Shown: positions 1-64,000 of the stretch, one piece after another
Layout: each line of letters opens with the position of its first letter
How positions within the stretch are numbered: the first letter of the stretch is position 1
Notes under the pieces: model-generated
The model's input: only the letters and a program-made list of their open reading frames with translations
The model's database searches: none
Told to the model about the DNA's origin: nothing
Made by a program: the position numbers and the translations under genes
Origin: Eubacteriales bacterium
GTDB lineage: Bacteria; Bacillota; Clostridia; Acetivibrionales; JANLFN01
NCBI GenBank assembly: GCA_024655885.1
Contig: JANLFN010000005.1
Span: forward strand, 116,007-180,006
Reading direction: 5' to 3'
Length of the DNA: 64,000 nt

Positions 1-48
1 CAATCCCTGTGGTATTGGCCGTTAAACGGATACACAGGGGATAGTGTG

Positions 49-115
49 AGACAAGGGGACGGTTCTTGTGTCTGAGGTCTTCAGCACCTCAGACACAAGA
101 ACCGTCCCCTTGTCT
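49..115. repeat. REP-like palindrome (perfect 30-bp stem, 7-nt loop) built from two inverted copies of a GACAAGGGGACGGTTCTT-containing unit, immediately 3' of prfC
   Basis: Arms 49-78 and 86-115 are exact reverse complements. The same unit recurs at 9759-9821. A variant, GTGACAGGGGACGGTTC..., forms the ends of the elements at 24968, 28094, 31250 and 31517. Confidence 0.85.
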
Positions 116-120
116 TTGGC

Positions 121-1731
121 TTAAGCCAGGGCTTTAGCCGCAATGTCGGTGAGCACAAGCCCTTTATTGCGCTCTTCAGCCCAGCGGATGGACCATTCAT
201 TCTCAAAGAGAAGCACATACCTGCTTTCCTTGTCCTCTGTCACCGCCGTAGAACTTGTAAGATTCAGCTTTCTGGGGTCGACTTCCGCACTGCTTATCCA
301 GCGCGCGTGCTTGAAGGGAAGGTGGTGTATTTTGATATCCACACCGTATTCATGTTTGAGCCTGTGCTCCAGTACTTCAAACTGAAGCGCTCCCACAGCG
401 CCTATGATTAACTCCTCCATTCCTATGTCGATCTGCTTGAATACCTGTATGGCTCCCTCTTCCGAAAGCTGGTTAATCCCCTTCAAAAACTGCTTGCGCT
501 TCATGGAATCCGCCGCGTTCACCCTTGCGAAGTGCTCTGCAGGGAAAACGGGGATTCCTTCGAATTTCAGCTGGGGATTGCCCTCGCAAAGGGTATCCCC
601 GATGTTGAATATGCCCGGGTCAAATATCCCTATGATATCTCCGGGATAAGCTTCCTCAACAATGGTGCGCTCCTGGGCCATAAACTGCTGAGGCTGGGAA
701 AGCCTGACCTCTTTTCCCGCCTGGACGTGGTACACCGACATACCGCGGGTGAACTTTCCCGAACACACCCGAATAAAAGCGATTCTATCCCTGTGGGTGG
801 GATTCATGTTTGCCTGGATTTTAAAGATGAAGCCGGAGAATTTCTCACTTTCCGGGTCTACCTCGCCTGCTGTGGACAGCCTTATTCCAGGGGCCGGCGC
901 CAGCCTTAAAAAATCTTCCAGGAAGGGCTGAACCCCAAAATTTGTCATGGCACTGCCGAAGAAAATGGGTGTGAGTTCGCCTTTCATCACTTTTTTCCTG
1001 TCAAACTCATCGCCGGCCATATCCAGGAGCTCTATTTCCTCGCACAGGCGCTTATGGTAATGGTCCCCCAGCAGCTCGGAAAAGATTGGGTCGCCAACCT
1101 TTCCAATAGTTGACGCAACAGCGGTTTGCCCGTGTTCCCCGCCGTTGAAGAGCTCTATCTGTGCAAGGTTTCTGTTGTAAACGCCTTTAAAGTCGCCTTC
1201 GGTACCGATGGGCCAGTTCATGGGGTAGGAGCGTATGCCCAGTACCCGCTCTATTTCTTCCATGAGTTCAAAGGGGTCCTTGCTGGCCCTATCCATTTTA
1301 TTGACGAAGGTGAAAATGGGTATGCCGCGCATTTTACATACATGGAACAGCTTTATTGTCTGCGCTTCCACGCCTTTTGCCCCGTCAATCAACATGACTG
1401 CGCTGTCCGCCGCCACCAGGGTCCTGTAGGTATCCTCGCTGAAATCCTGATGGCCGGGAGTGTCAAGAATGTTAATACAGTAATCATTGTAGTTGAACTG
1501 CAAAACACTGGAGGTAACGGATATCCCCCTTTGCTTTTCGATTTCCATCCAGTCGGATACGGCGTATTTATTTGCCTTTCTTGCCTTAACCGACCCTGCA
1601 AGCCGGATAGCCCCTCCGTAGAGAAGAAGCTTTTCTGTCAATGTGGTTTTACCGGCATCCGGATGGGAGATGATGGCAAAGGTCCTCCTTCTTTTCACTT
1701 CTCTGCTTATTATGTCCTTCAAATCCTGCAT
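121..1731 (-). CDS. prfC: peptide chain release factor 3 (translational GTPase)
   Basis: 536-aa ORF with G-domain motifs AIISHPDAGKTT, DTPGH and NKMD, and full-length RF3-like organisation. Confidence 0.93.
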   Translation of the reverse strand: MQDLKDIISREVKRRRTFAIISHPDAGKTTLTEKLLLYGGAIRLAGSVKARKANKYAVSDWMEIEKQRGISVTSSVLQFNYNDYCINILDTPGHQDFSEDTYRTLVAADSAVMLIDGAKGVEAQTIKLFHVCKMRGIPIFTFVNKMDRASKDPFELMEEIERVLGIRSYPMNWPIGTEGDFKGVYNRNLAQIELFNGGEHGQTAVASTIGKVGDPIFSELLGDHYHKRLCEEIELLDMAGDEFDRKKVMKGELTPIFFGSAMTNFGVQPFLEDFLRLAPAPGIRLSTAGEVDPESEKFSGFIFKIQANMNPTHRDRIAFIRVCSGKFTRGMSVYHVQAGKEVRLSQPQQFMAQERTIVEEAYPGDIIGIFDPGIFNIGDTLCEGNPQLKFEGIPVFPAEHFARVNAADSMKRKQFLKGINQLSEEGAIQVFKQIDIGMEELIIGAVGALQFEVLEHRLKHEYGVDIKIHHLPFKHARWISSAEVDPRKLNLTSSTAVTEDKESRYVLLFENEWSIRWAEERNKGLVLTDIAAKALA

Positions 1732-1955
1732 ATTGCGTCCTTTCTTCTAAATAATATAATAGTAAATAATAGGCTTTGAGTTGTCAACTACCAAACAAAA
1801 AATATCACGACGAAATAGGATGTTGCCTTTTAAAAGAATTTATGGAATAAGATTCTTCGACATATTAAAGGAATTTTCGCACGGGTGTAGAATTGTATGG
1901 ATATAAAGTAACTTTAAAGAGTTTATAAAATATGATATAGGTGAGGCAAAAAGAT

Positions 1956-3626
1956 ATGAAAGAAAATGAAGTAAATTTGATAAAGGTTTCATTTCCCGAC
2001 GGCAGTGAAAAAATAGTTGAAGAAGGGATATCTTTAGCCGAGCTGGCGGCGGAAGTGCAAAGCCGTTATAGATATGCCATTGTCGCAGCAAAAGTGGATA
2101 ATGACATCAAAGAATTGAATTTTCACCTGTACGGCAATTGTAAGGTACAGTTTATTGACATGACGGACGAAGACGGCATGAGAATCTACAGGAGAAGTCT
2201 TTACTTTATACTCATTAAAGCGGTACATGACCTTTTTCCCGACAGAAAGCTGATTATCAGCCATTCCATAAGCAAGGGCGTTTATTGTGAAATCAGGGGA
2301 GACAAAGAGCTTGACCAGGAGGAGGTTGAAAAAATTGAGGCTCGCATGCGCGAACTGGTCCGCATGAAAACTCCTTTTACAAAAAAAACAATGACGGTGG
2401 AGGCAGCAAAGGAAATGTTCCTGAAAAGCGGCAGGATGGACCGTTTTCATATAGTTGAATACAGGCAAAAGCCTTACGTCACAATTTACAACTGTGACGG
2501 GCTGGAAGACTATCTATACGGTTACATGGTGCCGGATACGGGCTTTGTGAAAAGTTTCAAATTGATATATTATCCTCCCGGACTGATACTGATGTGCCCG
2601 GAAACGTCCAATCCTGACGTAATACCCGAGTTCCAGGAGCAAAAGAAGCTGTTCGCCATTTTCAAAGAGTATAAAAGGTGGGTGCAGATTCTCGGCGTTG
2701 AAAACGTAGGCGCATTGAATGGCATCATCAAGGCGGGGCAGATTTCGGATTTTATACGTGTATCGGAGGCTCTGCACGAGAAAAAAATTGCTCAGATCGC
2801 AGACATGATCACAGAGGACCGGCACAGGAAAAAGGTTGTCCTTATTTCAGGCCCCTCTTCCTCGGGAAAAACAACTTTTGCGCACAGGCTGGCCATACAG
2901 CTGAGAGTGAACGGCTTTAAGCCTGTCACCATCTCTCTTGACGACTATTTCGTGGACCGGGAGCACACCCCCTTGGATGAAAACGGAGAATATGACTTTG
3001 AGGCATTGGAAGCAGTAGACATAAAACTTTTCAACGCACACCTTTCCGATTTAATTTGCGGGCGGGAGGTGGAAATTCCCATATTCAATTTTGCCACAGG
3101 TTCCAGGGAAAGTGTGGGAAGACGCATCCGCATAAACGATGATCAGATCATGATTATTGAAGGGATTCACGGATTGAACGACAGGCTTACGGAATCCATA
3201 CCCCGGGAAAACAAGTTTAAAATATACGTAAGTGCGTTAACCTCCATGAACATAGACGACCACAACAGGATACAGTCAACCGATACAAGAATAGTGAGGC
3301 GTATTGTAAGAGATTTCCAATTCAGGGGGAATACGGCCATCAGCACTATAAAGCGGTGGCCATCCGTGAGACGGGGCGAGGAAAGGAACATATTCCCCTA
3401 CCAGGAGTGTGCGGACATCATGTTCAATTCTTTCCTTATTTATGAATTGAGCGTCCTTAAAACACTGGCCGAACCCTTGCTGGCGGAAATAGACAGGATC
3501 CATCCTGAGTACTCAGAAGCCAAAAGGCTTATAGAGTTTTTAAGCAATTTCCTGCCTGTGGAGCCCAGAGAAATTCCTGCGAATTCAATAATCCGGGAGT
3601 TTATCGGCGGGAGCTGCTTCTATTAG
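1956..3626 (+). CDS. uridine kinase-family nucleoside kinase with N-terminal TGS-like domain
   Basis: P-loop ISGPSSSGKTTFAHRL in the C-terminal half and a TGS/ThrRS-like N-terminal region. ATG at 1956 follows GGTGAGG; an alternative GTG start lies at 1941. Confidence 0.75.
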   Translation: MKENEVNLIKVSFPDGSEKIVEEGISLAELAAEVQSRYRYAIVAAKVDNDIKELNFHLYGNCKVQFIDMTDEDGMRIYRRSLYFILIKAVHDLFPDRKLIISHSISKGVYCEIRGDKELDQEEVEKIEARMRELVRMKTPFTKKTMTVEAAKEMFLKSGRMDRFHIVEYRQKPYVTIYNCDGLEDYLYGYMVPDTGFVKSFKLIYYPPGLILMCPETSNPDVIPEFQEQKKLFAIFKEYKRWVQILGVENVGALNGIIKAGQISDFIRVSEALHEKKIAQIADMITEDRHRKKVVLISGPSSSGKTTFAHRLAIQLRVNGFKPVTISLDDYFVDREHTPLDENGEYDFEALEAVDIKLFNAHLSDLICGREVEIPIFNFATGSRESVGRRIRINDDQIMIIEGIHGLNDRLTESIPRENKFKIYVSALTSMNIDDHNRIQSTDTRIVRRIVRDFQFRGNTAISTIKRWPSVRRGEERNIFPYQECADIMFNSFLIYELSVLKTLAEPLLAEIDRIHPEYSEAKRLIEFLSNFLPVEPREIPANSIIREFIGGSCFY

Positions 3627-3670
3627 TGAAGAGTGCAGATGGAGAGCGGAATGTAAAAATACCATATAGA

Positions 3671-3724
3671 TTGAGAGGGAGTTAAGAGATGCGGCCAATA
3701 AATCCGTCAACTCTTAACTCTCAA
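3671..3724. terminator. hairpin between convergent genes (10-bp perfect core GAGTTAAGAG/CTCTTAACTC, extended with a bulge)
   Basis: 3679-3688 pairs with 3711-3720. The loop is 22 nt, so terminator function is uncertain. The sequence belongs to the purine-rich 'TGAGAG/TTAAG' word family seen in other intergenic regions. Confidence 0.4.
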
Positions 3725-3743
3725 TTTTCAACTCTCAACTCAT

Positions 3744-3914
3744 TTATCCCTTAGGTGCAAAGGTCGCACAGTCGGTTTCCTGTGTATCGGCTGCATTTTG
3801 AGGCTGTACTTCAATCTTGTCCGCCAGGCAGTGGTCGCCGGAAGAATAATAGTAGCACGTGTTCACAACACATTTTATGCCCTGGTTCGGATGATCCATT
3901 TTGTTGGCACGCAT
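3744..3914 (-). CDS. small Cys-rich DUF1540-like protein (56 aa)
   Basis: Hand translation gives MRANKMDHPNQGIKCVVNTCYYYSSGDHCLADKIEVQPQNAADTQETDCATFAPKG. AAGGAGG lies 8 nt upstream of the ATG. The ORF is below the 60-aa cutoff of the track and replaces the implausible + strand ORF 3755-4006. Confidence 0.7.
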   Translation of the reverse strand: MRANKMDHPNQGIKCVVNTCYYYSSGDHCLADKIEVQPQNAADTQETDCATFAPKG

Positions 3915-4091
3915 TTTTAATTTCCTCCTTACAGTTTGAATATCAATTCTATTATCATCTAAATCCCCAAAAATTATGTTGGAATTATGTTGGAATACTT
4001 ACTTAAAAAGAGAATCAAGCTGCATGTCCATAAAAAAATACTAAACATTCCAAAAAAAATACAACAAATAAAAACATGCTGACTATTTTGT

Positions 4092-4123
4092 CCATTGTGC
4101 TCAGGGGCTCACAATGGTATAAT
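4092..4123 (+). promoter_or_regulatory. extended -10 promoter (TGgTATAAT, 4115-4123) overlapped by the palindrome CCATTGTG-N10-CACAATGG (4092-4117)
   Basis: The sequence is read directly and lies ~200 nt upstream of the hydrogenase operon. The palindrome sits where a -35 element would be. Confidence 0.5.
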
Positions 4124-4143
4124 GTATCCAAAAGGGTACATGA

Positions 4144-4161
4144 ATGTTAAAAACATAACAA
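4144..4161 (+). promoter_or_regulatory. Rex-like operator ATGTTAA-AAAC-ATAACAA
   Basis: Matches 12 of 14 positions of the clostridial Rex consensus TTGTTAA-N4-TTAACAA, with symmetric mismatches. It lies ~20-40 nt downstream of the -10 element. Confidence 0.45.
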
Positions 4162-4328
4162 TCAGTTCTTTTGTCGGCTGCACTGCTTGCACAGTTGACT
4201 TGCAGTCAGATTTAGCTTCTCGGAAACTAGGGAAATGGTATGGCTTGATGATTTCCGCAAATGTTATGTAAATATGTTTTAGCTGACATTTATATATGTG
4301 TGTTACTGCCGGTAATTCAGGAGGTATT

Positions 4329-4829
4329 ATGGAAACTATATCGAAGCAATATAAGAGCAAAAAGGAAACTGACCAGGAAAAATATGAGAGAATAGAGGCA
4401 ATGATCGAGGAGTATAGGGAGAAGGAGGGCAGCCTTATACAAATTTTGCATATGGCGCAGGAGATATACGGCTACCTCCCTGTTGAGCTTCAGCAGTTTA
4501 TTGCGAGGAAACTGGACAAACCCCTTTCAGAAGTATATGGTGTTACAACATTTTATTCATTTTTGTCCACAAAACCGAGAGGGGAGTATACAATCAGGGT
4601 TTGTATGGGCACGGCGTGCTATGTCAGGGGAGGAAAAAAAATTATTGAAAGATTGAAGGAAGTGCTTGATATTGATGTAGGAGAAACAACGGCCGACGGG
4701 AAGTTTACATTGGAGGTTACCCGGTGCATAGGGGCGTGCGGCCTTGCACCGGCCATCACAATCAACGACAGGGTGTATAAGCAGGTCAACCCCGACAAGC
4801 TGAAAGACATTTTAAAAACCTACTACTGA
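4329..4829 (+). CDS. hydC: NuoE/HydC-type thioredoxin-like [2Fe-2S] subunit of a multimeric [FeFe]-hydrogenase
   Basis: Motifs RVCMGTACYVRG and RCIGACGLAP are present. ATG 4329 follows AGGAGG; the 5' extension in the track lacks an RBS. Confidence 0.88.
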   Translation: METISKQYKSKKETDQEKYERIEAMIEEYREKEGSLIQILHMAQEIYGYLPVELQQFIARKLDKPLSEVYGVTTFYSFLSTKPRGEYTIRVCMGTACYVRGGKKIIERLKEVLDIDVGETTADGKFTLEVTRCIGACGLAPAITINDRVYKQVNPDKLKDILKTYY

Positions 4830-4870
4830 TTTGGTGCAATAAAATCATTTGGTCACTGGGGAGGAAATAC

Positions 4871-7800
4871 ATGGACGGTAAATTGGCTGTTCGAAGGGCG
4901 GAAGACCTTGAGAATATTAAAAATCAATATTTGAGCGAGAATTCCAGGTACCAGTACAGGGTTCTGGTCTGTTCGGGAGCGGGGTGCATTTCATCCAACT
5001 GCCATGCGGTAAAAGATGCTTTAGTCAAGGCACTGCAGGACAGCAACCTGTGCGACCGGGTTTCGGTGTCGGAGACAGGGTGTATTGGGGACTGTAATCT
5101 GGGCCCTGCCATGGTTGTGCTGCCGGAGGGCGTTTTGTACACAAAATTGGACCCTAAGGATGTAGGCCCTATTGTAGACTCGCATTTTCTAAAGGGCAGG
5201 ATAAGAATGGAGAACACCTATTACGATATCCCAAAGGAAAAACACATCCCCTTTTTAAAAGATATCGACTACTTTAAAAACCAGGTGAAAATCGCGCTGA
5301 GAAACTGCGGAAGGATTGATTACGCCTCTTTGGAGGAATATATAGCCAATGACGGGTATAAATCGATTGCCAGGGTGCTGCAGGACATGACGCCTGCGGA
5401 AGTGGTCAAGGAGATTAAGAAGTCCGGCTTAAGGGGACGCGGGGGCGGAGGCTTTCCCACCGGGGTTAAATGGGAAGAGGGAATGAAAAGCGAAGGGGAT
5501 GTAAAATATATCGTATGCAACGCAGATGAGGGAGACCCTGGCGCCTATATGGACAGGAGCATTTTAGAAGGCGACCCCCACAGCATCATTGAAGGGATGA
5601 TGATCGGCGCATACGCTATAGGCGCCAGCAAGGGCTATGTTTATATCAGGGCGGAATACCCCCTTGCCGTGGAAAGGTTGGACACGGCCATTAAAAAAGC
5701 CCGGGAAGCCGGCCTGCTGGGAGAAAACATACTGGAAAGCGGTTTTAATTTTGAGCTGGAGATAAGAATTGGAGAAGGGGCCTTTGTCTGCGGTGAAGAA
5801 ACGGCACTAATCGCTTCTATTGAAGGTAAAAGGGGAGAACCGGAGCAGAAACCTCCCTACCCGTCTCAAAAGGGCTTATATGGGAAACCCACCGTGATCA
5901 ATAATGTGGAAACCTTTGCGAATATTCCTCCCATTATTTTAAAGGGAAGCGAATGGTTTACGCAGTACGGAACCCAAGGGAGCAAGGGGACCAAAGTGTT
6001 TGCCCTTGCGGGGAGTGTCAATAATGCAGGAATTGTTGAAGTGCCCATGGGAATTACGGTAGGGGATATTGTTTTCAATATTGGGGGAGGCATAAAGAAA
6101 AATAAGCAATTTAAAGCCCTCCAGTCGGGAGGACCTTCGGGAGGCTGCGTCACAAAGGACCATTTAAACACCCCCATTGATTATGACTCCCTGGTCAAGC
6201 TTGGTTCAATCATGGGTTCCGGCGGTTTGATCGCACTGGATGAGGATACCTGCATGGTGGATATGGCAAAGTACTTTATGGAATTCGTCCAGGAAGAATC
6301 CTGCGGCAAATGTGTGCCGTGCAGGGTGGGAACCAAGAGGATGCTGGAAATACTGGAGAGAATCACAAAGGGCGAAGGGCAAAACGGGGATATAGAACTG
6401 CTTCAAGAAATTGGGCAGATGATCAAGGAGACCTCGGTATGCGGGCTGGGGCAGACAGCTCCCAACCCTGTGCTGAGCACCATCAAGAGCTTCAGGGAGG
6501 AGTATGAGGAGCATATCAAGTATAAACACTGCAGGGCCGGTGTTTGCGAGAATATGTTCATTTCTCCCTGCCAGAATGCGTGTCCCGCCGGTGTCAACGT
6601 CCCCGGCTATATTGCGCTGATTGCGGCCGGGAGACTCAGAGATGCCTATAACCTCATCCGGAAGGAGAACCCCTTCCCGGCGGTTTGCGGCAGGGTTTGC
6701 ACCCATCCCTGCGAGAGCAAGTGCAGGAGGGCGCAGCTGGACGACCCTATTGCCATTTCCGACCTGAAGCGGTATGTGACGGACTATGTGTTTAAAAATG
6801 AAGAGCCTTATATGGACCTGGTTTTTCCTAAAAAAGGGATCAGCGTGGGCATCATAGGTGCCGGGCCGTCAGGCCTTACCTGCGGCTATTACCTGGCGAG
6901 GCTGGGATACGATGTGGAGGTCTATGAGGCCCACCAGGTTGCCGGCGGCGTCCTGGCTTTCGGCATACCGGAATTCAGGCTTCCCAAAGATATATTGCAG
7001 CACGAAATCAAGCTTATTGAGCGCGTTGGGGTAAAAATCCATTTGAATACCGAGGTGGGGACGGACATTACTTTTTACCAGCTCCGCAACAAGCATGCGG
7101 CCATTTACATTGCTACAGGAACCCAGTTCCCCCACAAGATCAACATACCTGGGGAAGAATTAAAGGAAGTGTACTACGGCATGGATTTTTTAAGGTATGT
7201 GAGTCTTGGGAAAAAGCCCAAGGTTACGGGTACGGTAGCGGTCATCGGGGGAGGCAATACGGCTGTGGATGCCGCAAGGACAGCCCTGAGGCTGGGAGCA
7301 AAAAAGGTCTATATCCTGTATCGAAGGCTGATTGAAGACATGCCGGCCGACGCCAGGGATGTCAGGGAGGCTATAGAAGAGGGCATTGAAATATTGCCCC
7401 TTGTAACGCCTTTAAGGTTCTTAGGGAAGGACAGGGTCACTGGAGTGGAGTGTATCCGGATGGAGTTCGGAGAATTCGACTCTACGGGAAGAAGAAAACC
7501 GAAGCCTATCCACGGCACCGAGTTTACCATCAAGGTTGATGCGGTTATCCCGGCCATAAGCCTCTATTCGGATTTGCCCTTTATTAATAAAAATGAGGTG
7601 GAAGTCACTCAATGGGGAACTTTTGTGGCGGACAACGATACCCTTATGACCAAGATGAAAGGGGTATTTGCCGGGGGCGATGTAATCCGGGGCTCGGATG
7701 TGGTGATATCTGCCATCGCAGATGGAAAGAAGGCGGCTAAATCCATCGACAAATACCTTGGAGGAAATGGAATTCTTAATACGGGCGAGGATATAGAGAT

Positions 7801-7969
7801 ACCGGAGCCGTCGGACGAGAGGGAAGTAATGGAGCATGAAAGATTCCCCATGAGGTACCTGGATCCCGAGACAAGGAAGTCGTCTTTCGATGAGGTGGCT
7901 GTCGGGTTTTATAAGCTCAATGCGGTTGAAGAGGCCATGAGGTGCTTAAGGTGCGACAGGAGGGCATGA
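4871..7969 (+). CDS. hydB: NuoF/HydB-type flavoprotein subunit fused to a GltD/NfnB-type Fe-S + FAD/NAD(P)H oxidoreductase domain (1032 aa)
   Basis: N-terminal Trx-like 2Fe-2S region (CSGAGC...CIGDCNLGP). NuoF core with GRGGGGFPTGVKW and ESCGKCVPCRVG. This is followed by CQNACPAGV...CGRVCTHPCESKC, GIIGAGPSGLTCGYYLARLG and VIGGGNTAVDAART. Confidence 0.88.
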   Translation: MDGKLAVRRAEDLENIKNQYLSENSRYQYRVLVCSGAGCISSNCHAVKDALVKALQDSNLCDRVSVSETGCIGDCNLGPAMVVLPEGVLYTKLDPKDVGPIVDSHFLKGRIRMENTYYDIPKEKHIPFLKDIDYFKNQVKIALRNCGRIDYASLEEYIANDGYKSIARVLQDMTPAEVVKEIKKSGLRGRGGGGFPTGVKWEEGMKSEGDVKYIVCNADEGDPGAYMDRSILEGDPHSIIEGMMIGAYAIGASKGYVYIRAEYPLAVERLDTAIKKAREAGLLGENILESGFNFELEIRIGEGAFVCGEETALIASIEGKRGEPEQKPPYPSQKGLYGKPTVINNVETFANIPPIILKGSEWFTQYGTQGSKGTKVFALAGSVNNAGIVEVPMGITVGDIVFNIGGGIKKNKQFKALQSGGPSGGCVTKDHLNTPIDYDSLVKLGSIMGSGGLIALDEDTCMVDMAKYFMEFVQEESCGKCVPCRVGTKRMLEILERITKGEGQNGDIELLQEIGQMIKETSVCGLGQTAPNPVLSTIKSFREEYEEHIKYKHCRAGVCENMFISPCQNACPAGVNVPGYIALIAAGRLRDAYNLIRKENPFPAVCGRVCTHPCESKCRRAQLDDPIAISDLKRYVTDYVFKNEEPYMDLVFPKKGISVGIIGAGPSGLTCGYYLARLGYDVEVYEAHQVAGGVLAFGIPEFRLPKDILQHEIKLIERVGVKIHLNTEVGTDITFYQLRNKHAAIYIATGTQFPHKINIPGEELKEVYYGMDFLRYVSLGKKPKVTGTVAVIGGGNTAVDAARTALRLGAKKVYILYRRLIEDMPADARDVREAIEEGIEILPLVTPLRFLGKDRVTGVECIRMEFGEFDSTGRRKPKPIHGTEFTIKVDAVIPAISLYSDLPFINKNEVEVTQWGTFVADNDTLMTKMKGVFAGGDVIRGSDVVISAIADGKKAAKSIDKYLGGNGILNTGEDIEIPEPSDEREVMEHERFPMRYLDPETRKSSFDEVAVGFYKLNAVEEAMRCLRCDRRA

Positions 7970-9753
7970 CGATGGTAAACTTGACAATCAACAACAAAAA
8001 GATATGTGCGGCAGAGGAAATGACCATTCTTGAGGCGGCAAAGCAGAATAACATATTAATCCCCCATTTTTGCTCCATGGAGGGGATCCACCAGATAGGC
8101 TCATGCAGGATATGCGTCGTCGAGGTGGAGGGTGAAAAGACACTGCAGGCCTCCTGCAAGATCCGTGTAAAAGAGGGAATGGTTGTTTATACGAATACCG
8201 AAAAAGTGAAAAAAGCCCGGAAGCTGTTATATGAGCTGATGCTTTCCGACCACCCCAAGGACTGTTTAAATTGTACCAGAAACCAGAACTGTGAGTTTCA
8301 ACGGCTTGGTGAAATCATACAGGTCAGTGAATCCAGGTTTGAAGGCGAAAAATCGAAACCGGACAGGGACGATTCTTCTCCCTCCATCGTCAGGGATACC
8401 GCCAAATGCATCCTGTGCAGGCGCTGTGTAACCGTATGCAACGATGTGCAGGAAATTGGGGTGCTGAATGTTCAAAAACGCGGGTTTCATTCATTTGTGG
8501 GTCCAGCGGCGGGGCTTCCGCTCAACAGCGTCAACTGCACCTACTGCGGGCAGTGCATTAATGTTTGTCCTGTGGGAGCGCTGCAGGAAAAGGATTCCAC
8601 CCAGATGGTGTGGAATGCCCTGTATGACAGAAACAAGAGGGTCATAGTGCAAACCGCTCCTTCGGTGAGGGTGTCCCTTGGAGAAGAATTCGGATACGAA
8701 CCGGGTACGGTTGTGACGGGAAAAATGGTTACGGCCCTCCGTGATATAGGTTTTAACGATGTTTTTGATACAAGCTTTGGAGCGGATTTGACAGTTCTGG
8801 AAGAAAGCCATGAGCTGTTAAAGAGGATAAAAAATTCCTTTCTGGCAAAACAAGCGGCGCTGCCTATGATAACAAGCTGCAGTCCGGGCTGGATCAAGTA
8901 TTTCGAGCATGTTTTTCCCGAAAGGCTGGAACACCTGTCTACCTGCAAATCTCCCCACATGATGCTTGGGGCTTTGATAAAAACGTACTATGCGGATAAA
9001 ATAAAAGTAAATCCAAAGGATATTTTTGTAGTTTCGGTCATGCCGTGTACGGCAAAGAAATTTGAAATCACGAGACCTGAGCTGAAAAATAACGGCTTTC
9101 CCAATGTAGATGCGGTTTTGACAACCCGGGAGCTGGCGAGGATGATAAAAGAAGCGGGAATCGATTTCAGGAATCTGGAGGAGGGCGAATTTGATACTCC
9201 TCTGGGAATATCGGCAGGAGCGGGCAACCTGTTCGGAGCGGCCGGAGGCGTAGCGGAAGCGGTTTTAAGAACCGTTTACAGGACGGTCACGGGAAGGGAG
9301 CTTCAGCCGGGAATGGTTCACATACGTTCCATAAAAGGACAGGAGCACATCAAAGCCCTTGAGGTGAAAATAGAGAACACGGTGGAGGAATACAGGTTCA
9401 TAGACGGTGAAACACTTAAAGTGGCTGCAGCAAGCGGCATGAAGGGGATGAAAGCCTTTATGGAACAGCTGGAGGACGGTACCTCCCCGTACCACTTCAT
9501 TGAAGTTATGGGATGCCCCGGCGGTTGTATAAACGGCGGCGGGCAGCCGAGACCCAGCAACGAGTATGTGAGGAAAAAGCGTATGGAAGCGGTTCACAGC
9601 ATCGACAGGGGCAAAGCCTTAAGAGGCTCTCATGAAAATCCGGCCATAGCAAAGCTGTATGAGGAATTCCTGGCCGAACCGCTGGGAAAGAAGTCCGGTG
9701 AGCTGCTGCATACCAAATACACAAAAAGAGGAATCTATAACGAACTTATCTAA
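7966..9753 (+). CDS. hydA: [FeFe]-hydrogenase catalytic subunit, M3-type (2Fe-2S, His-ligated 4Fe-4S, 2x4Fe-4S, H-domain)
   Basis: Motifs HPKDCLNCTRNQNC, MPCTAKKFE and EVMGCPGGCINGGGQP are present. The first H-cluster motif reads TSCSPGW. The ATG at 7966 overlaps the hydB stop (ATGA). Confidence 0.9.
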   Translation: MTMVNLTINNKKICAAEEMTILEAAKQNNILIPHFCSMEGIHQIGSCRICVVEVEGEKTLQASCKIRVKEGMVVYTNTEKVKKARKLLYELMLSDHPKDCLNCTRNQNCEFQRLGEIIQVSESRFEGEKSKPDRDDSSPSIVRDTAKCILCRRCVTVCNDVQEIGVLNVQKRGFHSFVGPAAGLPLNSVNCTYCGQCINVCPVGALQEKDSTQMVWNALYDRNKRVIVQTAPSVRVSLGEEFGYEPGTVVTGKMVTALRDIGFNDVFDTSFGADLTVLEESHELLKRIKNSFLAKQAALPMITSCSPGWIKYFEHVFPERLEHLSTCKSPHMMLGALIKTYYADKIKVNPKDIFVVSVMPCTAKKFEITRPELKNNGFPNVDAVLTTRELARMIKEAGIDFRNLEEGEFDTPLGISAGAGNLFGAAGGVAEAVLRTVYRTVTGRELQPGMVHIRSIKGQEHIKALEVKIENTVEEYRFIDGETLKVAAASGMKGMKAFMEQLEDGTSPYHFIEVMGCPGGCINGGGQPRPSNEYVRKKRMEAVHSIDRGKALRGSHENPAIAKLYEEFLAEPLGKKSGELLHTKYTKRGIYNELI

Positions 9754-9758
9754 AGACA

Positions 9759-9826
9759 AGAGACAAGGGGACGGTTCTTCTGTCTGGTTTCACCAGACAG
9801 AAGAACCGTCCCCTTGTCTCTTTTTG
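9759..9826 (+). terminator. REP-like palindrome acting as the hydA terminator (30-bp perfect stem, then T-run)
   Basis: Arms 9759-9788 and 9792-9821 are exact reverse complements and are followed by TTTTT. The unit GACAAGGGGACGGTTCTT is shared with 49-115. Confidence 0.85.
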
Positions 9827-9919
9827 TATTTCGCTTATTGTTAAATCATTAACAACATGGTATAATTTCATCAGATGGTTATTAATTTAACAATAACTTA
9901 GGTGAGCTGAGGTGTTCAT

Positions 9920-10273
9920 ATGAAACTTGGGGAGGTAATTAAAATACTTGATGCCGAGCTCCTGGCGGACTGCGGGAATCTTGACCTGGATGTATGCTCG
10001 GCTTGCGGCTCGGATTTAATGAGTGATGTTATGGCGTTTGTAAAGGAAAATGTGCTGCTCTTGACAGGGCTTGTGAATCCCCAGGTCATACGGACCGCTG
10101 AAATGATGGATATTAAAGCGGTGGTTTTTGTCCGGGGAAAATGTCCCGGAGAGAATATTGTACAACTTGCCAAAGAGAAAGGCATTACCGTTTTTACGAC
10201 AAAACACTCCATGTTTACTGCGTGCGGAAAGCTTTACAGCTCCGGAGTTACCGGAAAAGGAGCGGCGGATTGA
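9920..10273 (+). CDS. DRTGG domain protein (117 aa)
   Basis: Size and pattern (…LLLTGLVNPQVIRTAEMMDIKAVVFVRG…) are typical of stand-alone DRTGG proteins found in hydrogenase loci. GAGGTG RBS. Confidence 0.7.
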   Translation: MKLGEVIKILDAELLADCGNLDLDVCSACGSDLMSDVMAFVKENVLLLTGLVNPQVIRTAEMMDIKAVVFVRGKCPGENIVQLAKEKGITVFTTKHSMFTACGKLYSSGVTGKGAAD

Positions 10274-10704
10274 GCGGGAAGGTTATCAAGCTTCATTTTA
10301 CGATTGATGCCCATGATTTTTCATTGGCCGGTGAGGCGTCCAGCAGCACGAAAAAAATGCTTAACCAGTTAGGGATAAGCCCTTTGATCATAAAAAAAGC
10401 TGCCATTGCCATGTATGAAGCTGAAATTAATGCCTTTATACATGCAAACGGCGGTGAAGCGGACGTTGAAATCGGGGTTGACAGGATCGTGATAACCGTT
10501 CGCGACGAAGGTCCGGGAATTGCGGACCTTGACCTGGCCATGCAGGAAGGGTATTCCACAGCGCCTGACAAAGTCAGGGAGTTGGGTTTTGGCGCAGGAA
10601 TGGGTCTGCCGAATATGAAGCGGTATTCCGACAGATTGGAGATAAAAACGGAAGTGGGCAGGGGGACTACGGTGACCATGACGGTGTATGTTAGGGAGGG
10701 CTGA
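10270..10704 (+). CDS. RsbW/SpoIIAB-type GHKL serine-protein kinase ('anti-sigma regulatory factor' family)
   Basis: HATPase motifs are present: EAEINAFIHA (N-box region), RDEGPGI (G1) and GFGAGMGLPNM (G2). TTG 10270 overlaps the upstream stop, and AAAGGAG lies upstream. Confidence 0.75.
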   Translation: MSGKVIKLHFTIDAHDFSLAGEASSSTKKMLNQLGISPLIIKKAAIAMYEAEINAFIHANGGEADVEIGVDRIVITVRDEGPGIADLDLAMQEGYSTAPDKVRELGFGAGMGLPNMKRYSDRLEIKTEVGRGTTVTMTVYVREG

Positions 10705-10810
10705 AAAAGCAGTTTAGAGTTGAATGTTTCAGGTCGAAAGCGGAAAAAACGGGTTAGCGTGGAAAGTTGAAAGTAGAGGGATAAAGGGTTGAGGGGTGAG
10801 CGGTGAGATC

Positions 10811-12151
10811 ATGGAGAAATATTATCATTCGGTTACTTTAAATGAAGAAAAGTGCAGAGGATGTACCAATTGCATTAAGAGATGCCCTACCGAGGCCATA
10901 AGGGTCAGAAAGAGCAAGGCAAGGATTATTGACGAGAGATGTATCGACTGCGGGGAATGTATCAGGATATGCCCATATCATGCTAAGAATGCCATTACCG
11001 ACCCTGTGGAAGCCATATACAAATTCAGGTACACTATTGCCATACCTGCACCGTCCCTCTATGGACAGTATAAAACCGTTTTTTCGAGGAACCGGATTCT
11101 CAACGCTTTTAAGCCTATGGGCTTCGACCGGGTGTATGAGGTGGCGAGAGCGGCGGAGATTGTAAGTGAAGCCACAAGGAAGCTTTTAAAAAAGGAGAAT
11201 ATTAAAAAACCTCTGATATCTTCAGCCTGTCCGGCAGTGGTGAGGCTTATTCAGGTGAGGTTTCCCAGCTTGATCGACAATGTGGTCAAACTGGAATCCC
11301 CCATGGAGGTGGCGGCCAAAATTGCAAAAAACAAGGCGGCCCATGAGGAAAACATACCACTGGAGGAGATAGGAGTTTTTTTTATTAGCCCTTGTGCCGC
11401 AAAGGCTACCAGTGTAAAGGTGCCTTATGGGGCTGCAAAATCAAATGTGGACGGAGTGATATCCATAAAGGACATTTATCTCAAGCTGCTTAACAGCATG
11501 GAAAGGAATCCGGTAAGGGAGGACCTGGAACAGGCATGCCAGGAGGGGATAAGATGGGCCAATCCCAGTGGGGAAAGCTCTGCCCTAGGAACCGAAAAGT
11601 TTTTGGCCGTAGATGGTATCCATAATGTGATCACAATACTGGAAGAGATTGAAAATGACAGGCTTGAAGACATAGATTTTGTGGAGGCACTGGCGTGTAC
11701 AGGAGGCTGCCTGGGAGGCCCGTTGACCGTTGAAAATGCCTATGTGGCCAAAAACAGGCTTGGAAGGCATATTGAAGAAGCCCGGTTAAAAGGGATATCC
11801 AAAAGCAGGAACGAAAAAATTGAGGACGACCTGGTGTGGACCGGAAGCATCGAACATAAGCCTGTGATGAAGCTTGACACGGATTTGGTGAAAGCCATGA
11901 AGAAACTGGAAGCGCTGGAGCTCATAAACGACGGATTGCCCGGACTGGACTGCGGCGCATGCGGGGCTCCAAGCTGCAGGGCCCTGGCGGAAGATATTGT
12001 CAGGGGGAACGCAAATGAGACGGACTGCATATTTAAGCTGAGGGAAAAGGTAAGGGATCTGGCCGCCCAGATGGTTGAACTGGAAGCGAAGATGCCTCCC
12101 GTGATGGATAAAAGCGGCGATAGCCAGGAGCAGGTGAAAAAACAGCGCTGA
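10811..12151 (+). CDS. HydS-like (putative sensory) [FeFe]-hydrogenase homologue: 2x4Fe-4S, H-domain, C-terminal Cx2Cx4Cx16C Fe-S domain
   Basis: N-terminal CRGCTNCIKRCP and CIDCGECIRICP. H-domain motifs read SSACPAV (versus TSCCPxW), SPCAAKA (versus MPCxxK) and ALACTGGCLGGP. C-terminal CGACGAPSCRALAEDIVRGNANETDC. No PAS domain. Confidence 0.8.
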   Translation: MEKYYHSVTLNEEKCRGCTNCIKRCPTEAIRVRKSKARIIDERCIDCGECIRICPYHAKNAITDPVEAIYKFRYTIAIPAPSLYGQYKTVFSRNRILNAFKPMGFDRVYEVARAAEIVSEATRKLLKKENIKKPLISSACPAVVRLIQVRFPSLIDNVVKLESPMEVAAKIAKNKAAHEENIPLEEIGVFFISPCAAKATSVKVPYGAAKSNVDGVISIKDIYLKLLNSMERNPVREDLEQACQEGIRWANPSGESSALGTEKFLAVDGIHNVITILEEIENDRLEDIDFVEALACTGGCLGGPLTVENAYVAKNRLGRHIEEARLKGISKSRNEKIEDDLVWTGSIEHKPVMKLDTDLVKAMKKLEALELINDGLPGLDCGACGAPSCRALAEDIVRGNANETDCIFKLREKVRDLAAQMVELEAKMPPVMDKSGDSQEQVKKQR

Positions 12152-12204
12152 TTTGCTTATGATAAAATTTGGCCGCATTGAAAATTTTATGGGGAGTGGA
12201 GTTA

Positions 12205-12540
12205 TTGAAGGTAAAGGAATTTGCAGAGAAGCTTGAATTGAAACGGTTAACGGGAGAATCCGGCCTGGATAAAGAGATTACAGGGGTATACGCCTGTGAC
12301 CTGTTGAGCTGGGTCATGTCCCATGCCGTAAAGGGCAATATATGGATTACGGTTATTACCAACATCAATATTGTTGCCGTGGCGGTCTTGACAGAGGTCT
12401 CCTGCATCATTGTCCCCGAAGGCCTGAAAGTGGAAAACGTCACGATTAAAAAGGCACAGCAGCAGGGAATTGCCATTTTGAGCAGTAGTATGGACACGTA
12501 CGGAATCTGCTGTAGGGCTTACACCTTATTGGGGAAGTAG
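12205..12540 (+). CDS. DRTGG domain protein, second paralogue
   Basis: The ORF is similar in size and pattern to 9920-10273. The start is uncertain: TTG 12205 after GGAGTGGAG, with alternatives TTG 12169 and GTG 12196. Confidence 0.6.
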   Translation: MKVKEFAEKLELKRLTGESGLDKEITGVYACDLLSWVMSHAVKGNIWITVITNINIVAVAVLTEVSCIIVPEGLKVENVTIKKAQQQGIAILSSSMDTYGICCRAYTLLGK

Positions 12541-12598
12541 TAACCCCTTGCTTTGTATTGGACAGGGAATAAAATTTCAGCCATGACGCAACTTTTTA

Positions 12599-12627
12599 TT
12601 GGACAAGAGGGAAAGGTATGATACAAT
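12599..12627 (+). promoter_or_regulatory. sigma-A-type promoter TTGGAC-17-TGaTACAAT
   Basis: Read directly, ~130 nt upstream of the PHP gene. Confidence 0.45.
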
Positions 12628-12759
12628 AAGGAATGCATTGGATTGAGCCTAGCGCCGCAATGAAAAAGTGGTATTAGTGACAAAACCGCGGCATTTCGTT
12701 GATTGCATATATTGGGAGCTTAAACGCCAGGCAATTTTTATTTTGAAGGTGGGGTTCTA

Positions 12760-13473
12760 TTGAGAACAGCGGTGGACCTTCATATTCATTCCGCACTTTC
12801 TCCCTGTTCGGAAAAGGATATGACACCCAATAATATTGTGAATATGGCTTGTTTGAAAGGTCTGGATATAATCGCTGTAACCGACCACAATTCAATGGAA
12901 AATTATTTGTCGGTGTTAAAGTGCGGGAGGGGGAAAAAAATTCTCATTGTTCCGGCTATGGAAATAGAGAGCAGGGAAGAAATTCACCTTTTGAGCTTTT
13001 TCTCTGATTTTGCTGCCGCCCAAAGCATGCAGCGGATTGTAAGCGACGCCCTGATGAAAGTGGAAAACAGAGAGGATATATTCGGCCGGCAGCTGGTGAT
13101 GGACGAATGGGACAACTTAAAGGGCACGGTGAAACATCTGCTGCTGACCGCAACGGAATTAGGCATCGAGGATATCATTGACCTGGTGGACGGCCTGGGC
13201 GGAGTGGTAATACCTGCCCATGTGGACAGGGAATCCAACAGCATCCTTTCCAATCTGGGGGCCATACCGGAGGATTTAAAAATCAATTATCTTGAAATAT
13301 CGGCGGAATGCAACCTTGAAGAGTATATTAAAAAGAATCCCCAGCTGTCCCGGTACCATTTTATACGGTCGTCGGACGCCCACCATCTGGGGGATATTCT
13401 GGAGAGGGAAAGTTTCCTCGACCTGGAGGAAGCAAGTGCGGCATGCCTGATTGACCTTCTTAAAAGGAAATAA
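12760..13473 (+). CDS. PHP-domain metal-dependent phosphoesterase
   Basis: N-terminal DLHIHSALSPC...AVTDHNS and later PAHVDR and SSDAHH metal-ligand motifs. TTG start after AAGGTGG. Confidence 0.8.
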   Translation: MRTAVDLHIHSALSPCSEKDMTPNNIVNMACLKGLDIIAVTDHNSMENYLSVLKCGRGKKILIVPAMEIESREEIHLLSFFSDFAAAQSMQRIVSDALMKVENREDIFGRQLVMDEWDNLKGTVKHLLLTATELGIEDIIDLVDGLGGVVIPAHVDRESNSILSNLGAIPEDLKINYLEISAECNLEEYIKKNPQLSRYHFIRSSDAHHLGDILERESFLDLEEASAACLIDLLKRK

Positions 13474-13523
13474 AATTCCATCCCAATTTAAAATAAAAAG
13501 TTGGAGAAAAACATATTTTTATG

Positions 13524-13552
13524 TTGATTATAGCAAAACCATTTGTTATAAT
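13524..13552 (+). promoter_or_regulatory. sigma-A-type promoter TTGATT-17-TGtTATAAT
   Basis: Near-consensus -35 element, 17-nt spacing and extended -10 element, ~60 nt upstream of 13611. Confidence 0.6.
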
Positions 13553-13610
13553 ATTAACAGATATAGTTAAAATATTAACGAAAAAATATTCTCAAAGGAC
13601 ATAAAAGCAG

Positions 13611-14180
13611 ATGAGGGACTTATCGCTGCACCTGATGGATATACTGCAAAATTCCATAGCGGCAAAAGCCAGCAAAATTTCGGTTTTTATATATACGGAT
13701 ACTGTGCAGGACGAGCTTAGAATAGTGGTTGAGGATAATGGGATGGGTATGGAACCGGAACAACTGGACCTTGTTGCTGATCCGTTTGCCACCAGCCGGA
13801 GCAGCAGGGAGGTAGGGCTGGGAATCCCTTTGTTCAAAGCTTCCGCCGAGAGAGCGTCCGGTTGCCTGACCATTGAATCAATGAAAGGCAAAGGCACCAT
13901 TGTGACGGCCACGTTTAAAATCAGCCATATAGACAGGCTGCCCTTGGGGAATGTGGCTGAGACCATGGTGCACGTCATACTGTCAAACCCGCAGTTGGAA
14001 GTGGAATTGACCCTGCATGACAGCCGTGACGGCAGTTTTCATTTCAGTTCGGCTTATATCAATGAGATGCTGGGAGAAGTTTCTATTTCGGATTATGAAA
14101 TAATCACCTGGATAAGGGATTATATAGATGAAGGCATTAAGTCAAATTTTGGAGGTGTATTGAATGAAATCGATTATTGA
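13611..14180 (+). CDS. GHKL (histidine-kinase-like) ATPase domain protein of the type found in multimeric hydrogenase operons
   Basis: Motifs LQNSIAA, EDNGMGM and GLGIPLF are present. There is no sensor or DHp domain. Confidence 0.7.
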   Translation: MRDLSLHLMDILQNSIAAKASKISVFIYTDTVQDELRIVVEDNGMGMEPEQLDLVADPFATSRSSREVGLGIPLFKASAERASGCLTIESMKGKGTIVTATFKISHIDRLPLGNVAETMVHVILSNPQLEVELTLHDSRDGSFHFSSAYINEMLGEVSISDYEIITWIRDYIDEGIKSNFGGVLNEIDY

Positions 14181-14550
14181 ATTGGAAGAAATAAGGAAGA
14201 AAACCTTTGAAAGAATAGGGATGAGGAAAAATAAAACGGGTACAAGAGTCCTGGTGGGAATGGCGACTTGCGGTATAGCGGCGGGTGCCAGGCCGGTAAT
14301 GGATGCCTTTGTGAAGGAATTAAAGAAAAGGAGCATCAGCGATGCGACCGTTGCAATGATGGGGTGCATCGGTGCTTGCAGGCTTGAGCCCATTGTGGAA
14401 ATAATTGACCCCCACGGGAGCCGGGTCACCTATGTCAAAATGACCCCTGAAAAAGCCGCCCGGGTAGTGGCCGAACACATTGTGAACGGCCGGGTGTGCC
14501 TTGACTATACCATGGGTGAGGCGGAAAGGGCTGAGAAGGCTGAGGGCTGA
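14164..14550 (+). CDS. thioredoxin-like [2Fe-2S] ferredoxin (NuoE-C-terminal-like)
   Basis: Motifs GMATCGIAAGA and GCIGACRLEP are present. The ORF overlaps the upstream gene by 17 nt. The C-terminal tail AERAEKAEG is encoded by purine-rich repeat words. Confidence 0.8.
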   Translation: MKSIIELEEIRKKTFERIGMRKNKTGTRVLVGMATCGIAAGARPVMDAFVKELKKRSISDATVAMMGCIGACRLEPIVEIIDPHGSRVTYVKMTPEKAARVVAEHIVNGRVCLDYTMGEAERAEKAEG

Positions 14551-14669
14551 GGTTGGAGAAGGGCGTTGAAGAAAGACAAGGTTAAGAAGTTAAATGAACC
14601 TTGAGTGGCTCATAAGAATTGCTTCAACCTCACCTTTGAACGGCTCATAAGGGTAGCTCCAACCTCAGC
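14539..14669 (+). repeat. structured purine-rich intergenic element with nested long-range inverted repeats
   Basis: GCTGAGGTTGGAG (14546-14558) pairs perfectly with CTCCAACCTCAGC (14657-14669). GTTGAAG (14565-14571) pairs with CTTCAAC (14622-14628). The direct repeat GGCTCATAAG occurs at 14607 and 14642. Confidence 0.6.
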
Positions 14670-14776
14670 GGTTATAAGCGGTAAAGCCAGGCCTGCACGT
14701 TTGAGAAATTTGTGCAGGCTTGACTTTATTTCTGTTTATTTGGGATAATAAGGGATAGAGGAAAAGGAGGAGAATC

Positions 14777-15178
14777 ATGGAGGATATTGAAGTTGTCGGA
14801 GCTGCAATCAGGGATGGCGGCAGGATCCTGGCAGCCCAGAGGTCGCCGGTCATGTCCTCTGCATTAAAATGGGAATTCGTAGGAGGCAAGGTGGAAGTCA
14901 ATGAAACCCACAGACAGGCACTGCGCAGGGAAGTTTTTGAAGAGCTGGGCGTACGGATAAAGGTGAACCGGTATATTGCTTCGGGAACTTCTACGGTCGA
15001 AGGAAAGAAGATCCGCCTTCATGTGTACGAGGCGGAAATAATAGAAGGTACACCCCAGGCCAGGGAACACTCTCAGATTCAATGGATAAATATTAAGGAC
15101 ATGGAAAAACTGGATTGGGCCGATGCCGACATTCCAGCCTCTAAAAGGCTGCAGGAGTTGTATGGTCATGGGAAATGA
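14777..15178 (+). CDS. NUDIX hydrolase, MutT-like (8-oxo-dGTP diphosphatase family)
   Basis: Nudix box GGKVEVNETHRQALRREVFEELGV in a 133-aa protein. Confidence 0.85.
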   Translation: MEDIEVVGAAIRDGGRILAAQRSPVMSSALKWEFVGGKVEVNETHRQALRREVFEELGVRIKVNRYIASGTSTVEGKKIRLHVYEAEIIEGTPQAREHSQIQWINIKDMEKLDWADADIPASKRLQELYGHGK

Positions 15179-15214
15179 TGAAAAAAGGTATTCTTTGTGA
15201 AATATATAATTAAA

Positions 15215-15243
15215 TTGACAACTGGAAAGGCAAATACTAAAAT
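15215..15243 (+). promoter_or_regulatory. sigma-A-type promoter TTGACA-17-TAAAAT upstream of fabI
   Basis: Read directly. Confidence 0.55.
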
Positions 15244-15305
15244 AGATTGGATACGCTAAAGAATTTACTTTGCTGTATGACTTTAATAAAGAGGAGAACT
15301 TGTGA

Positions 15306-16082
15306 ATGGGAAAATTGTTAAAAAATAAAAACGTGTTGGTTATGGGCGTGAGGAACCGGTGGAGCATTGCCTGGGGGATCGTTAAAGCGGCACATAAGGA
15401 AGGTGCAACCCTTATTTTTACATACCAGGGGGAGAGGGAGAAGGAGGACGCCGAGAATTTGGCCGCGGCTTTGGGCTGCAAATCGGTTTACCCTTGCGAT
15501 ATCTCTTCCGATCAGGATATAGACGGCCTGTTTTCCAGGATTAAGGAGGAATACGGTGTCATTCACGGACTGGTACATGCCATAGCCTATGCAAAAAGTG
15601 AGGATATCCAGAATTCATTTATCCATACCTCGAGGGACGGATTTGCCATTGCCTTGAATATAAGCGTATATTCTCTTATCGCGGTGAGCCGCAGGGCGAA
15701 GGAGCTGATGACCGAAGGAGGAAGTATCATTACCCTGACTTATTTGGGTTCCGAAAGGGTTTTCCCGGGCTATAACGTGATGGGGGTAGCAAAAGCCGCT
15801 CTGGAGGCAAGCGTAAGGTACCTGGCCTATGACCTTGGGCCCCTGGGAATCAGGGTGAATGCCATTTCCGCAGGCCCCATAAAGACGCTTTCGGCTAAGG
15901 CAATCAAGAATTTTAGTGGAATACTGGATGATGTGGAAAAAAAAGCGCCCTTAAAAAGAGGGGTTACCCAGGAAGATTTAGGAGATGCGGCCCTGTACTT
16001 CCTCAGTGACCTGTCCAGGGCGACCACGGGTGAGGTGGTCCACGTGGACTGCGGCTACAGCGTCATGGGAGTAATGACGTGA
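15306..16082 (+). CDS. fabI: enoyl-[acyl-carrier-protein] reductase (NADH), FabI type
   Basis: 258 aa with the FabI-typical N-terminus KNVLVMGVRNRWSIAWGI and the Y..M...K catalytic region (PGYNVMGVAKAALE). Confidence 0.9.
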   Translation: MGKLLKNKNVLVMGVRNRWSIAWGIVKAAHKEGATLIFTYQGEREKEDAENLAAALGCKSVYPCDISSDQDIDGLFSRIKEEYGVIHGLVHAIAYAKSEDIQNSFIHTSRDGFAIALNISVYSLIAVSRRAKELMTEGGSIITLTYLGSERVFPGYNVMGVAKAALEASVRYLAYDLGPLGIRVNAISAGPIKTLSAKAIKNFSGILDDVEKKAPLKRGVTQEDLGDAALYFLSDLSRATTGEVVHVDCGYSVMGVMT

Positions 16083-16230
16083 GTTGAAGGCGAAGAGCCG
16101 AGGTTGGAGAGGACCCCGGAGAAGGACACTGGCGAGAGGTAAGGTTAAGGGAAAGATTGCAGAGAAAGCTGAGGGCTGAGACTGGAGAGCTTTGGATATA
16201 TATTGAAGTTAAAGTATTGCTAGAATATAA

Positions 16231-16265
16231 AAGGCAGCTCACTGAAACAGTGAACTGCCTTTTTA
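16231..16265. terminator. bidirectional hairpin terminator between fabI and the convergent aminotransferase gene
   Basis: GGCAGCTCACTG-aaa-CAGTGAACTGCC (one mismatch), flanked by an A-run and a T-run. Confidence 0.7.
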
Positions 16266-16274
16266 ATACCCTTG

Positions 16275-17450
16275 CTATATTTTGCTGAAAACGTTTTTGA
16301 ACGCATTAAGGGCGTAATCCAGTTGCTCTTTTGTATGGGTTGAGGTGTAGGTGGTTCTTAACAGGGAAAGCCCCGGTTTAACCGCAGGTGAAACTACAGG
16401 ATTTACGTATACTCCTTCTTCAAGGAGCATTTTGGTTATTATAAAGGTCCTTTCATCCTCATAGGTCATTACGGGAATGATAGGGGTTTGTGATTCCCCA
16501 ATGGGTATGTTCAATTTTTTCAAACCTTCCTTCATGTATTTGGCATTATCCCACAGCCATTGAATACGTTCAGGCTCTGTTTCGATTATTTTGACGGCCT
16601 CCAGGGCGGCGGCGGCGTTTGCCGGCGGAATGGATGCGGAAAAGATAAATGGCCTTGAAATATGCTTGACATAGTGCACCACATCCTCACTGGCGGCCAT
16701 GAATCCTCCCAGGCTTGCCAATGACTTGCTGAAGGTGCTCATAATGATATCCACCTCATTTTCAAGTCCGTAATATTCCGCCGTACCGCTGCCTCTTTTT
16801 CCCAGAACCCCGAGACCGTGGGCGTCATCCATCATTGTCCTTGCCCCGTATTTTTTAGCCAGTCTTACAATTTCGGGGACATTGGCGATATCTCCCTCCA
16901 TACTGAACACACCGTCAAAAACAATCAGCTTTCCGTTGCCGTCGGGTATATTTTTCAGTATGCGCTCCAGGTCTTCCATATTATTGTGCTCATATTTGAG
17001 AAGCTTTGCGAAACTTAGCCTGCACCCGTCGATTATACTTGCATGATTGCCGCTATCACAGATGATGTAGTCGTTTCTTCCCGCAATGGCCGATAGGATT
17101 CCCAGATTTGTCTGAAAACCGGTACTGAATGTAAGTGCGGCCTCCTTGCCCACAAAAGCGGCCAAACGCTTTTCCAATTCTATATGCAGGTCCAATGTAC
17201 CGTTTAAGAATCTGGAACCGGAACAGCCTGTCCCATACTTGTCAAGTGCTTCATGAGCCGCTTTTATAACCCTTGGATCGGATGTCAGACCCAGGTAATT
17301 GTTTGATCCGATCATGATTGTCCTTTTGCCGTTTATTATAACTTCGGCATCCTGACCAGATTCCAGGACGTGAAAGTAGGGATAGATCCCAGCCTTCATA
17401 GCCTCTTTCGCCGCAGTGTAATTAAAGCACTTTGAGAAAATGTCCATCAT
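16275..17450 (-). CDS. alpha-oxoamine synthase family PLP enzyme (BioF/Kbl/SPT family; local motifs closest to serine palmitoyltransferase-like members)
   Basis: 391 aa with SNNYLGL, GSRFLNGT, DDAHG and the STFSKSLASLGGF PLP-lysine motif. The C-terminal YVNPVVSPAVKPG...LLR region resembles that of SPT. Confidence 0.8.
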   Translation of the reverse strand: MMDIFSKCFNYTAAKEAMKAGIYPYFHVLESGQDAEVIINGKRTIMIGSNNYLGLTSDPRVIKAAHEALDKYGTGCSGSRFLNGTLDLHIELEKRLAAFVGKEAALTFSTGFQTNLGILSAIAGRNDYIICDSGNHASIIDGCRLSFAKLLKYEHNNMEDLERILKNIPDGNGKLIVFDGVFSMEGDIANVPEIVRLAKKYGARTMMDDAHGLGVLGKRGSGTAEYYGLENEVDIIMSTFSKSLASLGGFMAASEDVVHYVKHISRPFIFSASIPPANAAAALEAVKIIETEPERIQWLWDNAKYMKEGLKKLNIPIGESQTPIIPVMTYEDERTFIITKMLLEEGVYVNPVVSPAVKPGLSLLRTTYTSTHTKEQLDYALNAFKNVFSKI

Positions 17451-17709
17451 TACAAAAAATCTCCTTTACCTACAAATATTATACATCATTTGCGTTTTGC
17501 TGTCCGTTGCATCCTTCTTAAAAGAAAAGAAGGCATTGTTGCCATTAAATTAATAAGTGGACCAACAATATTTTACCATACAACTTGAGAGAATTGTATG
17601 TTTTCTGTATTATTTTCCAAAGACCCGTCTGTTTTGTCCATAACCGTGATTGAATTGGTGTCCGGTACAATGTATAATTGTTTCAAAGTGCTTTTGAAGG
17701 AGATTCTTT

Positions 17710-18555
17710 ATGGAGATTTTATATGGAAGTGTTGTACTGGTGACCGGTGCATCTTCGGGAATAGGGAAGGCAATAGCTGAAAAATTGGCAATGGAAGGCT
17801 ATAAGGTATACGGGACTTCCAGAAATCAACGCCTTGAGGATGAGGACAGCCCTGTAATAAGGTCCGGTGCAAAAGGCGGCTTTCTAAAAATATTGAAAAT
17901 GGATGTCTGCAGTGAGGAGTCGGTGAAAAGGGCTGTTGGCCATGTTATTGAAAGGGAAGGGACCATCAATATACTTATAAACAACGCCGGGTTTGGGATT
18001 GGCGGCGCCGTTGAGGACACTACGGCGGAAGAAGCCTTTAGACAATTTGATACGAATTTTTTCGGCGTATTGAGAATGTGCAGAAATGTCATTCCCGTCA
18101 TGCGGGCACAGGGGAAAGGGCTGATTATCAATATAGGGTCGGTTGCGGGCCTGATTTCCATACCCTTTCAATCTATGTACAGTGCGAGCAAGTATGCTGT
18201 TGAAGCAATGTCGGAGGTTTTAAGGATGGAAGTGCAGCCTTTCGGCATAAAAGTCACACTTATAGAACCGGGAGATACCAAGACCGGTTTTACGAAAAAC
18301 AGGCAGGCTGCCCAAGCGGCGGAGAAAAACACTTCGGTTTACAGGGACAGGTATGAAAAGGCCATAAATGCCATGGCTGTTTCCGAGATGAACGGACCGG
18401 GTCCCGACAAAGTTGTAAATGTGGTTTTAAAAGTAATTGAGATGAAAAACCCTCCGGTGCGAAAGGTGGTAGGGGTTTCATATAAGCTGATCGTGTTTTT
18501 AAAAAGAATTCTTCCGTCAAGACTGGTGGAGTTTGTTGTAGCCAAACTTTATTAG
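17710..18555 (+). CDS. classical short-chain dehydrogenase/reductase (SDR)
   Basis: Motifs TGASSGIGKA, NNAG and YSASK are present. AAGGAG RBS. Confidence 0.85.
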   Translation: MEILYGSVVLVTGASSGIGKAIAEKLAMEGYKVYGTSRNQRLEDEDSPVIRSGAKGGFLKILKMDVCSEESVKRAVGHVIEREGTINILINNAGFGIGGAVEDTTAEEAFRQFDTNFFGVLRMCRNVIPVMRAQGKGLIINIGSVAGLISIPFQSMYSASKYAVEAMSEVLRMEVQPFGIKVTLIEPGDTKTGFTKNRQAAQAAEKNTSVYRDRYEKAINAMAVSEMNGPGPDKVVNVVLKVIEMKNPPVRKVVGVSYKLIVFLKRILPSRLVEFVVAKLY

Positions 18556-18609
18556 CCTTCCCTTACAAAGGCCTGTTTGACTCAAGGTGGGAAAGTGGAG
18601 CAAAGCAGC

Positions 18610-19506
18610 TCACACTTCTATATCCTTCCGCCTCTTTGATTTTGGTGCCTTACTATTTTGCAGGGTTGTTATTATGCTGCGTGCCGTTATGGACACAAGT
18701 ACGATAGACCCGCCCGTAAGAGCCCATGGGCCGGGTATCTCTCCTAAAAACAGAAAGACCCAGATTGGATTCAGTATGGGCTCTAAAGTAGAGGTCAATA
18801 TGGCTTCAAGAGCAGTTACCTGCTTGATAGCGATGGAGTATAAGACATAGGCCAGACCCAGCTGGAATACGCCGAGCAGGATCAGGCCGAGCCAGCTCGA
18901 AGCGCCGGGCATGGACCCGAACATAAAGGGAATGCTTACAACTGCGGTGATTATATTCCCCAGCAGGATGGTTTCAATAGGGGACCCGTCTTTTTGCATC
19001 CGTGAAAAAATAAAAAGCAAAGCGAAGCTTATCCCGGAAAAAACAGCAAGGATATTGCCGGTCATGCCGCCTATGGAAAGGTTGTCCATAAAAAACAGCA
19101 CCATGCCGCCCATTGTAAAAACGATGGTTATGCTGTCCACTATTTTGATTTTTTCCTTTAGCAGCCATACACCCAGGACCGCCACGTAGATGGGGGCCGT
19201 ATATTGAAGGAGAATGGCATTGGCCGCAGTCGTCATTTTGGTTGCTGAAACAAACAGGGTTACAGTGGCCGCATAGGACAGGGCGCCGGCAATTTGGGGA
19301 AAAGACCAAGTGAAACGGGGTTTGCGTATAAGGATTAAAAGAAAAAGCGCCGAGATGGCACTGCGCATGCCTGCGATAGCTATAGGGTTCCATGAGACCA
19401 GCTTTATCAGCACACCGCCTGAACTCCACAGCAGGGCTGTTCCGACAAGAAGGAGGATGGCCGTTGAGTGTTTGACCTGAAATTCGCCCAGAAGCATTTT
19501 TATCAT
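18610..19506 (-). CDS. EamA/DMT-family transporter (10-TM)
   Basis: Two-repeat hydrophobic architecture. ATG 19506 follows GGAAAGGAAGG; the longer ORF in the track has no RBS. Confidence 0.75.
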   Translation of the reverse strand: MIKMLLGEFQVKHSTAILLLVGTALLWSSGGVLIKLVSWNPIAIAGMRSAISALFLLILIRKPRFTWSFPQIAGALSYAATVTLFVSATKMTTAANAILLQYTAPIYVAVLGVWLLKEKIKIVDSITIVFTMGGMVLFFMDNLSIGGMTGNILAVFSGISFALLFIFSRMQKDGSPIETILLGNIITAVVSIPFMFGSMPGASSWLGLILLGVFQLGLAYVLYSIAIKQVTALEAILTSTLEPILNPIWVFLFLGEIPGPWALTGGSIVLVSITARSIITTLQNSKAPKSKRRKDIEV

Positions 19507-19627
19507 TACAGAGCCTTCCTTTCCGTATTTGGACAATAAAACCATTATAGCAAAAAAGATTTTTATGGTAAATGGAAATTTGAAAAACGGTTATATTCTT
19601 CGGAAGATGGGGGAAAAATTTTTATGC

Positions 19628-19655
19628 TTGATTTTCTCTAAAAAATGGGTATAAT
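19628..19655 (+). promoter_or_regulatory. sigma-A-type promoter TTGATT-16-TATAAT
   Basis: Read directly, ~150 nt upstream of the J-protein/clpB operon. Confidence 0.6.
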
Positions 19656-19664
19656 AGAGCTATA

Positions 19665-19687
19665 AGTCAAGGAAAGTCAAAGTCAAT
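19665..19687 (+). promoter_or_regulatory. CtsR operator (AGTCAAG-GAA-AGTCAAA, plus a third GTCAA)
   Basis: Matches the CtsR direct-repeat consensus RGTCAAA-NAN-RGTCAAA with one mismatch. It lies immediately downstream of the -10 element. Confidence 0.65.
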
Positions 19688-19806
19688 AAGCTTTGTGTTG
19701 GACATGCACACTTTTATGATATGGACAGCCTGTAGATACCGGATTTTGCGCAGGTGTGGTGAGTGGAAGCAGGGATGGAGCCCTTTGAAAAAAGGAGGAA
19801 TAGATT

Positions 19807-20757
19807 ATGCAGTACAGGGATTACTATGAAATCCTGGGCGTTGATAAAAACGCTTCCCAGGACGAAATAAAAAAAGCCTATAGAAAGCTGGCAAAGAAAT
19901 ACCATCCGGATGCAAATCCCGGGAACAAGGAAGCGGAGGAGAAGTTCAAAGCGGTCAACGAGGCCCATGAAGTGCTGGGTGATCCTGAAAAGAGGAAGAA
20001 GTACGACAGCCTGGGGCAGGGGTTCCATTTCCAGGAAGGATATGACTTTGACCCGTTCCAGTACGGGTTCGGAAAGAATGGAAGGTCTGAGTACAGGACG
20101 GGAATGAATAACGGCTTCAGCGATTTCTTCAATATGTTTTTTGGCGGCGACTCTTTTAACCTTGAGGATATTTTGGGCAGAAGTGCCGGAAGAACGGGCT
20201 TTTCCAGGAATTTTGCCATGAATGGAGAGGACAGTGAGGCAGAAATAGAGATCACTCCTGAGGAAGGGTTCACCGGTGTTGAAAAAAGGGTAACCATCGG
20301 CGGAAACGGACAGGGCAGGACCATCTCCTTTAAGATCCCGGCGGGCATTAAAGAGGGGGAAAGGATAAAACTAGCGGGACAGGGATCACCCGGGTTTGGC
20401 GGGGGAAAAAACGGCGACCTGTATCTTAAAATCAGGTTTAAGACAGAGGGACGCTTTGATATCATGGGAAACAATTTATTGGCCGTCATCGACCTGACTC
20501 CCTGGGAGGCCGCCCTGGGAGGAGAAGTGCCCTTTAATACCATAGATGGAAGGATTATTGTAAAAATACCCGAGGGGATACAGGCCGACAGCAAAATCAG
20601 GGTAGCCGGTAAGGGCTACAGGGAAAAAAACGGCAAAAGGGGAGACCTGTTTTTAAAGGTTAGAATCGTAAATCCACCGTCCCTGACAACGGAGGAAAAG
20701 CAACTGTATGAGAAGCTGAAACAGGTTTCAGGGTTTAAACCTTACGGCAGGCAATAA
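19807..20757 (+). CDS. J-domain co-chaperone, CbpA-like (J domain, G/F region, DnaJ C-terminal domains, no zinc finger)
   Basis: DYYEILGV...[19 protein letters not shown] motif. The CxxCxGxG repeats are absent. Confidence 0.85.
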
Positions 20758-20815
20758 GGTAAAAAGCAATAATTTAACGGCTTATACGTGAAATTAAAGA
20801 TAGAGGTGAATGATT

Positions 20816-23407
20816 ATGAATATGGAAAAATTTACAGAAAAGGCGCAGGAAGCTGTGGCTACTTCCCAGGAGATTGCAATCAGGTATGGAAACCAGCAGG
20901 TGGACGGAGAGCATTTGCACCTTGCCCTTTTGACCCAGGAGGAGGGTCTGATCCCCCGGCTTATAAACTTTATGGAGGAAAATGTAGGCTTGGTTATAAA
21001 GGACGTTGAAAGGGAGCTGGAAAAGCTGCCCAAGGTCTACGGCGGATCAGCCAGCCTGTATGCCGGCCGGAGGTTTAACGAGCTGCTGCTCCATGCAGAG
21101 GATGAAGCGAGGAAGTTTAAGGATGAATACGTAGGTGTAGAGCATATTTACCTGGCCCTGTTGAAGGAGAGAAATACTCCTTCGGAGGCTGTGTTTAAGC
21201 GTTATGGAATCAATTACGAAAAATTTCTGGCAGCGTTGAGCAAGGTGAGAAGCAACCAGCGCATCACCTCAAAAAATCCCGAGGAAACTTACGATGCGTT
21301 AAACCGGTTTGGAAGGGACCTGGTGGAGCTGGCCAGGAGCGGAAAGGTGGATCCGGTCATTGGAAGGGATACGGAGATCAGGCGGGTTATCAGGATCCTT
21401 TCAAGAAGAACCAAGAACAATCCGGTTTTGATAGGGGAACCGGGGGTAGGAAAAACCGCTGTGGTGGAAGGCCTTGCCCAGCGCATGCTTAAAGGGGATG
21501 TGCCGGAAGGGCTTAAAAACAGGACCATCTATGCCCTGGACATGGGGTCCCTGATTGCAGGCGCCAAATACAGGGGAGAATTTGAAGAACGGCTGAAAGC
21601 GGTTTTGAATGAAGTGGAAAAATCCCAGGGCAGGATTATCCTGTTCATTGATGAGCTCCACAATATTGTGGGCGCAGGTAAGGCTGAAGGAGCCATGGAT
21701 GCGGGCAACATCCTGAAACCCATGCTTGCAAGGGGCGAGCTTCACTGCATAGGGGCCACCACCCTGGATGAATACAGGAAGTACATAGAAAAAGATGCCG
21801 CCCTAGAAAGGAGGTTCCAGCCTGTTATGGTGGACCAGCCTTCGGTAGAGGATACCATATCCATATTAAGGGGCTTGAAGGAGAGGTTTGAAATCCACCA
21901 TGGAGTGAGGATAACGGATAATGCCATTATTGCTAGTGCCGTTTTGTCAAACCGGTATATCAGCGACAGGTTTCTCCCGGATAAGGCCATTGACCTTATG
22001 GATGAGGCGGCTTCCATGATCAGGACCGAGATTGACAGCATGCCTGCGGAACTTGATGAAATAAGCCGGAAAATCATGCAGCTTGAAATAGAAAGGCAGG
22101 CCCTGAAAAAAGAGGATGAAAGGGACTCAAAGGAAAGGCTTGAAGCCCTGGAAAAGGAAATCTCAGGCCTAAAGGACAGGGCGAACAGCATGAAGGCCCA
22201 GTGGGAGCTTGAAAAGGGCTATATAAAAAAGGAAAAGGAATTGAAAGAGCAGATAGAGGAGGTTAAAAGGCAGATTGAAGAGGCGGAGAGAAAATATGAC
22301 TTAAATGAGCTGGCCATCTTGAGGCATGGAAAACTGCCTGAACTGGAACGACTTCTGGGAGAGGAAAAGGCAAGGCAGAAAACGGGAAGCGGAAAAAGGC
22401 TGCTTAAGGAAGAAGTCACTGAGGAGGAAATTGCGGAGATTGTATCCAGATGGACAGGGATTCCTGTCACCAAACTGGTTGAAAATGAAAGGGAAAAGCT
22501 ATTAAATCTGGAAGAGGTTTTGCACAGGAGGGTTATAGGACAGGAGGAAGCGGTAACTGCCGTTTCGGATGCGGTCATCAGGGCGAGGTCCGGACTCAAG
22601 GACCTGAGAAAACCCATCGGTTCCTTTATATTCCTTGGACCTACCGGGGTGGGCAAGACTGAGCTTGCCAAAGCACTTTCGGAAGCCCTGTTTGACAGTG
22701 AAGAGAATATTGTCCGGATAGATATGAGCGAGTACATGGAAAAGCACACCGTTGCAAGACTCATCGGAGCGCCTCCCGGATATGTGGGATATGAGGAGGG
22801 GGGCCAGCTTACCGAAGCCGTCAGGAGAAAACCTTACTGCGTAATCCTTTTTGACGAGATCGAAAAAGCTCACAGCGACGTGTTCAACGTGCTGCTGCAG
22901 ATCCTTGACGACGGAAGGCTCACCGACAGCCAGGGAAGAACGGTGAACTTCAAAAACACCGTGATCATTATGACATCCAATATAGGAAGCCAGTACCTGT
23001 TAAACGGGATCGGCAGCGGCGGTGAGATAGACGAGAAGGCCAAAGAAGAGGTTATGAATGAGTTGAGAAGGAACTTCAAACCGGAGTTCTTAAACCGGAT
23101 TGACGAAACCGTCATGTTCAAACCGCTACTTAAACCGCAGATCATACAAATTATCGAGCTGGCACTGAAAGAAATCCAAAAAAGGCTGGACGACAGGCAC
23201 ATAGCCCTGGAAGTGACGGACAGGGCAAAGCACCTCATTGCGGATACGGCGTATTCTCCGGTTTACGGCGCAAGACCTGTAAAGAGGTACCTGCAGAAGC
23301 ATATTGAAACGGAGATCAGTAAAATGATTATCAGAGGGGAACTGGAGGACAACAGCAAAATCATTATAGACTCCGGTGAAAACGGATTAATCTTTAGGAC
23401 AGCATAG
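20816..23407 (+). CDS. clpB: ATP-dependent chaperone/disaggregase ClpB
   Basis: Two AAA+ modules (GEPGVGKTA and GPTGVGKTE) with a long middle coiled-coil. The start is ATG 20816, 7 nt after GAGGTG. Confidence 0.93.
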
Positions 23408-23767
23408 GGTAAGAATAGGATTAAAGAAGCAAGGGAGAGAAAGTTTATGTGGAAATTGGATCTTGTAGCATAAAAAATAGATTGCAGAATACCAAACAGA
23501 ATAAATTCAATAAAGGCTGAATACTTCGGCTTTGTAGTCATGCTTTTGTTTGAGTTTGGAAAGTAGGCATTGGGAAGTAATTGATGTAATTTAGCTGCAA
23601 TATGGGATTTTTATTAATGTACTACAGGAAAAATTGCTTTCAAGGTGTGTTGAAAGACATGAAATTCCTCTTACAAAAAAATGATGCTTCAGCTGTGCAA
23701 TACAATGCATCCAGTTGTAAAATTGAGGTAATTGATGTACAATATAATGAGATGACTTATGAATGAC

Positions 23768-23958
23768 TTTGCAGGATATTCATTTACCTGAAAAATTTGC
23801 TTCTGATGTGGATCGGACTGTGAAATTTAAAAAAAAGAGGGCCGTGCTGAAGTCTAAATTTTAAGAACTTTACCGATCATTCTGACATTGATATCGCAGA
23901 AAGAGGTTTAACTTCTCAAAAGTATTTTAAGGTTATGGGGAAGCTTTTGAGACTTTAA
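23768..23958 (+). pseudogene. decayed minimal nucleotidyltransferase (MNT-like) remnant
   Basis: Fragments in different frames read LQDIHLPEKFASDVDRTVK..., (E)ILKKEGRAEV and NFTDHSDIDIAERGLTSQKYFKVMGKLLRL. The pieces are separated by stops and by frameshifts around an A8 run. Confidence 0.35.
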
Positions 23959-23990
23959 AAAGATTAAAATAAGCATGAAGGAGTGGTACT

Positions 23991-24971
23991 ATGAACAGTG
24001 TGTTCAAAGACATGCGTGCAAAGGGTAAGCCCTTGGGTAACTTTGAAGATAAGATCGGCAGACTCGGCGAAATTCTTAAACGTGATGATGTCATCAGAAG
24101 CTCTGAGAATTCTCGAAAACAAGGTGAAATACTCGGGAATCCTTTGGATAATGTGCCTTTTTTTAAAAAGTTGATGCTTTCGCCGATTTTGATGAGTATT
24201 ATGAAAGAATTGAATAAAAGCTATGACGGTATAGATACTCCAGTAAAAAAGAACCGGATAAATGAAGAAGAACTCCAAAAAATTGAAAAAAAGGCCAAGG
24301 AATTGGGGGCACTTTCAATCGGATATGCCAGAGTTGATAAGGAAGATATTTTTGAAGGTTACGGGATCGTTTATCCCAATGCTATTGTTTTTACAATTGA
24401 AATGGATAAGGAAAACATCAATAAAGCACCTAGTATTGATACAGCGAAAATGATTATGAAGACCTATGACCAAACCGGTATTGTTGCAAACAAGCTTACG
24501 GAATTCATACGTGAGATGGGCTTTGGCGCGCATGCCGGACCGGGTTTGGGAGGGCTGACAATTTATCCTGTGCTGGCTGAAAAGGCTAACTTGGGTATAA
24601 TCGGAAGACACGGACTGCTTATATCACCAGAAGTTGGTCCAAGATTACGGCTTGCTGTTGTATATACAAATATTGATAACCTTCCGTTAAAAAATGAAAA
24701 TACGCACAAATGGGTTCTGCAATTCTGTAAAAGCTGCGGCAAATGTATCAGGAAGTGTCCTGACGGTGCAATCTATAACACACCAGTTAAAACCAAGGGT
24801 GAGCATGTTTCATATATGGACTATAAAAAATGTGCTGTACATTTTGCCGAATGGTTTGGCTGCACGGTTTGTGTCAAAGAATGTGTGTTTAGCCAGAATG
24901 ACTATCAGGATATCAAAGAAAATTTCTTTCAAAATAAGGATAAGTCCGAAGCGAATGAGTATAAAATGTGA
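23991..24971 (+). CDS. Fe-S oxidoreductase of the reductive-dehalogenase/QueG superfamily (326 aa, no signal peptide)
   Basis: GIIGRHGLLISPEVGPRLRLAVVYTN core, followed by CKSCGKCIRKCP and a second Cys cluster (CAVHFAEWFGCTVCVKEC). Confidence 0.6.
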   Translation: MNSVFKDMRAKGKPLGNFEDKIGRLGEILKRDDVIRSSENSRKQGEILGNPLDNVPFFKKLMLSPILMSIMKELNKSYDGIDTPVKKNRINEEELQKIEKKAKELGALSIGYARVDKEDIFEGYGIVYPNAIVFTIEMDKENINKAPSIDTAKMIMKTYDQTGIVANKLTEFIREMGFGAHAGPGLGGLTIYPVLAEKANLGIIGRHGLLISPEVGPRLRLAVVYTNIDNLPLKNENTHKWVLQFCKSCGKCIRKCPDGAIYNTPVKTKGEHVSYMDYKKCAVHFAEWFGCTVCVKECVFSQNDYQDIKENFFQNKDKSEANEYKM

Positions 24972-25225
24972 CAGGGGACGGTTCTTTGTCACGCAATGCT
25001 CATAAGTGGCATAATCCCCAAAACCTAAACAGGAGGGGGATGCTATGCCAAGACGTATTCGAAGTTTGAGCAGCAGAAAAATATACCATGTGATGGCACG
25101 CGGCAACGAAAGAAAGAACCTATTCATGTAAGAAGACAGAGCAAGGTATATAGAGGCTTTATCCAGGGCCAGAGGGCACTCTTCCGGCGGAATTAAAACA
25201 ATACGCCAAGGGTGCCCTGTTTTTT
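24968..25225 (+). mobile_element. RAYT/IS200-like element remnant, copy A (left terminal unit, truncated Y1-transposase N-terminus, hairpin/T-run; right terminal unit missing)
   Basis: The terminal unit GTGACAGGGGACGGTTCTTTGTCAC spans 24968-24992. An AGGAGG RBS precedes an ORF (25045-25131) reading MPRRIRSLSSRKIYHVMARGNERKNLFM*. The copy is near-identical to copy C. Confidence 0.75.
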
Positions 25226-25242
25226 AAAGTAGGAAACTTGAG

Positions 25243-25686
25243 TTAATTACTTTCTTGTTCAGCAAAATAATTAATAATATTTGAGCCGACTTTTTCTATT
25301 AATTCGAACAGTTGCTCCTTTTGATCCTGGGAAAAGTTCTCTAACATTATTTTATTCCAGGAATCAAGGACATTTTCAAGATACTCCCTAACAGCGGCAG
25401 CTTTTTTTGTAGTATATAATTTTTGGGCCCGTTTATCATCTTCGCTGGTCATTCTAAAAACATAGCCTTCCTTTTCTAACTTTTTAATAGCTCTTGCTGT
25501 TGTGGCCTTGTCTAGTTTTACCAACTTAGAGAGTTGTTCCTGGATAATTCCATTATTATCGTACAACGTCATTAGAAATTGATATTGACCACTTCCTAAA
25601 TTATATTTGTTTAATAATGGGTTAAAAAATATTTGGCTGTACCGATAAATTAATGAAATATGCTTACCGAATCTGTCCGTATCCAT
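25243..25686 (-). CDS. MarR-family transcriptional regulator
   Basis: 147 aa with a winged-helix region (QEQLSKLVKLDKATTARAIKKLEKEGYV). ATG 25686 is preceded by GGAGGA. Confidence 0.85.
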   Translation of the reverse strand: MDTDRFGKHISLIYRYSQIFFNPLLNKYNLGSGQYQFLMTLYDNNGIIQEQLSKLVKLDKATTARAIKKLEKEGYVFRMTSEDDKRAQKLYTTKKAAAVREYLENVLDSWNKIMLENFSQDQKEQLFELIEKVGSNIINYFAEQESN

Positions 25687-25990
25687 TTTTTCCTCCATGA
25701 ATAGGTTATAGTCATGTCTAAAAAATTGAAATATAGTTACATGTGCAATCATTTAATTGTATATAAAATTATTGTCTAAGTAAAGTATCATAAAAGCCTA
25801 TATACTTTGTTTTTATAGATTATCATCATAGGAATTTCAAATATCTATTAAACTCAACGGATTATCATGTATTGTATAATGATAGAATTATACAAAATAA
25901 GTTGCAAATGCAACATTTTGTGTTATAATATAGTTGCATACGCAATTATATTATAACACAATAAAATTAATTCTATAGGAGGTATTTTTT

Positions 25991-27037
25991 ATGATTATTG
26001 ACATCAATATGCACCACCTTCCCGAAGATTTTTTTACCAACGAGAAGATTCTGAATGGTTTTTTGAACACGGCGCCCCGCTCATTTGGAGAGATCGTGAC
26101 TTTGAGTAAAGTACCTGATACCGGCGCCCACCAGCTCACTCTCGAAAAACCAAAAGGCTATCCGAACCTCAACTACGTTGAGGGCGATTATTCACTCGAG
26201 GCTAAGCTTCGGGCGATGGATGACGCCGGCGTCGACAAGGCTATACTTCGCGTGCCGGTTTGGCAGGAGTGGCTACAGCTTGAAACATGCAAGATCGTAA
26301 ATGACAACGCGGCAGACATGTGCAAGCGATCAGGCAGCCGCCTTTATTCGGTCGCTTGTGTTCCGCCCTGGGGAGGTAAGGAGAACATTTATGAGCTCGA
26401 ACGCTGTCTAAAGGAACTCGGAATGGTCGGTGTCCAACTGGCCTGCCATTACGGACAGCTTTACCTCGACGACGAGGCCTTTAAGCCCTACTTGAAGGTT
26501 CTTAACGAGATGAACGTGCCGGTCGTTGTTCATCATACCCCACTGCCGGTCTACTGGCAGTCCATCTATGAATATACGAATCTGCGCCGTGAGTTCGGCC
26601 GCATCGTCGACCAGGGTACTGCTGTGGGACGCGAGTTGTTCAGCGGCATGTTCGACGAATTCCCGAACCTCAAATTCATCCACACCATGTTCGGCGGCAA
26701 CTGGTTTGCAAACTACCACCTGCTTGCGCCCCACAAGAGCAACAAGAAGGAAGCTATATCGCGTTTGGATACCGCCGATGCCGACAGGATTACGCGCTAT
26801 CTGCAGAATAATATCTACTTCGACATGACTCACCCGGCCTCTTGGGGCAAAGCGGAAGTCGAGTGTGCGATCAAGGTCTGCGGCGCCGACCACATGTTGT
26901 TTGGCACTTCGTTCCCGGTGGTCTATGGTTGGATGTCACAAGGTGTCGAGTTTGTCAAAGCTCTGGACATCACAGAGGAGGAACGCGAACTCATCATGAA
27001 TGGGAATGCTCTTCGTCTCTTCAAGCTCGACGTATAG
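25991..27037 (+). CDS. amidohydrolase-2 (ACMSD/LigW-type metal-dependent hydrolase/decarboxylase) family protein
   Basis: 348 aa with N-terminal IDINMHH, a later HH pair (VVVHHTP) and a C-terminal FGTSFP...NALRLF pattern. GC is markedly higher than in the flanks. Confidence 0.75.
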   Translation: MIIDINMHHLPEDFFTNEKILNGFLNTAPRSFGEIVTLSKVPDTGAHQLTLEKPKGYPNLNYVEGDYSLEAKLRAMDDAGVDKAILRVPVWQEWLQLETCKIVNDNAADMCKRSGSRLYSVACVPPWGGKENIYELERCLKELGMVGVQLACHYGQLYLDDEAFKPYLKVLNEMNVPVVVHHTPLPVYWQSIYEYTNLRREFGRIVDQGTAVGRELFSGMFDEFPNLKFIHTMFGGNWFANYHLLAPHKSNKKEAISRLDTADADRITRYLQNNIYFDMTHPASWGKAEVECAIKVCGADHMLFGTSFPVVYGWMSQGVEFVKALDITEEERELIMNGNALRLFKLDV

Positions 27038-27130
27038 GAGGAAGGCAATGATTGAAGTTCTTTATGCGGTGTGTGTGACTGGTTATGTTGCAATATTCTG
27101 CTGTTAAAAACGTCCCAAACTGCAGAAGGT

Positions 27131-27405
27131 ATGGAACGTTTCAAAACGGATGCAGATAGATTCAGAGGTTACTTTAAGGAAAATTTATTCTTTGATATGT
27201 TGCACGCTGGGCCGTGGGGTAAAGAACAAGTAGAGTGTGCGATTAAAGCATGTGATGCTGACCATGTTTTTTTGGCTCTTCTTATCCTGTTAGACATGAG
27301 TGGCTGATCAAAGGCATTGATTATGTTAAGAGCCTGAATGTCAGCGGAGAAGAAAAAGCTTTGGTTCTCGGTGGAAATGCACAAAGATTATTTAATATTC
27401 GATAA
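27131..27405 (+). pseudogene. 3' remnant of a paralogous amidohydrolase-2 gene (5'-truncated and frameshifted)
   Basis: ERFKTDADRFRGYFKENLFFDMLHAGPWGKEQVECAIKACDADH aligns to residues ~255-300 of the intact gene. Adding 1 nt in the T7 run at 27267-27273 restores VFFGSSYPVRHEWLIKGIDYVKSLNVSGEEKALVLGGNAQRLFNIR*. Confidence 0.8.
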
Positions 27406-27445
27406 GCTGAGTATTAAAGAACTATTTAGTTTTAAATCTGTATGT

Positions 27446-27488
27446 TTTACCCAGGATAACCTAATTTTATAAAGTTATCCTGGGTAAA
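27446..27488. terminator. 15-bp perfect hairpin (TTTACCCAGGATAAC / GTTATCCTGGGTAAA)
   Basis: Read directly. It lies between the amidohydrolase remnant and the MarR remnant. Confidence 0.6.
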
Positions 27489-27564
27489 TCTAGAAAGGAA
27501 AAAATTGAAAATCCCATGTGTATTTATGAATAAAGAATGTTTTTCTACTTGCTTACCTGAATAT

Positions 27565-27747
27565 TCATTGGAGAATGAAAATTAACTTAGAAAGCTGTTC
27601 CTGGATAATTTCATTATTATCGTATAAAGTCATGAGAAACTGGTATTGGCCACTTCCTAAACCATATTTGCTTAATAATGGATTAAGAAATAAATGGCTG
27701 TACCGATAAATTAATGAAATATGTTTGCCGAATCTGTCCGTGTCCAT
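27565..27747 (-). pseudogene. 5' remnant of a paralogous MarR gene, with a duplicated copy of its promoter region
   Basis: MDTDRFGKHISLIYRYSHLFLNPLLSKYGLGSGQYQFLMTLYDNNEIIQEQLSKL is near-identical to the N-terminus of 25243-25686 and then diverges to a stop. 27748-27880 resembles 25687-25830. Confidence 0.8.
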
Positions 27748-27919
27748 TATTACCCCCATTAATAAAGTCATTTCTAACAAGTGAAATATAGTTACATATG
27801 CAACCATTTAATTGTACATAAAATTATAGGCTAAGTAAAGTATTATAAAAGCCAATATCTATGTTTTGATAAATTATTATCTCGTCAAGAGTAAATAAAC
27901 ACCCTTTTCAAGGGCGCTC

Positions 27920-27948
27920 TTGACATGTCATTTGCTTTTCTCTATAGT
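27920..27948 (+). promoter_or_regulatory. orphan sigma-A-type promoter TTGACA-17-TATAGT
   Basis: Read directly. It is followed by a 9-bp hairpin (27957-27987), and no ORF precedes the hairpin/T-run of element copy B. Confidence 0.4.
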
Positions 27949-28033
27949 ATAATCAAGGCTTGTAAACCAACATCTGGCTTACAAGCCCCAAAAGATCATC
28001 ATAGAAAGCAATTTACAGAAAAAGTTTCACATA

Positions 28034-28118
28034 ATCCAGGGCGCTCTTCCGGCGGAATTAAAACAACACGCCAAGGGTGCCCTGTTTTTTAGTGCGACAA
28101 AGAACCGTCCCCTGTCGC
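28034..28118 (+). mobile_element. RAYT/IS200-like element remnant, copy B (hairpin/T-run plus right terminal unit only)
   Basis: ATCCAGGGCGCTCTTCCGGCGGAATTAAAACAACACGCCAAGGGTGCCCTGTTTTTT is followed by GCGACAAAGAACCGTCCCCTGTCGC (28094-28118). The latter is the inverted form of the copy A left unit. Confidence 0.75.
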
Positions 28119-28145
28119 ATGCAACAAATGAAAATACATGCCATC

Positions 28146-29036
28146 TCATTTCCATTCATGATTTGAGACAGTATCTATGAAAACTTGTATGGAAGAATCC
28201 AGATTGCCTTTCCGCCAGGCTAATGACATATCTAAGTAAACCTCTGTGCTATCAAAATCAATATAAACAATTTTAGGGTTATCAAACCTCCGGAAGGAAC
28301 GGGGAACAGGGGATACACCCAAACCTGAAGCTACCATTGCTATAGCGCTTTCGTATTTCGATACCAGTGTAGCTTTTTTCATATCGACACCTGCCCTTAA
28401 CAACCTGTAGTGGATTTTAGACAGACTGATAGGTGCAAATTGATTATTGGACATGATTACTCTTACTCCGTCCAGATCTTGTGCCGAAATACTGCTTTTT
28501 GAAGCAAGCGGATGGTGAACGGGGACAGCGAGACAGGCAAATTCTCTAAAGAGTAATCTTTGCTCTATTTCAGGCATGTTTTCTATTTCAGATTTCTCTA
28601 TAAAAATGACATCTAGGGAATCCTTAATCAACATTTCCTTTAACTCACCCCATCCGGCAATTTGTAATTCAATGTGAATATTAGGATGATCCTGGTAAAA
28701 TCTACTCAGAACGTCAGGTAACAGTGCCCAATCTACCGGACCATGATAACCGACCCTTAGGGAGGAACCCTCTTCAATAGATATTTGTTTTGCTTTCAGC
28801 AATGCTTTTTCATATAGAGACATAACATTTTCCAACTCTTTTTTTAGACACTCCCCAGCAGCTGTGAGCTTTACATAATGTTTATTACGAATGAAAAGTT
28901 TTGCTCCAATCTCTTTTTCCATAGCGTTGATTTGGGATGTAATAGTGGATTGCGCGACAAATTGCTCTTCAGCTGCTCTTGTAAAATTTAAATGTTTTGC
29001 AACACTTAAAAAACACTTAATAGTATGTGTATTCAA
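28146..29036 (-). CDS. LysR-family transcriptional regulator
   Basis: 296 aa with an N-terminal HTH (FLSVAKHLNFTRAAEEQFVAQSTITSQINAMEKEIG) and a LysR substrate-binding region. Confidence 0.88.
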   Translation of the reverse strand: MNTHTIKCFLSVAKHLNFTRAAEEQFVAQSTITSQINAMEKEIGAKLFIRNKHYVKLTAAGECLKKELENVMSLYEKALLKAKQISIEEGSSLRVGYHGPVDWALLPDVLSRFYQDHPNIHIELQIAGWGELKEMLIKDSLDVIFIEKSEIENMPEIEQRLLFREFACLAVPVHHPLASKSSISAQDLDGVRVIMSNNQFAPISLSKIHYRLLRAGVDMKKATLVSKYESAIAMVASGLGVSPVPRSFRRFDNPKIVYIDFDSTEVYLDMSLAWRKGNLDSSIQVFIDTVSNHEWK

Positions 29037-29395
29037 GCAACCTCCTCCTATTCGTCCACTTATATTATATTATAGTAGATATCCGTGCTTTATTAAATAT
29101 TAAAAAATATCTATGTTTATTAATATATTACCTTCATCTATTCCCGAAATTTTGTAATTGATTTATTCGATTATATAAGCAAAAATATGAATTTCCATAT
29201 GTTTTTTGATTGGGCTATAATACAGTTGAACTCGTAAATTCTAATGTTCATGCCACAGCAGTCCTATGCTTCAAGCTTAAGAGAACAATGTGATGTTTGT
29301 TGGAGGTATGGGCGAAATTTCAGACCTCATAACATAGGACTCGAAAGCAGTTAGAGTCTACGATGGAATTAAAAAACATAGGGGGGTAGAATGAA

Positions 29396-30955
29396 TTGAG
29401 GAAAGGTAAAAAAATACTAGCGTTGTTTTTGGCATTGTTGGTGGTAATTAGTATTGCAGGTTGCAGCTCACCAACTGGCAATGAAAAACAAACAGCGGCT
29501 CCCGCTACGCCTACAGCTATGGATACCGCCACTAAACAAGCTGATGTTGTAGTTGTCGGGAGTGGTATGGCCGGTATGTCGGCGGCAATTGAAGCAGCCA
29601 GTCAAGGTGCGAAAGTAATTTTGTTGGAAAAAATGGGTGTTCTAGGTGGAAGCACAAATCATGCTGAAGGTATGTTCGCCAGTGAAAGTCCGCTTCAAAA
29701 GAAATTGGGCATCACGGTTAACACGGAGGAATTGTTAAGGGAAGAGTTCAACTTTTCAAACTATAGAGTGGACGGCAACCTGTGGAAAGATGTCATGAAA
29801 CATTCAGGCGAGGATATTCAATGGCTCCTCGATATGGGCGTAAAGTTTGAAACGGTAACCAGTACAGGTGCCGGCGCGAAGACATGGCATGTGTATGAAG
29901 GATTTGGAGAAAAAGTAATTAACGCATACATGAAGCCAAAAGCCGAAAAGCTTGGCGTGGAGATCCTGCTTGAAACTCCTGCCAAAGAGCTTATCATGAA
30001 AGATGGACAGGTGGCCGGTGTTAAAGCAACTACGAAGGACGGAAAAGAATTAGCCATTAGTGCGAAGGCCGTTGTTCTCGCAACAGGCGGTTTTGGAAAC
30101 AATGAGCAAATGGTTAAAGAATTTACGCATGCTACCAAAGAAAAATATGTTGACAGGGGTGCGCCCGGACATACGGGTGACGGAATCAACATGGCGAAAG
30201 CAGCCGGTGCCCTTACGGGTGAACGTGCGATCGTCATGCAGCTGGGAAATACGCTGGAAAGTTCTTTTATTACTACACATATTAATGCAGCAGCCGGCAT
30301 GGAACCGTCTCTTTGGGTGAATCAAGACGGTAAGCGTTTTTGCAATGAGGATGTTATTTGGTATTATACCCGCGGCAGCAATGCAATCATGTCACAATAT
30401 AAAACCTTTACCGTTTTGGACAGCAACGAGGTTAAGAGGCTTGCTACCGAAGGTGCTACCGTTGGCTACGGCATGTATGTAACCCCCGGCACAAAATTGG
30501 ATAAATTGGAGGCTGAGCTTCAGAAGGCGGTTGCTGATAAAGCTCCCGATGTATTTAAAGCTGATACAATTGAAGAGCTTGCAGCCAAAATGGGGGTTGA
30601 CAAAGCTAATTTCGTAGAAACTGTCAATACCTACAACGCTTTTTGTGCGAATGGAAAAGACCTTGATTACGGCAAGAATCCCAAGTATCTTCATGCTGTG
30701 AAAACCGGTCCGTTTTACGGCTTCCGCGTAAAAGCAAATAACCTCACTTCCTGTGGTGGTATAAGAATCAATGAGAATTGTGAAGCATTGAATAAAGATT
30801 ACCAACCGATCAAAGGACTTTATGTTGCAGGAATGGATTGTGACGGCTTTACCGGTGATACCTACGGATTAACGATTCCCGGTTCAGCTCAAGGTTATTC
30901 TTGTTACACCGGTAGAACCAGCGGGAAAAATGCCGCTCAGTATGCCAAGCAATAA
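29396..30955 (+). CDS. lipoprotein-anchored FAD-dependent reductase of the fumarate/urocanate reductase flavoprotein family (FAD_binding_2)
   Basis: Lipobox LVVISIAGC|SS after a basic N-terminus. The dinucleotide fold VVVVGSGMAGMSAAIEAA is present. The C-terminal GLYVAGMDCDG motif is typical of soluble flavocytochrome-type reductases. TTG start after AGGGGGG. Confidence 0.75.
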   Translation: MRKGKKILALFLALLVVISIAGCSSPTGNEKQTAAPATPTAMDTATKQADVVVVGSGMAGMSAAIEAASQGAKVILLEKMGVLGGSTNHAEGMFASESPLQKKLGITVNTEELLREEFNFSNYRVDGNLWKDVMKHSGEDIQWLLDMGVKFETVTSTGAGAKTWHVYEGFGEKVINAYMKPKAEKLGVEILLETPAKELIMKDGQVAGVKATTKDGKELAISAKAVVLATGGFGNNEQMVKEFTHATKEKYVDRGAPGHTGDGINMAKAAGALTGERAIVMQLGNTLESSFITTHINAAAGMEPSLWVNQDGKRFCNEDVIWYYTRGSNAIMSQYKTFTVLDSNEVKRLATEGATVGYGMYVTPGTKLDKLEAELQKAVADKAPDVFKADTIEELAAKMGVDKANFVETVNTYNAFCANGKDLDYGKNPKYLHAVKTGPFYGFRVKANNLTSCGGIRINENCEALNKDYQPIKGLYVAGMDCDGFTGDTYGLTIPGSAQGYSCYTGRTSGKNAAQYAKQ

Positions 30956-30978
30956 TCTCATTCCTTGGCAGCTTCCCA

Positions 30979-31188
30979 TTGCTCTTTGTGGATGAATACG
31001 GTAAAAGGTTCATTAATGAGCAGGTATTCAAAGAACAAGCCCTCAATGTAGGAAATGGGAAAATCATTGATAAGCGAGATTATTTCGTTTTTATGGATAA
31101 GCCAAATGTTGATTCTCTCGGTGGCGTTGAAATCAATACCAAAGCTGAAGCTGTAAATAACTATTTTTGCTCTTTCCTTGAGCAATAG
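30979..31188 (+). pseudogene. heavily deleted remnant of a paralogous flavoprotein reductase
   Basis: LFVDEYGKRFINEQV resembles LWVNQDGKRFCNEDV, and LGGVEINTKAEAVNN resembles CGGIRINENCEALNK of the intact gene. Confidence 0.5.
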
Positions 31189-31249
31189 ACGAAATAAACA
31201 AATTTCTTGGTAGTATCAACGATACAGCTCAACAGACAAACCTTCTATA

Positions 31250-31541
31250 TGTGACAGGGGACGGTTCCTCGACACACATGCTCATAAATGGCATAGTCTC
31301 CCAAACCTAAACAGGAGGGGGATGCTATGCCAAGACGTATTCGTAGCTTGAGCAGCAGCAAAATATACCGTGTGATGGTACGCGGCAACGAAAGAAAGAA
31401 CCTATTCATGGATGAAGAAGGCAGAGCAAGGTATGTAGAGGCTTTATCCAGGGCTGCAGGGCACTCTTCCGGCGGAATTAAAGCAAACACGCCAAGAGTG
31501 CCCTGTTTTGTGAAGTGTGACAAAGAACCGTTCCCTGTCAC
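31250..31541 (+). mobile_element. RAYT/IS200-like element, copy C: complete 292-bp non-autonomous (MITE-like) derivative with both terminal units
   Basis: The left unit is GTGACAGGGGACGGTTCCTCGACAC (31250-31274). The right unit is GTGACAAAGAACCGTTCCCTGTCAC (31517-31541), in inverted orientation. The internal ORF begins MPRRIRSLSSSKIYRVMVRGNERKNLFMDEEGRARYVEAL, a Y1-transposase N-terminus, and then runs into the hairpin. Confidence 0.8.
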
Positions 31542-31591
31542 GTTCGGTATAATTATTTCTAAATGGTCAAATAATACTTGTAGGTGATTGA

Positions 31592-32101
31592 ATGATATAC
31601 ATATACAGCTGTTATGCAGGCACTCATTCTTCCTCTATTGCGGCGGCGCTGCATTTGAAGAGGATTCGGGAAGACAGGATACCCACAAAAAGTGAGATAC
31701 TAAACATAGAGTATTTTAACAAGCTGAAAAAGAAGGACATGGGAAGGATTATATACCGGGGTATGGATGAAGACGGGAACAAGGTCTATACACTGGGCAG
31801 AGGCACCTCCAATATTTTGCTCCCGTGTATAAAAGACCTTGTTACAATTTTGCAAAGTGAAAGTGGGCTAAATGAAAAAATAGTGCTTTCAAATATGTCC
31901 CCTTGCGTAACCGTGTCCATGAGTGTCGGGGGATTCCTCTCCAGGCGCCTGGGGCTGGATTTCATAGGAGTGCCGTTTTTAATCATAGGCTGCCAACTGG
32001 GTTTCAGAAATATTGTAAGGGTGGTAAACCATACAAAGGAGGCGGCTAAAAACTCCAGTGACAATGTGCTTGTGCTTATGAACGATCTCCGCCGAATGTG
32101 A
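31592..32101 (+). CDS. DUF3189-like protein (169 aa)
   Basis: The N-terminus IYIYSCYAGTHSSSIAAALHL matches my recollection of the DUF3189 family signature. The function is unknown. Confidence 0.5.
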   Translation: MIYIYSCYAGTHSSSIAAALHLKRIREDRIPTKSEILNIEYFNKLKKKDMGRIIYRGMDEDGNKVYTLGRGTSNILLPCIKDLVTILQSESGLNEKIVLSNMSPCVTVSMSVGGFLSRRLGLDFIGVPFLIIGCQLGFRNIVRVVNHTKEAAKNSSDNVLVLMNDLRRM

Positions 32102-32108
32102 CAGGGGA
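32096..32108 (+). repeat. solo fragment of the element terminal unit (ATGTGACAGGGGA)
   Basis: The 13-mer is identical to the junctions at 24966 and 31248. It supplies the TGA stop of the DUF3189-like ORF. Confidence 0.6.
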
Positions 32109-32112
32109 AATC

Positions 32113-33141
32113 TTACCGGGATAGAAGCTCCTTCATAACGTCCACAGTGTAAAAGATATCCTCCCTGCTCACCCAGTAATTCGTTACGAAACGGATCATT
32201 CCTCCTTCGGGGGGATTGATTTTTATCCCTTTGCTGTAGAAACCCTGAACAAGCTTGTTTTTATCCACCCCGGTCCGGCTTACGTCGAAAAAGACCATGT
32301 TTATGTGTATATCCTCCAGGTTGACGGCTATGCCGGGTATTTTTGAAAGCTCGGTACCCAGCAGCAGGGCATTTTCATGGTCCGTTTTGAGCCTTTGCCG
32401 CATTTCCTTCAGAGCTACAAGGCCTGCAGCGGCAAGGATCCCTGCCTGTCTCATGCCCCCGCCCATGAGCTTTCTCCCTTTTCTCGCCCTGTCGATGAAG
32501 TCCCGCCCGCCTGCCAGCATGGAACCCACAGGGGCGCACAATCCTTTGGACAGGCAAAACATGACCGAATCACAAAAAGCACTGATTTCCGCAGCCTCTT
32601 TTTCAAGATGGACGGCTGCATTAAAAAGCCTGGCGCCGTCCAGATGCACGGGAATTCCATATTCTTTTGCCAGCGAATATATTTCGGACATGTTTTCCAG
32701 AGAAACAACCCTCCCGTTGGAATGGGCGTTTTCCAGGCAAATCAGCCCGGTTCGCGGGTAGTGTATGTCTTCGCCGCGGATTTTCCGCCTTATTTCCTCG
32801 GGATCAAGCTCTCCCTTCCTGCTGCTTAATGTCCTCAGCTGTACGCCTGCAATGACAGAGGCTGCCCCGACTTCGTGCATGACGATATGGCAGTCGTCGC
32901 CCAGGAGCACCTCGTCTCCGCGCCTGCAGTGGGTAAACAGGGCCAGCTGGTTTCCGAAGGTTCCGCTTGGGACAAACAGGGCCGCCTCTTTGCCCGAAAT
33001 GTGTGCCGCATATTCCTCCAGCTCTTTTACAGTGGGGTCATCCCCGTAGACATCGTCTCCTACTTCCGCCTTAAACATGGCCTCCCTCATCTGGTCGGTA
33101 GGTAAAGTAACCGTATCGCTTCGTAAGTCTATGAAATGCAT
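32113..33141 (-). CDS. ltaE: low-specificity L-threonine aldolase
   Basis: 342 aa. The N-terminus DLRSDTVTLPT...GDDVYGDDPTV and the PLP lysine context (CLSKGLCAPVGS) are present. Confidence 0.88.
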   Translation of the reverse strand: MHFIDLRSDTVTLPTDQMREAMFKAEVGDDVYGDDPTVKELEEYAAHISGKEAALFVPSGTFGNQLALFTHCRRGDEVLLGDDCHIVMHEVGAASVIAGVQLRTLSSRKGELDPEEIRRKIRGEDIHYPRTGLICLENAHSNGRVVSLENMSEIYSLAKEYGIPVHLDGARLFNAAVHLEKEAAEISAFCDSVMFCLSKGLCAPVGSMLAGGRDFIDRARKGRKLMGGGMRQAGILAAAGLVALKEMRQRLKTDHENALLLGTELSKIPGIAVNLEDIHINMVFFDVSRTGVDKNKLVQGFYSKGIKINPPEGGMIRFVTNYWVSREDIFYTVDVMKELLSR

Positions 33142-33159
33142 TTTTAACCTCCTATATAA

Positions 33160-33203
33160 ATCGCGGAAATGGTTTTATAAGGAATCCTTTGGATTTCCGC
33201 GAT
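33160..33203 (-). promoter_or_regulatory. 11-bp perfect hairpin in the ltaE 5' leader
   Basis: ATCGCGGAAAT (33160-33170) pairs with ATTTCCGCGAT (33193-33203). The hairpin lies ~15 nt upstream of the ltaE RBS on the minus strand. Confidence 0.4.
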
Positions 33204-33465
33204 ATTTACTAAGGAAATTGAATCGTGAAAATGTTGTAAATGCAAAATTATTTTCAACGTTCAATATAGCAAAATAAAATCATTTGTGAAATTGTAGAAT
33301 ACCGCTTACTCATTATATCACTTTCCAGACTGTATAAAAAGTCTTTGTGAAAAACGAGAAATGCAAAATATTTTTCGTAAAGCGTATACTACGTCCATTT
33401 CTTTTATTCTAGCAGATTAGAGGCTCCCCTTTGCGGACCGGATGGGACAGAAATCATGAATCTTG

Positions 33466-33494
33466 TTGACAATAACATGATAAACTGCTAAATT
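33466..33494 (+). promoter_or_regulatory. sigma-A-type promoter TTGACA-17-TAAATT upstream of lepB
   Basis: Read directly. Confidence 0.5.
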
Positions 33495-33604
33495 TTTATC
33501 TATGAATAAACATTAAATATGTTATCTATTCCAGTGGAAAAGTATAAAATAACGAATGAAGGATACAGTTATAACGGACTGATTTTTACTGTAGGAGAGC
33601 TGTG

Positions 33605-34159
33605 ATGGAAGAAAAAAAAGCTGAAAGCAATGTATATAAGGAAATTTTAAGCTGGGTCAAGGCAATTGCACTGGCGCTGGCTGTTGCCCTGGTAATCCGG
33701 TTTTTCCTGTTTGAGCCCATGACCATCCCTTCAGGGTCAATGCTGGACACCCTGCAAATTGGTGATAGGATCTATGTGAATAAATTTATTTATAAGCTTA
33801 CCCCTATAAAAAGAGGAGATATTGTCGTATTCTGGTACCCTGACAACCCCTCCGTAAGATATGTAAAGAGGGCTGTCGGCCTTGGCGGGGATGTGGTGGA
33901 AATAAAAAAAGGAAGGCTTTACGTTAACGGAGTGGTACAAAACGAGCCCTATCTCAAAGAACCCATGCGCCCCGAAGACTTTGGACCTTACAAGGTGCCT
34001 GCGGACCATTACTTCATGATGGGGGACAATAGAAACGATTCTCTGGACAGCAGGTACTGGAACAACAAATACGTGGATAAAAGTGCGGTTATAGGCAAAC
34101 CTGTGTTCATATACTTTCCTTTGAACAGGATCGGAGTGATTAAAACGGCTGCGCCTTAA
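33605..34159 (+). CDS. lepB: signal peptidase I
   Basis: Motifs SGSM (catalytic Ser), KRAVGLGGD (catalytic Lys region) and GDNRNDSLDSRYW are present. Confidence 0.92.
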   Translation: MEEKKAESNVYKEILSWVKAIALALAVALVIRFFLFEPMTIPSGSMLDTLQIGDRIYVNKFIYKLTPIKRGDIVVFWYPDNPSVRYVKRAVGLGGDVVEIKKGRLYVNGVVQNEPYLKEPMRPEDFGPYKVPADHYFMMGDNRNDSLDSRYWNNKYVDKSAVIGKPVFIYFPLNRIGVIKTAAP

Positions 34160-34175
34160 CAGGCACAGCCGTTTT
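34142..34175. terminator. bidirectional hairpin between the convergent lepB and acyl-CoA ligase genes
   Basis: AAAACGGCTGCGCC ... GGCACAGCCGTTTT (one mismatch), flanked by A and T runs. Confidence 0.65.
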
Positions 34176-34177
34176 AA

Positions 34178-35896
34178 TCACTCTTGCTTTTCAAGGTATC
34201 TTTTAATTTTTTTGGTTGTAGTTTTAGCAAACTCATTTTCACGCAGCCGGAAATTTTTTATGTACTTATAAGTGACCAGCTGCTTATTCACATCTTTTAC
34301 TTCACTTTTTATCAATTCGTGGACAAACTCATCGGTGATTTTCTGATCCTTAAAATCTTCCTGTATTTTTTCCATATCCGGAATAATGACGGCAGATACA
34401 GACACTTCACCGGGTTCTCCGCCATGTTCACCGTATACAAGGGATTCCTTTATGTGAGGGCTTTTATTGAGCAGTGCTTCAATTTCTTCAGGAAAAATAT
34501 TTTTTCCGTTCTTTGTGACGATGACATTTTTTTTACGGCCTGTAATATGGATAAATCCGTCACTATCATAAAATCCCAGGTCGCCCGTGCACAACCAACC
34601 GTCTTTGAAAACGGCGGCTGTGGCTCTTTCATCTTCGTAGTAACCCAGCATGACGCTTGGTCCTTTGACTATAATTTCTCCCACACCGTCATCTCCGGGA
34701 TTGTCGATTTTTACCTCTAGATTGGGAAGAGGCAGGCCTGCGGCGTCGTCTTTAAAATCCACATCCCGGTTCAGCGCAACAATGGGGGAACACTCGGTAA
34801 GGCCATATCCCTGTACAAAGTGAAGACCCAGATCTCTGAATCCCTTTGCCACCACAGGATCAATTCCTGCAGCTCCGCTGATAAGTATTTTTATTTTGCC
34901 GCCGAAATTTTCGTGGACTTGCGCAAACAACTTTTTTGTCACATCTATGCCAAGTTTTTTCAGGAAGTTGCTTATTTTAATCCCTATTTTCAGCTTTTTC
35001 AGCAGGGCAGGGTCCTTGGCCGCCTGGTCCCATATCCGGCGGTAAAAGGCTTCGAAAATCAAGGGGACTCCAAGCATTACAGTGGCTTTGGATTCCTGGA
35101 GGTTTTTGGGGATGTGCCTCAGGCCTTCGCAAAAGGCTATGGCAGCTCCTCGATATAGGGGGCAGAGAAAACCGCAGCTACACTCGTAGGTATGATGTAT
35201 GGGAAGCACGGATAAAAAAATGTCGTGCTCGGAAATATAAAGCATGGAGCACATGGCCATCAGGTTTGAACAGATGTTTTTGTGGGACAGCATTACCGCT
35301 TTTGAGGTATCCATTGTACCTGAAGTAAATAGGAGCATGTTTAAATCCTCATTATTGATTTCAGCCGCTATAAAACTTTGATCCCCCTTTGAAACCAATT
35401 CATAGCCCTTTTCTATCAAATCCTTGAAGGAAATGGCCCTGTCATGGCTTTCTTCCCCATCCATATTGATAAAGAAATCTACGGTGCCTATTCTGCCGGC
35501 GATTCTCATGATGTTCTCCCGGTTGTTCCCGGTGAATATTATGGCATTGGCCCTGGACCTTAATATCAGGCTTTCCACTTCATTTTCGGGGAGTTCCTTG
35601 TCGAGAGGCACAACGGTTCCTACTCCGTTTACAACAGCTAGGTAGGAAACGGCCCATTCATACCTGTTTTCACCGATCAATGCAATTCTTTTGCCTTTCA
35701 GTCCAAGATTTATGAGGGCGGTGCCAAGGGCATCCACGTCCTTTTTATATTGTTTATAGGACACCGGCGCATAGTTTTCATTTCCCTTTTTCTTTATCAG
35801 AAAGGCTGTCCTGCTGCCATACAAATCAACGCTGGAATTCAGCATTTCCTTTAGGCTGCTGATAGGTCTGACCTCATAGAGGGAGATATTCTTCAT
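34178..35896 (-). CDS. long-chain-fatty-acid--CoA ligase (AMP-forming, ANL superfamily)
   Basis: Motifs FTSGTMDTSKAVMLSH (AMP-binding) and GYGLTE...TGD are present. ATG 35896 follows GAGGTG; the 32-codon upstream extension in the track is hydrophobic nonsense. Confidence 0.88.
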   Translation of the reverse strand: MKNISLYEVRPISSLKEMLNSSVDLYGSRTAFLIKKKGNENYAPVSYKQYKKDVDALGTALINLGLKGKRIALIGENRYEWAVSYLAVVNGVGTVVPLDKELPENEVESLILRSRANAIIFTGNNRENIMRIAGRIGTVDFFINMDGEESHDRAISFKDLIEKGYELVSKGDQSFIAAEINNEDLNMLLFTSGTMDTSKAVMLSHKNICSNLMAMCSMLYISEHDIFLSVLPIHHTYECSCGFLCPLYRGAAIAFCEGLRHIPKNLQESKATVMLGVPLIFEAFYRRIWDQAAKDPALLKKLKIGIKISNFLKKLGIDVTKKLFAQVHENFGGKIKILISGAAGIDPVVAKGFRDLGLHFVQGYGLTECSPIVALNRDVDFKDDAAGLPLPNLEVKIDNPGDDGVGEIIVKGPSVMLGYYEDERATAAVFKDGWLCTGDLGFYDSDGFIHITGRKKNVIVTKNGKNIFPEEIEALLNKSPHIKESLVYGEHGGEPGEVSVSAVIIPDMEKIQEDFKDQKITDEFVHELIKSEVKDVNKQLVTYKYIKNFRLRENEFAKTTTKKIKRYLEKQE

Positions 35897-36108
35897 TGTA
35901 AAACACCTCATCAAAAATAATGTTAACTGAATAAGGTATATTATATATGAAGATGATGACAGTTTAAAGAAGATAATAAAATAATAATACATTTTATTAT
36001 TATTTATTTGACAAAACCCTGTGGATGTTAAAGAATAGGAATTATATAAGTGTAATATCTCACTAAGCTTATTAATTATAATAATACTACAACCAGGGAG
36101 GCAAAAAT

Positions 36109-36801
36109 ATGGATAATAACAGGGGAACGGGGAAACTTAGGAGACTGAACGAATACTTCCAGGTGGCCTTCAGGTTTTATAATTTAAAGCAGGAATACCT
36201 GACGCCTGTCCTTTTCGTAATACTGCTTGCCATAATTTTTCTGCCGAATTTAATTCAGGAGATTAATTTCACTTTTTTTGCGGCTTATATTGCCTCGAGA
36301 ATTGTTTTCTATGTTGTTTCAACCATTTACCTGCTGGCCTGCATCAAAGAATTTAAAAATGAGAAATATACCGTAAAAACCCTTTTAAAGGAAGTGATGC
36401 TAAAAATCCATAAAGTTATCGCCACATGGGCGATATATGATATTTTGACTTCGGCAGGAATGTTTTTGCTCATCGCTCCGGGAATATACTTCTATTTGAG
36501 CTATATTTTCAATATCTGCTATTTGATGGACAAAAATGAAAGTATTTTTGGAACCTTCAAAGCCAGCGGAAAAATAACTTCCGGAATCAAGCTGCAAATA
36601 CTCTATGCAATTTCATTCCTTGTACTGCTGCGGCTATTTCCCTTTATTGCCTATGATCCTGCAAAAAAATTTCTTATCTTCCTGTTTGTACTGTCTTTCC
36701 TTGCCTCGGTAACACATTTAATTCAACAAAGAATGGTGGCATTAATGTATATGGACCTGGAGTACGGGAAAAAACTTGATGAGGGGCAGGAATGGGAATA
36801 A
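36109..36801 (+). CDS. integral membrane protein, unknown function
   Basis: 230 aa with multiple hydrophobic spans. AGGGAGG RBS, and a hairpin with a T-run at ~36865-36900. Confidence 0.6.
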   Translation: MDNNRGTGKLRRLNEYFQVAFRFYNLKQEYLTPVLFVILLAIIFLPNLIQEINFTFFAAYIASRIVFYVVSTIYLLACIKEFKNEKYTVKTLLKEVMLKIHKVIATWAIYDILTSAGMFLLIAPGIYFYLSYIFNICYLMDKNESIFGTFKASGKITSGIKLQILYAISFLVLLRLFPFIAYDPAKKFLIFLFVLSFLASVTHLIQQRMVALMYMDLEYGKKLDEGQEWE

Positions 36802-37103
36802 TTGGATTGAATTATAATTAAATACAAAATATGGACGCATTTTTTTCATAACAGGCTTACTTTCCAAGGTAAGCTTTTATTTTTTTAGGCTTCGGTACAC
36901 TTTTTCAATTGTTTTCTGAGTAAAACGGCAGCTATTTGTGAATAATAGTAAAAAAGGACTGAGCATCTCCGGACAGAAGCTGTAGAAGACCCGGATTTTA
37001 GACACACGATACCGGGAACTCTTGAACATTTTTATGAGGTGGCGGACAATGTACATAATATATGCCTATATAATATGCTTGTGGCTGAGAAGCAGGTGAT
37101 TTT

Positions 37104-37262
37104 ATGGATTATATTCATATTAGCAACGATGAAGTTTTGAACAGAGGACGTATTGACGCCAATAAGATTTATTTGGACGACAAGGAATACCGGATCATTT
37201 CCTTTGAACTGGCAACGGGAGATTTTATCGTAGAGGAAATACCAAAGGATATGCTCCATTGA
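37104..37262 (+). CDS. small hypothetical protein (52 aa)
   Basis: Hand translation gives MDYIHISNDEVLNRGRIDANKIYLDDKEYRIISFELATGDFIVEEIPKDMLH. AGGTGA lies 7 nt upstream. It is preferred over the antisense 75-aa ORF 37032-37259. Confidence 0.45.
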   Translation: MDYIHISNDEVLNRGRIDANKIYLDDKEYRIISFELATGDFIVEEIPKDMLH

Positions 37263-37334
37263 CTTTTTGAATGCTATCCGAACATACGTTTGATTTGCTG
37301 CTTGAATTGTGTTATAATTGTTATGGGTGATACT

Positions 37335-37559
37335 ATGACAAATTATTTTTTAAAAAAATCTCTGGAGAATAACCTTGTTATAACTATTGTGTACCAGAAA
37401 AACGGAAGGATTACCCAAAGAAACATAAAAGTGCTGGGCATTGACGGAAGCCGGGTGAGGGCTTTTTGCTACCTGCGCGGACAGATAAGGGAGTTTAAAG
37501 TGGATAATATCCTTGCGGCAGGCTTTTTAAAGCCCACCGCCCGTAGAAGTATTTCTTAA
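37335..37559 (+). CDS. small WYL-like beta-barrel protein (74 aa)
   Basis: The pattern ITIVYQKNGRITQRNIKVLGIDGSRVRAFCYLRGQIREFKVDNI follows the WYL-domain core (I.Y...G..T.R.I.....-..A.C..R...R.F..D.I). The assignment rests on this motif only. Confidence 0.45.
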   Translation: MTNYFLKKSLENNLVITIVYQKNGRITQRNIKVLGIDGSRVRAFCYLRGQIREFKVDNILAAGFLKPTARRSIS

Positions 37560-37729
37560 ACTTTTTCCATCTTTCTGTGTCTTAGGACCATTCAAATTAT
37601 TTGCCTGCATTGACACACTTGCAGCAGCGCATCGGCTGCAGTGGAATTCAGTTTAAAAGGGAATTTTAATATGAGTTAGTTTTAAAAAATAATAAATAAA
37701 ACAGCACGGCATGTGTAATGATGTAAGCA

Positions 37730-37758
37730 TTGACAATATTTTACATATATGATATATT
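37730..37758 (+). promoter_or_regulatory. sigma-A-type promoter TTGACA-17-TGaTATATT
   Basis: Read directly, ~35 nt upstream of the TTG 37794 start. Confidence 0.55.
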
Positions 37759-37793
37759 GTATTATCAGTAGAGTAAATGAAGAGGTGAGGGTA

Positions 37794-38033
37794 TTGAAGG
37801 ATGAACAAAAACATGCTTTGGCAAAGTGCTGTATACTGATGCTGGAGATGTTAATCGTTGAATACAGGAGGAAGAACATAAGCAGCGAAAAATTTGCACA
37901 GGAGGCAAAATTGAAAATACATTTCCTCAAGGACTATGTTGCCCAACTGGAGGATAGTGAAGAAAAACAGCAAATTAAAAAGTTGTTGAAGAGTTGTGAT
38001 GATATTCTTGCTGTAAATAGTATTCCTCAATAA
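37794..38033 (+). CDS. small helical hypothetical protein (79 aa)
   Basis: The TTG start follows GAGGTGAGG, and a promoter lies directly upstream. The 3' end overlaps the convergent Spo0E-like gene by 59 nt. Confidence 0.4.
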   Translation: MKDEQKHALAKCCILMLEMLIVEYRRKNISSEKFAQEAKLKIHFLKDYVAQLEDSEEKQQIKKLLKSCDDILAVNSIPQ

Positions 38034-38151
38034 GCTTATCAAGTTCCCTGCTTACTTCTAAAATTTTTTCCTTATGCTGGACTTCGGCTTCCAATAATCT
38101 GTTAAGCTCTCTTCTTAAAAGCTCAATTTGCTTTTTTAAATTTTTCTGCAT
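37975..38151 (-). CDS. Spo0E-family aspartyl-phosphate phosphatase-like sporulation regulator
   Basis: The family signature is IELLRRELNRLL...EKILEVSRELDKLIEEY. ATG 38151 follows GAGG. Confidence 0.7.
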   Translation of the reverse strand: MQKNLKKQIELLRRELNRLLEAEVQHKEKILEVSRELDKLIEEYYLQQEYHHNSSTTF

Positions 38152-38475
38152 TTGTATCAACCTCGTTTTATCATTTGTAGATTATTACATATATTGTCTT
38201 AGTATACTCTCTATTTACATAATTTGTCTATCGTTTTACATTAAAAGACAAAAGCTAACAGGATATCCTTTTTTTTCACAAAAATCACAAGCATCTACCC
38301 TTTTTGCAAAAATCTTTGTATCTTTGTTCTTACACTATTATTTTCATATAACCCATGCTTTATTCCATAGAAACCAAATTAAAGATGGCGCTGGCAAAGG
38401 GTTAAAATAGCCTTTTAATGGGGATTTAAAAGGAAGGGCCCCTGTAGTTTTCTTGTATTTCCATTAATACGCGTG

Positions 38476-38504
38476 AAAAAAATCCCCCTGATAGCAAGGG
38501 GGAT
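38476..38504 (-). terminator. rho-independent terminator (ATCCCCCT/AGGGGGAT stem plus U-run on the minus strand)
   Basis: Read directly. It begins 2 nt after the stop of the 58-aa ORF. Confidence 0.75.
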
Positions 38505-38506
38505 CG

Positions 38507-38683
38507 CTAATTCTCCTTTTCTTGGTGTTTTTCACCGACAGTTTGCCGGTCTGTATCTATCTGCTCGTCTCTAACTTTTTTATTTTTTGAACAGGCATAA
38601 GTTTTAAAGCGGTTACGGAACCTTTCCTGTGAGCATCCGGCCGGAGTTCCTTTTGATAGGGACAGCAATTCCCTGTAGTCCAT
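38507..38683 (-). CDS. small basic hypothetical protein (58 aa)
   Basis: Hand translation gives MDYRELLSLSKGTPAGCSQERFRNRFKTYACSKNKKVRDEQIDTDRQTVGEKHQEKEN. GGAGG lies 7 nt upstream and a dedicated terminator lies downstream. The ORF is below the track cutoff. Confidence 0.55.
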   Translation of the reverse strand: MDYRELLSLSKGTPAGCSQERFRNRFKTYACSKNKKVRDEQIDTDRQTVGEKHQEKEN

Positions 38684-38780
38684 AAGCTCGCCTCCTATAC
38701 ATCAGTACAGTATAATTATATGAAATAAATAGAAGGATGTTACACTTATGTTGACTTATTAAGTAACTTGCATCCCAGGT

Positions 38781-39134
38781 TCATTCTACAATTCTGTTTG
38801 CTTCATCTACATGGAGGACAACGGGCTTGTGATTTGCCGCCGATTCTTCATCTATGAGGCAGTAAGCCATGATGATAAGAAGATCGCCCTTATGGACAAG
38901 CCTCGCTGCAGCGCCGTTGAGGCAGATATCTCCCCGTCCTTTTTCTCCTTTTATGACATAGGTCTGGAATCTTTTTCCGTTATTGATGTTTACCACCTGT
39001 ACCTGTTCGTTTTCATAAAGACCGGCAGCATTCATCAAATTTTCGTCGATGGTGATGCTTCCCACATAGTTGAGATTGGCATCCGTAACCGTTGCCCTGT
39101 GGATTTTGCTTTTTAACATGAATAAGCCCTTCAT
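38781..39134 (-). CDS. panD: aspartate 1-decarboxylase (pyruvoyl-dependent)
   Basis: The sequence [25 protein letters not shown] contains the G-S self-cleavage site. It overlaps the panC stop (ATGA). Confidence 0.93.
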
Positions 39135-39976
39135 CCCGTCACCACCTTATTGTCAATCAGTCTTGTTTTCCCGATTTTTACCGCGACGGCCACCAGGACT
39201 TCCCCCTCTATCTTTTCAACGGGCATGAGGCTGTTGGGGTCAACAAAGTCAACATATTCAAGGGAGGCGCTTTTGGCAGTGCCGATGTGGTTGACCATCT
39301 CATTCCTTATATATGTGACATCTCTGACCCCGTGTCTAACAAGCTTTTCCGCAATATTCAAGGATTGGCTGAGAACTAAAGCCTGTTGCCTTTCATCTGC
39401 CGAAAGATAGGAATTCCTTGAACTCATGGCAAGCCCATCCGCTTCCCTGACAATGGGACAGCCGACAATTTCAATTCCCAAAGCAAGGTCGCTTACCATT
39501 TTCCTTATCACAGCCAGCTGCTGGGCGTCTTTTTGACCAAAATACGCCTTATCCGGCCTGACCAGGTTGAACAGTTTTGTGACTACGGTGCAAACCCCCT
39601 TAAAATGGCCCGGCCTTGCAGCACCGCACAGTACTTCGGTCAATCCTGACACTTCAACGTATGTGCAAAAGCCGTCAGGGTACATTTCGGAGGCCTGGGG
39701 CATAAAAACGATATCACAGCCCGCTTCCATACATACCTTTGCATCGTGTTCCTCATCCCGGGGATATTCCTCATAATCCTCGTTGGGCCCAAACTGGATG
39801 GGATTCACGAAAATGCTTGCCACAACCACATCGTTTTCCTTCCTGGCCCTTTCCATAAGGCTTTTATGTCCGTCATGCAGATAGCCCATTGTAGGGACAA
39901 AACCTATACTCAGGTTATTGGCCTTTACCTTTTTTATTTCCCGCTTCAAATCTTCCAGCTTTCTTACGGTTACCAT
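39131..39976 (-). CDS. panC: pantoate--beta-alanine ligase
   Basis: 281 aa with the motifs [13 protein letters not shown] and FGQKDAQQ. Confidence 0.93.
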
Positions 39977-39992
39977 TCTTTTTCTCCTTAAG

Positions 39993-40829
39993 TCAATACA
40001 GTTTTTTTATTTCCTCAAATAATAATTTGTCTATTTTAAAGGAGTGCTTTTCATCCGGAAAGACGCCGCTTTCAACGTCATTTATATACTCCCTGACGCC
40101 GCTTATGATCTCCTCTTTCAGATGCTTATATTGTTTCACAAACTTTGGCGTAAAATCAGAAAACATCCCCAGTAAATCCTGGGTAACCAGAATTTGTCCG
40201 TCGCAGGCGGCGCCGGCACCGATCCCTATTACAGGGATGGAGATGGAATCCCTTATCATGGCTGCAACTTCATCGGGAACACACTCCAGCACGATGGAAA
40301 ATGCGCCGGCATCTTCAAGAAGTTTGGCGCCTTCTATGATTTTACCGACCTGTTCTTTTGTCTTTCCATATACCTTAAATCCTCCGAACATGTTGACCGA
40401 TTGGGGTGTCAGGCCTAAATGCCCCATGACCGGAATCTGGGCTTTTATAATTCCCCTGATCTGGTCTGCGACCTCCGCACCGCCTTCAAGCTTTACTGCG
40501 TGAGCCATGCCCTCCTGGATCATTTTCCCCGCATTTCGGATGGATTCCTCCACACTGACGTGGTAGGACAAAAAGGGCATATCTGCCACAATAAGGCTGT
40601 TTTTGGAGCCTCTTGCCACTGCCCTAGTGTGGTGAATAATGTCTTCCACCGTCACCTGGAGCGTATTTTCATAACCCAGCATTACCATTCCAAGGGAATC
40701 CCCTACAAGGATACCGTCCACCCCGGCTTCATCCACCAGCTTAGCCATGGAATAATCATAGGCCGTAAGCATGGTAAGCTTTTTTCCCTGGGACTTCGCT
40801 TCTCTGAAATATGAGGTTGTCTTTTTCAT
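39993..40829 (-). CDS. panB: 3-methyl-2-oxobutanoate hydroxymethyltransferase
   Basis: 278 aa with [14 protein letters not shown] and KLEGG motifs. Confidence 0.93.
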
Positions 40830-40831
40830 TT

Positions 40832-41662
40832 TTACTCCTCCAATAGCTTGTTTAACTCATTTCTTTTATTCTCCCCTATGGCACCCCGTTTATAGGAAAG
40901 GGACACTGCAACCTTGCCAAGGCTTCTGTACAGGTCTTGATAATCGGTGAGCGCCTCCAGGTGCTTTTTTACCGTCCCTGTATCTCCTCTTACAATGGGT
41001 CCCGTCAGGGCACGGTCAATGCCGTAATTCGCAATGTTGTTTACTGCTCCGGCTAAAAGGGGATAAATGGATTTTTCCAATTCCCGGGGCATGCCGCATT
41101 GGATGAGAATTTCCTTCGAAATTTCTGCAAGACACACGATGTAATTGGACGCAAAGACTGCAGCCGCATGGTATTTGGCCTTGTTTTCACCTTGGATGGG
41201 GAAGTGCTTTATCTTTGCGGCATCTAAGAAATCCTGGATTAAGTTTAAATTCCTGCCTTCGATAGTAAAAAATGCATTTTGGAGTTCTTTGAACACCTCC
41301 GGGTGGGAAAAGGGGAACAATGGGTGAAGGGAATACCCGTATGCGCGGCAGTCTTCGATGCCGCAAAAGATATGGGAGGACAAAGACCCGCTCATGTGGA
41401 ATATCTTCTTGTCCTCTATGTTGAAATCCTTTATTTGGTTCCAAACAGAAGCGATGGCGTCGTCGGGTGTAGTAATAAAGATGTACTCGCACCCCGCAAC
41501 CAGTTCGCCCAATGACAGGCACAGAGTGTCGGTAAACAGGGCGGCCTTTTTTGCAGAGGAGGCACTTCGGCTGAAATAGCCTAAAACCTCCACCCTGTTT
41601 TCCTTTAAATAGCGTCCGAAGGCGGTTCCAACCTTTCCGGCGCCGATGAAGCCTATTTTCAT
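40832..41662 (-). CDS. Rossmann + DUF2520-type oxidoreductase, probable PanG-type ketopantoate reductase
   Basis: [16 protein letters not shown] dinucleotide fold. The gene is first in the pan operon, 2 nt from panB. ATG 41662 follows AAGGAAGGAG; the 64 upstream codons in the track are rejected. Confidence 0.6.
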
Positions 41663-41838
41663 ATGCAGCTCCTTCCTTAGTCCCAAGAGTCCCATTCCAC
41701 CCGGATATGGGCTTCCTGCAGTCCTGAACAGTGCTGTTTGTGCTATTATCATAATATTATACCACATTTTACGGTATAGCATCATTTTATTGTGGTTTAT
41801 TTTATAAAATGATATGGAGGATAACGATAAGGAAAGAA

Positions 41839-42441
41839 GTGAAGACTGTGCCAACGAATTTTTTCTATCAGATTAGTTTCGATATCGGTCAATGTGACGA
41901 AGTTATTTTATCGAATGAAGCAGATAGGGCGGAGAAATTGGTAAAGCTTTTGGTAGGAGTGTATTCTAAGCACATTGACCAGATCCATTCGGGATTAACA
42001 TTAAAAAATTCCGATGAAGGCTCCAGAGATTATTTCTCCGATCTGAAAGTGCTGAAGGCAAAACTTGAGATTCTTAAGACCCAGGTAGAAAATAATTTGT
42101 ATAAACCTCAAGGGCAGAATCAAAGCGGATTTGTTATCAACAATAGTGCGGTGAACAAAAGTTCAAATAACTATGCAGCGAGCAAAGATGCAAATATAGC
42201 TGCTTATCTGGAGAATTTGCGCCAGGAGATCAGAGATAACGAATTCCTGTCCAGCGATGAGACCAACGAGATATTGGATAGGATTGATGAGATCGAACAG
42301 ATTGCCGGAGACCCGGAGACAAAAAAGGAAAAGTGGCTGAAACTCAGGCAAATGATGGGGTGGATCAGCACTAAGGGTCCGGATGTGGGGCTTAAGCTGA
42401 TGCGGCTGATTCTAGTTGTATTTGAAGAAAAGAAAGGATAA
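41839..42441 (+). CDS. hypothetical protein
   Basis: An ORF of 200-210 aa with no motif I recognise. The start is uncertain (GTG 41839 after AAGGAAAGAAG, or ATG 41809). Confidence 0.5.
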   Translation: MKTVPTNFFYQISFDIGQCDEVILSNEADRAEKLVKLLVGVYSKHIDQIHSGLTLKNSDEGSRDYFSDLKVLKAKLEILKTQVENNLYKPQGQNQSGFVINNSAVNKSSNNYAASKDANIAAYLENLRQEIRDNEFLSSDETNEILDRIDEIEQIAGDPETKKEKWLKLRQMMGWISTKGPDVGLKLMRLILVVFEEKKG

Positions 42442-42500
42442 GGCGGTAAGAAGGGCTATGCGGCAAAAGCCCAAAGGCTTCATGCCTCTGGGCTTTAATC

Positions 42501-42576
42501 TGGCAGGGGAGACAGGACTCGAACCTGCAGCCGACGGTTTTGGAGACCGCTACTCTACCAATTGCGCTACTCCCCT
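42501..42576 (-). tRNA. tRNA-Trp: tRNA-Trp (anticodon CCA), 76 nt with encoded CCA end
   Basis: The manual cloverleaf has acceptor AGGGGAG/CTCCCCT, anticodon loop CTCCAAA, T-arm GCAGG-TTCGAGT-CCTGT and discriminator G. A hairpin terminator lies at 42468-42495. Confidence 0.92.
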
Positions 42577-42591
42577 ATAAAAGACTACTAT

Positions 42592-42620
42592 AGTATACAA
42601 TAAGGGAATTTCTCTGTCAA
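42592..42620 (-). promoter_or_regulatory. sigma-A-type promoter TTGACA-17-TATACT for tRNA-Trp
   Basis: Read on the minus strand. The -10 element ends ~15 nt upstream of the tRNA 5' end. Confidence 0.55.
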
Positions 42621-42814
42621 TGAGAGTTATAAAGAATTAATTTAATTTGTCGCGAGAATTTTACGAAATGCATATCAGCGCAGGATATTGCACAGATTTG
42701 CCGGCGGGCGGAACACCCTGTCCGCCTGTGCTATTTCCATTAGTTCTATGGATTTGTATGAATTTGTGATATCATAATAAAGTAAAATAGATAAAGTGAA
42801 GCAGGAGTGATTGT

Positions 42815-43639
42815 ATGAATATCAGTGTCGGATTTATCGGAGCGGGGAATATGGGTGCGGCAATGATAAAAAGCCTTGTAAAGTCAGGTACTGTGCCTCC
42901 GGGGAAAATATATATCTATGATGTGGATCCGGTGAAATTGAGAGCATTAAAGGAGGAGACAGGTGTAAATATCGGAAACGGCAGTGCGGCAGTAGTGGAA
43001 AAATCCGATGTGGTAATCCTTGCAGTTAAACCCAATACGATCAAAGAGGTACTCGAAGCATGTAAGGACAAGCTGGATCAAAAGAAAATATTGGTTTCCA
43101 TTGCGGTGGGCATTCCTCTTAAGTTTTATAAAGGAATTGTGGGCCGCGATAAAAAGATTGTCCGCACCATGCCCAATACACCTGCCCTTGTAGGGGAGGG
43201 GATGACTTTGGTGTCCTTTGATGAAAATATAAACCAGGAGGATAGGGCCGTTGTAAAGACTTTGTTTGAATGTCTGGGCAAGGTGGAGACTTTGGATGAG
43301 AAGCTCATGACTGAAGTAACCGCGCTTACGGGAAGCAGTCCCGCTTATGTGTTTATGTTCATTGAAGCCATGGCGGATGCCGCGGTTTTATCCGGAATGC
43401 CGAGAAACCTTGCCTATAAGCTTGCTGCCCAGGCTGTGCTTGGCTCTGCAAAGATGGTGCTGGAGACCGGAAAACACCCGGCAGACTTGAAAGACCAGGT
43501 TTGCTCACCTGCAGGCACCACCATAGAAGCTGTGAGTGCACTGGAGAAAAACAGGTTCAGGTATGCCGTCATTGAGGCAATGAATGAATGTACAAAAAGG
43601 GCAAGGGAAATAGGCCGGCAGTTTGATGGCGAAATGTAA
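42815..43639 (+). CDS. proC: pyrroline-5-carboxylate reductase
   Basis: 274 aa with the GFIGAGNMG fold and the C-terminal SPAGTTIEA motif. Confidence 0.92.
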   Translation: MNISVGFIGAGNMGAAMIKSLVKSGTVPPGKIYIYDVDPVKLRALKEETGVNIGNGSAAVVEKSDVVILAVKPNTIKEVLEACKDKLDQKKILVSIAVGIPLKFYKGIVGRDKKIVRTMPNTPALVGEGMTLVSFDENINQEDRAVVKTLFECLGKVETLDEKLMTEVTALTGSSPAYVFMFIEAMADAAVLSGMPRNLAYKLAAQAVLGSAKMVLETGKHPADLKDQVCSPAGTTIEAVSALEKNRFRYAVIEAMNECTKRAREIGRQFDGEM

Positions 43640-43726
43640 CCGGTGTTCTGCTCCAATTTTTGTTGTAGGCACTATATGGCATATTCTATCAAACCGGACT
43701 CTTAAATTTATGTGAATGGAGAACCT

Positions 43727-44164
43727 ATGAAAAAGGTGATTATTTATACGGACGGCGCATGTTCGGGAAACCCGGGAAAAGGGGGCTGGGCGGCTGTACT
43801 AAAATATGGCGAGAAAGAGAGAGAAATATCCGGTTTTGAAAATAATACCACCAATAACCAGATGGAGCTCAGGGCTGCAATTGAAGCGCTAAAATGTCTC
43901 AAAGAGCCATGTGAAGTGGAGTTATACAGTGACAGCGCCTATCTGATAAACGGCTTTAATAAAAATTGGCTGAAGAATTGGAAGCTTAACGGATGGATGA
44001 ATGCTGAGAAGGAAGCTGTAAAGAATATTGACCTTTGGAAGCAGCTGGACAGCTTGAACAATATACATAAAATCCGGTGGATTAAAGTCAAAGGCCATGC
44101 GGACAATGAATACAACAACCGGTGTGACAGGATGGCCGTAAACGAGATAAAAATGCATGAATAA
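43727..44164 (+). CDS. rnhA: ribonuclease HI
   Basis: Motifs [21 protein letters not shown] and DSAY are present. Confidence 0.9.
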
Positions 44165-44201
44165 TACGGCTTGCAGGAAAATATTATACGGAGGAAATAA
44201 G

Positions 44202-44750
44202 ATGATCTATGACGAAAAGACGGTTGAGTCTAGGGAAGTTTACAAGGGAGGTATTATCAGTGTAAATGTACTGGATGTGGTGCTTCCTGACGGAAAAAGG
44301 GCGAAGCGGGACGTGGTCAGGCACCCGGGTGCTTCGGTGATAATCCCTTTAAGTGAAGACAGTGAATTGTATATGGTAAGGCAGTTCAGAAAACCCATAG
44401 AGAGAGAGACGCTGGAGCTACCTGCGGGAAAATTGGATTCGGGCGAGGATCCAAAGGAATGTGCAAAAAGGGAGCTAAAAGAGGAAACGGGACTGGAGGC
44501 GGAGGAAATGAAACCTCTTATAAGCCTGTATTCCACACCGGGTTTTAGCGATGAAATACTTCACATGTTTGTTGCCACCGGCCTGAAAGAGGGCAAGGCC
44601 TGTGCGGATGAGGACGAATTTATTTCTTGGGAGAAGATCCCGGTTAAAAAACTTGTCGATATGGTTTTAAACCATGAAGTTACCGACGGAAAAACGATTA
44701 TCGGCATACTGCTGGCTGAAAAAATAGTAAAGGGTGAGATTGCCCTGTAG
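44202..44750 (+). CDS. nudF: ADP-ribose pyrophosphatase (NUDIX, NudF-type)
   Basis: Nudix box GKLDSGEDPKECAKRELKEETG. ATG 44202 follows GGAGGAAA. Confidence 0.85.
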   Translation: MIYDEKTVESREVYKGGIISVNVLDVVLPDGKRAKRDVVRHPGASVIIPLSEDSELYMVRQFRKPIERETLELPAGKLDSGEDPKECAKRELKEETGLEAEEMKPLISLYSTPGFSDEILHMFVATGLKEGKACADEDEFISWEKIPVKKLVDMVLNHEVTDGKTIIGILLAEKIVKGEIAL

Positions 44751-44816
44751 ACGGAAAACAATCTAAATGTCCTGAGGATTTATTGGCTGGTACCTAGAGG
44801 AGGGACTAGTTTACTT

Positions 44817-44855
44817 AAAAATTACTATACGGCGAATGTATAGTAATTTTTTTTA
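44817..44855 (+). terminator. rho-independent terminator (12-13 bp stem AAAATTACTATAC/GTATAGTAATTTT plus T-run)
   Basis: Read directly. Confidence 0.8.
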
Positions 44856-44914
44856 TTGGTACGGCATAGAATTCATAGTGAAGGGCGATAATTTCCTGGC
44901 GAAGAGGGGTTAAA

Positions 44915-45556
44915 TTGATTTTTAAAATACGGGACACTTTGAGAAGACATGTAAAGAACAACTCTAAAAAGTACTTTTTGCTGCTGCTGGTCTTTATTGC
45001 CGGTGTTTCGGCGGGTGCGTTTACTGTAAACGGATTAAGTACAATACAGAGAGAGGAGCTGGCAAATTATTTTCAAGGCTTTCTTCAGTTGTTTGATAGT
45101 CAGAATATGGAATGCGGGGAGCTTTTAAAGGTTTCGATACTTGAGAATGCCAGGCTGGTAATTGCTTTATGGGTCCTTGGAGTTACAATTATCGGTATTC
45201 CATTCATATATGTACTGATAGGCATAAGGGGCTTTATAACCGGTTTTACCTCGGGATTTATAATTGAAACACTGGGATTGAAGGGGGTATTGTTTATTTT
45301 TTTTGCACTGCTGCCTAAAGAGATAGTAATTATTCCTTTCCTCATAGCCATGGGGGTTAATGGGATCAATTTTTCATTAGACATAATAAAAAGCAAGTCC
45401 ATTAGACATTTATCGAAGGAGAGCTTGAAAACAAATTTTTTAGCCTATTGTATGACAACGTTGTTTTTTACCGGTTTTATTTTTATAGGTGTGCTCATTG
45501 AAGCATATATTATACCGGTTTTTATTAGAATTATTTTGCCATTGGTTACAAGTTGA
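44915..45556 (+). CDS. spoIIM: stage II sporulation protein M
   Basis: 213-aa polytopic membrane protein with the SpoIIM pattern, in the conserved nudF/xerD neighbourhood. TTG start after GAGGGG. Confidence 0.8.
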   Translation: MIFKIRDTLRRHVKNNSKKYFLLLLVFIAGVSAGAFTVNGLSTIQREELANYFQGFLQLFDSQNMECGELLKVSILENARLVIALWVLGVTIIGIPFIYVLIGIRGFITGFTSGFIIETLGLKGVLFIFFALLPKEIVIIPFLIAMGVNGINFSLDIIKSKSIRHLSKESLKTNFLAYCMTTLFFTGFIFIGVLIEAYIIPVFIRIILPLVTS

Positions 45557-45842
45557 TGTATAAATATGGTAACATGTGTAAATAATATTGATTAAAGTTA
45601 AGTAAATAGCATGCTATTGGTGGAGAAGTTCGACAAAACGCCAGCGGCGATAAAGCTTGAAAAGGAATTTTATTATATACAGAATGTTACTGAAATAAGA
45701 AAAATCTATATCTTTAGAAAGTTTTTCTTTAAAAATAGAAAAAAATGTATTAAAATCAATGTATACATTTGGCTTAATTGAAATAAATTATTGAACTGTA
45801 AATAGATTACCGGAGAAATTCAAAAAAAGGGGTAGTTTTTTA

Positions 45843-46727
45843 ATGGAAGCATTAGTTCAAAAGTTCGTAAATTTTTTAGAAATGGATAAGCGGCTATCTT
45901 TAAATACCTTGCAATCGTACAGGAGAGACATAGAACAGTACATGACCTATTTGCGCGAAATAAATCTGCACAATATATCCAACACCAATAAAACCACTGT
46001 AATTGCATATCTTCTATACCTGCAGAAAAAAGGGAGGGCTACATCCACCATTTCAAGGAATCTGGCCTCCATCAGGTCCTTTTACCAGTACATAGCCAAA
46101 AATAAGATTATTGACCACGACCCTACCGCTGAGCTTGAATCGCCCAAGGTCGAAAAGAAGCTGCCGCAGATACTTTCCACCAAAGAAGTGGAGCTGCTGC
46201 TGGAGCAGCCCAAGTGTGTAGACCTTAAAGGGTACAGGGACAAAGCAATGCTGGAACTGCTTTATGCTACAGGAATCAGGGTATCGGAGCTTATATGCCT
46301 CAACGTGTCCGATATAAACCTTGATATGGGGTTTATCAGGTGCAACAAGGGTTCCAGGGAAAGGATGATCCCCATAGGCTCAATGGCCATAGCCGCTCTG
46401 CAGGAGTATCTCAGCAAATCCAGGCAGCTTTTAATACAAAAAAGCGATGAAAAAGCCCTCTTCGTGAATATAAACGGGAGAAGGCTTACCAGGCAGGGTT
46501 TTTGGAAGATAATCAAGCAGTATAAGAATCAGGCCAAGATAAACAAGGATATTACACCTCATACTTTAAGACACTCGTTTGCCGCACATTTGCTTGAAAA
46601 CGGCGCGGATTTGAGGTCCATACAGGAGATGCTCGGCCATTCGGATATTTCATCCACCCAGATTTATGCGCAAATTGCAAAAAACAGGATAAAGGAGATA
46701 TACAAGAAAACGCACCCCAGAGCCTGA
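45843..46727 (+). CDS. xerD: site-specific tyrosine recombinase XerD
   Basis: 294 aa. The R...HxLRH...Y catalytic pattern is present (ATGIRVSEL, HTLRHSFAAHLL, LGHSDISSTQIY). Confidence 0.9.
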   Translation: MEALVQKFVNFLEMDKRLSLNTLQSYRRDIEQYMTYLREINLHNISNTNKTTVIAYLLYLQKKGRATSTISRNLASIRSFYQYIAKNKIIDHDPTAELESPKVEKKLPQILSTKEVELLLEQPKCVDLKGYRDKAMLELLYATGIRVSELICLNVSDINLDMGFIRCNKGSRERMIPIGSMAIAALQEYLSKSRQLLIQKSDEKALFVNINGRRLTRQGFWKIIKQYKNQAKINKDITPHTLRHSFAAHLLENGADLRSIQEMLGHSDISSTQIYAQIAKNRIKEIYKKTHPRA

Positions 46728-46977
46728 AAAAGCCCTCTAGGGCTGAGCACGACGAGGGAGAAAACACGGCAAAATGAAAGTTATGGCGGTATAACCCTGG
46801 GATACGATTAAAGTAAATATAGAGTTAAAAATATAGAGGACATTCCATGAAAAGACTGGTTTGTCCTCTTCATATTTGTGGTAATATATATCCGTAACTT
46901 AACTTTCCCGCTTTGAATAAAGCAGCTGCCGACGAGGTCTAATGTTGAACGACTCTATAGAAATGGAGGAATTTGCT

Positions 46978-48153
46978 ATGAAAAGGGCAATCATTATGGT
47001 AATGGACAGTGTAGGCTTTGGAGAACTGCCGGATGCGGAGAGGTATGGAGACAAGGGGAGCAACACGCTGGCCCATATTGCTTCGCAGATAGAGGGCTAC
47101 AGGCTTCCCAACCTTGAGAGGCTGGGGCTGGGAAATATGGATGGGGCAAAGGGATACGCGAGGGAAGACCGCCCTGTCGGGTGTTATGGCAGGATGGCGG
47201 AGGCCTCCCCGGGGAAGGACACTACAACGGGGCACTGGGAGATGATGGGGATTATTCTGGAAAAGCCTTTTCCCACATACCCAAATGCCTTTCCCCGTGA
47301 ACTCATCGAAGCCTTTGAGAAGGCCATCCATACAAAGACCATTGGAAATGTGGTGGCCTCGGGAACCGAAATCATAAAACAGCTGGGAGAGCAGCACATG
47401 AAGACGGGATATCCCATTGTGTACACCTCCGCGGATAGCGTGTTTCAAATCGCGGCCCATGAAGAAGTGATCCCGGTGGAAAAGCTCTATGAGATTTGCA
47501 GGGTTGCCCGGGAGCTCCTGGTAGGCGAACACGCAGTGGGAAGGGTGATTGCCAGGCCCTTTGTAGGCACACCGGGTAATTTTGTCAGGACAGACCGCCG
47601 GCATGATTTCTCAATCAAGCCTATCGGCCCCACAATTCTTGACTATGCCGTGGAAAAGGGCTGCAGGGTAAAAGGCGTAGGGAAAATAAACGATATTTTC
47701 AGCGGGCAGGGAATTACGGATTCGATTCCCATCCATAACAACATGGATGGTGTGGACAAGACCTTGGATTATATGAAAGAAGAGTTTGAAGGGATTATTT
47801 TCACCAACCTGGTTGATTTTGATATGCTGTATGGGCATAGAAACGATGTAAGGGGGTATGCCGATGCCTTAACCGACCTGGACAACAGGATTCCCGGGAT
47901 AATGGATTCGCTGAGGGAGGACGACATCCTGTTCATTACGGCGGACCATGGTTGTGACCCCACAACTCTGAGTACCGACCACTCCAGGGAGTATGTACCC
48001 CTTCTGGTTTACGGGAAAAGGCTGAAGCAAAATATAAACCTGGGGACGAGGAAGACTTTTTCCGATCTTGGAGCTACTGTGGCAGAGTTCCTCGGCACCA
48101 GGAAGCCTGCCAACGGGACAAGTTTTTACAGGGATATAGCAATGATAGGGTGA
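46978..48153 (+). CDS. deoB: phosphopentomutase
   Basis: The N-terminus [12 protein letters not shown] and the TADHGCDP motif are present. ATG 46978 follows GGAGGA. Confidence 0.92.
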
Positions 48154-48256
48154 AAAGAGTATACTCGCGGTATTATTACAGCAAAGGCACTATTTTTCAT
48201 GTTTGCCCATGTTTCCCCATGTATATTTAAAATAAAGTAAGGATGTGAGAAAGCCT

Positions 48257-49579
48257 ATGCGGATGTATGACATTATTGAAAAAAAGCGGGATGGAAACGA
48301 GCTTTCCTACGAGGAGATCAGCTTTTTTATCAACGGATACTGCCGGAATGAAATTCCCGATTACCAGGCAGCCGCCCTTCTAATGGCCATATTCCTCAGA
48401 GGAATGAATGAACGAGAGACGGCGCAGCTGACAGAGGCAATGGCCAATTCGGGAGACAAGGTGGATTTGTCGCCCATAAGCGGTATTAAGGTGGATAAAC
48501 ACAGCACGGGCGGGGTGGGCGATAAGACCACCCTTATACTGGCACCCATTGTGGCGGCATGCGGCGTGCCTGTGGCGAAAATGTCGGGAAGAGGTCTTGG
48601 GCATACAGGAGGCACTATTGACAAGCTGGAATCAATTCCAGGATTCAGGACAGGTTTAACGCGGGATGAATTTATCGGAAATGTGAAGGAAATAGGTCTG
48701 GCTATAGCCGGTCAAACCGGAAACCTGGTTCCTGCGGACAAGAAGCTGTATGCCTTGCGTGACGTAACAGCCACAGTTAATAATATATCATTAATAGCGA
48801 GCAGCATAATGAGCAAAAAAATTGCCTCGGGTGCGGATGCAATTGTGCTGGATGTAAAAACAGGCAGCGGGGCTTTTATGAAAACTCTGGAAGATTCAAT
48901 CGCCCTTGCAGAAGCGATGGTGAAAATAGGCAGTAGTTTAGGCAAAAAGACTGTGGCGGTCATAACCGATATGGATGTGCCCCTGGGGAATGCGGTAGGG
49001 AACTCCCTTGAGGTAATGGAAGCCATAGACACCTTAAAGGGCATAGGTCCCGAGGACCTTCAGACGGTGTCTTTCGCACTGGCTGCAAAAATGCTGAAAT
49101 TAGCGGGTATGGGGAGTGAACAATACTGTAGTGACAGGATAAGAGAGGTAATAAGCAACGGGAGCGCCTTGAAAAAGTTCACCGAAATGATAGAACGGCA
49201 GGGAGGCGATCCCCGGGTGGTAAATGACCACAGCCTTTTTGACAGGGCATGCTTTTCTTATGAATTTATTTCTCCACAGGACGGTTTTATCCAATCCATT
49301 CAAACCGATCAACTGGGAGTGGCGGCGATGGTGCTGGGGACAGGAAGGGAAACCAAGGACAGCGGCATAGATTTCTCCGCCGGGATCGTATTAAGCAAAA
49401 AGACGGGATGCAGGGTGGCAAAGGGTGATTTACTGGCCACACTGTACACCAACCGGGAGGAAAAAATAAAAGAGGCCGTAAGGATACTGCACCATTCGTT
49501 TAAATTTGTGGAAACAGCGCCCCAGTCGAGGCCTCTTATTCTTGCCTATATAGATAAGGATACAATCAACCTCTCATGA
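48257..49579 (+). CDS. pdp: pyrimidine-nucleoside (thymidine) phosphorylase
   Basis: Motifs DKHSTGGVGDK and SGRGLGHTGGT are present. Confidence 0.92.
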   Translation: MRMYDIIEKKRDGNELSYEEISFFINGYCRNEIPDYQAAALLMAIFLRGMNERETAQLTEAMANSGDKVDLSPISGIKVDKHSTGGVGDKTTLILAPIVAACGVPVAKMSGRGLGHTGGTIDKLESIPGFRTGLTRDEFIGNVKEIGLAIAGQTGNLVPADKKLYALRDVTATVNNISLIASSIMSKKIASGADAIVLDVKTGSGAFMKTLEDSIALAEAMVKIGSSLGKKTVAVITDMDVPLGNAVGNSLEVMEAIDTLKGIGPEDLQTVSFALAAKMLKLAGMGSEQYCSDRIREVISNGSALKKFTEMIERQGGDPRVVNDHSLFDRACFSYEFISPQDGFIQSIQTDQLGVAAMVLGTGRETKDSGIDFSAGIVLSKKTGCRVAKGDLLATLYTNREEKIKEAVRILHHSFKFVETAPQSRPLILAYIDKDTINLS

Positions 49580-49634
49580 AAGTTTTTCGTACATTGGGCA
49601 GGGAAAGAATTTGCTGAAAAGAGTTTTTTAGTAT

Positions 49635-49663
49635 TTGCATTTTGATAAAAAGAATGTTATAAT
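49635..49663 (+). promoter_or_regulatory. sigma-A-type promoter TTGCAT-17-TGtTATAAT for the hydG-hydE leader
   Basis: Read directly. Confidence 0.55.
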
Positions 49664-49808
49664 TATAACAAATATTTCTAACCTATGGAGGCAAGCCTCT
49701 GAGGGAAGAAACCATATTCGCTGTAACGAGTAATCTTATGCTAAGGAGAAATCTGAAGCAGCGGAACATTCGTCAATAATGGTGTACCCATACATCAGGT
49801 GTATTATA

Positions 49809-49855
49809 CCTTTTTGAGAGTGTTTTCGCATTCTTGAAAAGGGTTTTTTATTTTA
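49809..49855 (+). terminator. leader (attenuator-type) terminator ~20 nt upstream of the hydG RBS
   Basis: The 11-bp stem CCTTTTTGAGA / TCTTGAAAAGG includes two G-U pairs and has a 12-nt loop. It is followed by G and TTTTTTATTTT. Confidence 0.6.
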
Positions 49856-49875
49856 TAAAAAGGAAGTGTATATGG

Positions 49876-51324
49876 ATGAACTTTTTGGAGAAATACAAGA
49901 AAGATTTTGAAGAGTATGACAAAATGGACAGGGATTTTATCGACGACGATAAAATTTGGAGCCAGCTTGACAAGTGGAAAAAACCAAGCAAAGCAGATGT
50001 CCGCATGGTATTAAAAAAGGCGGAGCAGAAAATCAGGCTGGACCCCGAAGAGACGGCCATCCTTATCCAGAACAAGGACCGGGAAACTATCGAGGAGATG
50101 TACGCTTTGGCAAACAAGCTGAAGAGGGAGGTGTACGGGGATCGCATCGTTTTCTTCGCTCCCCTCTATATAAGCGATGAGTGCGCCAACAATTGCAAGT
50201 ACTGCGGGTTCAGGAGCAGCAACCACTTGATAGAGCGCAAAACCCTTACCATGGACGAACTGGAGCAGGAAGTCAGGATAATGATAAACGAGGGGCAGAA
50301 GAGGACGGTCCTGGTCTATGGGGAATCACCCAAAACGGATATTGATTTCATGTGTGAGACTGTAAAGAAGGTTTACAGCGTGAAGACTGAAAATGGCGAA
50401 ATAAGAAGAGCCAACATAAACTGCGCTCCTCTTGCAAGAGAAGAGCTGGCTAAATTTAAAAAGGTGGGGATAGGAACTTTTCAGGTCTTTCAAGAAACCT
50501 ACCATCATGAGACTTACAGGAAAATGCATCCTGCCAACACCATTAAGGGGCATTACAGGTGGCGCTTGTATGCACAGGACCGTGCCCAGGATGCAAAAAT
50601 TGACGACGTAGCCATCGGGGTGCTGTTTGGACTTTATGACTGGCGGTTTGAAGTAATGGGGCTTTTATACCATACAATACACCTGGAAGAAAAATATAAC
50701 GGGGTAGGTCCTCATACCATATCTTTCCCTCGGATTACACCGGCCATCGGGACACCGTACTCGGATCATCCGGAGTATGCGGTGAGCGATGAGGATTTCA
50801 AAAAACTGGTCGCTATTTTAAGGCTTTCGGTACCCTATACAGGCTTGATTTGTACTGCCAGGGAAAGCGATGAAGTGAGGAGGGAAGTAATCCAGTTAGG
50901 TGTGTCACAGATTGACGCAGGTACAAGAATTGGTGTTGGGGGCTACAGTAAATCCATGGGGAACCAGCTACCGGACAAAGAGCAGTTCTCTTTGGGAGAT
51001 ATACGCACACTTGACGATGTTGTGCGTGAAACCTGTTCAATGGACAGCATACCGTCCTTCTGTACGGCCTGTTACCGCAAGGGAAGGACCGGCGAAAACT
51101 TCATGGGATACGCGAAATCCAAATTCGTACACAATTTCTGCATACCCAATGCAATTTTTACCTTTAAGGAATATCTGATGGACTACGCCTCCGAGGAGAC
51201 CAGAAAAATAGGCGCAAGAGTGATAGAAGAACACGTGGCTAGGTTCAAGGGGGAAAAGGTGTATGACATAATAATAAAAAATCTGGAGCGGCTTGAAAAG
51301 GGTGAAAGGGACCTGCACATATAA
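49876..51324 (+). CDS. hydG: [FeFe]-hydrogenase H-cluster maturase HydG (radical SAM tyrosine lyase)
   Basis: Radical-SAM motif CANNCKYCGF and the C-terminal auxiliary cluster motif CTACYRKGRTGE, at HydG-typical length. Confidence 0.9.
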   Translation: MNFLEKYKKDFEEYDKMDRDFIDDDKIWSQLDKWKKPSKADVRMVLKKAEQKIRLDPEETAILIQNKDRETIEEMYALANKLKREVYGDRIVFFAPLYISDECANNCKYCGFRSSNHLIERKTLTMDELEQEVRIMINEGQKRTVLVYGESPKTDIDFMCETVKKVYSVKTENGEIRRANINCAPLAREELAKFKKVGIGTFQVFQETYHHETYRKMHPANTIKGHYRWRLYAQDRAQDAKIDDVAIGVLFGLYDWRFEVMGLLYHTIHLEEKYNGVGPHTISFPRITPAIGTPYSDHPEYAVSDEDFKKLVAILRLSVPYTGLICTARESDEVRREVIQLGVSQIDAGTRIGVGGYSKSMGNQLPDKEQFSLGDIRTLDDVVRETCSMDSIPSFCTACYRKGRTGENFMGYAKSKFVHNFCIPNAIFTFKEYLMDYASEETRKIGARVIEEHVARFKGEKVYDIIIKNLERLEKGERDLHI

Positions 51325-51365
51325 AGCTTGAAACTAAATAGACAAGGAGTAAATAAAGGGAACGT

Positions 51366-52421
51366 ATGGGGGATTTGAAAGGGCTAATTGACAAACTATA
51401 CCGGAGCAATCGTCTTAATGAGGATGAGTTGCTTGAGCTTCTCGACAACATGAATGAGGAAAGCAGGAAATATCTTATGGGGAAAGCCCATGAAACCAGG
51501 GTCAAGCATTATGGCACCAGGGTTTATTTGAGAGGGCTGGTTGAGTTTACCAATTACTGCAGAAGGGACTGCATTTACTGCGGTATCAGGGCTTCAAACA
51601 GGAATGCCGAAAGGTACAGGCTGTCCGTCCAGCAGATACTGCTAGCCTGTGAAGAAGGCTACAGGCTCGGCTACAGGACCTTTGTCCTGCAGGGAGGGGA
51701 GGATGGCTTTTATACAGATGAAAAAATCATAGAAATTATAAAAGAAATCAAAAAGAGATTCCCTTCCTGTGCAATTACTCTTTCCATTGGCGAGAAATCT
51801 TTTGAGTCTTACAAAAAATATTATGATGCCGGGGCCGACAGGTATCTGTTAAGGCATGAAACTGCTTCCAGACGCTTGTATGACAGCCTTCATCCGGGCA
51901 TGAGCTTTGATAACAGGATGCGGTGCCTGTGGGATCTTAAAAAAATCGGATACCAGGTTGGCGCAGGTTTCATGGTAGGACTTCCAAAACAGACCAACAG
52001 GGATTATGTAGAGGACCTGTGCTTTTTGAAAGAGTTTCAACCCCACATGGTTGGGATCGGTCCCTTTATTCCGCATAAGGAGACTCCGCTGGCAAAAGAA
52101 AGCAGGGGGACCGTTGAAATGACTGTAACATTGCTTGCCATTATCAGGCTGCTTTTGCCGGAGGTGCTTTTGCCTGCCACTACTGCCCTGGGCACCATAG
52201 ACCCCATGGGCAGGGAGAAGGGATTGAAAGCGGGGGCAAATGTGGTGATGCCCAACCTGTCACCTTTAGAGGTAAGGGAAAAATATGCCCTCTATGACGG
52301 TAAGGTCTGTACCGGGGAAGAGGCTGCCGAATGCAGGCAGTGTATTGACAGCAGGATTGTGTATGCCGGATTTGTCCCTGATATGTCCAGGGGAGACAGT
52401 ATATTATGGGAAAGGAAATAA
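51366..52421 (+). CDS. hydE: [FeFe]-hydrogenase H-cluster maturase HydE (radical SAM)
   Basis: Motif CRRDCIYCGIR, BioB-like fold length (351 aa), adjacent to hydG. Confidence 0.88.
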   Translation: MGDLKGLIDKLYRSNRLNEDELLELLDNMNEESRKYLMGKAHETRVKHYGTRVYLRGLVEFTNYCRRDCIYCGIRASNRNAERYRLSVQQILLACEEGYRLGYRTFVLQGGEDGFYTDEKIIEIIKEIKKRFPSCAITLSIGEKSFESYKKYYDAGADRYLLRHETASRRLYDSLHPGMSFDNRMRCLWDLKKIGYQVGAGFMVGLPKQTNRDYVEDLCFLKEFQPHMVGIGPFIPHKETPLAKESRGTVEMTVTLLAIIRLLLPEVLLPATTALGTIDPMGREKGLKAGANVVMPNLSPLEVREKYALYDGKVCTGEEAAECRQCIDSRIVYAGFVPDMSRGDSILWERK

Positions 52422-52592
52422 TTATATAATCAATTAATATGTATAATAACAGAATATAGTGCATGTATACGGCATAAAAATGTATTATGATACTTGAGCC
52501 TGTTTTAAGTATAAACTTATAAGGTTTATTGGAGAAACACATAAGATTTTATGTTGATAATTTTGAATTCAGCTTTTCGGGGGTGTTCTCTA

Positions 52593-53804
52593 ATGGTTAA
52601 AAAGATCATTGCTGTTTTTATAGCCGTTACATGTCTCGTTTCAAGTTTCTCTGTCCCGTGGGCAGCGGGGTCTGATGGAGAAAATGAATACAATGCCGTC
52701 ACGGTTGCAAAAATCCAGGAAAAAACCAGCGTTTTCGACTTGAAGGCAAAATCCGCCATACTGGTGGACGGAATTTCCGGCAGTATTTTGCTTGAGAAGA
52801 ACAGCCATGAAAAACTTCCCATCGCAAGTGTGACAAAGATAATGACAATGCTGCTGGCAATGGAGGCCATTGACTCGGGAAAATTGAAGTTTGAAGATAC
52901 CGTACCCGTGTCCGAGCACTCCTATTCCATGGGAGGATCGCAGGTATACCTGAAACCAGGAGAAGAGTTTAGCGTACTGGAAATGATGAAGGCCATCGCC
53001 ATTCATTCCGCCAATGATGCTTCTGTCGCAATAGCGGAAAAAATATCGGGAAGCGAGGACGTATTTGTCGCCGACATGAATGAAAAGGCAAGAGCTCTGG
53101 GAATGAATGATACCAATTTCCTGGACTGCACGGGACTGACGGATGACGGGCATTACAGCAGCGCCTATGATATTGCACTCATGTCCAGGGAGTTGATTAT
53201 GAAGCATCCTAAAATATTGGAATTGACCTCAACCTGGCATGATACCTTTAGAGACGGAAAGTTTTCGCTTGACAATACCAATAAGCTTATCCGGTTCTAC
53301 CAGGGTGCTAACGGCCTAAAAACAGGTTTTACCAACAAGGCCGGCTACTGCCTGTCAGCGACGGCCAAAAGGAATAATTTGCAGTTGATAGCCGTTGTGC
53401 TCGGAGAGCCGGATTCAAATACGCGCTTTGCCGAAAGCAGAAAACTGCTGGATTACGGCTTTGCAAATTATGAGCTGAGCCAGGTGAACACCAAGGGTGA
53501 AATCGTTGGAACGGTGCAGGTTAAAAAAGGAGTGAAGCCCAGTGTTAACGGGGTGTTCGGCGAAGATGTCAAACTGCTGATCAACAGGGGAGACAAGGGC
53601 AATATAACACGGGAGGTTCAGCTGCAGCAGGACTTGACCGCACCGGTGCGGGAAGGCCAGAAAATAGGTGTGGTGGTTTACCGGGTGGGGGACAAGGAAG
53701 TGGGGAGAGCGGATGTGTTGGCTGAGGGCAAGGTGGAAAGGGCAACTTTTTTAAGGATCTTTTTAAAGATGGCCCAGGGGTGGTTCGGCCTGGGAAGAGC
53801 ATGA
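52593..53804 (+). CDS. D-alanyl-D-alanine carboxypeptidase (PBP5-type, DacB/DacF-like)
   Basis: A signal peptide is followed by SVTK, SAND (the SxN motif) and KTGF motifs. ATG 52593 follows GGGGGTG. Confidence 0.88.
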   Translation: MVKKIIAVFIAVTCLVSSFSVPWAAGSDGENEYNAVTVAKIQEKTSVFDLKAKSAILVDGISGSILLEKNSHEKLPIASVTKIMTMLLAMEAIDSGKLKFEDTVPVSEHSYSMGGSQVYLKPGEEFSVLEMMKAIAIHSANDASVAIAEKISGSEDVFVADMNEKARALGMNDTNFLDCTGLTDDGHYSSAYDIALMSRELIMKHPKILELTSTWHDTFRDGKFSLDNTNKLIRFYQGANGLKTGFTNKAGYCLSATAKRNNLQLIAVVLGEPDSNTRFAESRKLLDYGFANYELSQVNTKGEIVGTVQVKKGVKPSVNGVFGEDVKLLINRGDKGNITREVQLQQDLTAPVREGQKIGVVVYRVGDKEVGRADVLAEGKVERATFLRIFLKMAQGWFGLGRA

Positions 53805-53817
53805 AGCCGCCAAAAAA

Positions 53818-53850
53818 GCCCTTCCGGCAAAAGTCGGGAAGGGCTTTTTT
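53818..53850 (+). terminator. rho-independent terminator (GCCCTTCC/GGAAGGGC plus T6)
   Basis: Read directly. Confidence 0.85.
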
Positions 53851-53997
53851 GACGTGCATAAATATATCGCCCGTGGAAGGCGTATAATATGTTGTTGTTG
53901 AAAAACATTGGGTTTTATGATATTTTATAATGCATAAGAACATAAAAATGTTAGCAGATGGGAAAAGATATACTTATGGCCGGCAAGAGGATGACCA

Positions 53998-55110
53998 ATG
54001 GTTGAATACGAAAGAACATTAAGAAAAATGTCTGTGGGGGATATACTGGATTATTCCCTGGAGGTTTACAAAAAAGACTTTAAAAAGCTGACACTTCTGG
54101 CTCTGATATTTTATGTCCCGTTTATGGTCCTGTATACAGCCGTTGTGAGCTATGTGTCGGGGGAACTTCTGAACTCCGCCGAGGTAAAAGGGGCTACGGT
54201 TTTCCACTCCTTCCACTTCCTCAAAAGCTTTTCTGGTCTTGCGGTTTTCGGCGCAAACGGTATAAACCGGTATCCCGGCAGTCCGGGAGAGTTTACCTAT
54301 ATGCTTTTAGCTTATTATCTGGTGCTCCTTTTGGTAAGTCTTGTGTATTTCGCATACACAATCACGCTGAAACCTGTGATGGACACGGCCATAATCAAAA
54401 TTGTGTACGCCGATGTCGTATACGGCCGGGAGCAGGGATTGAAGGAGACAGTCAGGGAGGCTTTTAAAAGGTTTCCAAGGCTGGTTGCCAATAGGCTGCT
54501 CTATGGGCTTATTGTATTTGGGGCTTTCCTGGGCGTGTATATTCTCTTTATAGTTTTTTTTGTAGTTTTGCTTCTGAGTTCATCTGCATGGCTTTTAAGC
54601 GGAGTGTTTTCGCGGCCCGCTGGCCCAGTGGGAAATGTAGCGCTGGCTATGGGCATTTCTGTTGTCGTGCTTGTTGTAATCATGGCCATGGGCTTGTTTG
54701 TGGCTTTTTTTGCCCTTAAGTTCGGATTCGGCCTGCAGGCTGTTGTAATTGAAAATAAAGGGGCGGTGGAGGGGCTGTCGCGAAGCTGGAGATTGACAGG
54801 AAAAAATTTCTGGCATATTTTATTCAGCAGCCTTTTCGGCGCGTTATTATTTTTTACGGTGCCCGCCCTTTTGTCCGCAGGGGTGTCGGTGCTCATAGAG
54901 GTAAACAAGGCTTTGTACACCCTCCTGGCAACGGTTGTCCAGGTTGTGGCTTCCCTTGCATACCCCTACCTTACGGTCCTTATGACCATGGTGTTTATAA
55001 ACCTGAAGATAAAAAAGGAAGGCTTAGACCTGGAAGTGAAAGTGGATAAGCTGCTGGAAGCCCAGCAGGCGGAAGAACAAAAAGGACTGGAACTGGAAAA
55101 TGGTGAATAA
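53998..55110 (+). CDS. polytopic membrane protein (resembles the membrane domain found on some glycerophosphodiester phosphodiesterases), first gene of the MoxR operon
   Basis: 370 aa with ~7 hydrophobic spans. The 3' end overlaps the next gene. Confidence 0.6.
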   Translation: MVEYERTLRKMSVGDILDYSLEVYKKDFKKLTLLALIFYVPFMVLYTAVVSYVSGELLNSAEVKGATVFHSFHFLKSFSGLAVFGANGINRYPGSPGEFTYMLLAYYLVLLLVSLVYFAYTITLKPVMDTAIIKIVYADVVYGREQGLKETVREAFKRFPRLVANRLLYGLIVFGAFLGVYILFIVFFVVLLLSSSAWLLSGVFSRPAGPVGNVALAMGISVVVLVVIMAMGLFVAFFALKFGFGLQAVVIENKGAVEGLSRSWRLTGKNFWHILFSSLFGALLFFTVPALLSAGVSVLIEVNKALYTLLATVVQVVASLAYPYLTVLMTMVFINLKIKKEGLDLEVKVDKLLEAQQAEEQKGLELENGE

Positions 55111-55870
55111 ACCCGTGCCCCGTCTCAGATATATAAAAAATAGGGCAATGCCCTTTCTGGCTGTTGTTGTAGCAATCTCTACGCTGTTTGTTTCCCATGC
55201 CCAGGATTTTGATATTTCCCGCGAACGGGAGATAAGGGATAAAATTCAGGGAATACTATCCTCTGGAGAGTTTTCGCCCCCGGGCGGGGACGCCGGGATA
55301 CTTAAAAGTATTGCGGACAGAATAAAGGATTTTGCAGACTGGTTGAAAAGCCAGGTAGACAAATTGAAACTGCCGGACAACCCAGCGGCAATCAACGGCA
55401 GGGAACTATCGGCCGCAGAATCCGCGGTCCTCAAAATAACCGGTATTTTTCTTATTTTAGCATTCATAGGGGCCATCTTTTATTTTATAAAGAGAAACCT
55501 GAGTTTGTCAAAAAACTTGAAGCAGAGGGAGGACAACCTCCTCCTTACCACCATAAAGGACTATAAATCGGTGGAACAGAGGGCTTTTCAACATTACCAG
55601 CGAGGGGAGTACAGGCTGGGCATAAGGTTTTTGTATATAGCCCTTTTATTGCGGTTCAACGAGGTGAACCTGATACGGATAAACAAGTCCAAAACCAACA
55701 GCCAGTATTTGAAGGAGCTCTTCGATTATGGGTTCGGCAGGTATGAGACGGTGCGGGACTTTACCCTGTTTTTCAATGAAAGCTGGTACGGGAACAGAGA
55801 GGTGGACAGGGAAAAATTTGAGTTCTGGCTTGAGAAATACAACTTCCTTTTAAAGGTGGTTGAAACATGA
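55100..55870 (+). CDS. DUF4129-domain membrane protein
   Basis: Signal/TM segment, a central TM span and a C-terminal YRLGIRFLYIALLLRF...T..QY...F...WYG pattern typical of DUF4129. Confidence 0.65.
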   Translation: MVNKPVPRLRYIKNRAMPFLAVVVAISTLFVSHAQDFDISREREIRDKIQGILSSGEFSPPGGDAGILKSIADRIKDFADWLKSQVDKLKLPDNPAAINGRELSAAESAVLKITGIFLILAFIGAIFYFIKRNLSLSKNLKQREDNLLLTTIKDYKSVEQRAFQHYQRGEYRLGIRFLYIALLLRFNEVNLIRINKSKTNSQYLKELFDYGFGRYETVRDFTLFFNESWYGNREVDREKFEFWLEKYNFLLKVVET

Positions 55871-56907
55871 AGGATGTAAAAGGGGTAGGAAGAATTTTAA
55901 AAAGGATGCTGGCTTATTTTTTTATCCTTGGAGCCATTCTCGCAGCGGCGCTGATCCTGTATGCTTTCAGAAGGGGAGATACAAAGCCCGAGTATACTAC
56001 ATTCAGCAGCGGGAATAACGGAGTAAAAGCCCTGTATCTTTTAACGGCGCAAATGGGGTATGATGTAAAACGCTACGAGAGCACCTCCAGATTTCTTCCC
56101 GACAAGGTTACGCTTGTAGCCGTTAAGCCGGACATGAACGTATTTAACGCCAGCGCTGAACGGCGGTATTTAAAGGAATGGCTTTCCAGGGGAAATGTCA
56201 TGATTATTATTGATACTGCGGGAGAGCTGTCCCAATACCGGCTTAAAGAATTTTCCGGGCTGGAGCCCACCTTTATGGAAGAGGAGGCCGGCGACCGGGT
56301 GTACAGCGTAGGAAAAGGATCACTGATATTTTTAAATAACGTGGAGAGTTACACAAATCAGGGATTGCATGGTTACCGGGCGGGTATAAGGTTTATCCGG
56401 ATACTGGACGGGTTAAAAAACAATGAGGTTCTTTTCGATGAGTATTACCACGGCTTCGGCCAATCCGGCCTTACCCTGTGGGACCTGCTGGGGGCGACGG
56501 GGCGGCTGGTGGTGCTGCAGATGGTTTTAGGGATTATGGTGCTGATGCTCTCAAAAGCGGGAAGATTGGGCAAGCCCGTAACGGTTTTGGAGCTGGTTAA
56601 GAGAAGGGAAAACGAGAACCTGTATGCGCTGTCCAACTTATATGTGAAGGCAAAGGCAAACGGCACCGTTCTTCAAATACTGCTGGACGATTTCAAGCGC
56701 GATCTGTCGAAGCTTTTGGGCTGTGACAGCAGTGCAGGGGACAGCGAATTGACGGGCGCTGTTTCGGAAAACAAAGGACTTAGTAAAATGAGGGTGGGAG
56801 AAATCCTGGAGGAATGCGGGGATTATATCCGCCGCGGAAGCAAAGATACCAGGCTGCTGTTTAAACTGGCGGGAAAACTGGACAGGACAAGAAAGGGGAT
56901 AAAATGA
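55867..56907 (+). CDS. DUF4350-domain protein
   Basis: An N-terminal TM span is followed by NGVKALYLLTAQMGYDV. It is translationally coupled on both sides (ATGA overlaps). Confidence 0.6.
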   Translation: MKDVKGVGRILKRMLAYFFILGAILAAALILYAFRRGDTKPEYTTFSSGNNGVKALYLLTAQMGYDVKRYESTSRFLPDKVTLVAVKPDMNVFNASAERRYLKEWLSRGNVMIIIDTAGELSQYRLKEFSGLEPTFMEEEAGDRVYSVGKGSLIFLNNVESYTNQGLHGYRAGIRFIRILDGLKNNEVLFDEYYHGFGQSGLTLWDLLGATGRLVVLQMVLGIMVLMLSKAGRLGKPVTVLELVKRRENENLYALSNLYVKAKANGTVLQILLDDFKRDLSKLLGCDSSAGDSELTGAVSENKGLSKMRVGEILEECGDYIRRGSKDTRLLFKLAGKLDRTRKGIK

Positions 56908-57884
56908 TGGATAACGGGAATACTGCCGTGGATACCGAATTTACAAGGAATTTAAGCAAACAGATCATTGATGAAGTATCAAAAGCTGTTGTAGGACAGT
57001 ATGAATTTATTGAGCAGCTGGTTGTGGTCCTTCTCACGGGAGGGCACGTATTGATCGAAGGTGTTCCGGGCTTGGCGAAAACCCTTGCGGCCAAAGCGAT
57101 TTCCAAAACCGTCAGGGCGGATTTCAAAAGGGTTCAATTCACTCCTGACTTGATGCCTGCGGATATCATGGGGACCAAGGTCTATGATACAAAATCGGGA
57201 AGCTTTTACCTGAGGAGGGGACCCCTCTTTACAAATATTTTTCTTGCAGACGAGGTCAACAGGACTCCGCCCAAAACCCAGGCCGCTCTCCTTGAATCCA
57301 TGGAGGAAAGGTCTATCACCATAGACGGAGAAACCCACAGCCTCCAGGAGCCGTTTATGGTTGTAGCGACTCAAAACCCTGTGGAGTACGAAGGTACCTA
57401 TCCGCTGCCGGAGGCCCAGCTGGACAGGTTTATGATGAAGCTCACGGTTGATTACATACCGCAGAAATTTGAAAATATTCTCCTGGAAAAATACAACTCC
57501 GGCTTCAGCAGCTCCAGGCTGGAAGATGCGGACATTCATGCCGTATGCGGTCTTGAAGAAATTGCCCGGTGCCGTGAGGAGATACAAAAGGTAGAAGTGA
57601 ACAGTGGAATCATAAATTATATAACTTCCATCATCCGGGCCACCAGAAATTCGCCGGCCCTGATGCTGGGAGCAAGCCCCAGGGCATCCATATCCCTGCT
57701 GCTGGCATCCAAGACCTTTGCGGCAATCCAGGGGAGAAGCTTTGTTGTCCCCGAGGATGTGAAAGACCTGGCCCTCCCGGTGTTGAGACACAGGGTCATA
57801 CTGAAGCCCGAAGCCGGGATGGACGGGCTCAGCAACGACGATATAATAAGGAATATCCTAAGTAAGGTGGAAGTGCCGAGATAA
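56904..57884 (+). CDS. MoxR-family AAA+ ATPase
   Basis: Walker A is GVPGLAKT and Walker B is IFLADEVNR. The VATQNPVEYEGTYPLPEAQLDRF motif is characteristic of MoxR. Confidence 0.92.
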   Translation: MMDNGNTAVDTEFTRNLSKQIIDEVSKAVVGQYEFIEQLVVVLLTGGHVLIEGVPGLAKTLAAKAISKTVRADFKRVQFTPDLMPADIMGTKVYDTKSGSFYLRRGPLFTNIFLADEVNRTPPKTQAALLESMEERSITIDGETHSLQEPFMVVATQNPVEYEGTYPLPEAQLDRFMMKLTVDYIPQKFENILLEKYNSGFSSSRLEDADIHAVCGLEEIARCREEIQKVEVNSGIINYITSIIRATRNSPALMLGASPRASISLLLASKTFAAIQGRSFVVPEDVKDLALPVLRHRVILKPEAGMDGLSNDDIIRNILSKVEVPR

Positions 57885-58036
57885 TAGGTTGCTGAGGACT
57901 AAGTGCTGAGAAGCTGAAGAAAGGATTGGGATTAAGGTTAAATGAAGTAAACATCTCAGCCTTGTGAAACAAGAGAATCAGCATTCGCAGTGCGAATATT
58001 CAGCCTTTATTGAATGAATAGTACGGAGGAGTGTAA

Positions 58037-59347
58037 ATGCCTTTCAGCAGGTTGTTTGTCATACTGGTTTTGGCGGGCGTAGTGCCGGTTCTTGCGGCAG
58101 GCATGCTGGGTGCGGCTTTTTATGCCTTTATCCTGTACAACGGAATACTTATACTGCTTTTGGCGGTGGATTGGATCATCACGCCTGGGGGAAAGGCCTT
58201 TGAGGTCCTGAGGGAATGCGATGAAAAGCTGTCACTGGGATGTGACAATAAAATCGTTATCAAAGTGAGAAACAACAGCGATTATTCTTTTAACCTTGAA
58301 CTGAGGGATACAGTACCCTTGTTTTTCAAAGTAAACAATTCTACGGTAAAAATCAAGGCGATTCCCCACCATGAAATTGACGGCAGGTATTCTGTCATTC
58401 CTGAAAAACGGGGAGAGTTCATTTTCGGGAATGTATACTGCCGATATGCCGGCCTGCTCAGTTTGTGCCGTAAAAGGGCGGAATTTGAGCTGGAACACAC
58501 CTGCAAGGTTTATCCCAACTTAAAGGACATGAGAAGGTTCAGGCTTGCAGCCTTGAAAAAAAGCCAGCTCTTGTACGGTGTGAAAAAAACAAAAGCCTAC
58601 GGCGAAGGCACCGAATTTGAGAGCCTCAGGGAGTACAGCCAGGGTGACGATTACAGGAAAATCAACTGGATGGCCACCGCCAGGGCCAATAAGCCCATAG
58701 TCAATACTTATACGCCGGAGAAAAACCAGCAGGTTTTTATACTGCTGGACAGCAGCAGGGTGATGAATTCCGAAATCAACTCCATAAAGAAGCTGGACTA
58801 CTCCATTAATTCCTCCTTCCTTCTGGCGGAGGTGGCCGTTAAAAACGGGGACAACACGGGACTGATGGTGTTTGACAGCGATGTGCGGAGGTTTATCAAG
58901 CCGGGCAAGGGGATGGGGCACTTTCGGCTGATCGCCGAAAACCTGTATAATGTGGAAGAAAATCTTGTAACGGCAGACTACAAGGGGGCCCTGGTCTACT
59001 TAAACCAGCGCCAGAAGAGAAGGAGCCTGCTCTGTATTTTTACCGAGCTTTTTAATGCGGAGGAGGCACTGCGCCTGGCAGAGGCTTTGAAAAGCCTGGC
59101 ACGGCATCACCTGCCCCTTGTGATCACCATAAAGGATATGAGGCTCTATGAACTGGCGGAAAAGGAACTGAAAGAGGCGGAGGACATATTCTTAAAAGCC
59201 GCTGCCCTCAAACTGCTGGAGGAGCGTGAAAAGATTGCCGGGATTTTCAGGAAATCGGGAATCCCTTCCATGGATGTGCCGCCGGATAAGCTCTCCATTG
59301 AAGTTGTAAACAAATATCTGACCATGAAGTCCACACTGCAGCTATAG
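58037..59347 (+). CDS. DUF58-domain protein (vWA-like partner of MoxR) with two N-terminal TM helices
   Basis: The signature LREYSQGDDYRKINWMATAR is present. GGAGGAG RBS. Confidence 0.85.
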   Translation: MPFSRLFVILVLAGVVPVLAAGMLGAAFYAFILYNGILILLLAVDWIITPGGKAFEVLRECDEKLSLGCDNKIVIKVRNNSDYSFNLELRDTVPLFFKVNNSTVKIKAIPHHEIDGRYSVIPEKRGEFIFGNVYCRYAGLLSLCRKRAEFELEHTCKVYPNLKDMRRFRLAALKKSQLLYGVKKTKAYGEGTEFESLREYSQGDDYRKINWMATARANKPIVNTYTPEKNQQVFILLDSSRVMNSEINSIKKLDYSINSSFLLAEVAVKNGDNTGLMVFDSDVRRFIKPGKGMGHFRLIAENLYNVEENLVTADYKGALVYLNQRQKRRSLLCIFTELFNAEEALRLAEALKSLARHHLPLVITIKDMRLYELAEKELKEAEDIFLKAAALKLLEEREKIAGIFRKSGIPSMDVPPDKLSIEVVNKYLTMKSTLQL

Positions 59348-60307
59348 GTTAATGCCGCTGTCCCTGTGCCTGACATTGCAGAACAGAATGTAAAATGCCA
59401 GCAGCGTTAGTGTAAAGAAGGCAAACAGCAGTTTCAATTCTTCGGAAACGGGCAAGGGGGTTACATAGCCCTCAATCAGGCCGGCTACGACAAATACGGG
59501 AATGGTGCCGCAGACAAGCTTTACGGCGGCCTTGCCTTTCATTATAAAGGAGTCCTTCCGGGTGTAAACCCCCGGGTTTATTATGGAGTAGCCTATCATG
59601 AGTCCGGCTGCGCCGCACACAAAGATGGCGAAGAGCTCAAGGATGCCGTGGGGAAGAATGAGGGACCAGAATCTCAGGCCCGCACCGCTGTGATAGGCCA
59701 TTGCGCCCACCCCTCCCAGGATGAAGCCGTTGTACACCAGCAGGAAGGCGGTTCCGGCCCCAAGGGTTACGCCAAGTGCGAAAGCCCCCAGTCCAACCCT
59801 TATGTTATTGGTGAAAATGTAGCTTGACATCACCGTCCCATCCCAGGAACCGGAGCCGCCTTCGCCGGATCCCATGCTGTTGAGGATCTCCTGGGGCAAA
59901 AAGGCCGCCGCATTATCCGGCGACATCATGGTATAGATAAAGCTGACCGCCGAACCCAGTAAAAAGATGAGAAAAGAAAGGACGATGTAGGTTTTATACT
60001 GTCTCAAGAGCAGGGGAAAATCCTTTAATAAAAACAGCTTCAGCCTGCGGAGACTTGAGGTTTTCGGCAAATAGATAAAGCTGTGGGCTGAAGCTATAAG
60101 CCTGTTTAAATAGCCGGTAGTGCCGGTATTCCCGTAGTAGGTGCGGCTGTAGGATAAATGCCCGCATACCCGGTTATAGGCGGTGATAAAGTCGTTGAGT
60201 TCGTTCCCTTCCAGCTGTCCTAAACCTCCGTTTTTCAGCCTGGCCAGGGTTATCTCCAAGTATTTCCACGTCTTTGAATTTTCCTGTATAAACCTGTCCT
60301 CTTTCAT
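59342..60307 (-). CDS. SpoIIM-like (DUF95) polytopic membrane protein
   Basis: The HGILELFAIFVCGAAG motif is present. The gene is convergent with the DUF58 gene, and the two 3' ends overlap by 6 nt. Confidence 0.75.
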   Translation of the reverse strand: MKEDRFIQENSKTWKYLEITLARLKNGGLGQLEGNELNDFITAYNRVCGHLSYSRTYYGNTGTTGYLNRLIASAHSFIYLPKTSSLRRLKLFLLKDFPLLLRQYKTYIVLSFLIFLLGSAVSFIYTMMSPDNAAAFLPQEILNSMGSGEGGSGSWDGTVMSSYIFTNNIRVGLGAFALGVTLGAGTAFLLVYNGFILGGVGAMAYHSGAGLRFWSLILPHGILELFAIFVCGAAGLMIGYSIINPGVYTRKDSFIMKGKAAVKLVCGTIPVFVVAGLIEGYVTPLPVSEELKLLFAFFTLTLLAFYILFCNVRHRDSGINL

Positions 60308-60450
60308 ACTCTCTCCAAAATCCTATTCTTTTGAAATCAGCTGATTATATAAATTATATTTTAACAAAAACTATTTTTTGATACAATAGATGAGGTGGGA
60401 GAGTGGAAATGTATTGGATGGATTATATTACGTAAAAAGGTGGATGGTTG

Positions 60451-61200
60451 ATGAGAAAAATACTTGAGATACCGACTCCGGAAAATGTCCATGTGGACTA
60501 TGAGCTTGCAGGCCTGGGTTCAAGATTTGTTGCCCTGATCATAGACCATCTAGTTCAAATAGGAATGCTTCTTCTGGTTCTTATGGCAATGCTGATGGGT
60601 GGGGTGGATTTTAAAAACGCAGGAGAATACAATTCAGTGGTTGTGGCACTGGGAATTATCCTGGCTTTCGTGGTTTTATCCGGCTATTTTATATTTTTTG
60701 AGATGATTATGAACGGACAGACTCCCGGCAAAAAGGTGATGAAGCTGAGGGTAATCAAACAGAACGGTGAGCCGGTAAGCTTTTTCGATTCGTTCCTGAG
60801 AAATATTCTCAGGATTGTCGATATGCTCCCTTCTTTATATCTTGTGGGAGCTTGTTTTATAGTGTTTACAAAGTATTATAAAAGAGTGGGGGATTTTGCG
60901 GGGAACACCGTGGTGGTAAAAGTAAGGAAGGAGGAGAAGCCGGCAGGCCTGGACACCTTGCTCTCCAAAACGCCCTATGGGGGTGAAGGGGCCGCAGTTC
61001 CCAATGTTTATCCGGTAAACGATTTTGAATATGGGATATTAAAGGAATTTTTAGCCAGGAAGGATGGACTGGGGGAAAGGAAGCCCGTCTTTGCCTATCA
61101 TTTAAACCGGTACTTTATGTGGAAGTTTGCCATGGAGAAACCTGCGGAGGACCCCTATGCGTTCTTTGAAGACATCCTGAGAATGAATTCCGGGATGTAG
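60451..61200 (+). CDS. RDD-family membrane protein
   Basis: AGLGSRFVALIIDHLV...GQTPGKKVMKLRV pattern; divergent from the SpoIIM-like gene. Confidence 0.8.
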   Translation: MRKILEIPTPENVHVDYELAGLGSRFVALIIDHLVQIGMLLLVLMAMLMGGVDFKNAGEYNSVVVALGIILAFVVLSGYFIFFEMIMNGQTPGKKVMKLRVIKQNGEPVSFFDSFLRNILRIVDMLPSLYLVGACFIVFTKYYKRVGDFAGNTVVVKVRKEEKPAGLDTLLSKTPYGGEGAAVPNVYPVNDFEYGILKEFLARKDGLGERKPVFAYHLNRYFMWKFAMEKPAEDPYAFFEDILRMNSGM

Positions 61201-61226
61201 AGAAGTTAAAAACCCACCCCCGGGTT

Positions 61227-61865
61227 TTATAAACGAAGAAATGCGATAATAATATTTAATATGAGCATGACGATGGGAGATAGGATATAAGAGGTTATAT
61301 TTGCGACAATTAAAATTAAAAGAATGATTGAACCATATCTTTCCAGTGTATCAATGATGTGATAGCTTGTTGCGGGAATCACGTTGGCAAGTATATGGAA
61401 CCCGTCCAGGGGTGGAACGGGGAGCAGGTTGAATATGGACAGCACCACGTTGATCCTTATTGTATAGAACAACAACAGGGATACATTGTTAAAAATCTTT
61501 TCGGACACGGTATAATTAGCGCTGTATACCAAAAAAAACTTGTATATCAATGCGAAGACAAGGGCCAGCAGGAGGTTGGTGAAAGGTCCGGCTATGGAAA
61601 TCAGGATATCGTCTCTTCTGGGGTGCTTCAGGTTTCTAGGATTGATTTGCACCGGCTTGGCCCAACCAAATCCTACAAGCATAATTAAGATGAAACCGAG
61701 TATGTCTATATGGGGCAAGGGAGAAAGAGTCAGCCTTCCCTGACTTCTCGGCGTAGGATCTCCCAGGCGGTCGGCGGCGTAGGCGTGGGCAAACTCATGC
61801 ATTGCCAGGCCGATGAGAATTCCGGGTGTTGTCAATAGTATTCTTAAGGGGTCTAAGTCAAACAT
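61227..61865 (-). CDS. site-2 protease family (M50) zinc metalloprotease
   Basis: HEFAHAYAA (the HExxH motif) and LLPVPPLDG motifs are present. ATG 61865 follows AAGGAG. Confidence 0.85.
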   Translation of the reverse strand: MFDLDPLRILLTTPGILIGLAMHEFAHAYAADRLGDPTPRSQGRLTLSPLPHIDILGFILIMLVGFGWAKPVQINPRNLKHPRRDDILISIAGPFTNLLLALVFALIYKFFLVYSANYTVSEKIFNNVSLLLFYTIRINVVLSIFNLLPVPPLDGFHILANVIPATSYHIIDTLERYGSIILLILIVANITSYILSPIVMLILNIIIAFLRL

Positions 61866-62055
61866 AATTTCTCCTTGATAAGTAATTGATAAAAATTTTA
61901 CCAGAAGAATCAATTTATGTCCAGTGCTTAAAATTGTATTAAGGAATCAACGAGTAGCTATACAAATTCCTCAACGGTTAATATTGTTGTAATTTTTCTA
62001 TTTAATATGCTATTATTATTACTAAAATAATGTGCGACTTGAGGAGCGTGAAGGC

Positions 62056-63042
62056 ATGAAAAAAGGTACTATCTTAAGTGGAATGAGGCCCACGGGGGCG
62101 CTGCACCTGGGAAATTATTTCGGAGCCCTGGAAAACTGGGTAAAGCTCCAGGACGACTACGACTGCTATTTTATGATCGCAGATTGGCATGCCCTTACCA
62201 CAGGCTATGAAGATACTTCACAAATTAAAAATAATATAGATGAAATTGTTATCGACTGGCTGAGCGCAGGGCTTGATCCCGAAAAGTGCACCATGTTCCT
62301 GCAGTCCAATGTGAAGCAGCATGCGGAACTGCACCTGTTGTTTTCCATGATTACACCGCTGTCATGGCTTTTCAGGTGCCCTACCTACAAGGAACAGCTT
62401 GCCCAGCTGAAGGACAAAAATATAACGAACTACGGTTTTTTAGGCTACCCGTGCCTGCAGGCCGCCGATATCCTGGTCTATAAAGCGGATGTGGTGCCTG
62501 TGGGAGAGGACCAGTTGCCCCACCTGGAGCTTACAAGGGAAATAGCCAGAAGGTTTAACTACATTTTTGGCCAGGTATTTCCCGAGCCTGCCCATTTGCT
62601 GACAAAAGCGAAAGTACTGCCGGGAACCGACGGAAGGAAGATGAGCAAAAGCTATGGAAACACCATCGCACTGTCGGACAGCCCGGATGAAGTGAGGAAA
62701 AAAGTGAGCGTGATGATCACCGACCCTGCGAGAATACGGAAGGATGACCCGGGCCACCCGGAAGTGTGTGCTGTGTATGCCTTCCACAAGGTTTTCAATG
62801 AGGAGGGGGCTGCCGAGACCGAAGAGCTGTGCAGGGGAGGGAAAATAGGCTGTGTGCAGTGCAAACGCAATCTTGCGGATAAAATGGTTCAGTACTTAAG
62901 TCCCATTTATGAAAGAAGACGGGCAATACTGGATAAACCGGGCCTGATCAGGGAGGTTATTGAAAGCGGCAGCGAAAGTGCGCGGAAAAAGGCGGAAAAG
63001 ACCATGGAAGAGGTAAGGACCGCAATGAAGATAGACTGGTAA
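62056..63042 (+). CDS. trpS: tryptophan--tRNA ligase
   Basis: Class I motifs GALHLGNY (HIGH-like) and KMSKS are present. ATG 62056 follows GAGGAG. Confidence 0.93.
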   Translation: MKKGTILSGMRPTGALHLGNYFGALENWVKLQDDYDCYFMIADWHALTTGYEDTSQIKNNIDEIVIDWLSAGLDPEKCTMFLQSNVKQHAELHLLFSMITPLSWLFRCPTYKEQLAQLKDKNITNYGFLGYPCLQAADILVYKADVVPVGEDQLPHLELTREIARRFNYIFGQVFPEPAHLLTKAKVLPGTDGRKMSKSYGNTIALSDSPDEVRKKVSVMITDPARIRKDDPGHPEVCAVYAFHKVFNEEGAAETEELCRGGKIGCVQCKRNLADKMVQYLSPIYERRRAILDKPGLIREVIESGSESARKKAEKTMEEVRTAMKIDW

Positions 63043-63080
63043 GCTTTGACCTTAACCTTTAATTTTTGCGGGGGTAAACT

Positions 63081-63851
63081 TTGGAAAGTTCGTTGACAAA
63101 AGCCTGCACCATAAAAATACAGAATTTTGAAGGACCCTTGGACTTATTGTTTCACCTTATAGAAAAAAACCAGTTCAATATATACGATATTCCCATCAAT
63201 GATATAACCGACCAGTATATGGAATATCTTTTTGTCGCGCAGAAGTTGGACCTGGAGATTGCCAGCGAGTTTCTGGTCATGGCCGCCACCCTCCTGCATA
63301 TCAAATCCAGACTGCTGCTGCCGGAGAAAAAGGAAAAAAGGGAGGAAGAGCCGGACCCGAGGGAAGAACTTGTAATCAGGCTTATGGAATACAAGAAGTA
63401 CAAGGAGTTTTCCGCCGTGCTCAAAGAGAGGGAAAAACAGTGGGCGACGGTCTATTATAAATTGCCTGAAGTGATGGAGTTCCATAGGGAAGAAGAGCCC
63501 CTGGAATTGTCGGTGGAAGAATTGAAAAGAGTCTATTTTGATCTGCTGAAAAAGAATATGAAAAAAGCAAGTCCTGATGCTCCAAAAATGGAGGAGATCG
63601 TACGCCAGGAAAAGGTTTCCCTTAAAGGCACAATGAGGGAAGTCGTAAGAGCTTTGCTGAATAGGACGTTTTTCAGGTTCACCGAGCTCTTCTCAATTAA
63701 GAAAAGGTCCAAGGCGGAAGTTGTGAGTGGATTCCTGGCTATTCTTGAGCTTTCCAAGCTTGACAGGGTCCGCCTTGAACAGGAGAAACAGCTTTCGGAA
63801 ATTCTGGTTTACAGGAACAGCACTGAAATAAAAGTATGGGAAGAGGACTAG
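63081..63851 (+). CDS. scpA: segregation and condensation protein A
   Basis: The N-terminus FEGPLDLLFHLIEKNQFNIYDIPINDITDQY is present. TTG start. Confidence 0.88.
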   Translation: MESSLTKACTIKIQNFEGPLDLLFHLIEKNQFNIYDIPINDITDQYMEYLFVAQKLDLEIASEFLVMAATLLHIKSRLLLPEKKEKREEEPDPREELVIRLMEYKKYKEFSAVLKEREKQWATVYYKLPEVMEFHREEEPLELSVEELKRVYFDLLKKNMKKASPDAPKMEEIVRQEKVSLKGTMREVVRALLNRTFFRFTELFSIKKRSKAEVVSGFLAILELSKLDRVRLEQEKQLSEILVYRNSTEIKVWEED

Positions 63852-63903
63852 TGGGCGGTAACGCATGTTATTCAGGGGATGCGGGCCGCAAATCAAGGAA
63901 GTG

Positions 63904-63949
63904 GTTTGTAACGCTTTGAATAGGTCTATGAAATTGAAGCGTTACAAAC
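63904..63949. repeat. 13-bp perfect hairpin (GTTTGTAACGCTT / AAGCGTTACAAAC, 20-nt loop) downstream of scpA
   Basis: Read directly. There is no adjacent T-run. Confidence 0.5.
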
Positions 63950-64000
63950 TACTAAGAGGAAGGATGAAACCGTAGGGGAGAACATAAAGAAAAGGTGGTG

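Follow-up and report, generated by a model that had tools for sequence, protein, structure and literature searches.

A widespread but uncharacterised MoxR/DUF58 membrane module in and beyond Clostridia: a four-gene core with a SpoIIM-like/RDD pair and a replaceable polytopic protein

Do the seven genes at positions 53998-61200 of a 64,000-nucleotide stretch of Eubacteriales DNA (contig JANLFN010000005.1; hereafter the window) form a unit, and what might such a unit do? We show that the seven genes are an ordinary orthologue of an already known but uncharacterised module that is chromosomally encoded and widespread. It consists of a four-gene core and its usual companions, a SpoIIM-like(DUF8413)/RDD pair and a replaceable polytopic protein. 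A literature search returned no paper on the module, none assigning it a function, and none treating DUF4129 and DUF4350 together, in agreement with the initial annotation, which knew of neither a function nor a client. Parts of the neighbourhood were already noted by Makarova et al. 2015 (PMC5898192) and are thus not entirely new: these authors described DUF4350+MoxR+vWA operons in archaea, likened DUF4350 to GldG of an ABC transporter, observed that bacterial SpoIIM homologues adjoin genes for vWA proteins and COG0714 ATPases, and predicted a ‘novel secretion system’ or membrane-remodelling complex for the DUF4350+MoxR+vWA combination.

Reading the locus base by base confirmed the annotated open reading frames and their overlaps. 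The first four genes, g1 (53998-55110, 370 aa), g2 (55100-55870, 256 aa), g3 (55867-56907, 346 aa) and g4 (56904-57884, 326 aa), lie on the plus strand with overlapping start and stop codons at all three junctions, in support of the proposed translational coupling. The g1/g2 overlap is 11 nt, and g2/g3 and g3/g4 share ATGA, with the ribosome-binding sites AAAGGTGG and AAAGGGGA upstream, respectively. Upstream of g1, the plus-strand intergenic region 53805..53997 contains, as consensus matches, a terminator-like hairpin belonging to the preceding DD-carboxypeptidase (dac) gene (53822-53848), a predicted promoter-like site of sigma-70 type with an extended -10 (53898-53926) and the ribosome-binding site AAGAGGA. 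A 152-nt plus-strand spacer (57885..58036), which terminates in the ribosome-binding site GGAGGAG, separates g4 from g5 (58037-59347, plus strand, 436 aa), and a further promoter-like site is predicted inside the 3′ end of g4 just before it (57820-57847). The spacer had been described as purine-rich; it exists but is unremarkable, with a mild purine bias (0.625 versus 0.542 for the region), an ordinary fold (z = -0.87), no Rfam matches and no conservation, the corresponding gaps in relatives measuring 11-53 nt. The convergent g6 (59342-60307, minus strand, 321 aa) overlaps g5 by the annotated 6 nt, a palindromic stop/stop CTATAG. The divergent g7 (60448-61200, plus strand, 250 aa), which has an equally good alternative ATG 3 nt downstream at 60451, would share with g6 a predicted control region (60308..60447) containing a promoter-like TTGAAA-18-TATATT on the plus strand (60331-60360).

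The grouping goes beyond chance: the same genes were found together in 30 related loci, which belong to several phyla, and homologues number 2,228 clusters of 50% identity at E <= 1e-30. The wide distribution proposed for Firmicutes and Actinobacteria is borne out in Clostridia, Bacillaceae and Actinomycetota (Nonomuraea, Nocardia) and reaches further, to Alphaproteobacteria (Rhizobium, Paracoccus) and Bacteroidota (Prevotella), with the core also present in a cyanobacterium; across phyla the genes are co-conserved. Of 19 close Clostridia loci, 16 preserve the g1-g7 order together with the inversion of g6, as do locus L020, three Bacillaceae loci and Nonomuraea. Rhizobium and Paracoccus carry equivalent genes reordered on a single strand, where DUF805 comes first and holds the position of g1, and where the core and the SpoIIM-like/RDD genes are co-directional and overlapping. 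Prevotella has a reordered module with the SpoIIM-like gene first, and Nocardia an altered order. This recurrence in four phyla with differing gene orders argues for a functional linkage of the genes. M. tuberculosis seems to have the module as Rv3689-Rv3695: a table for M. chelonae equates DUF4350, MoxR, DUF58, SpoIIM and RDD with Rv3691-Rv3695 and a membrane protein with Rv3689. In M. chelonae the block is jointly down 64-500-fold, which, the genes being contiguous, could reflect a deletion rather than co-regulation.

The set annotated as a seven-gene module does recur, but its conserved core is four genes (g2-g5), from which the SpoIIM-like/RDD pair is separable; g1, outside the core, is replaceable. 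Within the stretches examined, the core (DUF4129-DUF4350-MoxR-DUF58) is present without the pair in a Gloeobacterales genome and three Clostridia loci in which DUF58 is followed by a trypsin-like protease, a DtxR-like regulator and FeoB (core alone: L024, L010, L017, L019; pair alone: L028, L031). Bernardetia and Arthrobacter carry the pair without the core within +/-9 kb, and the pair stays divergent even without MoxR.

Pfam profile searches against family cut-offs bear out the domain assignments, DUF4129 alone falling short of its threshold. As annotated, every product but the AAA+ ATPase is predicted to be membrane-anchored: hydropathy places transmembrane segments in six of the seven, with sidedness taken from hydropathy and the positive-inside rule only. 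The g1 product (GPDPase_memb, 33.5 bits; cut-off 29.6) is a polytopic protein of the GPDPase_memb/DUF7847 family with about 6-7 predicted helices, no phosphodiesterase domain and a C-terminal membrane-proximal motif, [KR]-x-E-[GA]-x-D-[LI], common to Firmicutes and Actinobacteria. The g2 product scores 24.0 bits for DUF4129, 0.8 bit under the cut-off of 24.8, and its Nocardia orthologue 44.7 bits. It is predicted to be bitopic, with an N-terminal signal/transmembrane segment (16-35), an outside segment (36-102), a second transmembrane segment (103-134) and a cytoplasmic DUF4129 domain that contains all of its conserved residues R176, E206, F225, Y230 and G231. The g3 product (DUF4350, 36.0 bits; cut-off 30.4) is likewise predicted to be bitopic: transmembrane segments at 10-37 and 207-233 flank an extracytoplasmic alpha/beta domain (38-206) of GldG/GIFT or glycosidase-trimerisation type, whose model matched GH164/GH42 middle domains (E about 6e-3) and the IFT52 N-terminal domain (E 0.34) in Foldseek. 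This outside domain has further conserved residues, and the most conserved motif of the family, R-x-G-K-P...K-R-x-E-N-E-N-L-x-A-L-S-N-x-Y, sits in the helical cytoplasmic tail. It coincides with the lowest-pLDDT stretch (232-252) of the AF2 model (pLDDT 78.9), as might be expected of a partner-bound segment.

The g4 product is a soluble MoxR-type AAA+ ATPase of the AAA_3 class with a lid domain (AAA_3 and AAA_lid_2, 216 and 84 bits). Its intact Walker A (GVPGLAKT) and Walker B (DE) motifs, conserved among relatives, and its closeness to PDB 2R44 (E 3.5e-86) predict an active enzyme. A predicted two-helix hairpin opens the g5 product (DUF58, 99.8 bits) and is followed by a soluble part with the DUF58/vWA-like domain, whose VWA_2 match (25.3 bits) lies below the cut-off; a sequence search gave no relative with a solved structure. 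Its MIDAS position is non-canonical (D238-S-S-R241-V-M), and the subfamily has D-x-[S/G]-R-x-M instead of DxSxS, degenerate in every lineage examined, with the first Asp the sole invariant position. The polytopic g6 product (SpoIIM, PF01944/DUF95, 133.6 bits) has in addition an N-terminal four-helix domain on the cytoplasmic side, DUF8413 (PF28475), and carries invariant polar residues (N168, N193, H220, E224, R250, E279) in or beside its predicted transmembrane helices; its AF2 model (pLDDT 89.9) has no fold match in the PDB (best E 1.1). The g7 product (RDD, 80.6 bits) is predicted to cross the membrane three times and to end in a soluble domain of about 109 aa.

MoxR/vWA pairs such as RavA-ViaA, NorQ-NorD and CbbQ-CbbO are remodelling chaperones. 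Tentatively, we favour a membrane-anchored MoxR/DUF58 remodelling machine that acts on the cytoplasmic tails of bitopic partners. A soluble MoxR ring would be brought to the inner membrane face by DUF58 and would engage the conserved cytoplasmic parts there, namely the DUF4129 domain of the g2 product and the juxtamembrane g3 tail, the latter predicted to be disordered when alone. ATP hydrolysis could then drive the assembly, gating or resetting of a membrane complex whose outward-facing part would be the GldG/GIFT-like domain, with the SpoIIM-like and RDD proteins as possible working membrane partners or clients. Cytoplasmic coupling is supported by the overlapping g1-g4 genes, by the conserved g2 residues and g3 tail motif, and by a single N. 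farcinica polypeptide that joins DUF4129, two transmembrane segments and the second transmembrane segment plus tail of DUF4350, without the outside domain. Because core and pair are each found alone in stretches examined, the pair would not be an obligatory client. The MIDAS is the usual client-binding site of vWA proteins, and its non-canonical form in this subfamily suggests that DUF58 here may operate differently from ViaA or NorD.

The strongest competitor, which we rate well below this machine, is that the SpoIIM-like and RDD proteins move or mature a peptide or protein across the membrane, powered or gated by MoxR/DUF58, as a housekeeping relative of circular-bacteriocin maturation and export or as the ‘novel secretion system’ of Makarova et al., whose prediction and whose comparison of DUF4350 with GldG favour it. 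DUF95 proteins are a hallmark of circular-bacteriocin clusters and are needed for maturation or export: mature bacteriocin builds up intracellularly in an lcyD knockout, and leader cleavage and cyclisation also implicate DUF95. The DUF95-type protein is common to those clusters and this one, but precursor peptide, ABC ATPase and immunity gene are absent here, intergenic open reading frames are <=15-17 codons, and no conserved candidate cargo gene was found nearby. The invariant polar residues of g6-type helices would suit such a role, although the g6 model lacks a transporter-like match in the PDB and the core occurs without the pair. In one metagenomic protein, next to an RND pump, a full SpoIIM-like domain is joined to an HlyD-type adaptor, but this fusion is a singleton cluster.

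It is unlikely that core and pair are independent, frequent neighbours with no common function. Each occurs alone in the loci named above, the two form separate transcription units in the window, and archaeal SpoIIM homologues mostly stand alone (PMC5898192). Against this, four phyla have the units side by side, arranged in at least three ways (convergent, co-directional and overlapping, SpoIIM-like first), and adjacency retained despite rearrangement is a classic signature of functional linkage.

Metal loading is a general precedent of the MoxR/vWA class, as in NorQ/NorD, CoxD/CoxE and CobS/CobT, and the initial annotation had raised metal-cofactor insertion; in this reading, MoxR/DUF58 would supply the metal to a membrane enzyme. 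The g4 product is weakly similar to chelatase ATPase subunits, far under the NCBIfam cut-offs. We consider this role improbable: the degenerate MIDAS weakens it, no conserved metalloenzyme or respiratory gene neighbours the module in any phylum examined, and HydE/HydG, which lie upstream and which dac separates from the module, are found in none of 24 related loci scanned.

A function specific to sporulation or the forespore membrane, hinted at by the initial annotation, is very improbable. The g6 protein falls in the SpoIIM Pfam family, and a SpoIIM gene also lies near in the window, but g6 is not itself SpoIIM: it does not match the NCBIfam equivalog TIGR02831, carries the extra DUF8413 domain and is a distant paralogue barely alignable with the genuine SpoIIM, encoded 9 kb upstream in the window (44915-45556; TIGR02831 168.5 bits, cut-off 100.2). 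The dac and M50 neighbourhood fares no better as a sporulation clue. Although dac lies 5′ of g1 in 17 of 19 close Clostridia loci (the other two lack upstream sequence), the linkage is limited to related Clostridia and missing in Bacillaceae and all other phyla, and M50 and TrpRS adjoin the module in only two loci. Bacteria that do not sporulate have the module as well (Rhizobium, Paracoccus, Prevotella, Nocardia, mycobacteria), and the site upstream of g1 is of sigma-70 type, a weak argument. Least probable is an anti-phage or conflict system: MoxR-vWA ternary conflict systems are on record (Kaur et al. 2020), g4 weakly matches the bpMoxR model (40 bits) and the g7 RDD domain the C-terminal part of the PADLOC PD-T4-6 model, but PADLOC gave nothing else for the seven proteins, a Pfam search found no nuclease, protease or TIR effector domain, and synteny around the module is stable in the core genome across Clostridia, with a distribution across those 2,228 clusters that looks vertical and housekeeping-like.

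Relatives of individual components have been tied, indirectly, to the cell envelope. In M. tuberculosis, MoxR1 helps export the peptidoglycan hydrolase RipA (PMC12067865), the divisome protein Rv0954 co-purifies both Rv3694c and Rv3695 in one co-immunoprecipitation list, and a D-cycloserine-resistant mutant carries an Rv3690 mutation plus a second mutation; members of PF01944 act as a scaffold for the SpoIID/SpoIIP wall hydrolases (PMC5898192). For the remodelling machine that we favour, the role would be a general envelope or membrane function, not one specific to sporulation.

The locus is a further member of a known, partly described MoxR-DUF58 membrane module. Its seven genes occupy 53998-61200 of the window and encode, in order, a polytopic membrane protein, DUF4129, DUF4350, MoxR, DUF58, SpoIIM-like and RDD proteins, with ORF coordinates that agree with the initial annotation. 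Translational coupling of the first four genes, also proposed there, is borne out at the base level: the first gene overlaps the DUF4129 gene by 11 nt, and the DUF4129/DUF4350 and DUF4350/MoxR junctions are ATGA start/stop overlaps with good ribosome-binding sites upstream. The 6-nt convergent overlap reported for the DUF58 and SpoIIM-like genes is the palindrome CTATAG (window 59342-59347), in which the stop codon of each gene overlaps the last codon of the other, and the RDD gene is indeed divergent, starting 140 nt from the SpoIIM-like gene on the opposite strand. Transcription arriving from both sides of the DUF58/SpoIIM-like junction must collide. Convergent 3' ends that overlap or abut are also present in the related loci L003, L004, L005, L014, L015 and L020-L023, and most Firmicutes loci have gaps between -23 and +40 nt. 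The roughly 150-nt spacer described between the MoxR and DUF58 genes exists (152 nt), but its purine richness is only mild (0.625 versus 0.542 for the region). Because relatives have 11-53 nt at this position, the spacer is not a feature of the module, and a regulatory RNA within it was rejected, as it has no Rfam match, folds unremarkably (z = -0.87) and is not conserved. The sole Rfam match in the window is a tRNA gene at 42504-42576 (-) (60.8 bits). The intergenic gaps of the module likewise hold no gene for a small bacteriocin-like peptide, the ORFs there spanning at most 17 codons.

Pfam recovers every domain assignment made initially, the DUF4129 call falling just below its cut-off. The first product matches GPDPase_memb (33.5 bits; cut-off 29.6), which refines its earlier description as simply polytopic; only the membrane domain is matched (PF10110 context), with no Pfam match to a catalytic GDPD domain, and the product is a stand-alone polytopic protein. 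The second product scores 24.0 bits (E 4e-5) against DUF4129 (PF13559; gathering cut-off 24.8), the positional orthologue from Nocardia reaching 44.7 bits and that from Rhizobium 21.6 bits. DUF4350 (PF14258) is matched at 36.0 bits (cut-off 30.4), with orthologues at 104 bits in Nonomuraea and 84 bits in Prevotella. The ATPase combines AAA_3 (PF07726; 216 bits over 131/131 profile positions) with AAA_lid_2 (PF17863; 84 bits), and the remaining products match DUF58 (PF01882; 99.8 bits, cut-off 23.4), SpoIIM (PF01944; 133.6 bits, profile positions 1-163 of 163) and RDD (PF06271; 80.6 bits, gathering cut-off 24.1). NCBIfam provides no name for any of the six membrane proteins.

Hydropathy predictions agree that all products except the ATPase are membrane-anchored, leaving MoxR as the sole soluble component. 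The first protein is predicted to have ~6-7 TM segments; the DUF4129 protein has a signal/TM segment, a 67-aa outside segment, a second TM segment and a cytoplasmic DUF4129 domain; and the DUF4350 protein has TM segments at residues 10-37 and 207-233 flanking a 169-aa outside domain, followed by a 113-aa cytoplasmic tail. DUF58 begins with a two-TM hairpin that leads into a positively charged soluble body, the SpoIIM-like protein carries a 104-aa soluble N-terminus before 5-6 TM segments, and RDD has three TM segments and a 109-aa tail. Profile alignments (hhalign) among the DUF4129 cytoplasmic part, the DUF4350 tail, the SpoIIM-like N-terminus, the RDD C-terminus and the DUF58 N-terminus gave probabilities below 10%, revealing no hidden homology. 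The first protein also ends in a membrane-proximal motif, [KR]-x-E-[GA]-x-D-[LI] (window 55060-55110; orthologues in related loci L001-L029), common to Clostridia, Bacillaceae, Nonomuraea and Nocardia, in which E341 is the only position conserved at 90% or more; this motif may belong to the GPDPase_memb/DUF7847 superfamily at large and not be specific to the module.

Across 30 sequences spanning five phyla, the MoxR Walker A (G53-V-P-G56-L-A-K59-T60) and Walker B (D116-E117) motifs are kept in 90% or more, and the protein aligns over residues 13-324 with its sole solved relative, the uncharacterized MoxR of PDB 2R44 (E 3.5e-86). A DUF58 gene lies directly downstream of MoxR in the window and in every locus carrying the MoxR gene. 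The canonical MIDAS, DxSxS, is absent from this DUF58 protein, which reads D238-S-S-R-V-M in the window; across the phyla sampled the position follows D-x-[S/G]-R-x-M, with D-x-G-R-x-M in lineages other than that of the window. Conservation is confined to D238 and R241; Ser never occupies the fifth position, where V, I, L, M, T, P or G is seen instead. In the DUF4350 protein (gene 55867-56907), the best-conserved stretch is R233-G235...R246-E250...A254-L255-Y259, or R-x-G-K-P...K-R-x-E-N-E-N-L-x-A-L-S-N-x-Y when written out, and this motif falls in the lowest-confidence part of the AF2 model (residues 232-252, pLDDT 39-51). Segments that fold on a partner typically combine high conservation with low model confidence in this way, and the coincidence suggests that residues 232-252 form a partner-binding segment.

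A genome scan with the DUF4350 protein alone returned nothing, and an alignment-based rescan of species-representative genomes yielded 24 loci. By profile searches, the order of five forward genes, a reverse SpoIIM-like gene and a forward RDD gene is kept in 16 of 19 close Clostridia loci; one locus (L014) is cut by a contig end, its remainder being consistent with the standard order, another (L016) has the SpoIIM-like gene on the same strand as the rest, and three (L010, L017 and L019) are without the SpoIIM-like and RDD genes. The standard order extends to a Clostridiales locus (L020) and three Bacillaceae loci (L021-L023). A wider survey, in which the SpoIIM-like protein was searched by tblastn against plasmids and chromids and the matching loci were annotated, traced the module further, in the standard and in rearranged layouts. 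In Rhizobium (51 records) and Paracoccus, genes for DUF805, DUF4129-like, DUF4350-like, MoxR, DUF58, SpoIIM-like and RDD proteins are co-directional and overlapping. Prevotella has RDD divergent from SpoIIM-like, followed by a polytopic ORF, a DUF4129-like ORF, DUF4350, MoxR and DUF58; Nonomuraea shares the layout of the window; and Nocardia farcinica carries a six-gene form. The first gene is replaceable: it is of the GPDPase_memb type in Firmicutes and Actinomycetota, Alphaproteobacteria have DUF805 in its place, and Prevotella has a polytopic ORF without an assigned family. The genes are co-conserved, a point on which the initial annotation had made its proposal depend, and the fact that they stay adjacent in four phyla, even where they are rearranged, argues strongly for a functional link between them. 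The DUF8413-SpoIIM-type family to which the SpoIIM-like protein belongs numbers 9,344 representatives at 50% identity (E <= 1e-3), or 2,228 at E <= 1e-30.

The closest described counterpart is the moxR2 cluster of M. tuberculosis, Rv3689-Rv3695, which together with its M. chelonae and M. abscessus counterparts matches the window in gene order and strand: the first five genes on one strand, SpoIIM-like convergent and RDD divergent from SpoIIM-like. This correspondence is drawn from a published M. chelonae table (PMC8191103) and from the Nocardia and Nonomuraea loci, the latter confirming the layout in Actinomycetota. The table lists a membrane protein (Rv3689), DUF4350 (Rv3691), MoxR (Rv3692), DUF58 (Rv3693), SpoIIM-like (Rv3694c, opposite strand) and RDD (Rv3695); Rv3690, which is not in it, would by gene order hold the DUF4129 position. 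The mycobacterial data on these genes are indirect: Rv3694c and Rv3695 were found in a co-immunoprecipitation of the divisome protein Rv0954, Rv3691 in a slow-growth TraSH screen, and a Rv3690 SNV in a D-cycloserine-resistant double mutant. In M. chelonae, BB28_RS01830-RS01900 comprises the module with glpK, glpF, padR and an SDR gene in one contiguous block that is 64-500-fold down in a double lysogen (PMC8191103, Table 4). We set these RNA-seq data aside as proof of co-expression, since a contiguous drop of this size would also fit a spontaneous deletion, a possibility that the paper does not take up. The SigF-dependent MoxR/DUF58 cluster of M. smegmatis, MSMEG_6606-6612, was left out of the evidence because it could not be matched to the module. 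No paper retrieved mentions both DUF4129 and DUF4350, and none describes the module, in keeping with the initial statement that its client has never been identified.

We tentatively favor a MoxR/DUF58 membrane machine with a general envelope function, for which RavA-ViaA, NorQ-NorD and CbbQ-CbbO serve as the working analogy. In such a machine, DUF58 would tether MoxR to the membrane, MoxR would build or reset a membrane complex by working on two cytoplasmic targets, the DUF4129 domain and the DUF4350 tail, and the SpoIIM-like/RDD pair would be the usual partner or client. M. tuberculosis offers a MoxR precedent, as Tat export of the hydrolase RipA is assisted there by MoxR1 (PMC12067865). In N. 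farcinica (AP006618.1, L032:4601-5635), DUF4129, two TM segments and the second TM segment plus tail of DUF4350 are parts of a single protein of 344 aa, which is without the DUF4350 extracytoplasmic domain. This fusion implies that DUF4129 and the DUF4350 tail share one side of the membrane and act jointly, and points to their coupling on the cytoplasmic side. The N. farcinica module is situated ~4 kb from fhaA-fhaB-pstP-rodA.

Two other groups of MoxR operons resemble the module in part. Bat (Bacteroides aerotolerance)/MRP-type operons, which have membrane or stress-tolerance phenotypes, also place an AAA_3 MoxR gene beside DUF58. In Bat operons, however, MoxR comes first and its partners are BatA/BatB vWA-TM and TPR proteins, whereas MoxR is fourth in the window and Pfam detects no BatA or TPR match among the seven proteins. 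TgpA/YebA-type MoxR-DUF58-transglutaminase triads and the bifidobacterial PFNA cluster share with the module the combination of MoxR, DUF58 and a polytopic partner. DUF4129 is typically the C-terminal domain of transglutaminase-like membrane proteins, which makes it a recurring companion of MoxR/DUF58. Unlike in the TgpA-type transglutaminase proteins, DUF4129 is carried by a small bitopic protein in the module, and Pfam finds no transglutaminase core in the seven window proteins.

An export or processing machine is an unlikely reading of the locus, and several likenesses bear on it. Archaeal arCOG01314 (DUF4350) operons share the DUF4350-MoxR-vWA/DUF58 trio with the module and were predicted to encode a secretion or membrane-remodeling complex by Makarova et al. 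2015 (PMC5898192), who also noted that bacterial SpoIIM homologs adjoin vWA and COG0714 ATPase genes. A GldG/flavodoxin-like fold of the DUF4350 outside domain is a further shared trait, with which our model agrees: the outside domain of the window protein (model pLDDT 78.9) shows weak Foldseek likeness to the alpha/beta middle domains of GH164/GH42 and to the IFT52 N-terminal (GIFT) domain, consistent with the HHpred result of the same authors. The archaeal operons differ in adding Ig-like or S-layer-type proteins and in being without DUF4129, SpoIIM-like and RDD, and Pfam detects neither an Ig-like nor an S-layer domain in the seven window proteins. DUF95 proteins of circular-bacteriocin clusters (LcyD, As-48) belong to the same Pfam family as the SpoIIM-like protein and are needed for peptide maturation and/or export. 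Beside the SpoIIM-like gene, Pfam identifies no precursor peptide, ABC-transporter ATPase/permease or immunity genes, and no bacteriocin plasmids appear among its tblastn matches to plasmids (E <= 1e-5). A JGI metagenome locus (3300056877, L033:9001-11064) encodes a 687-aa fusion of full DUF8413 and SpoIIM-like domains to an HlyD-type membrane-fusion module, with an RND pump gene directly after it; a MoxR-DUF58-BatA cluster of the Bat type lies on the opposite strand at a distance of 4 kb. The fusion is real in the assembly but forms a singleton cluster (two contigs) beside its own RND pump, and we treat it as a hint, not as evidence of export.

That the locus is two independent neighboring modules is distinctly less probable. 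On comparative grounds, the module is a four-gene DUF4129-DUF4350-MoxR-DUF58 core with a separable SpoIIM-like/RDD pair. A Gloeobacterales genome carries the core alone amid unrelated housekeeping genes, one Clostridia lineage (L010, L017, L019) has the core with no such pair after DUF58, and Bernardetia and Arthrobacter have the divergent pair alone within +/-9 kb. In one locus of that Clostridia lineage (L010:10424-14711), DUF58 is followed by a trypsin-like serine protease, a DtxR-family regulator and FeoB. Set against this split is the conserved adjacency of core and pair.

The pairs that provide the working analogy bear on a role in metal insertion. Each encodes a MoxR-class AAA+ ring beside a vWA-type adaptor, as the module does, and their adaptors, whose MIDAS is canonical, have soluble or respiratory enzymes as targets. 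The module differs in its degenerate MIDAS, its membrane-anchored adaptor and the lack of an enzyme client encoded nearby, and metal insertion is improbable as its function. The [FeFe]-hydrogenase maturases HydG (TIGR03955, 488.7 bits) and HydE (TIGR03956, 545.7 bits) are encoded at 49834-52421 (+), between nucleoside-salvage genes and a DD-carboxypeptidase gene.

A sporulation-specific role, hinted at initially from the gene neighborhood, is very improbable. The SpoIIM-like protein shares the full PF01944 profile with SpoIIM of the SpoIID/SpoIIM/SpoIIP engulfment machine, but it has no match in NCBIfam, including the spo_II_M equivalog TIGR02831, at E <= 0.01. A second PF01944 gene in the window, at 44915-45556 (+), encodes a 213-aa protein that scores 168.5 bits against TIGR02831 (cut-off 100.2) and is a genuine SpoIIM. 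It lies in a block with genes for a NUDIX protein (44157-44750), a XerD-like recombinase (45843-46727), a phosphopentomutase-like protein (46942-48153) and a pyrimidine nucleoside phosphorylase (48245-49579). The module protein has 321 aa, against the ~200-215 aa expected of single-domain SpoIIM, and its N-terminal extension is a 104-aa four-helix domain, DUF8413 (PF28475), a precomputed domain in its homologs. The two window proteins barely align (BLASTP E 3.2; hhalign probability 40%), and the low-confidence alignment places the invariant PHGxxE of the module protein opposite PKEIVI of SpoIIM. Proteins of the module type occur outside endospore formers, in Rhizobium, Paracoccus, Prevotella, Bernardetia, Nocardia and Nonomuraea. 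Given its failure against TIGR02831 and this poor alignment, the RefSeq-style name ‘stage II sporulation protein M’ is misleading for these proteins. The genuine spoIIM gene suggests that the source organism is probably an endospore former and that the module protein is a paralog.

Low-GC patches are present at 24001-26000 (0.358), 36001-38000 (0.362) and 44001-46000 (0.378) against a background of ~0.45, the last covering spoIIM and the beginning of the gene for the XerD-like recombinase. A 210-aa ORF at 41809-42441 (+) has no Pfam match at E <= 1e-5, overlaps the end of an opposite-strand DUF2520/Rossmann-like gene and may not be a real gene. An anti-phage defense system is scarcely credible and was rejected on the PADLOC result, which gave no match for six of the proteins and, for RDD, only one to the C-terminal domain of PD-T4-6 (24.6 bits).

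Experiments have touched on two roles of PF01944 proteins, the scaffolding of SpoIID/SpoIIP (PMC5898192) and circular-bacteriocin maturation or export. Sequence searches found no solved-structure relatives of the DUF4350, DUF58 or SpoIIM-like proteins. The model of the SpoIIM-like protein is confident (pLDDT 89.9, pTM 0.73), with a TM bundle that comes after an N-terminal four-helix bundle, and it has no PDB counterpart (the best Foldseek E, 1.1, is noise). It is conceivable, if something of a long shot, that the protein is no scaffold but a membrane-embedded enzyme or translocator that uses the invariant N168, N193, H220, E224, R250 and E279 together with RDD, with the core loading or resetting it as an ATP-driven switch. 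If so, the module would be an unrecognized, near-universal bacterial envelope machine with a housekeeping role, from which the engulfment scaffold SpoIIM and the protein for circular-bacteriocin maturation/export would both descend, and the presence of Rv3694c and Rv3695 at the mycobacterial divisome would be explained.

The window itself adds another member and no new biology, and it leaves the question no more tractable than before; what is useful is the division into core and pair, the misleading SpoIIM annotation, the degenerate MIDAS and the Nocardia fusion. Among MoxR systems the module ranks with the larger conserved unknowns, its SpoIIM-like part alone accounting for 2,228 clusters, and it is found in M. 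tuberculosis, rhizobial symbiosis-associated replicons and gut Bacteroidota. The identity of its client would give the MRP-type MoxR/DUF58 pair a second well-defined job and the PF01944, RDD and DUF4350 families a first general function.
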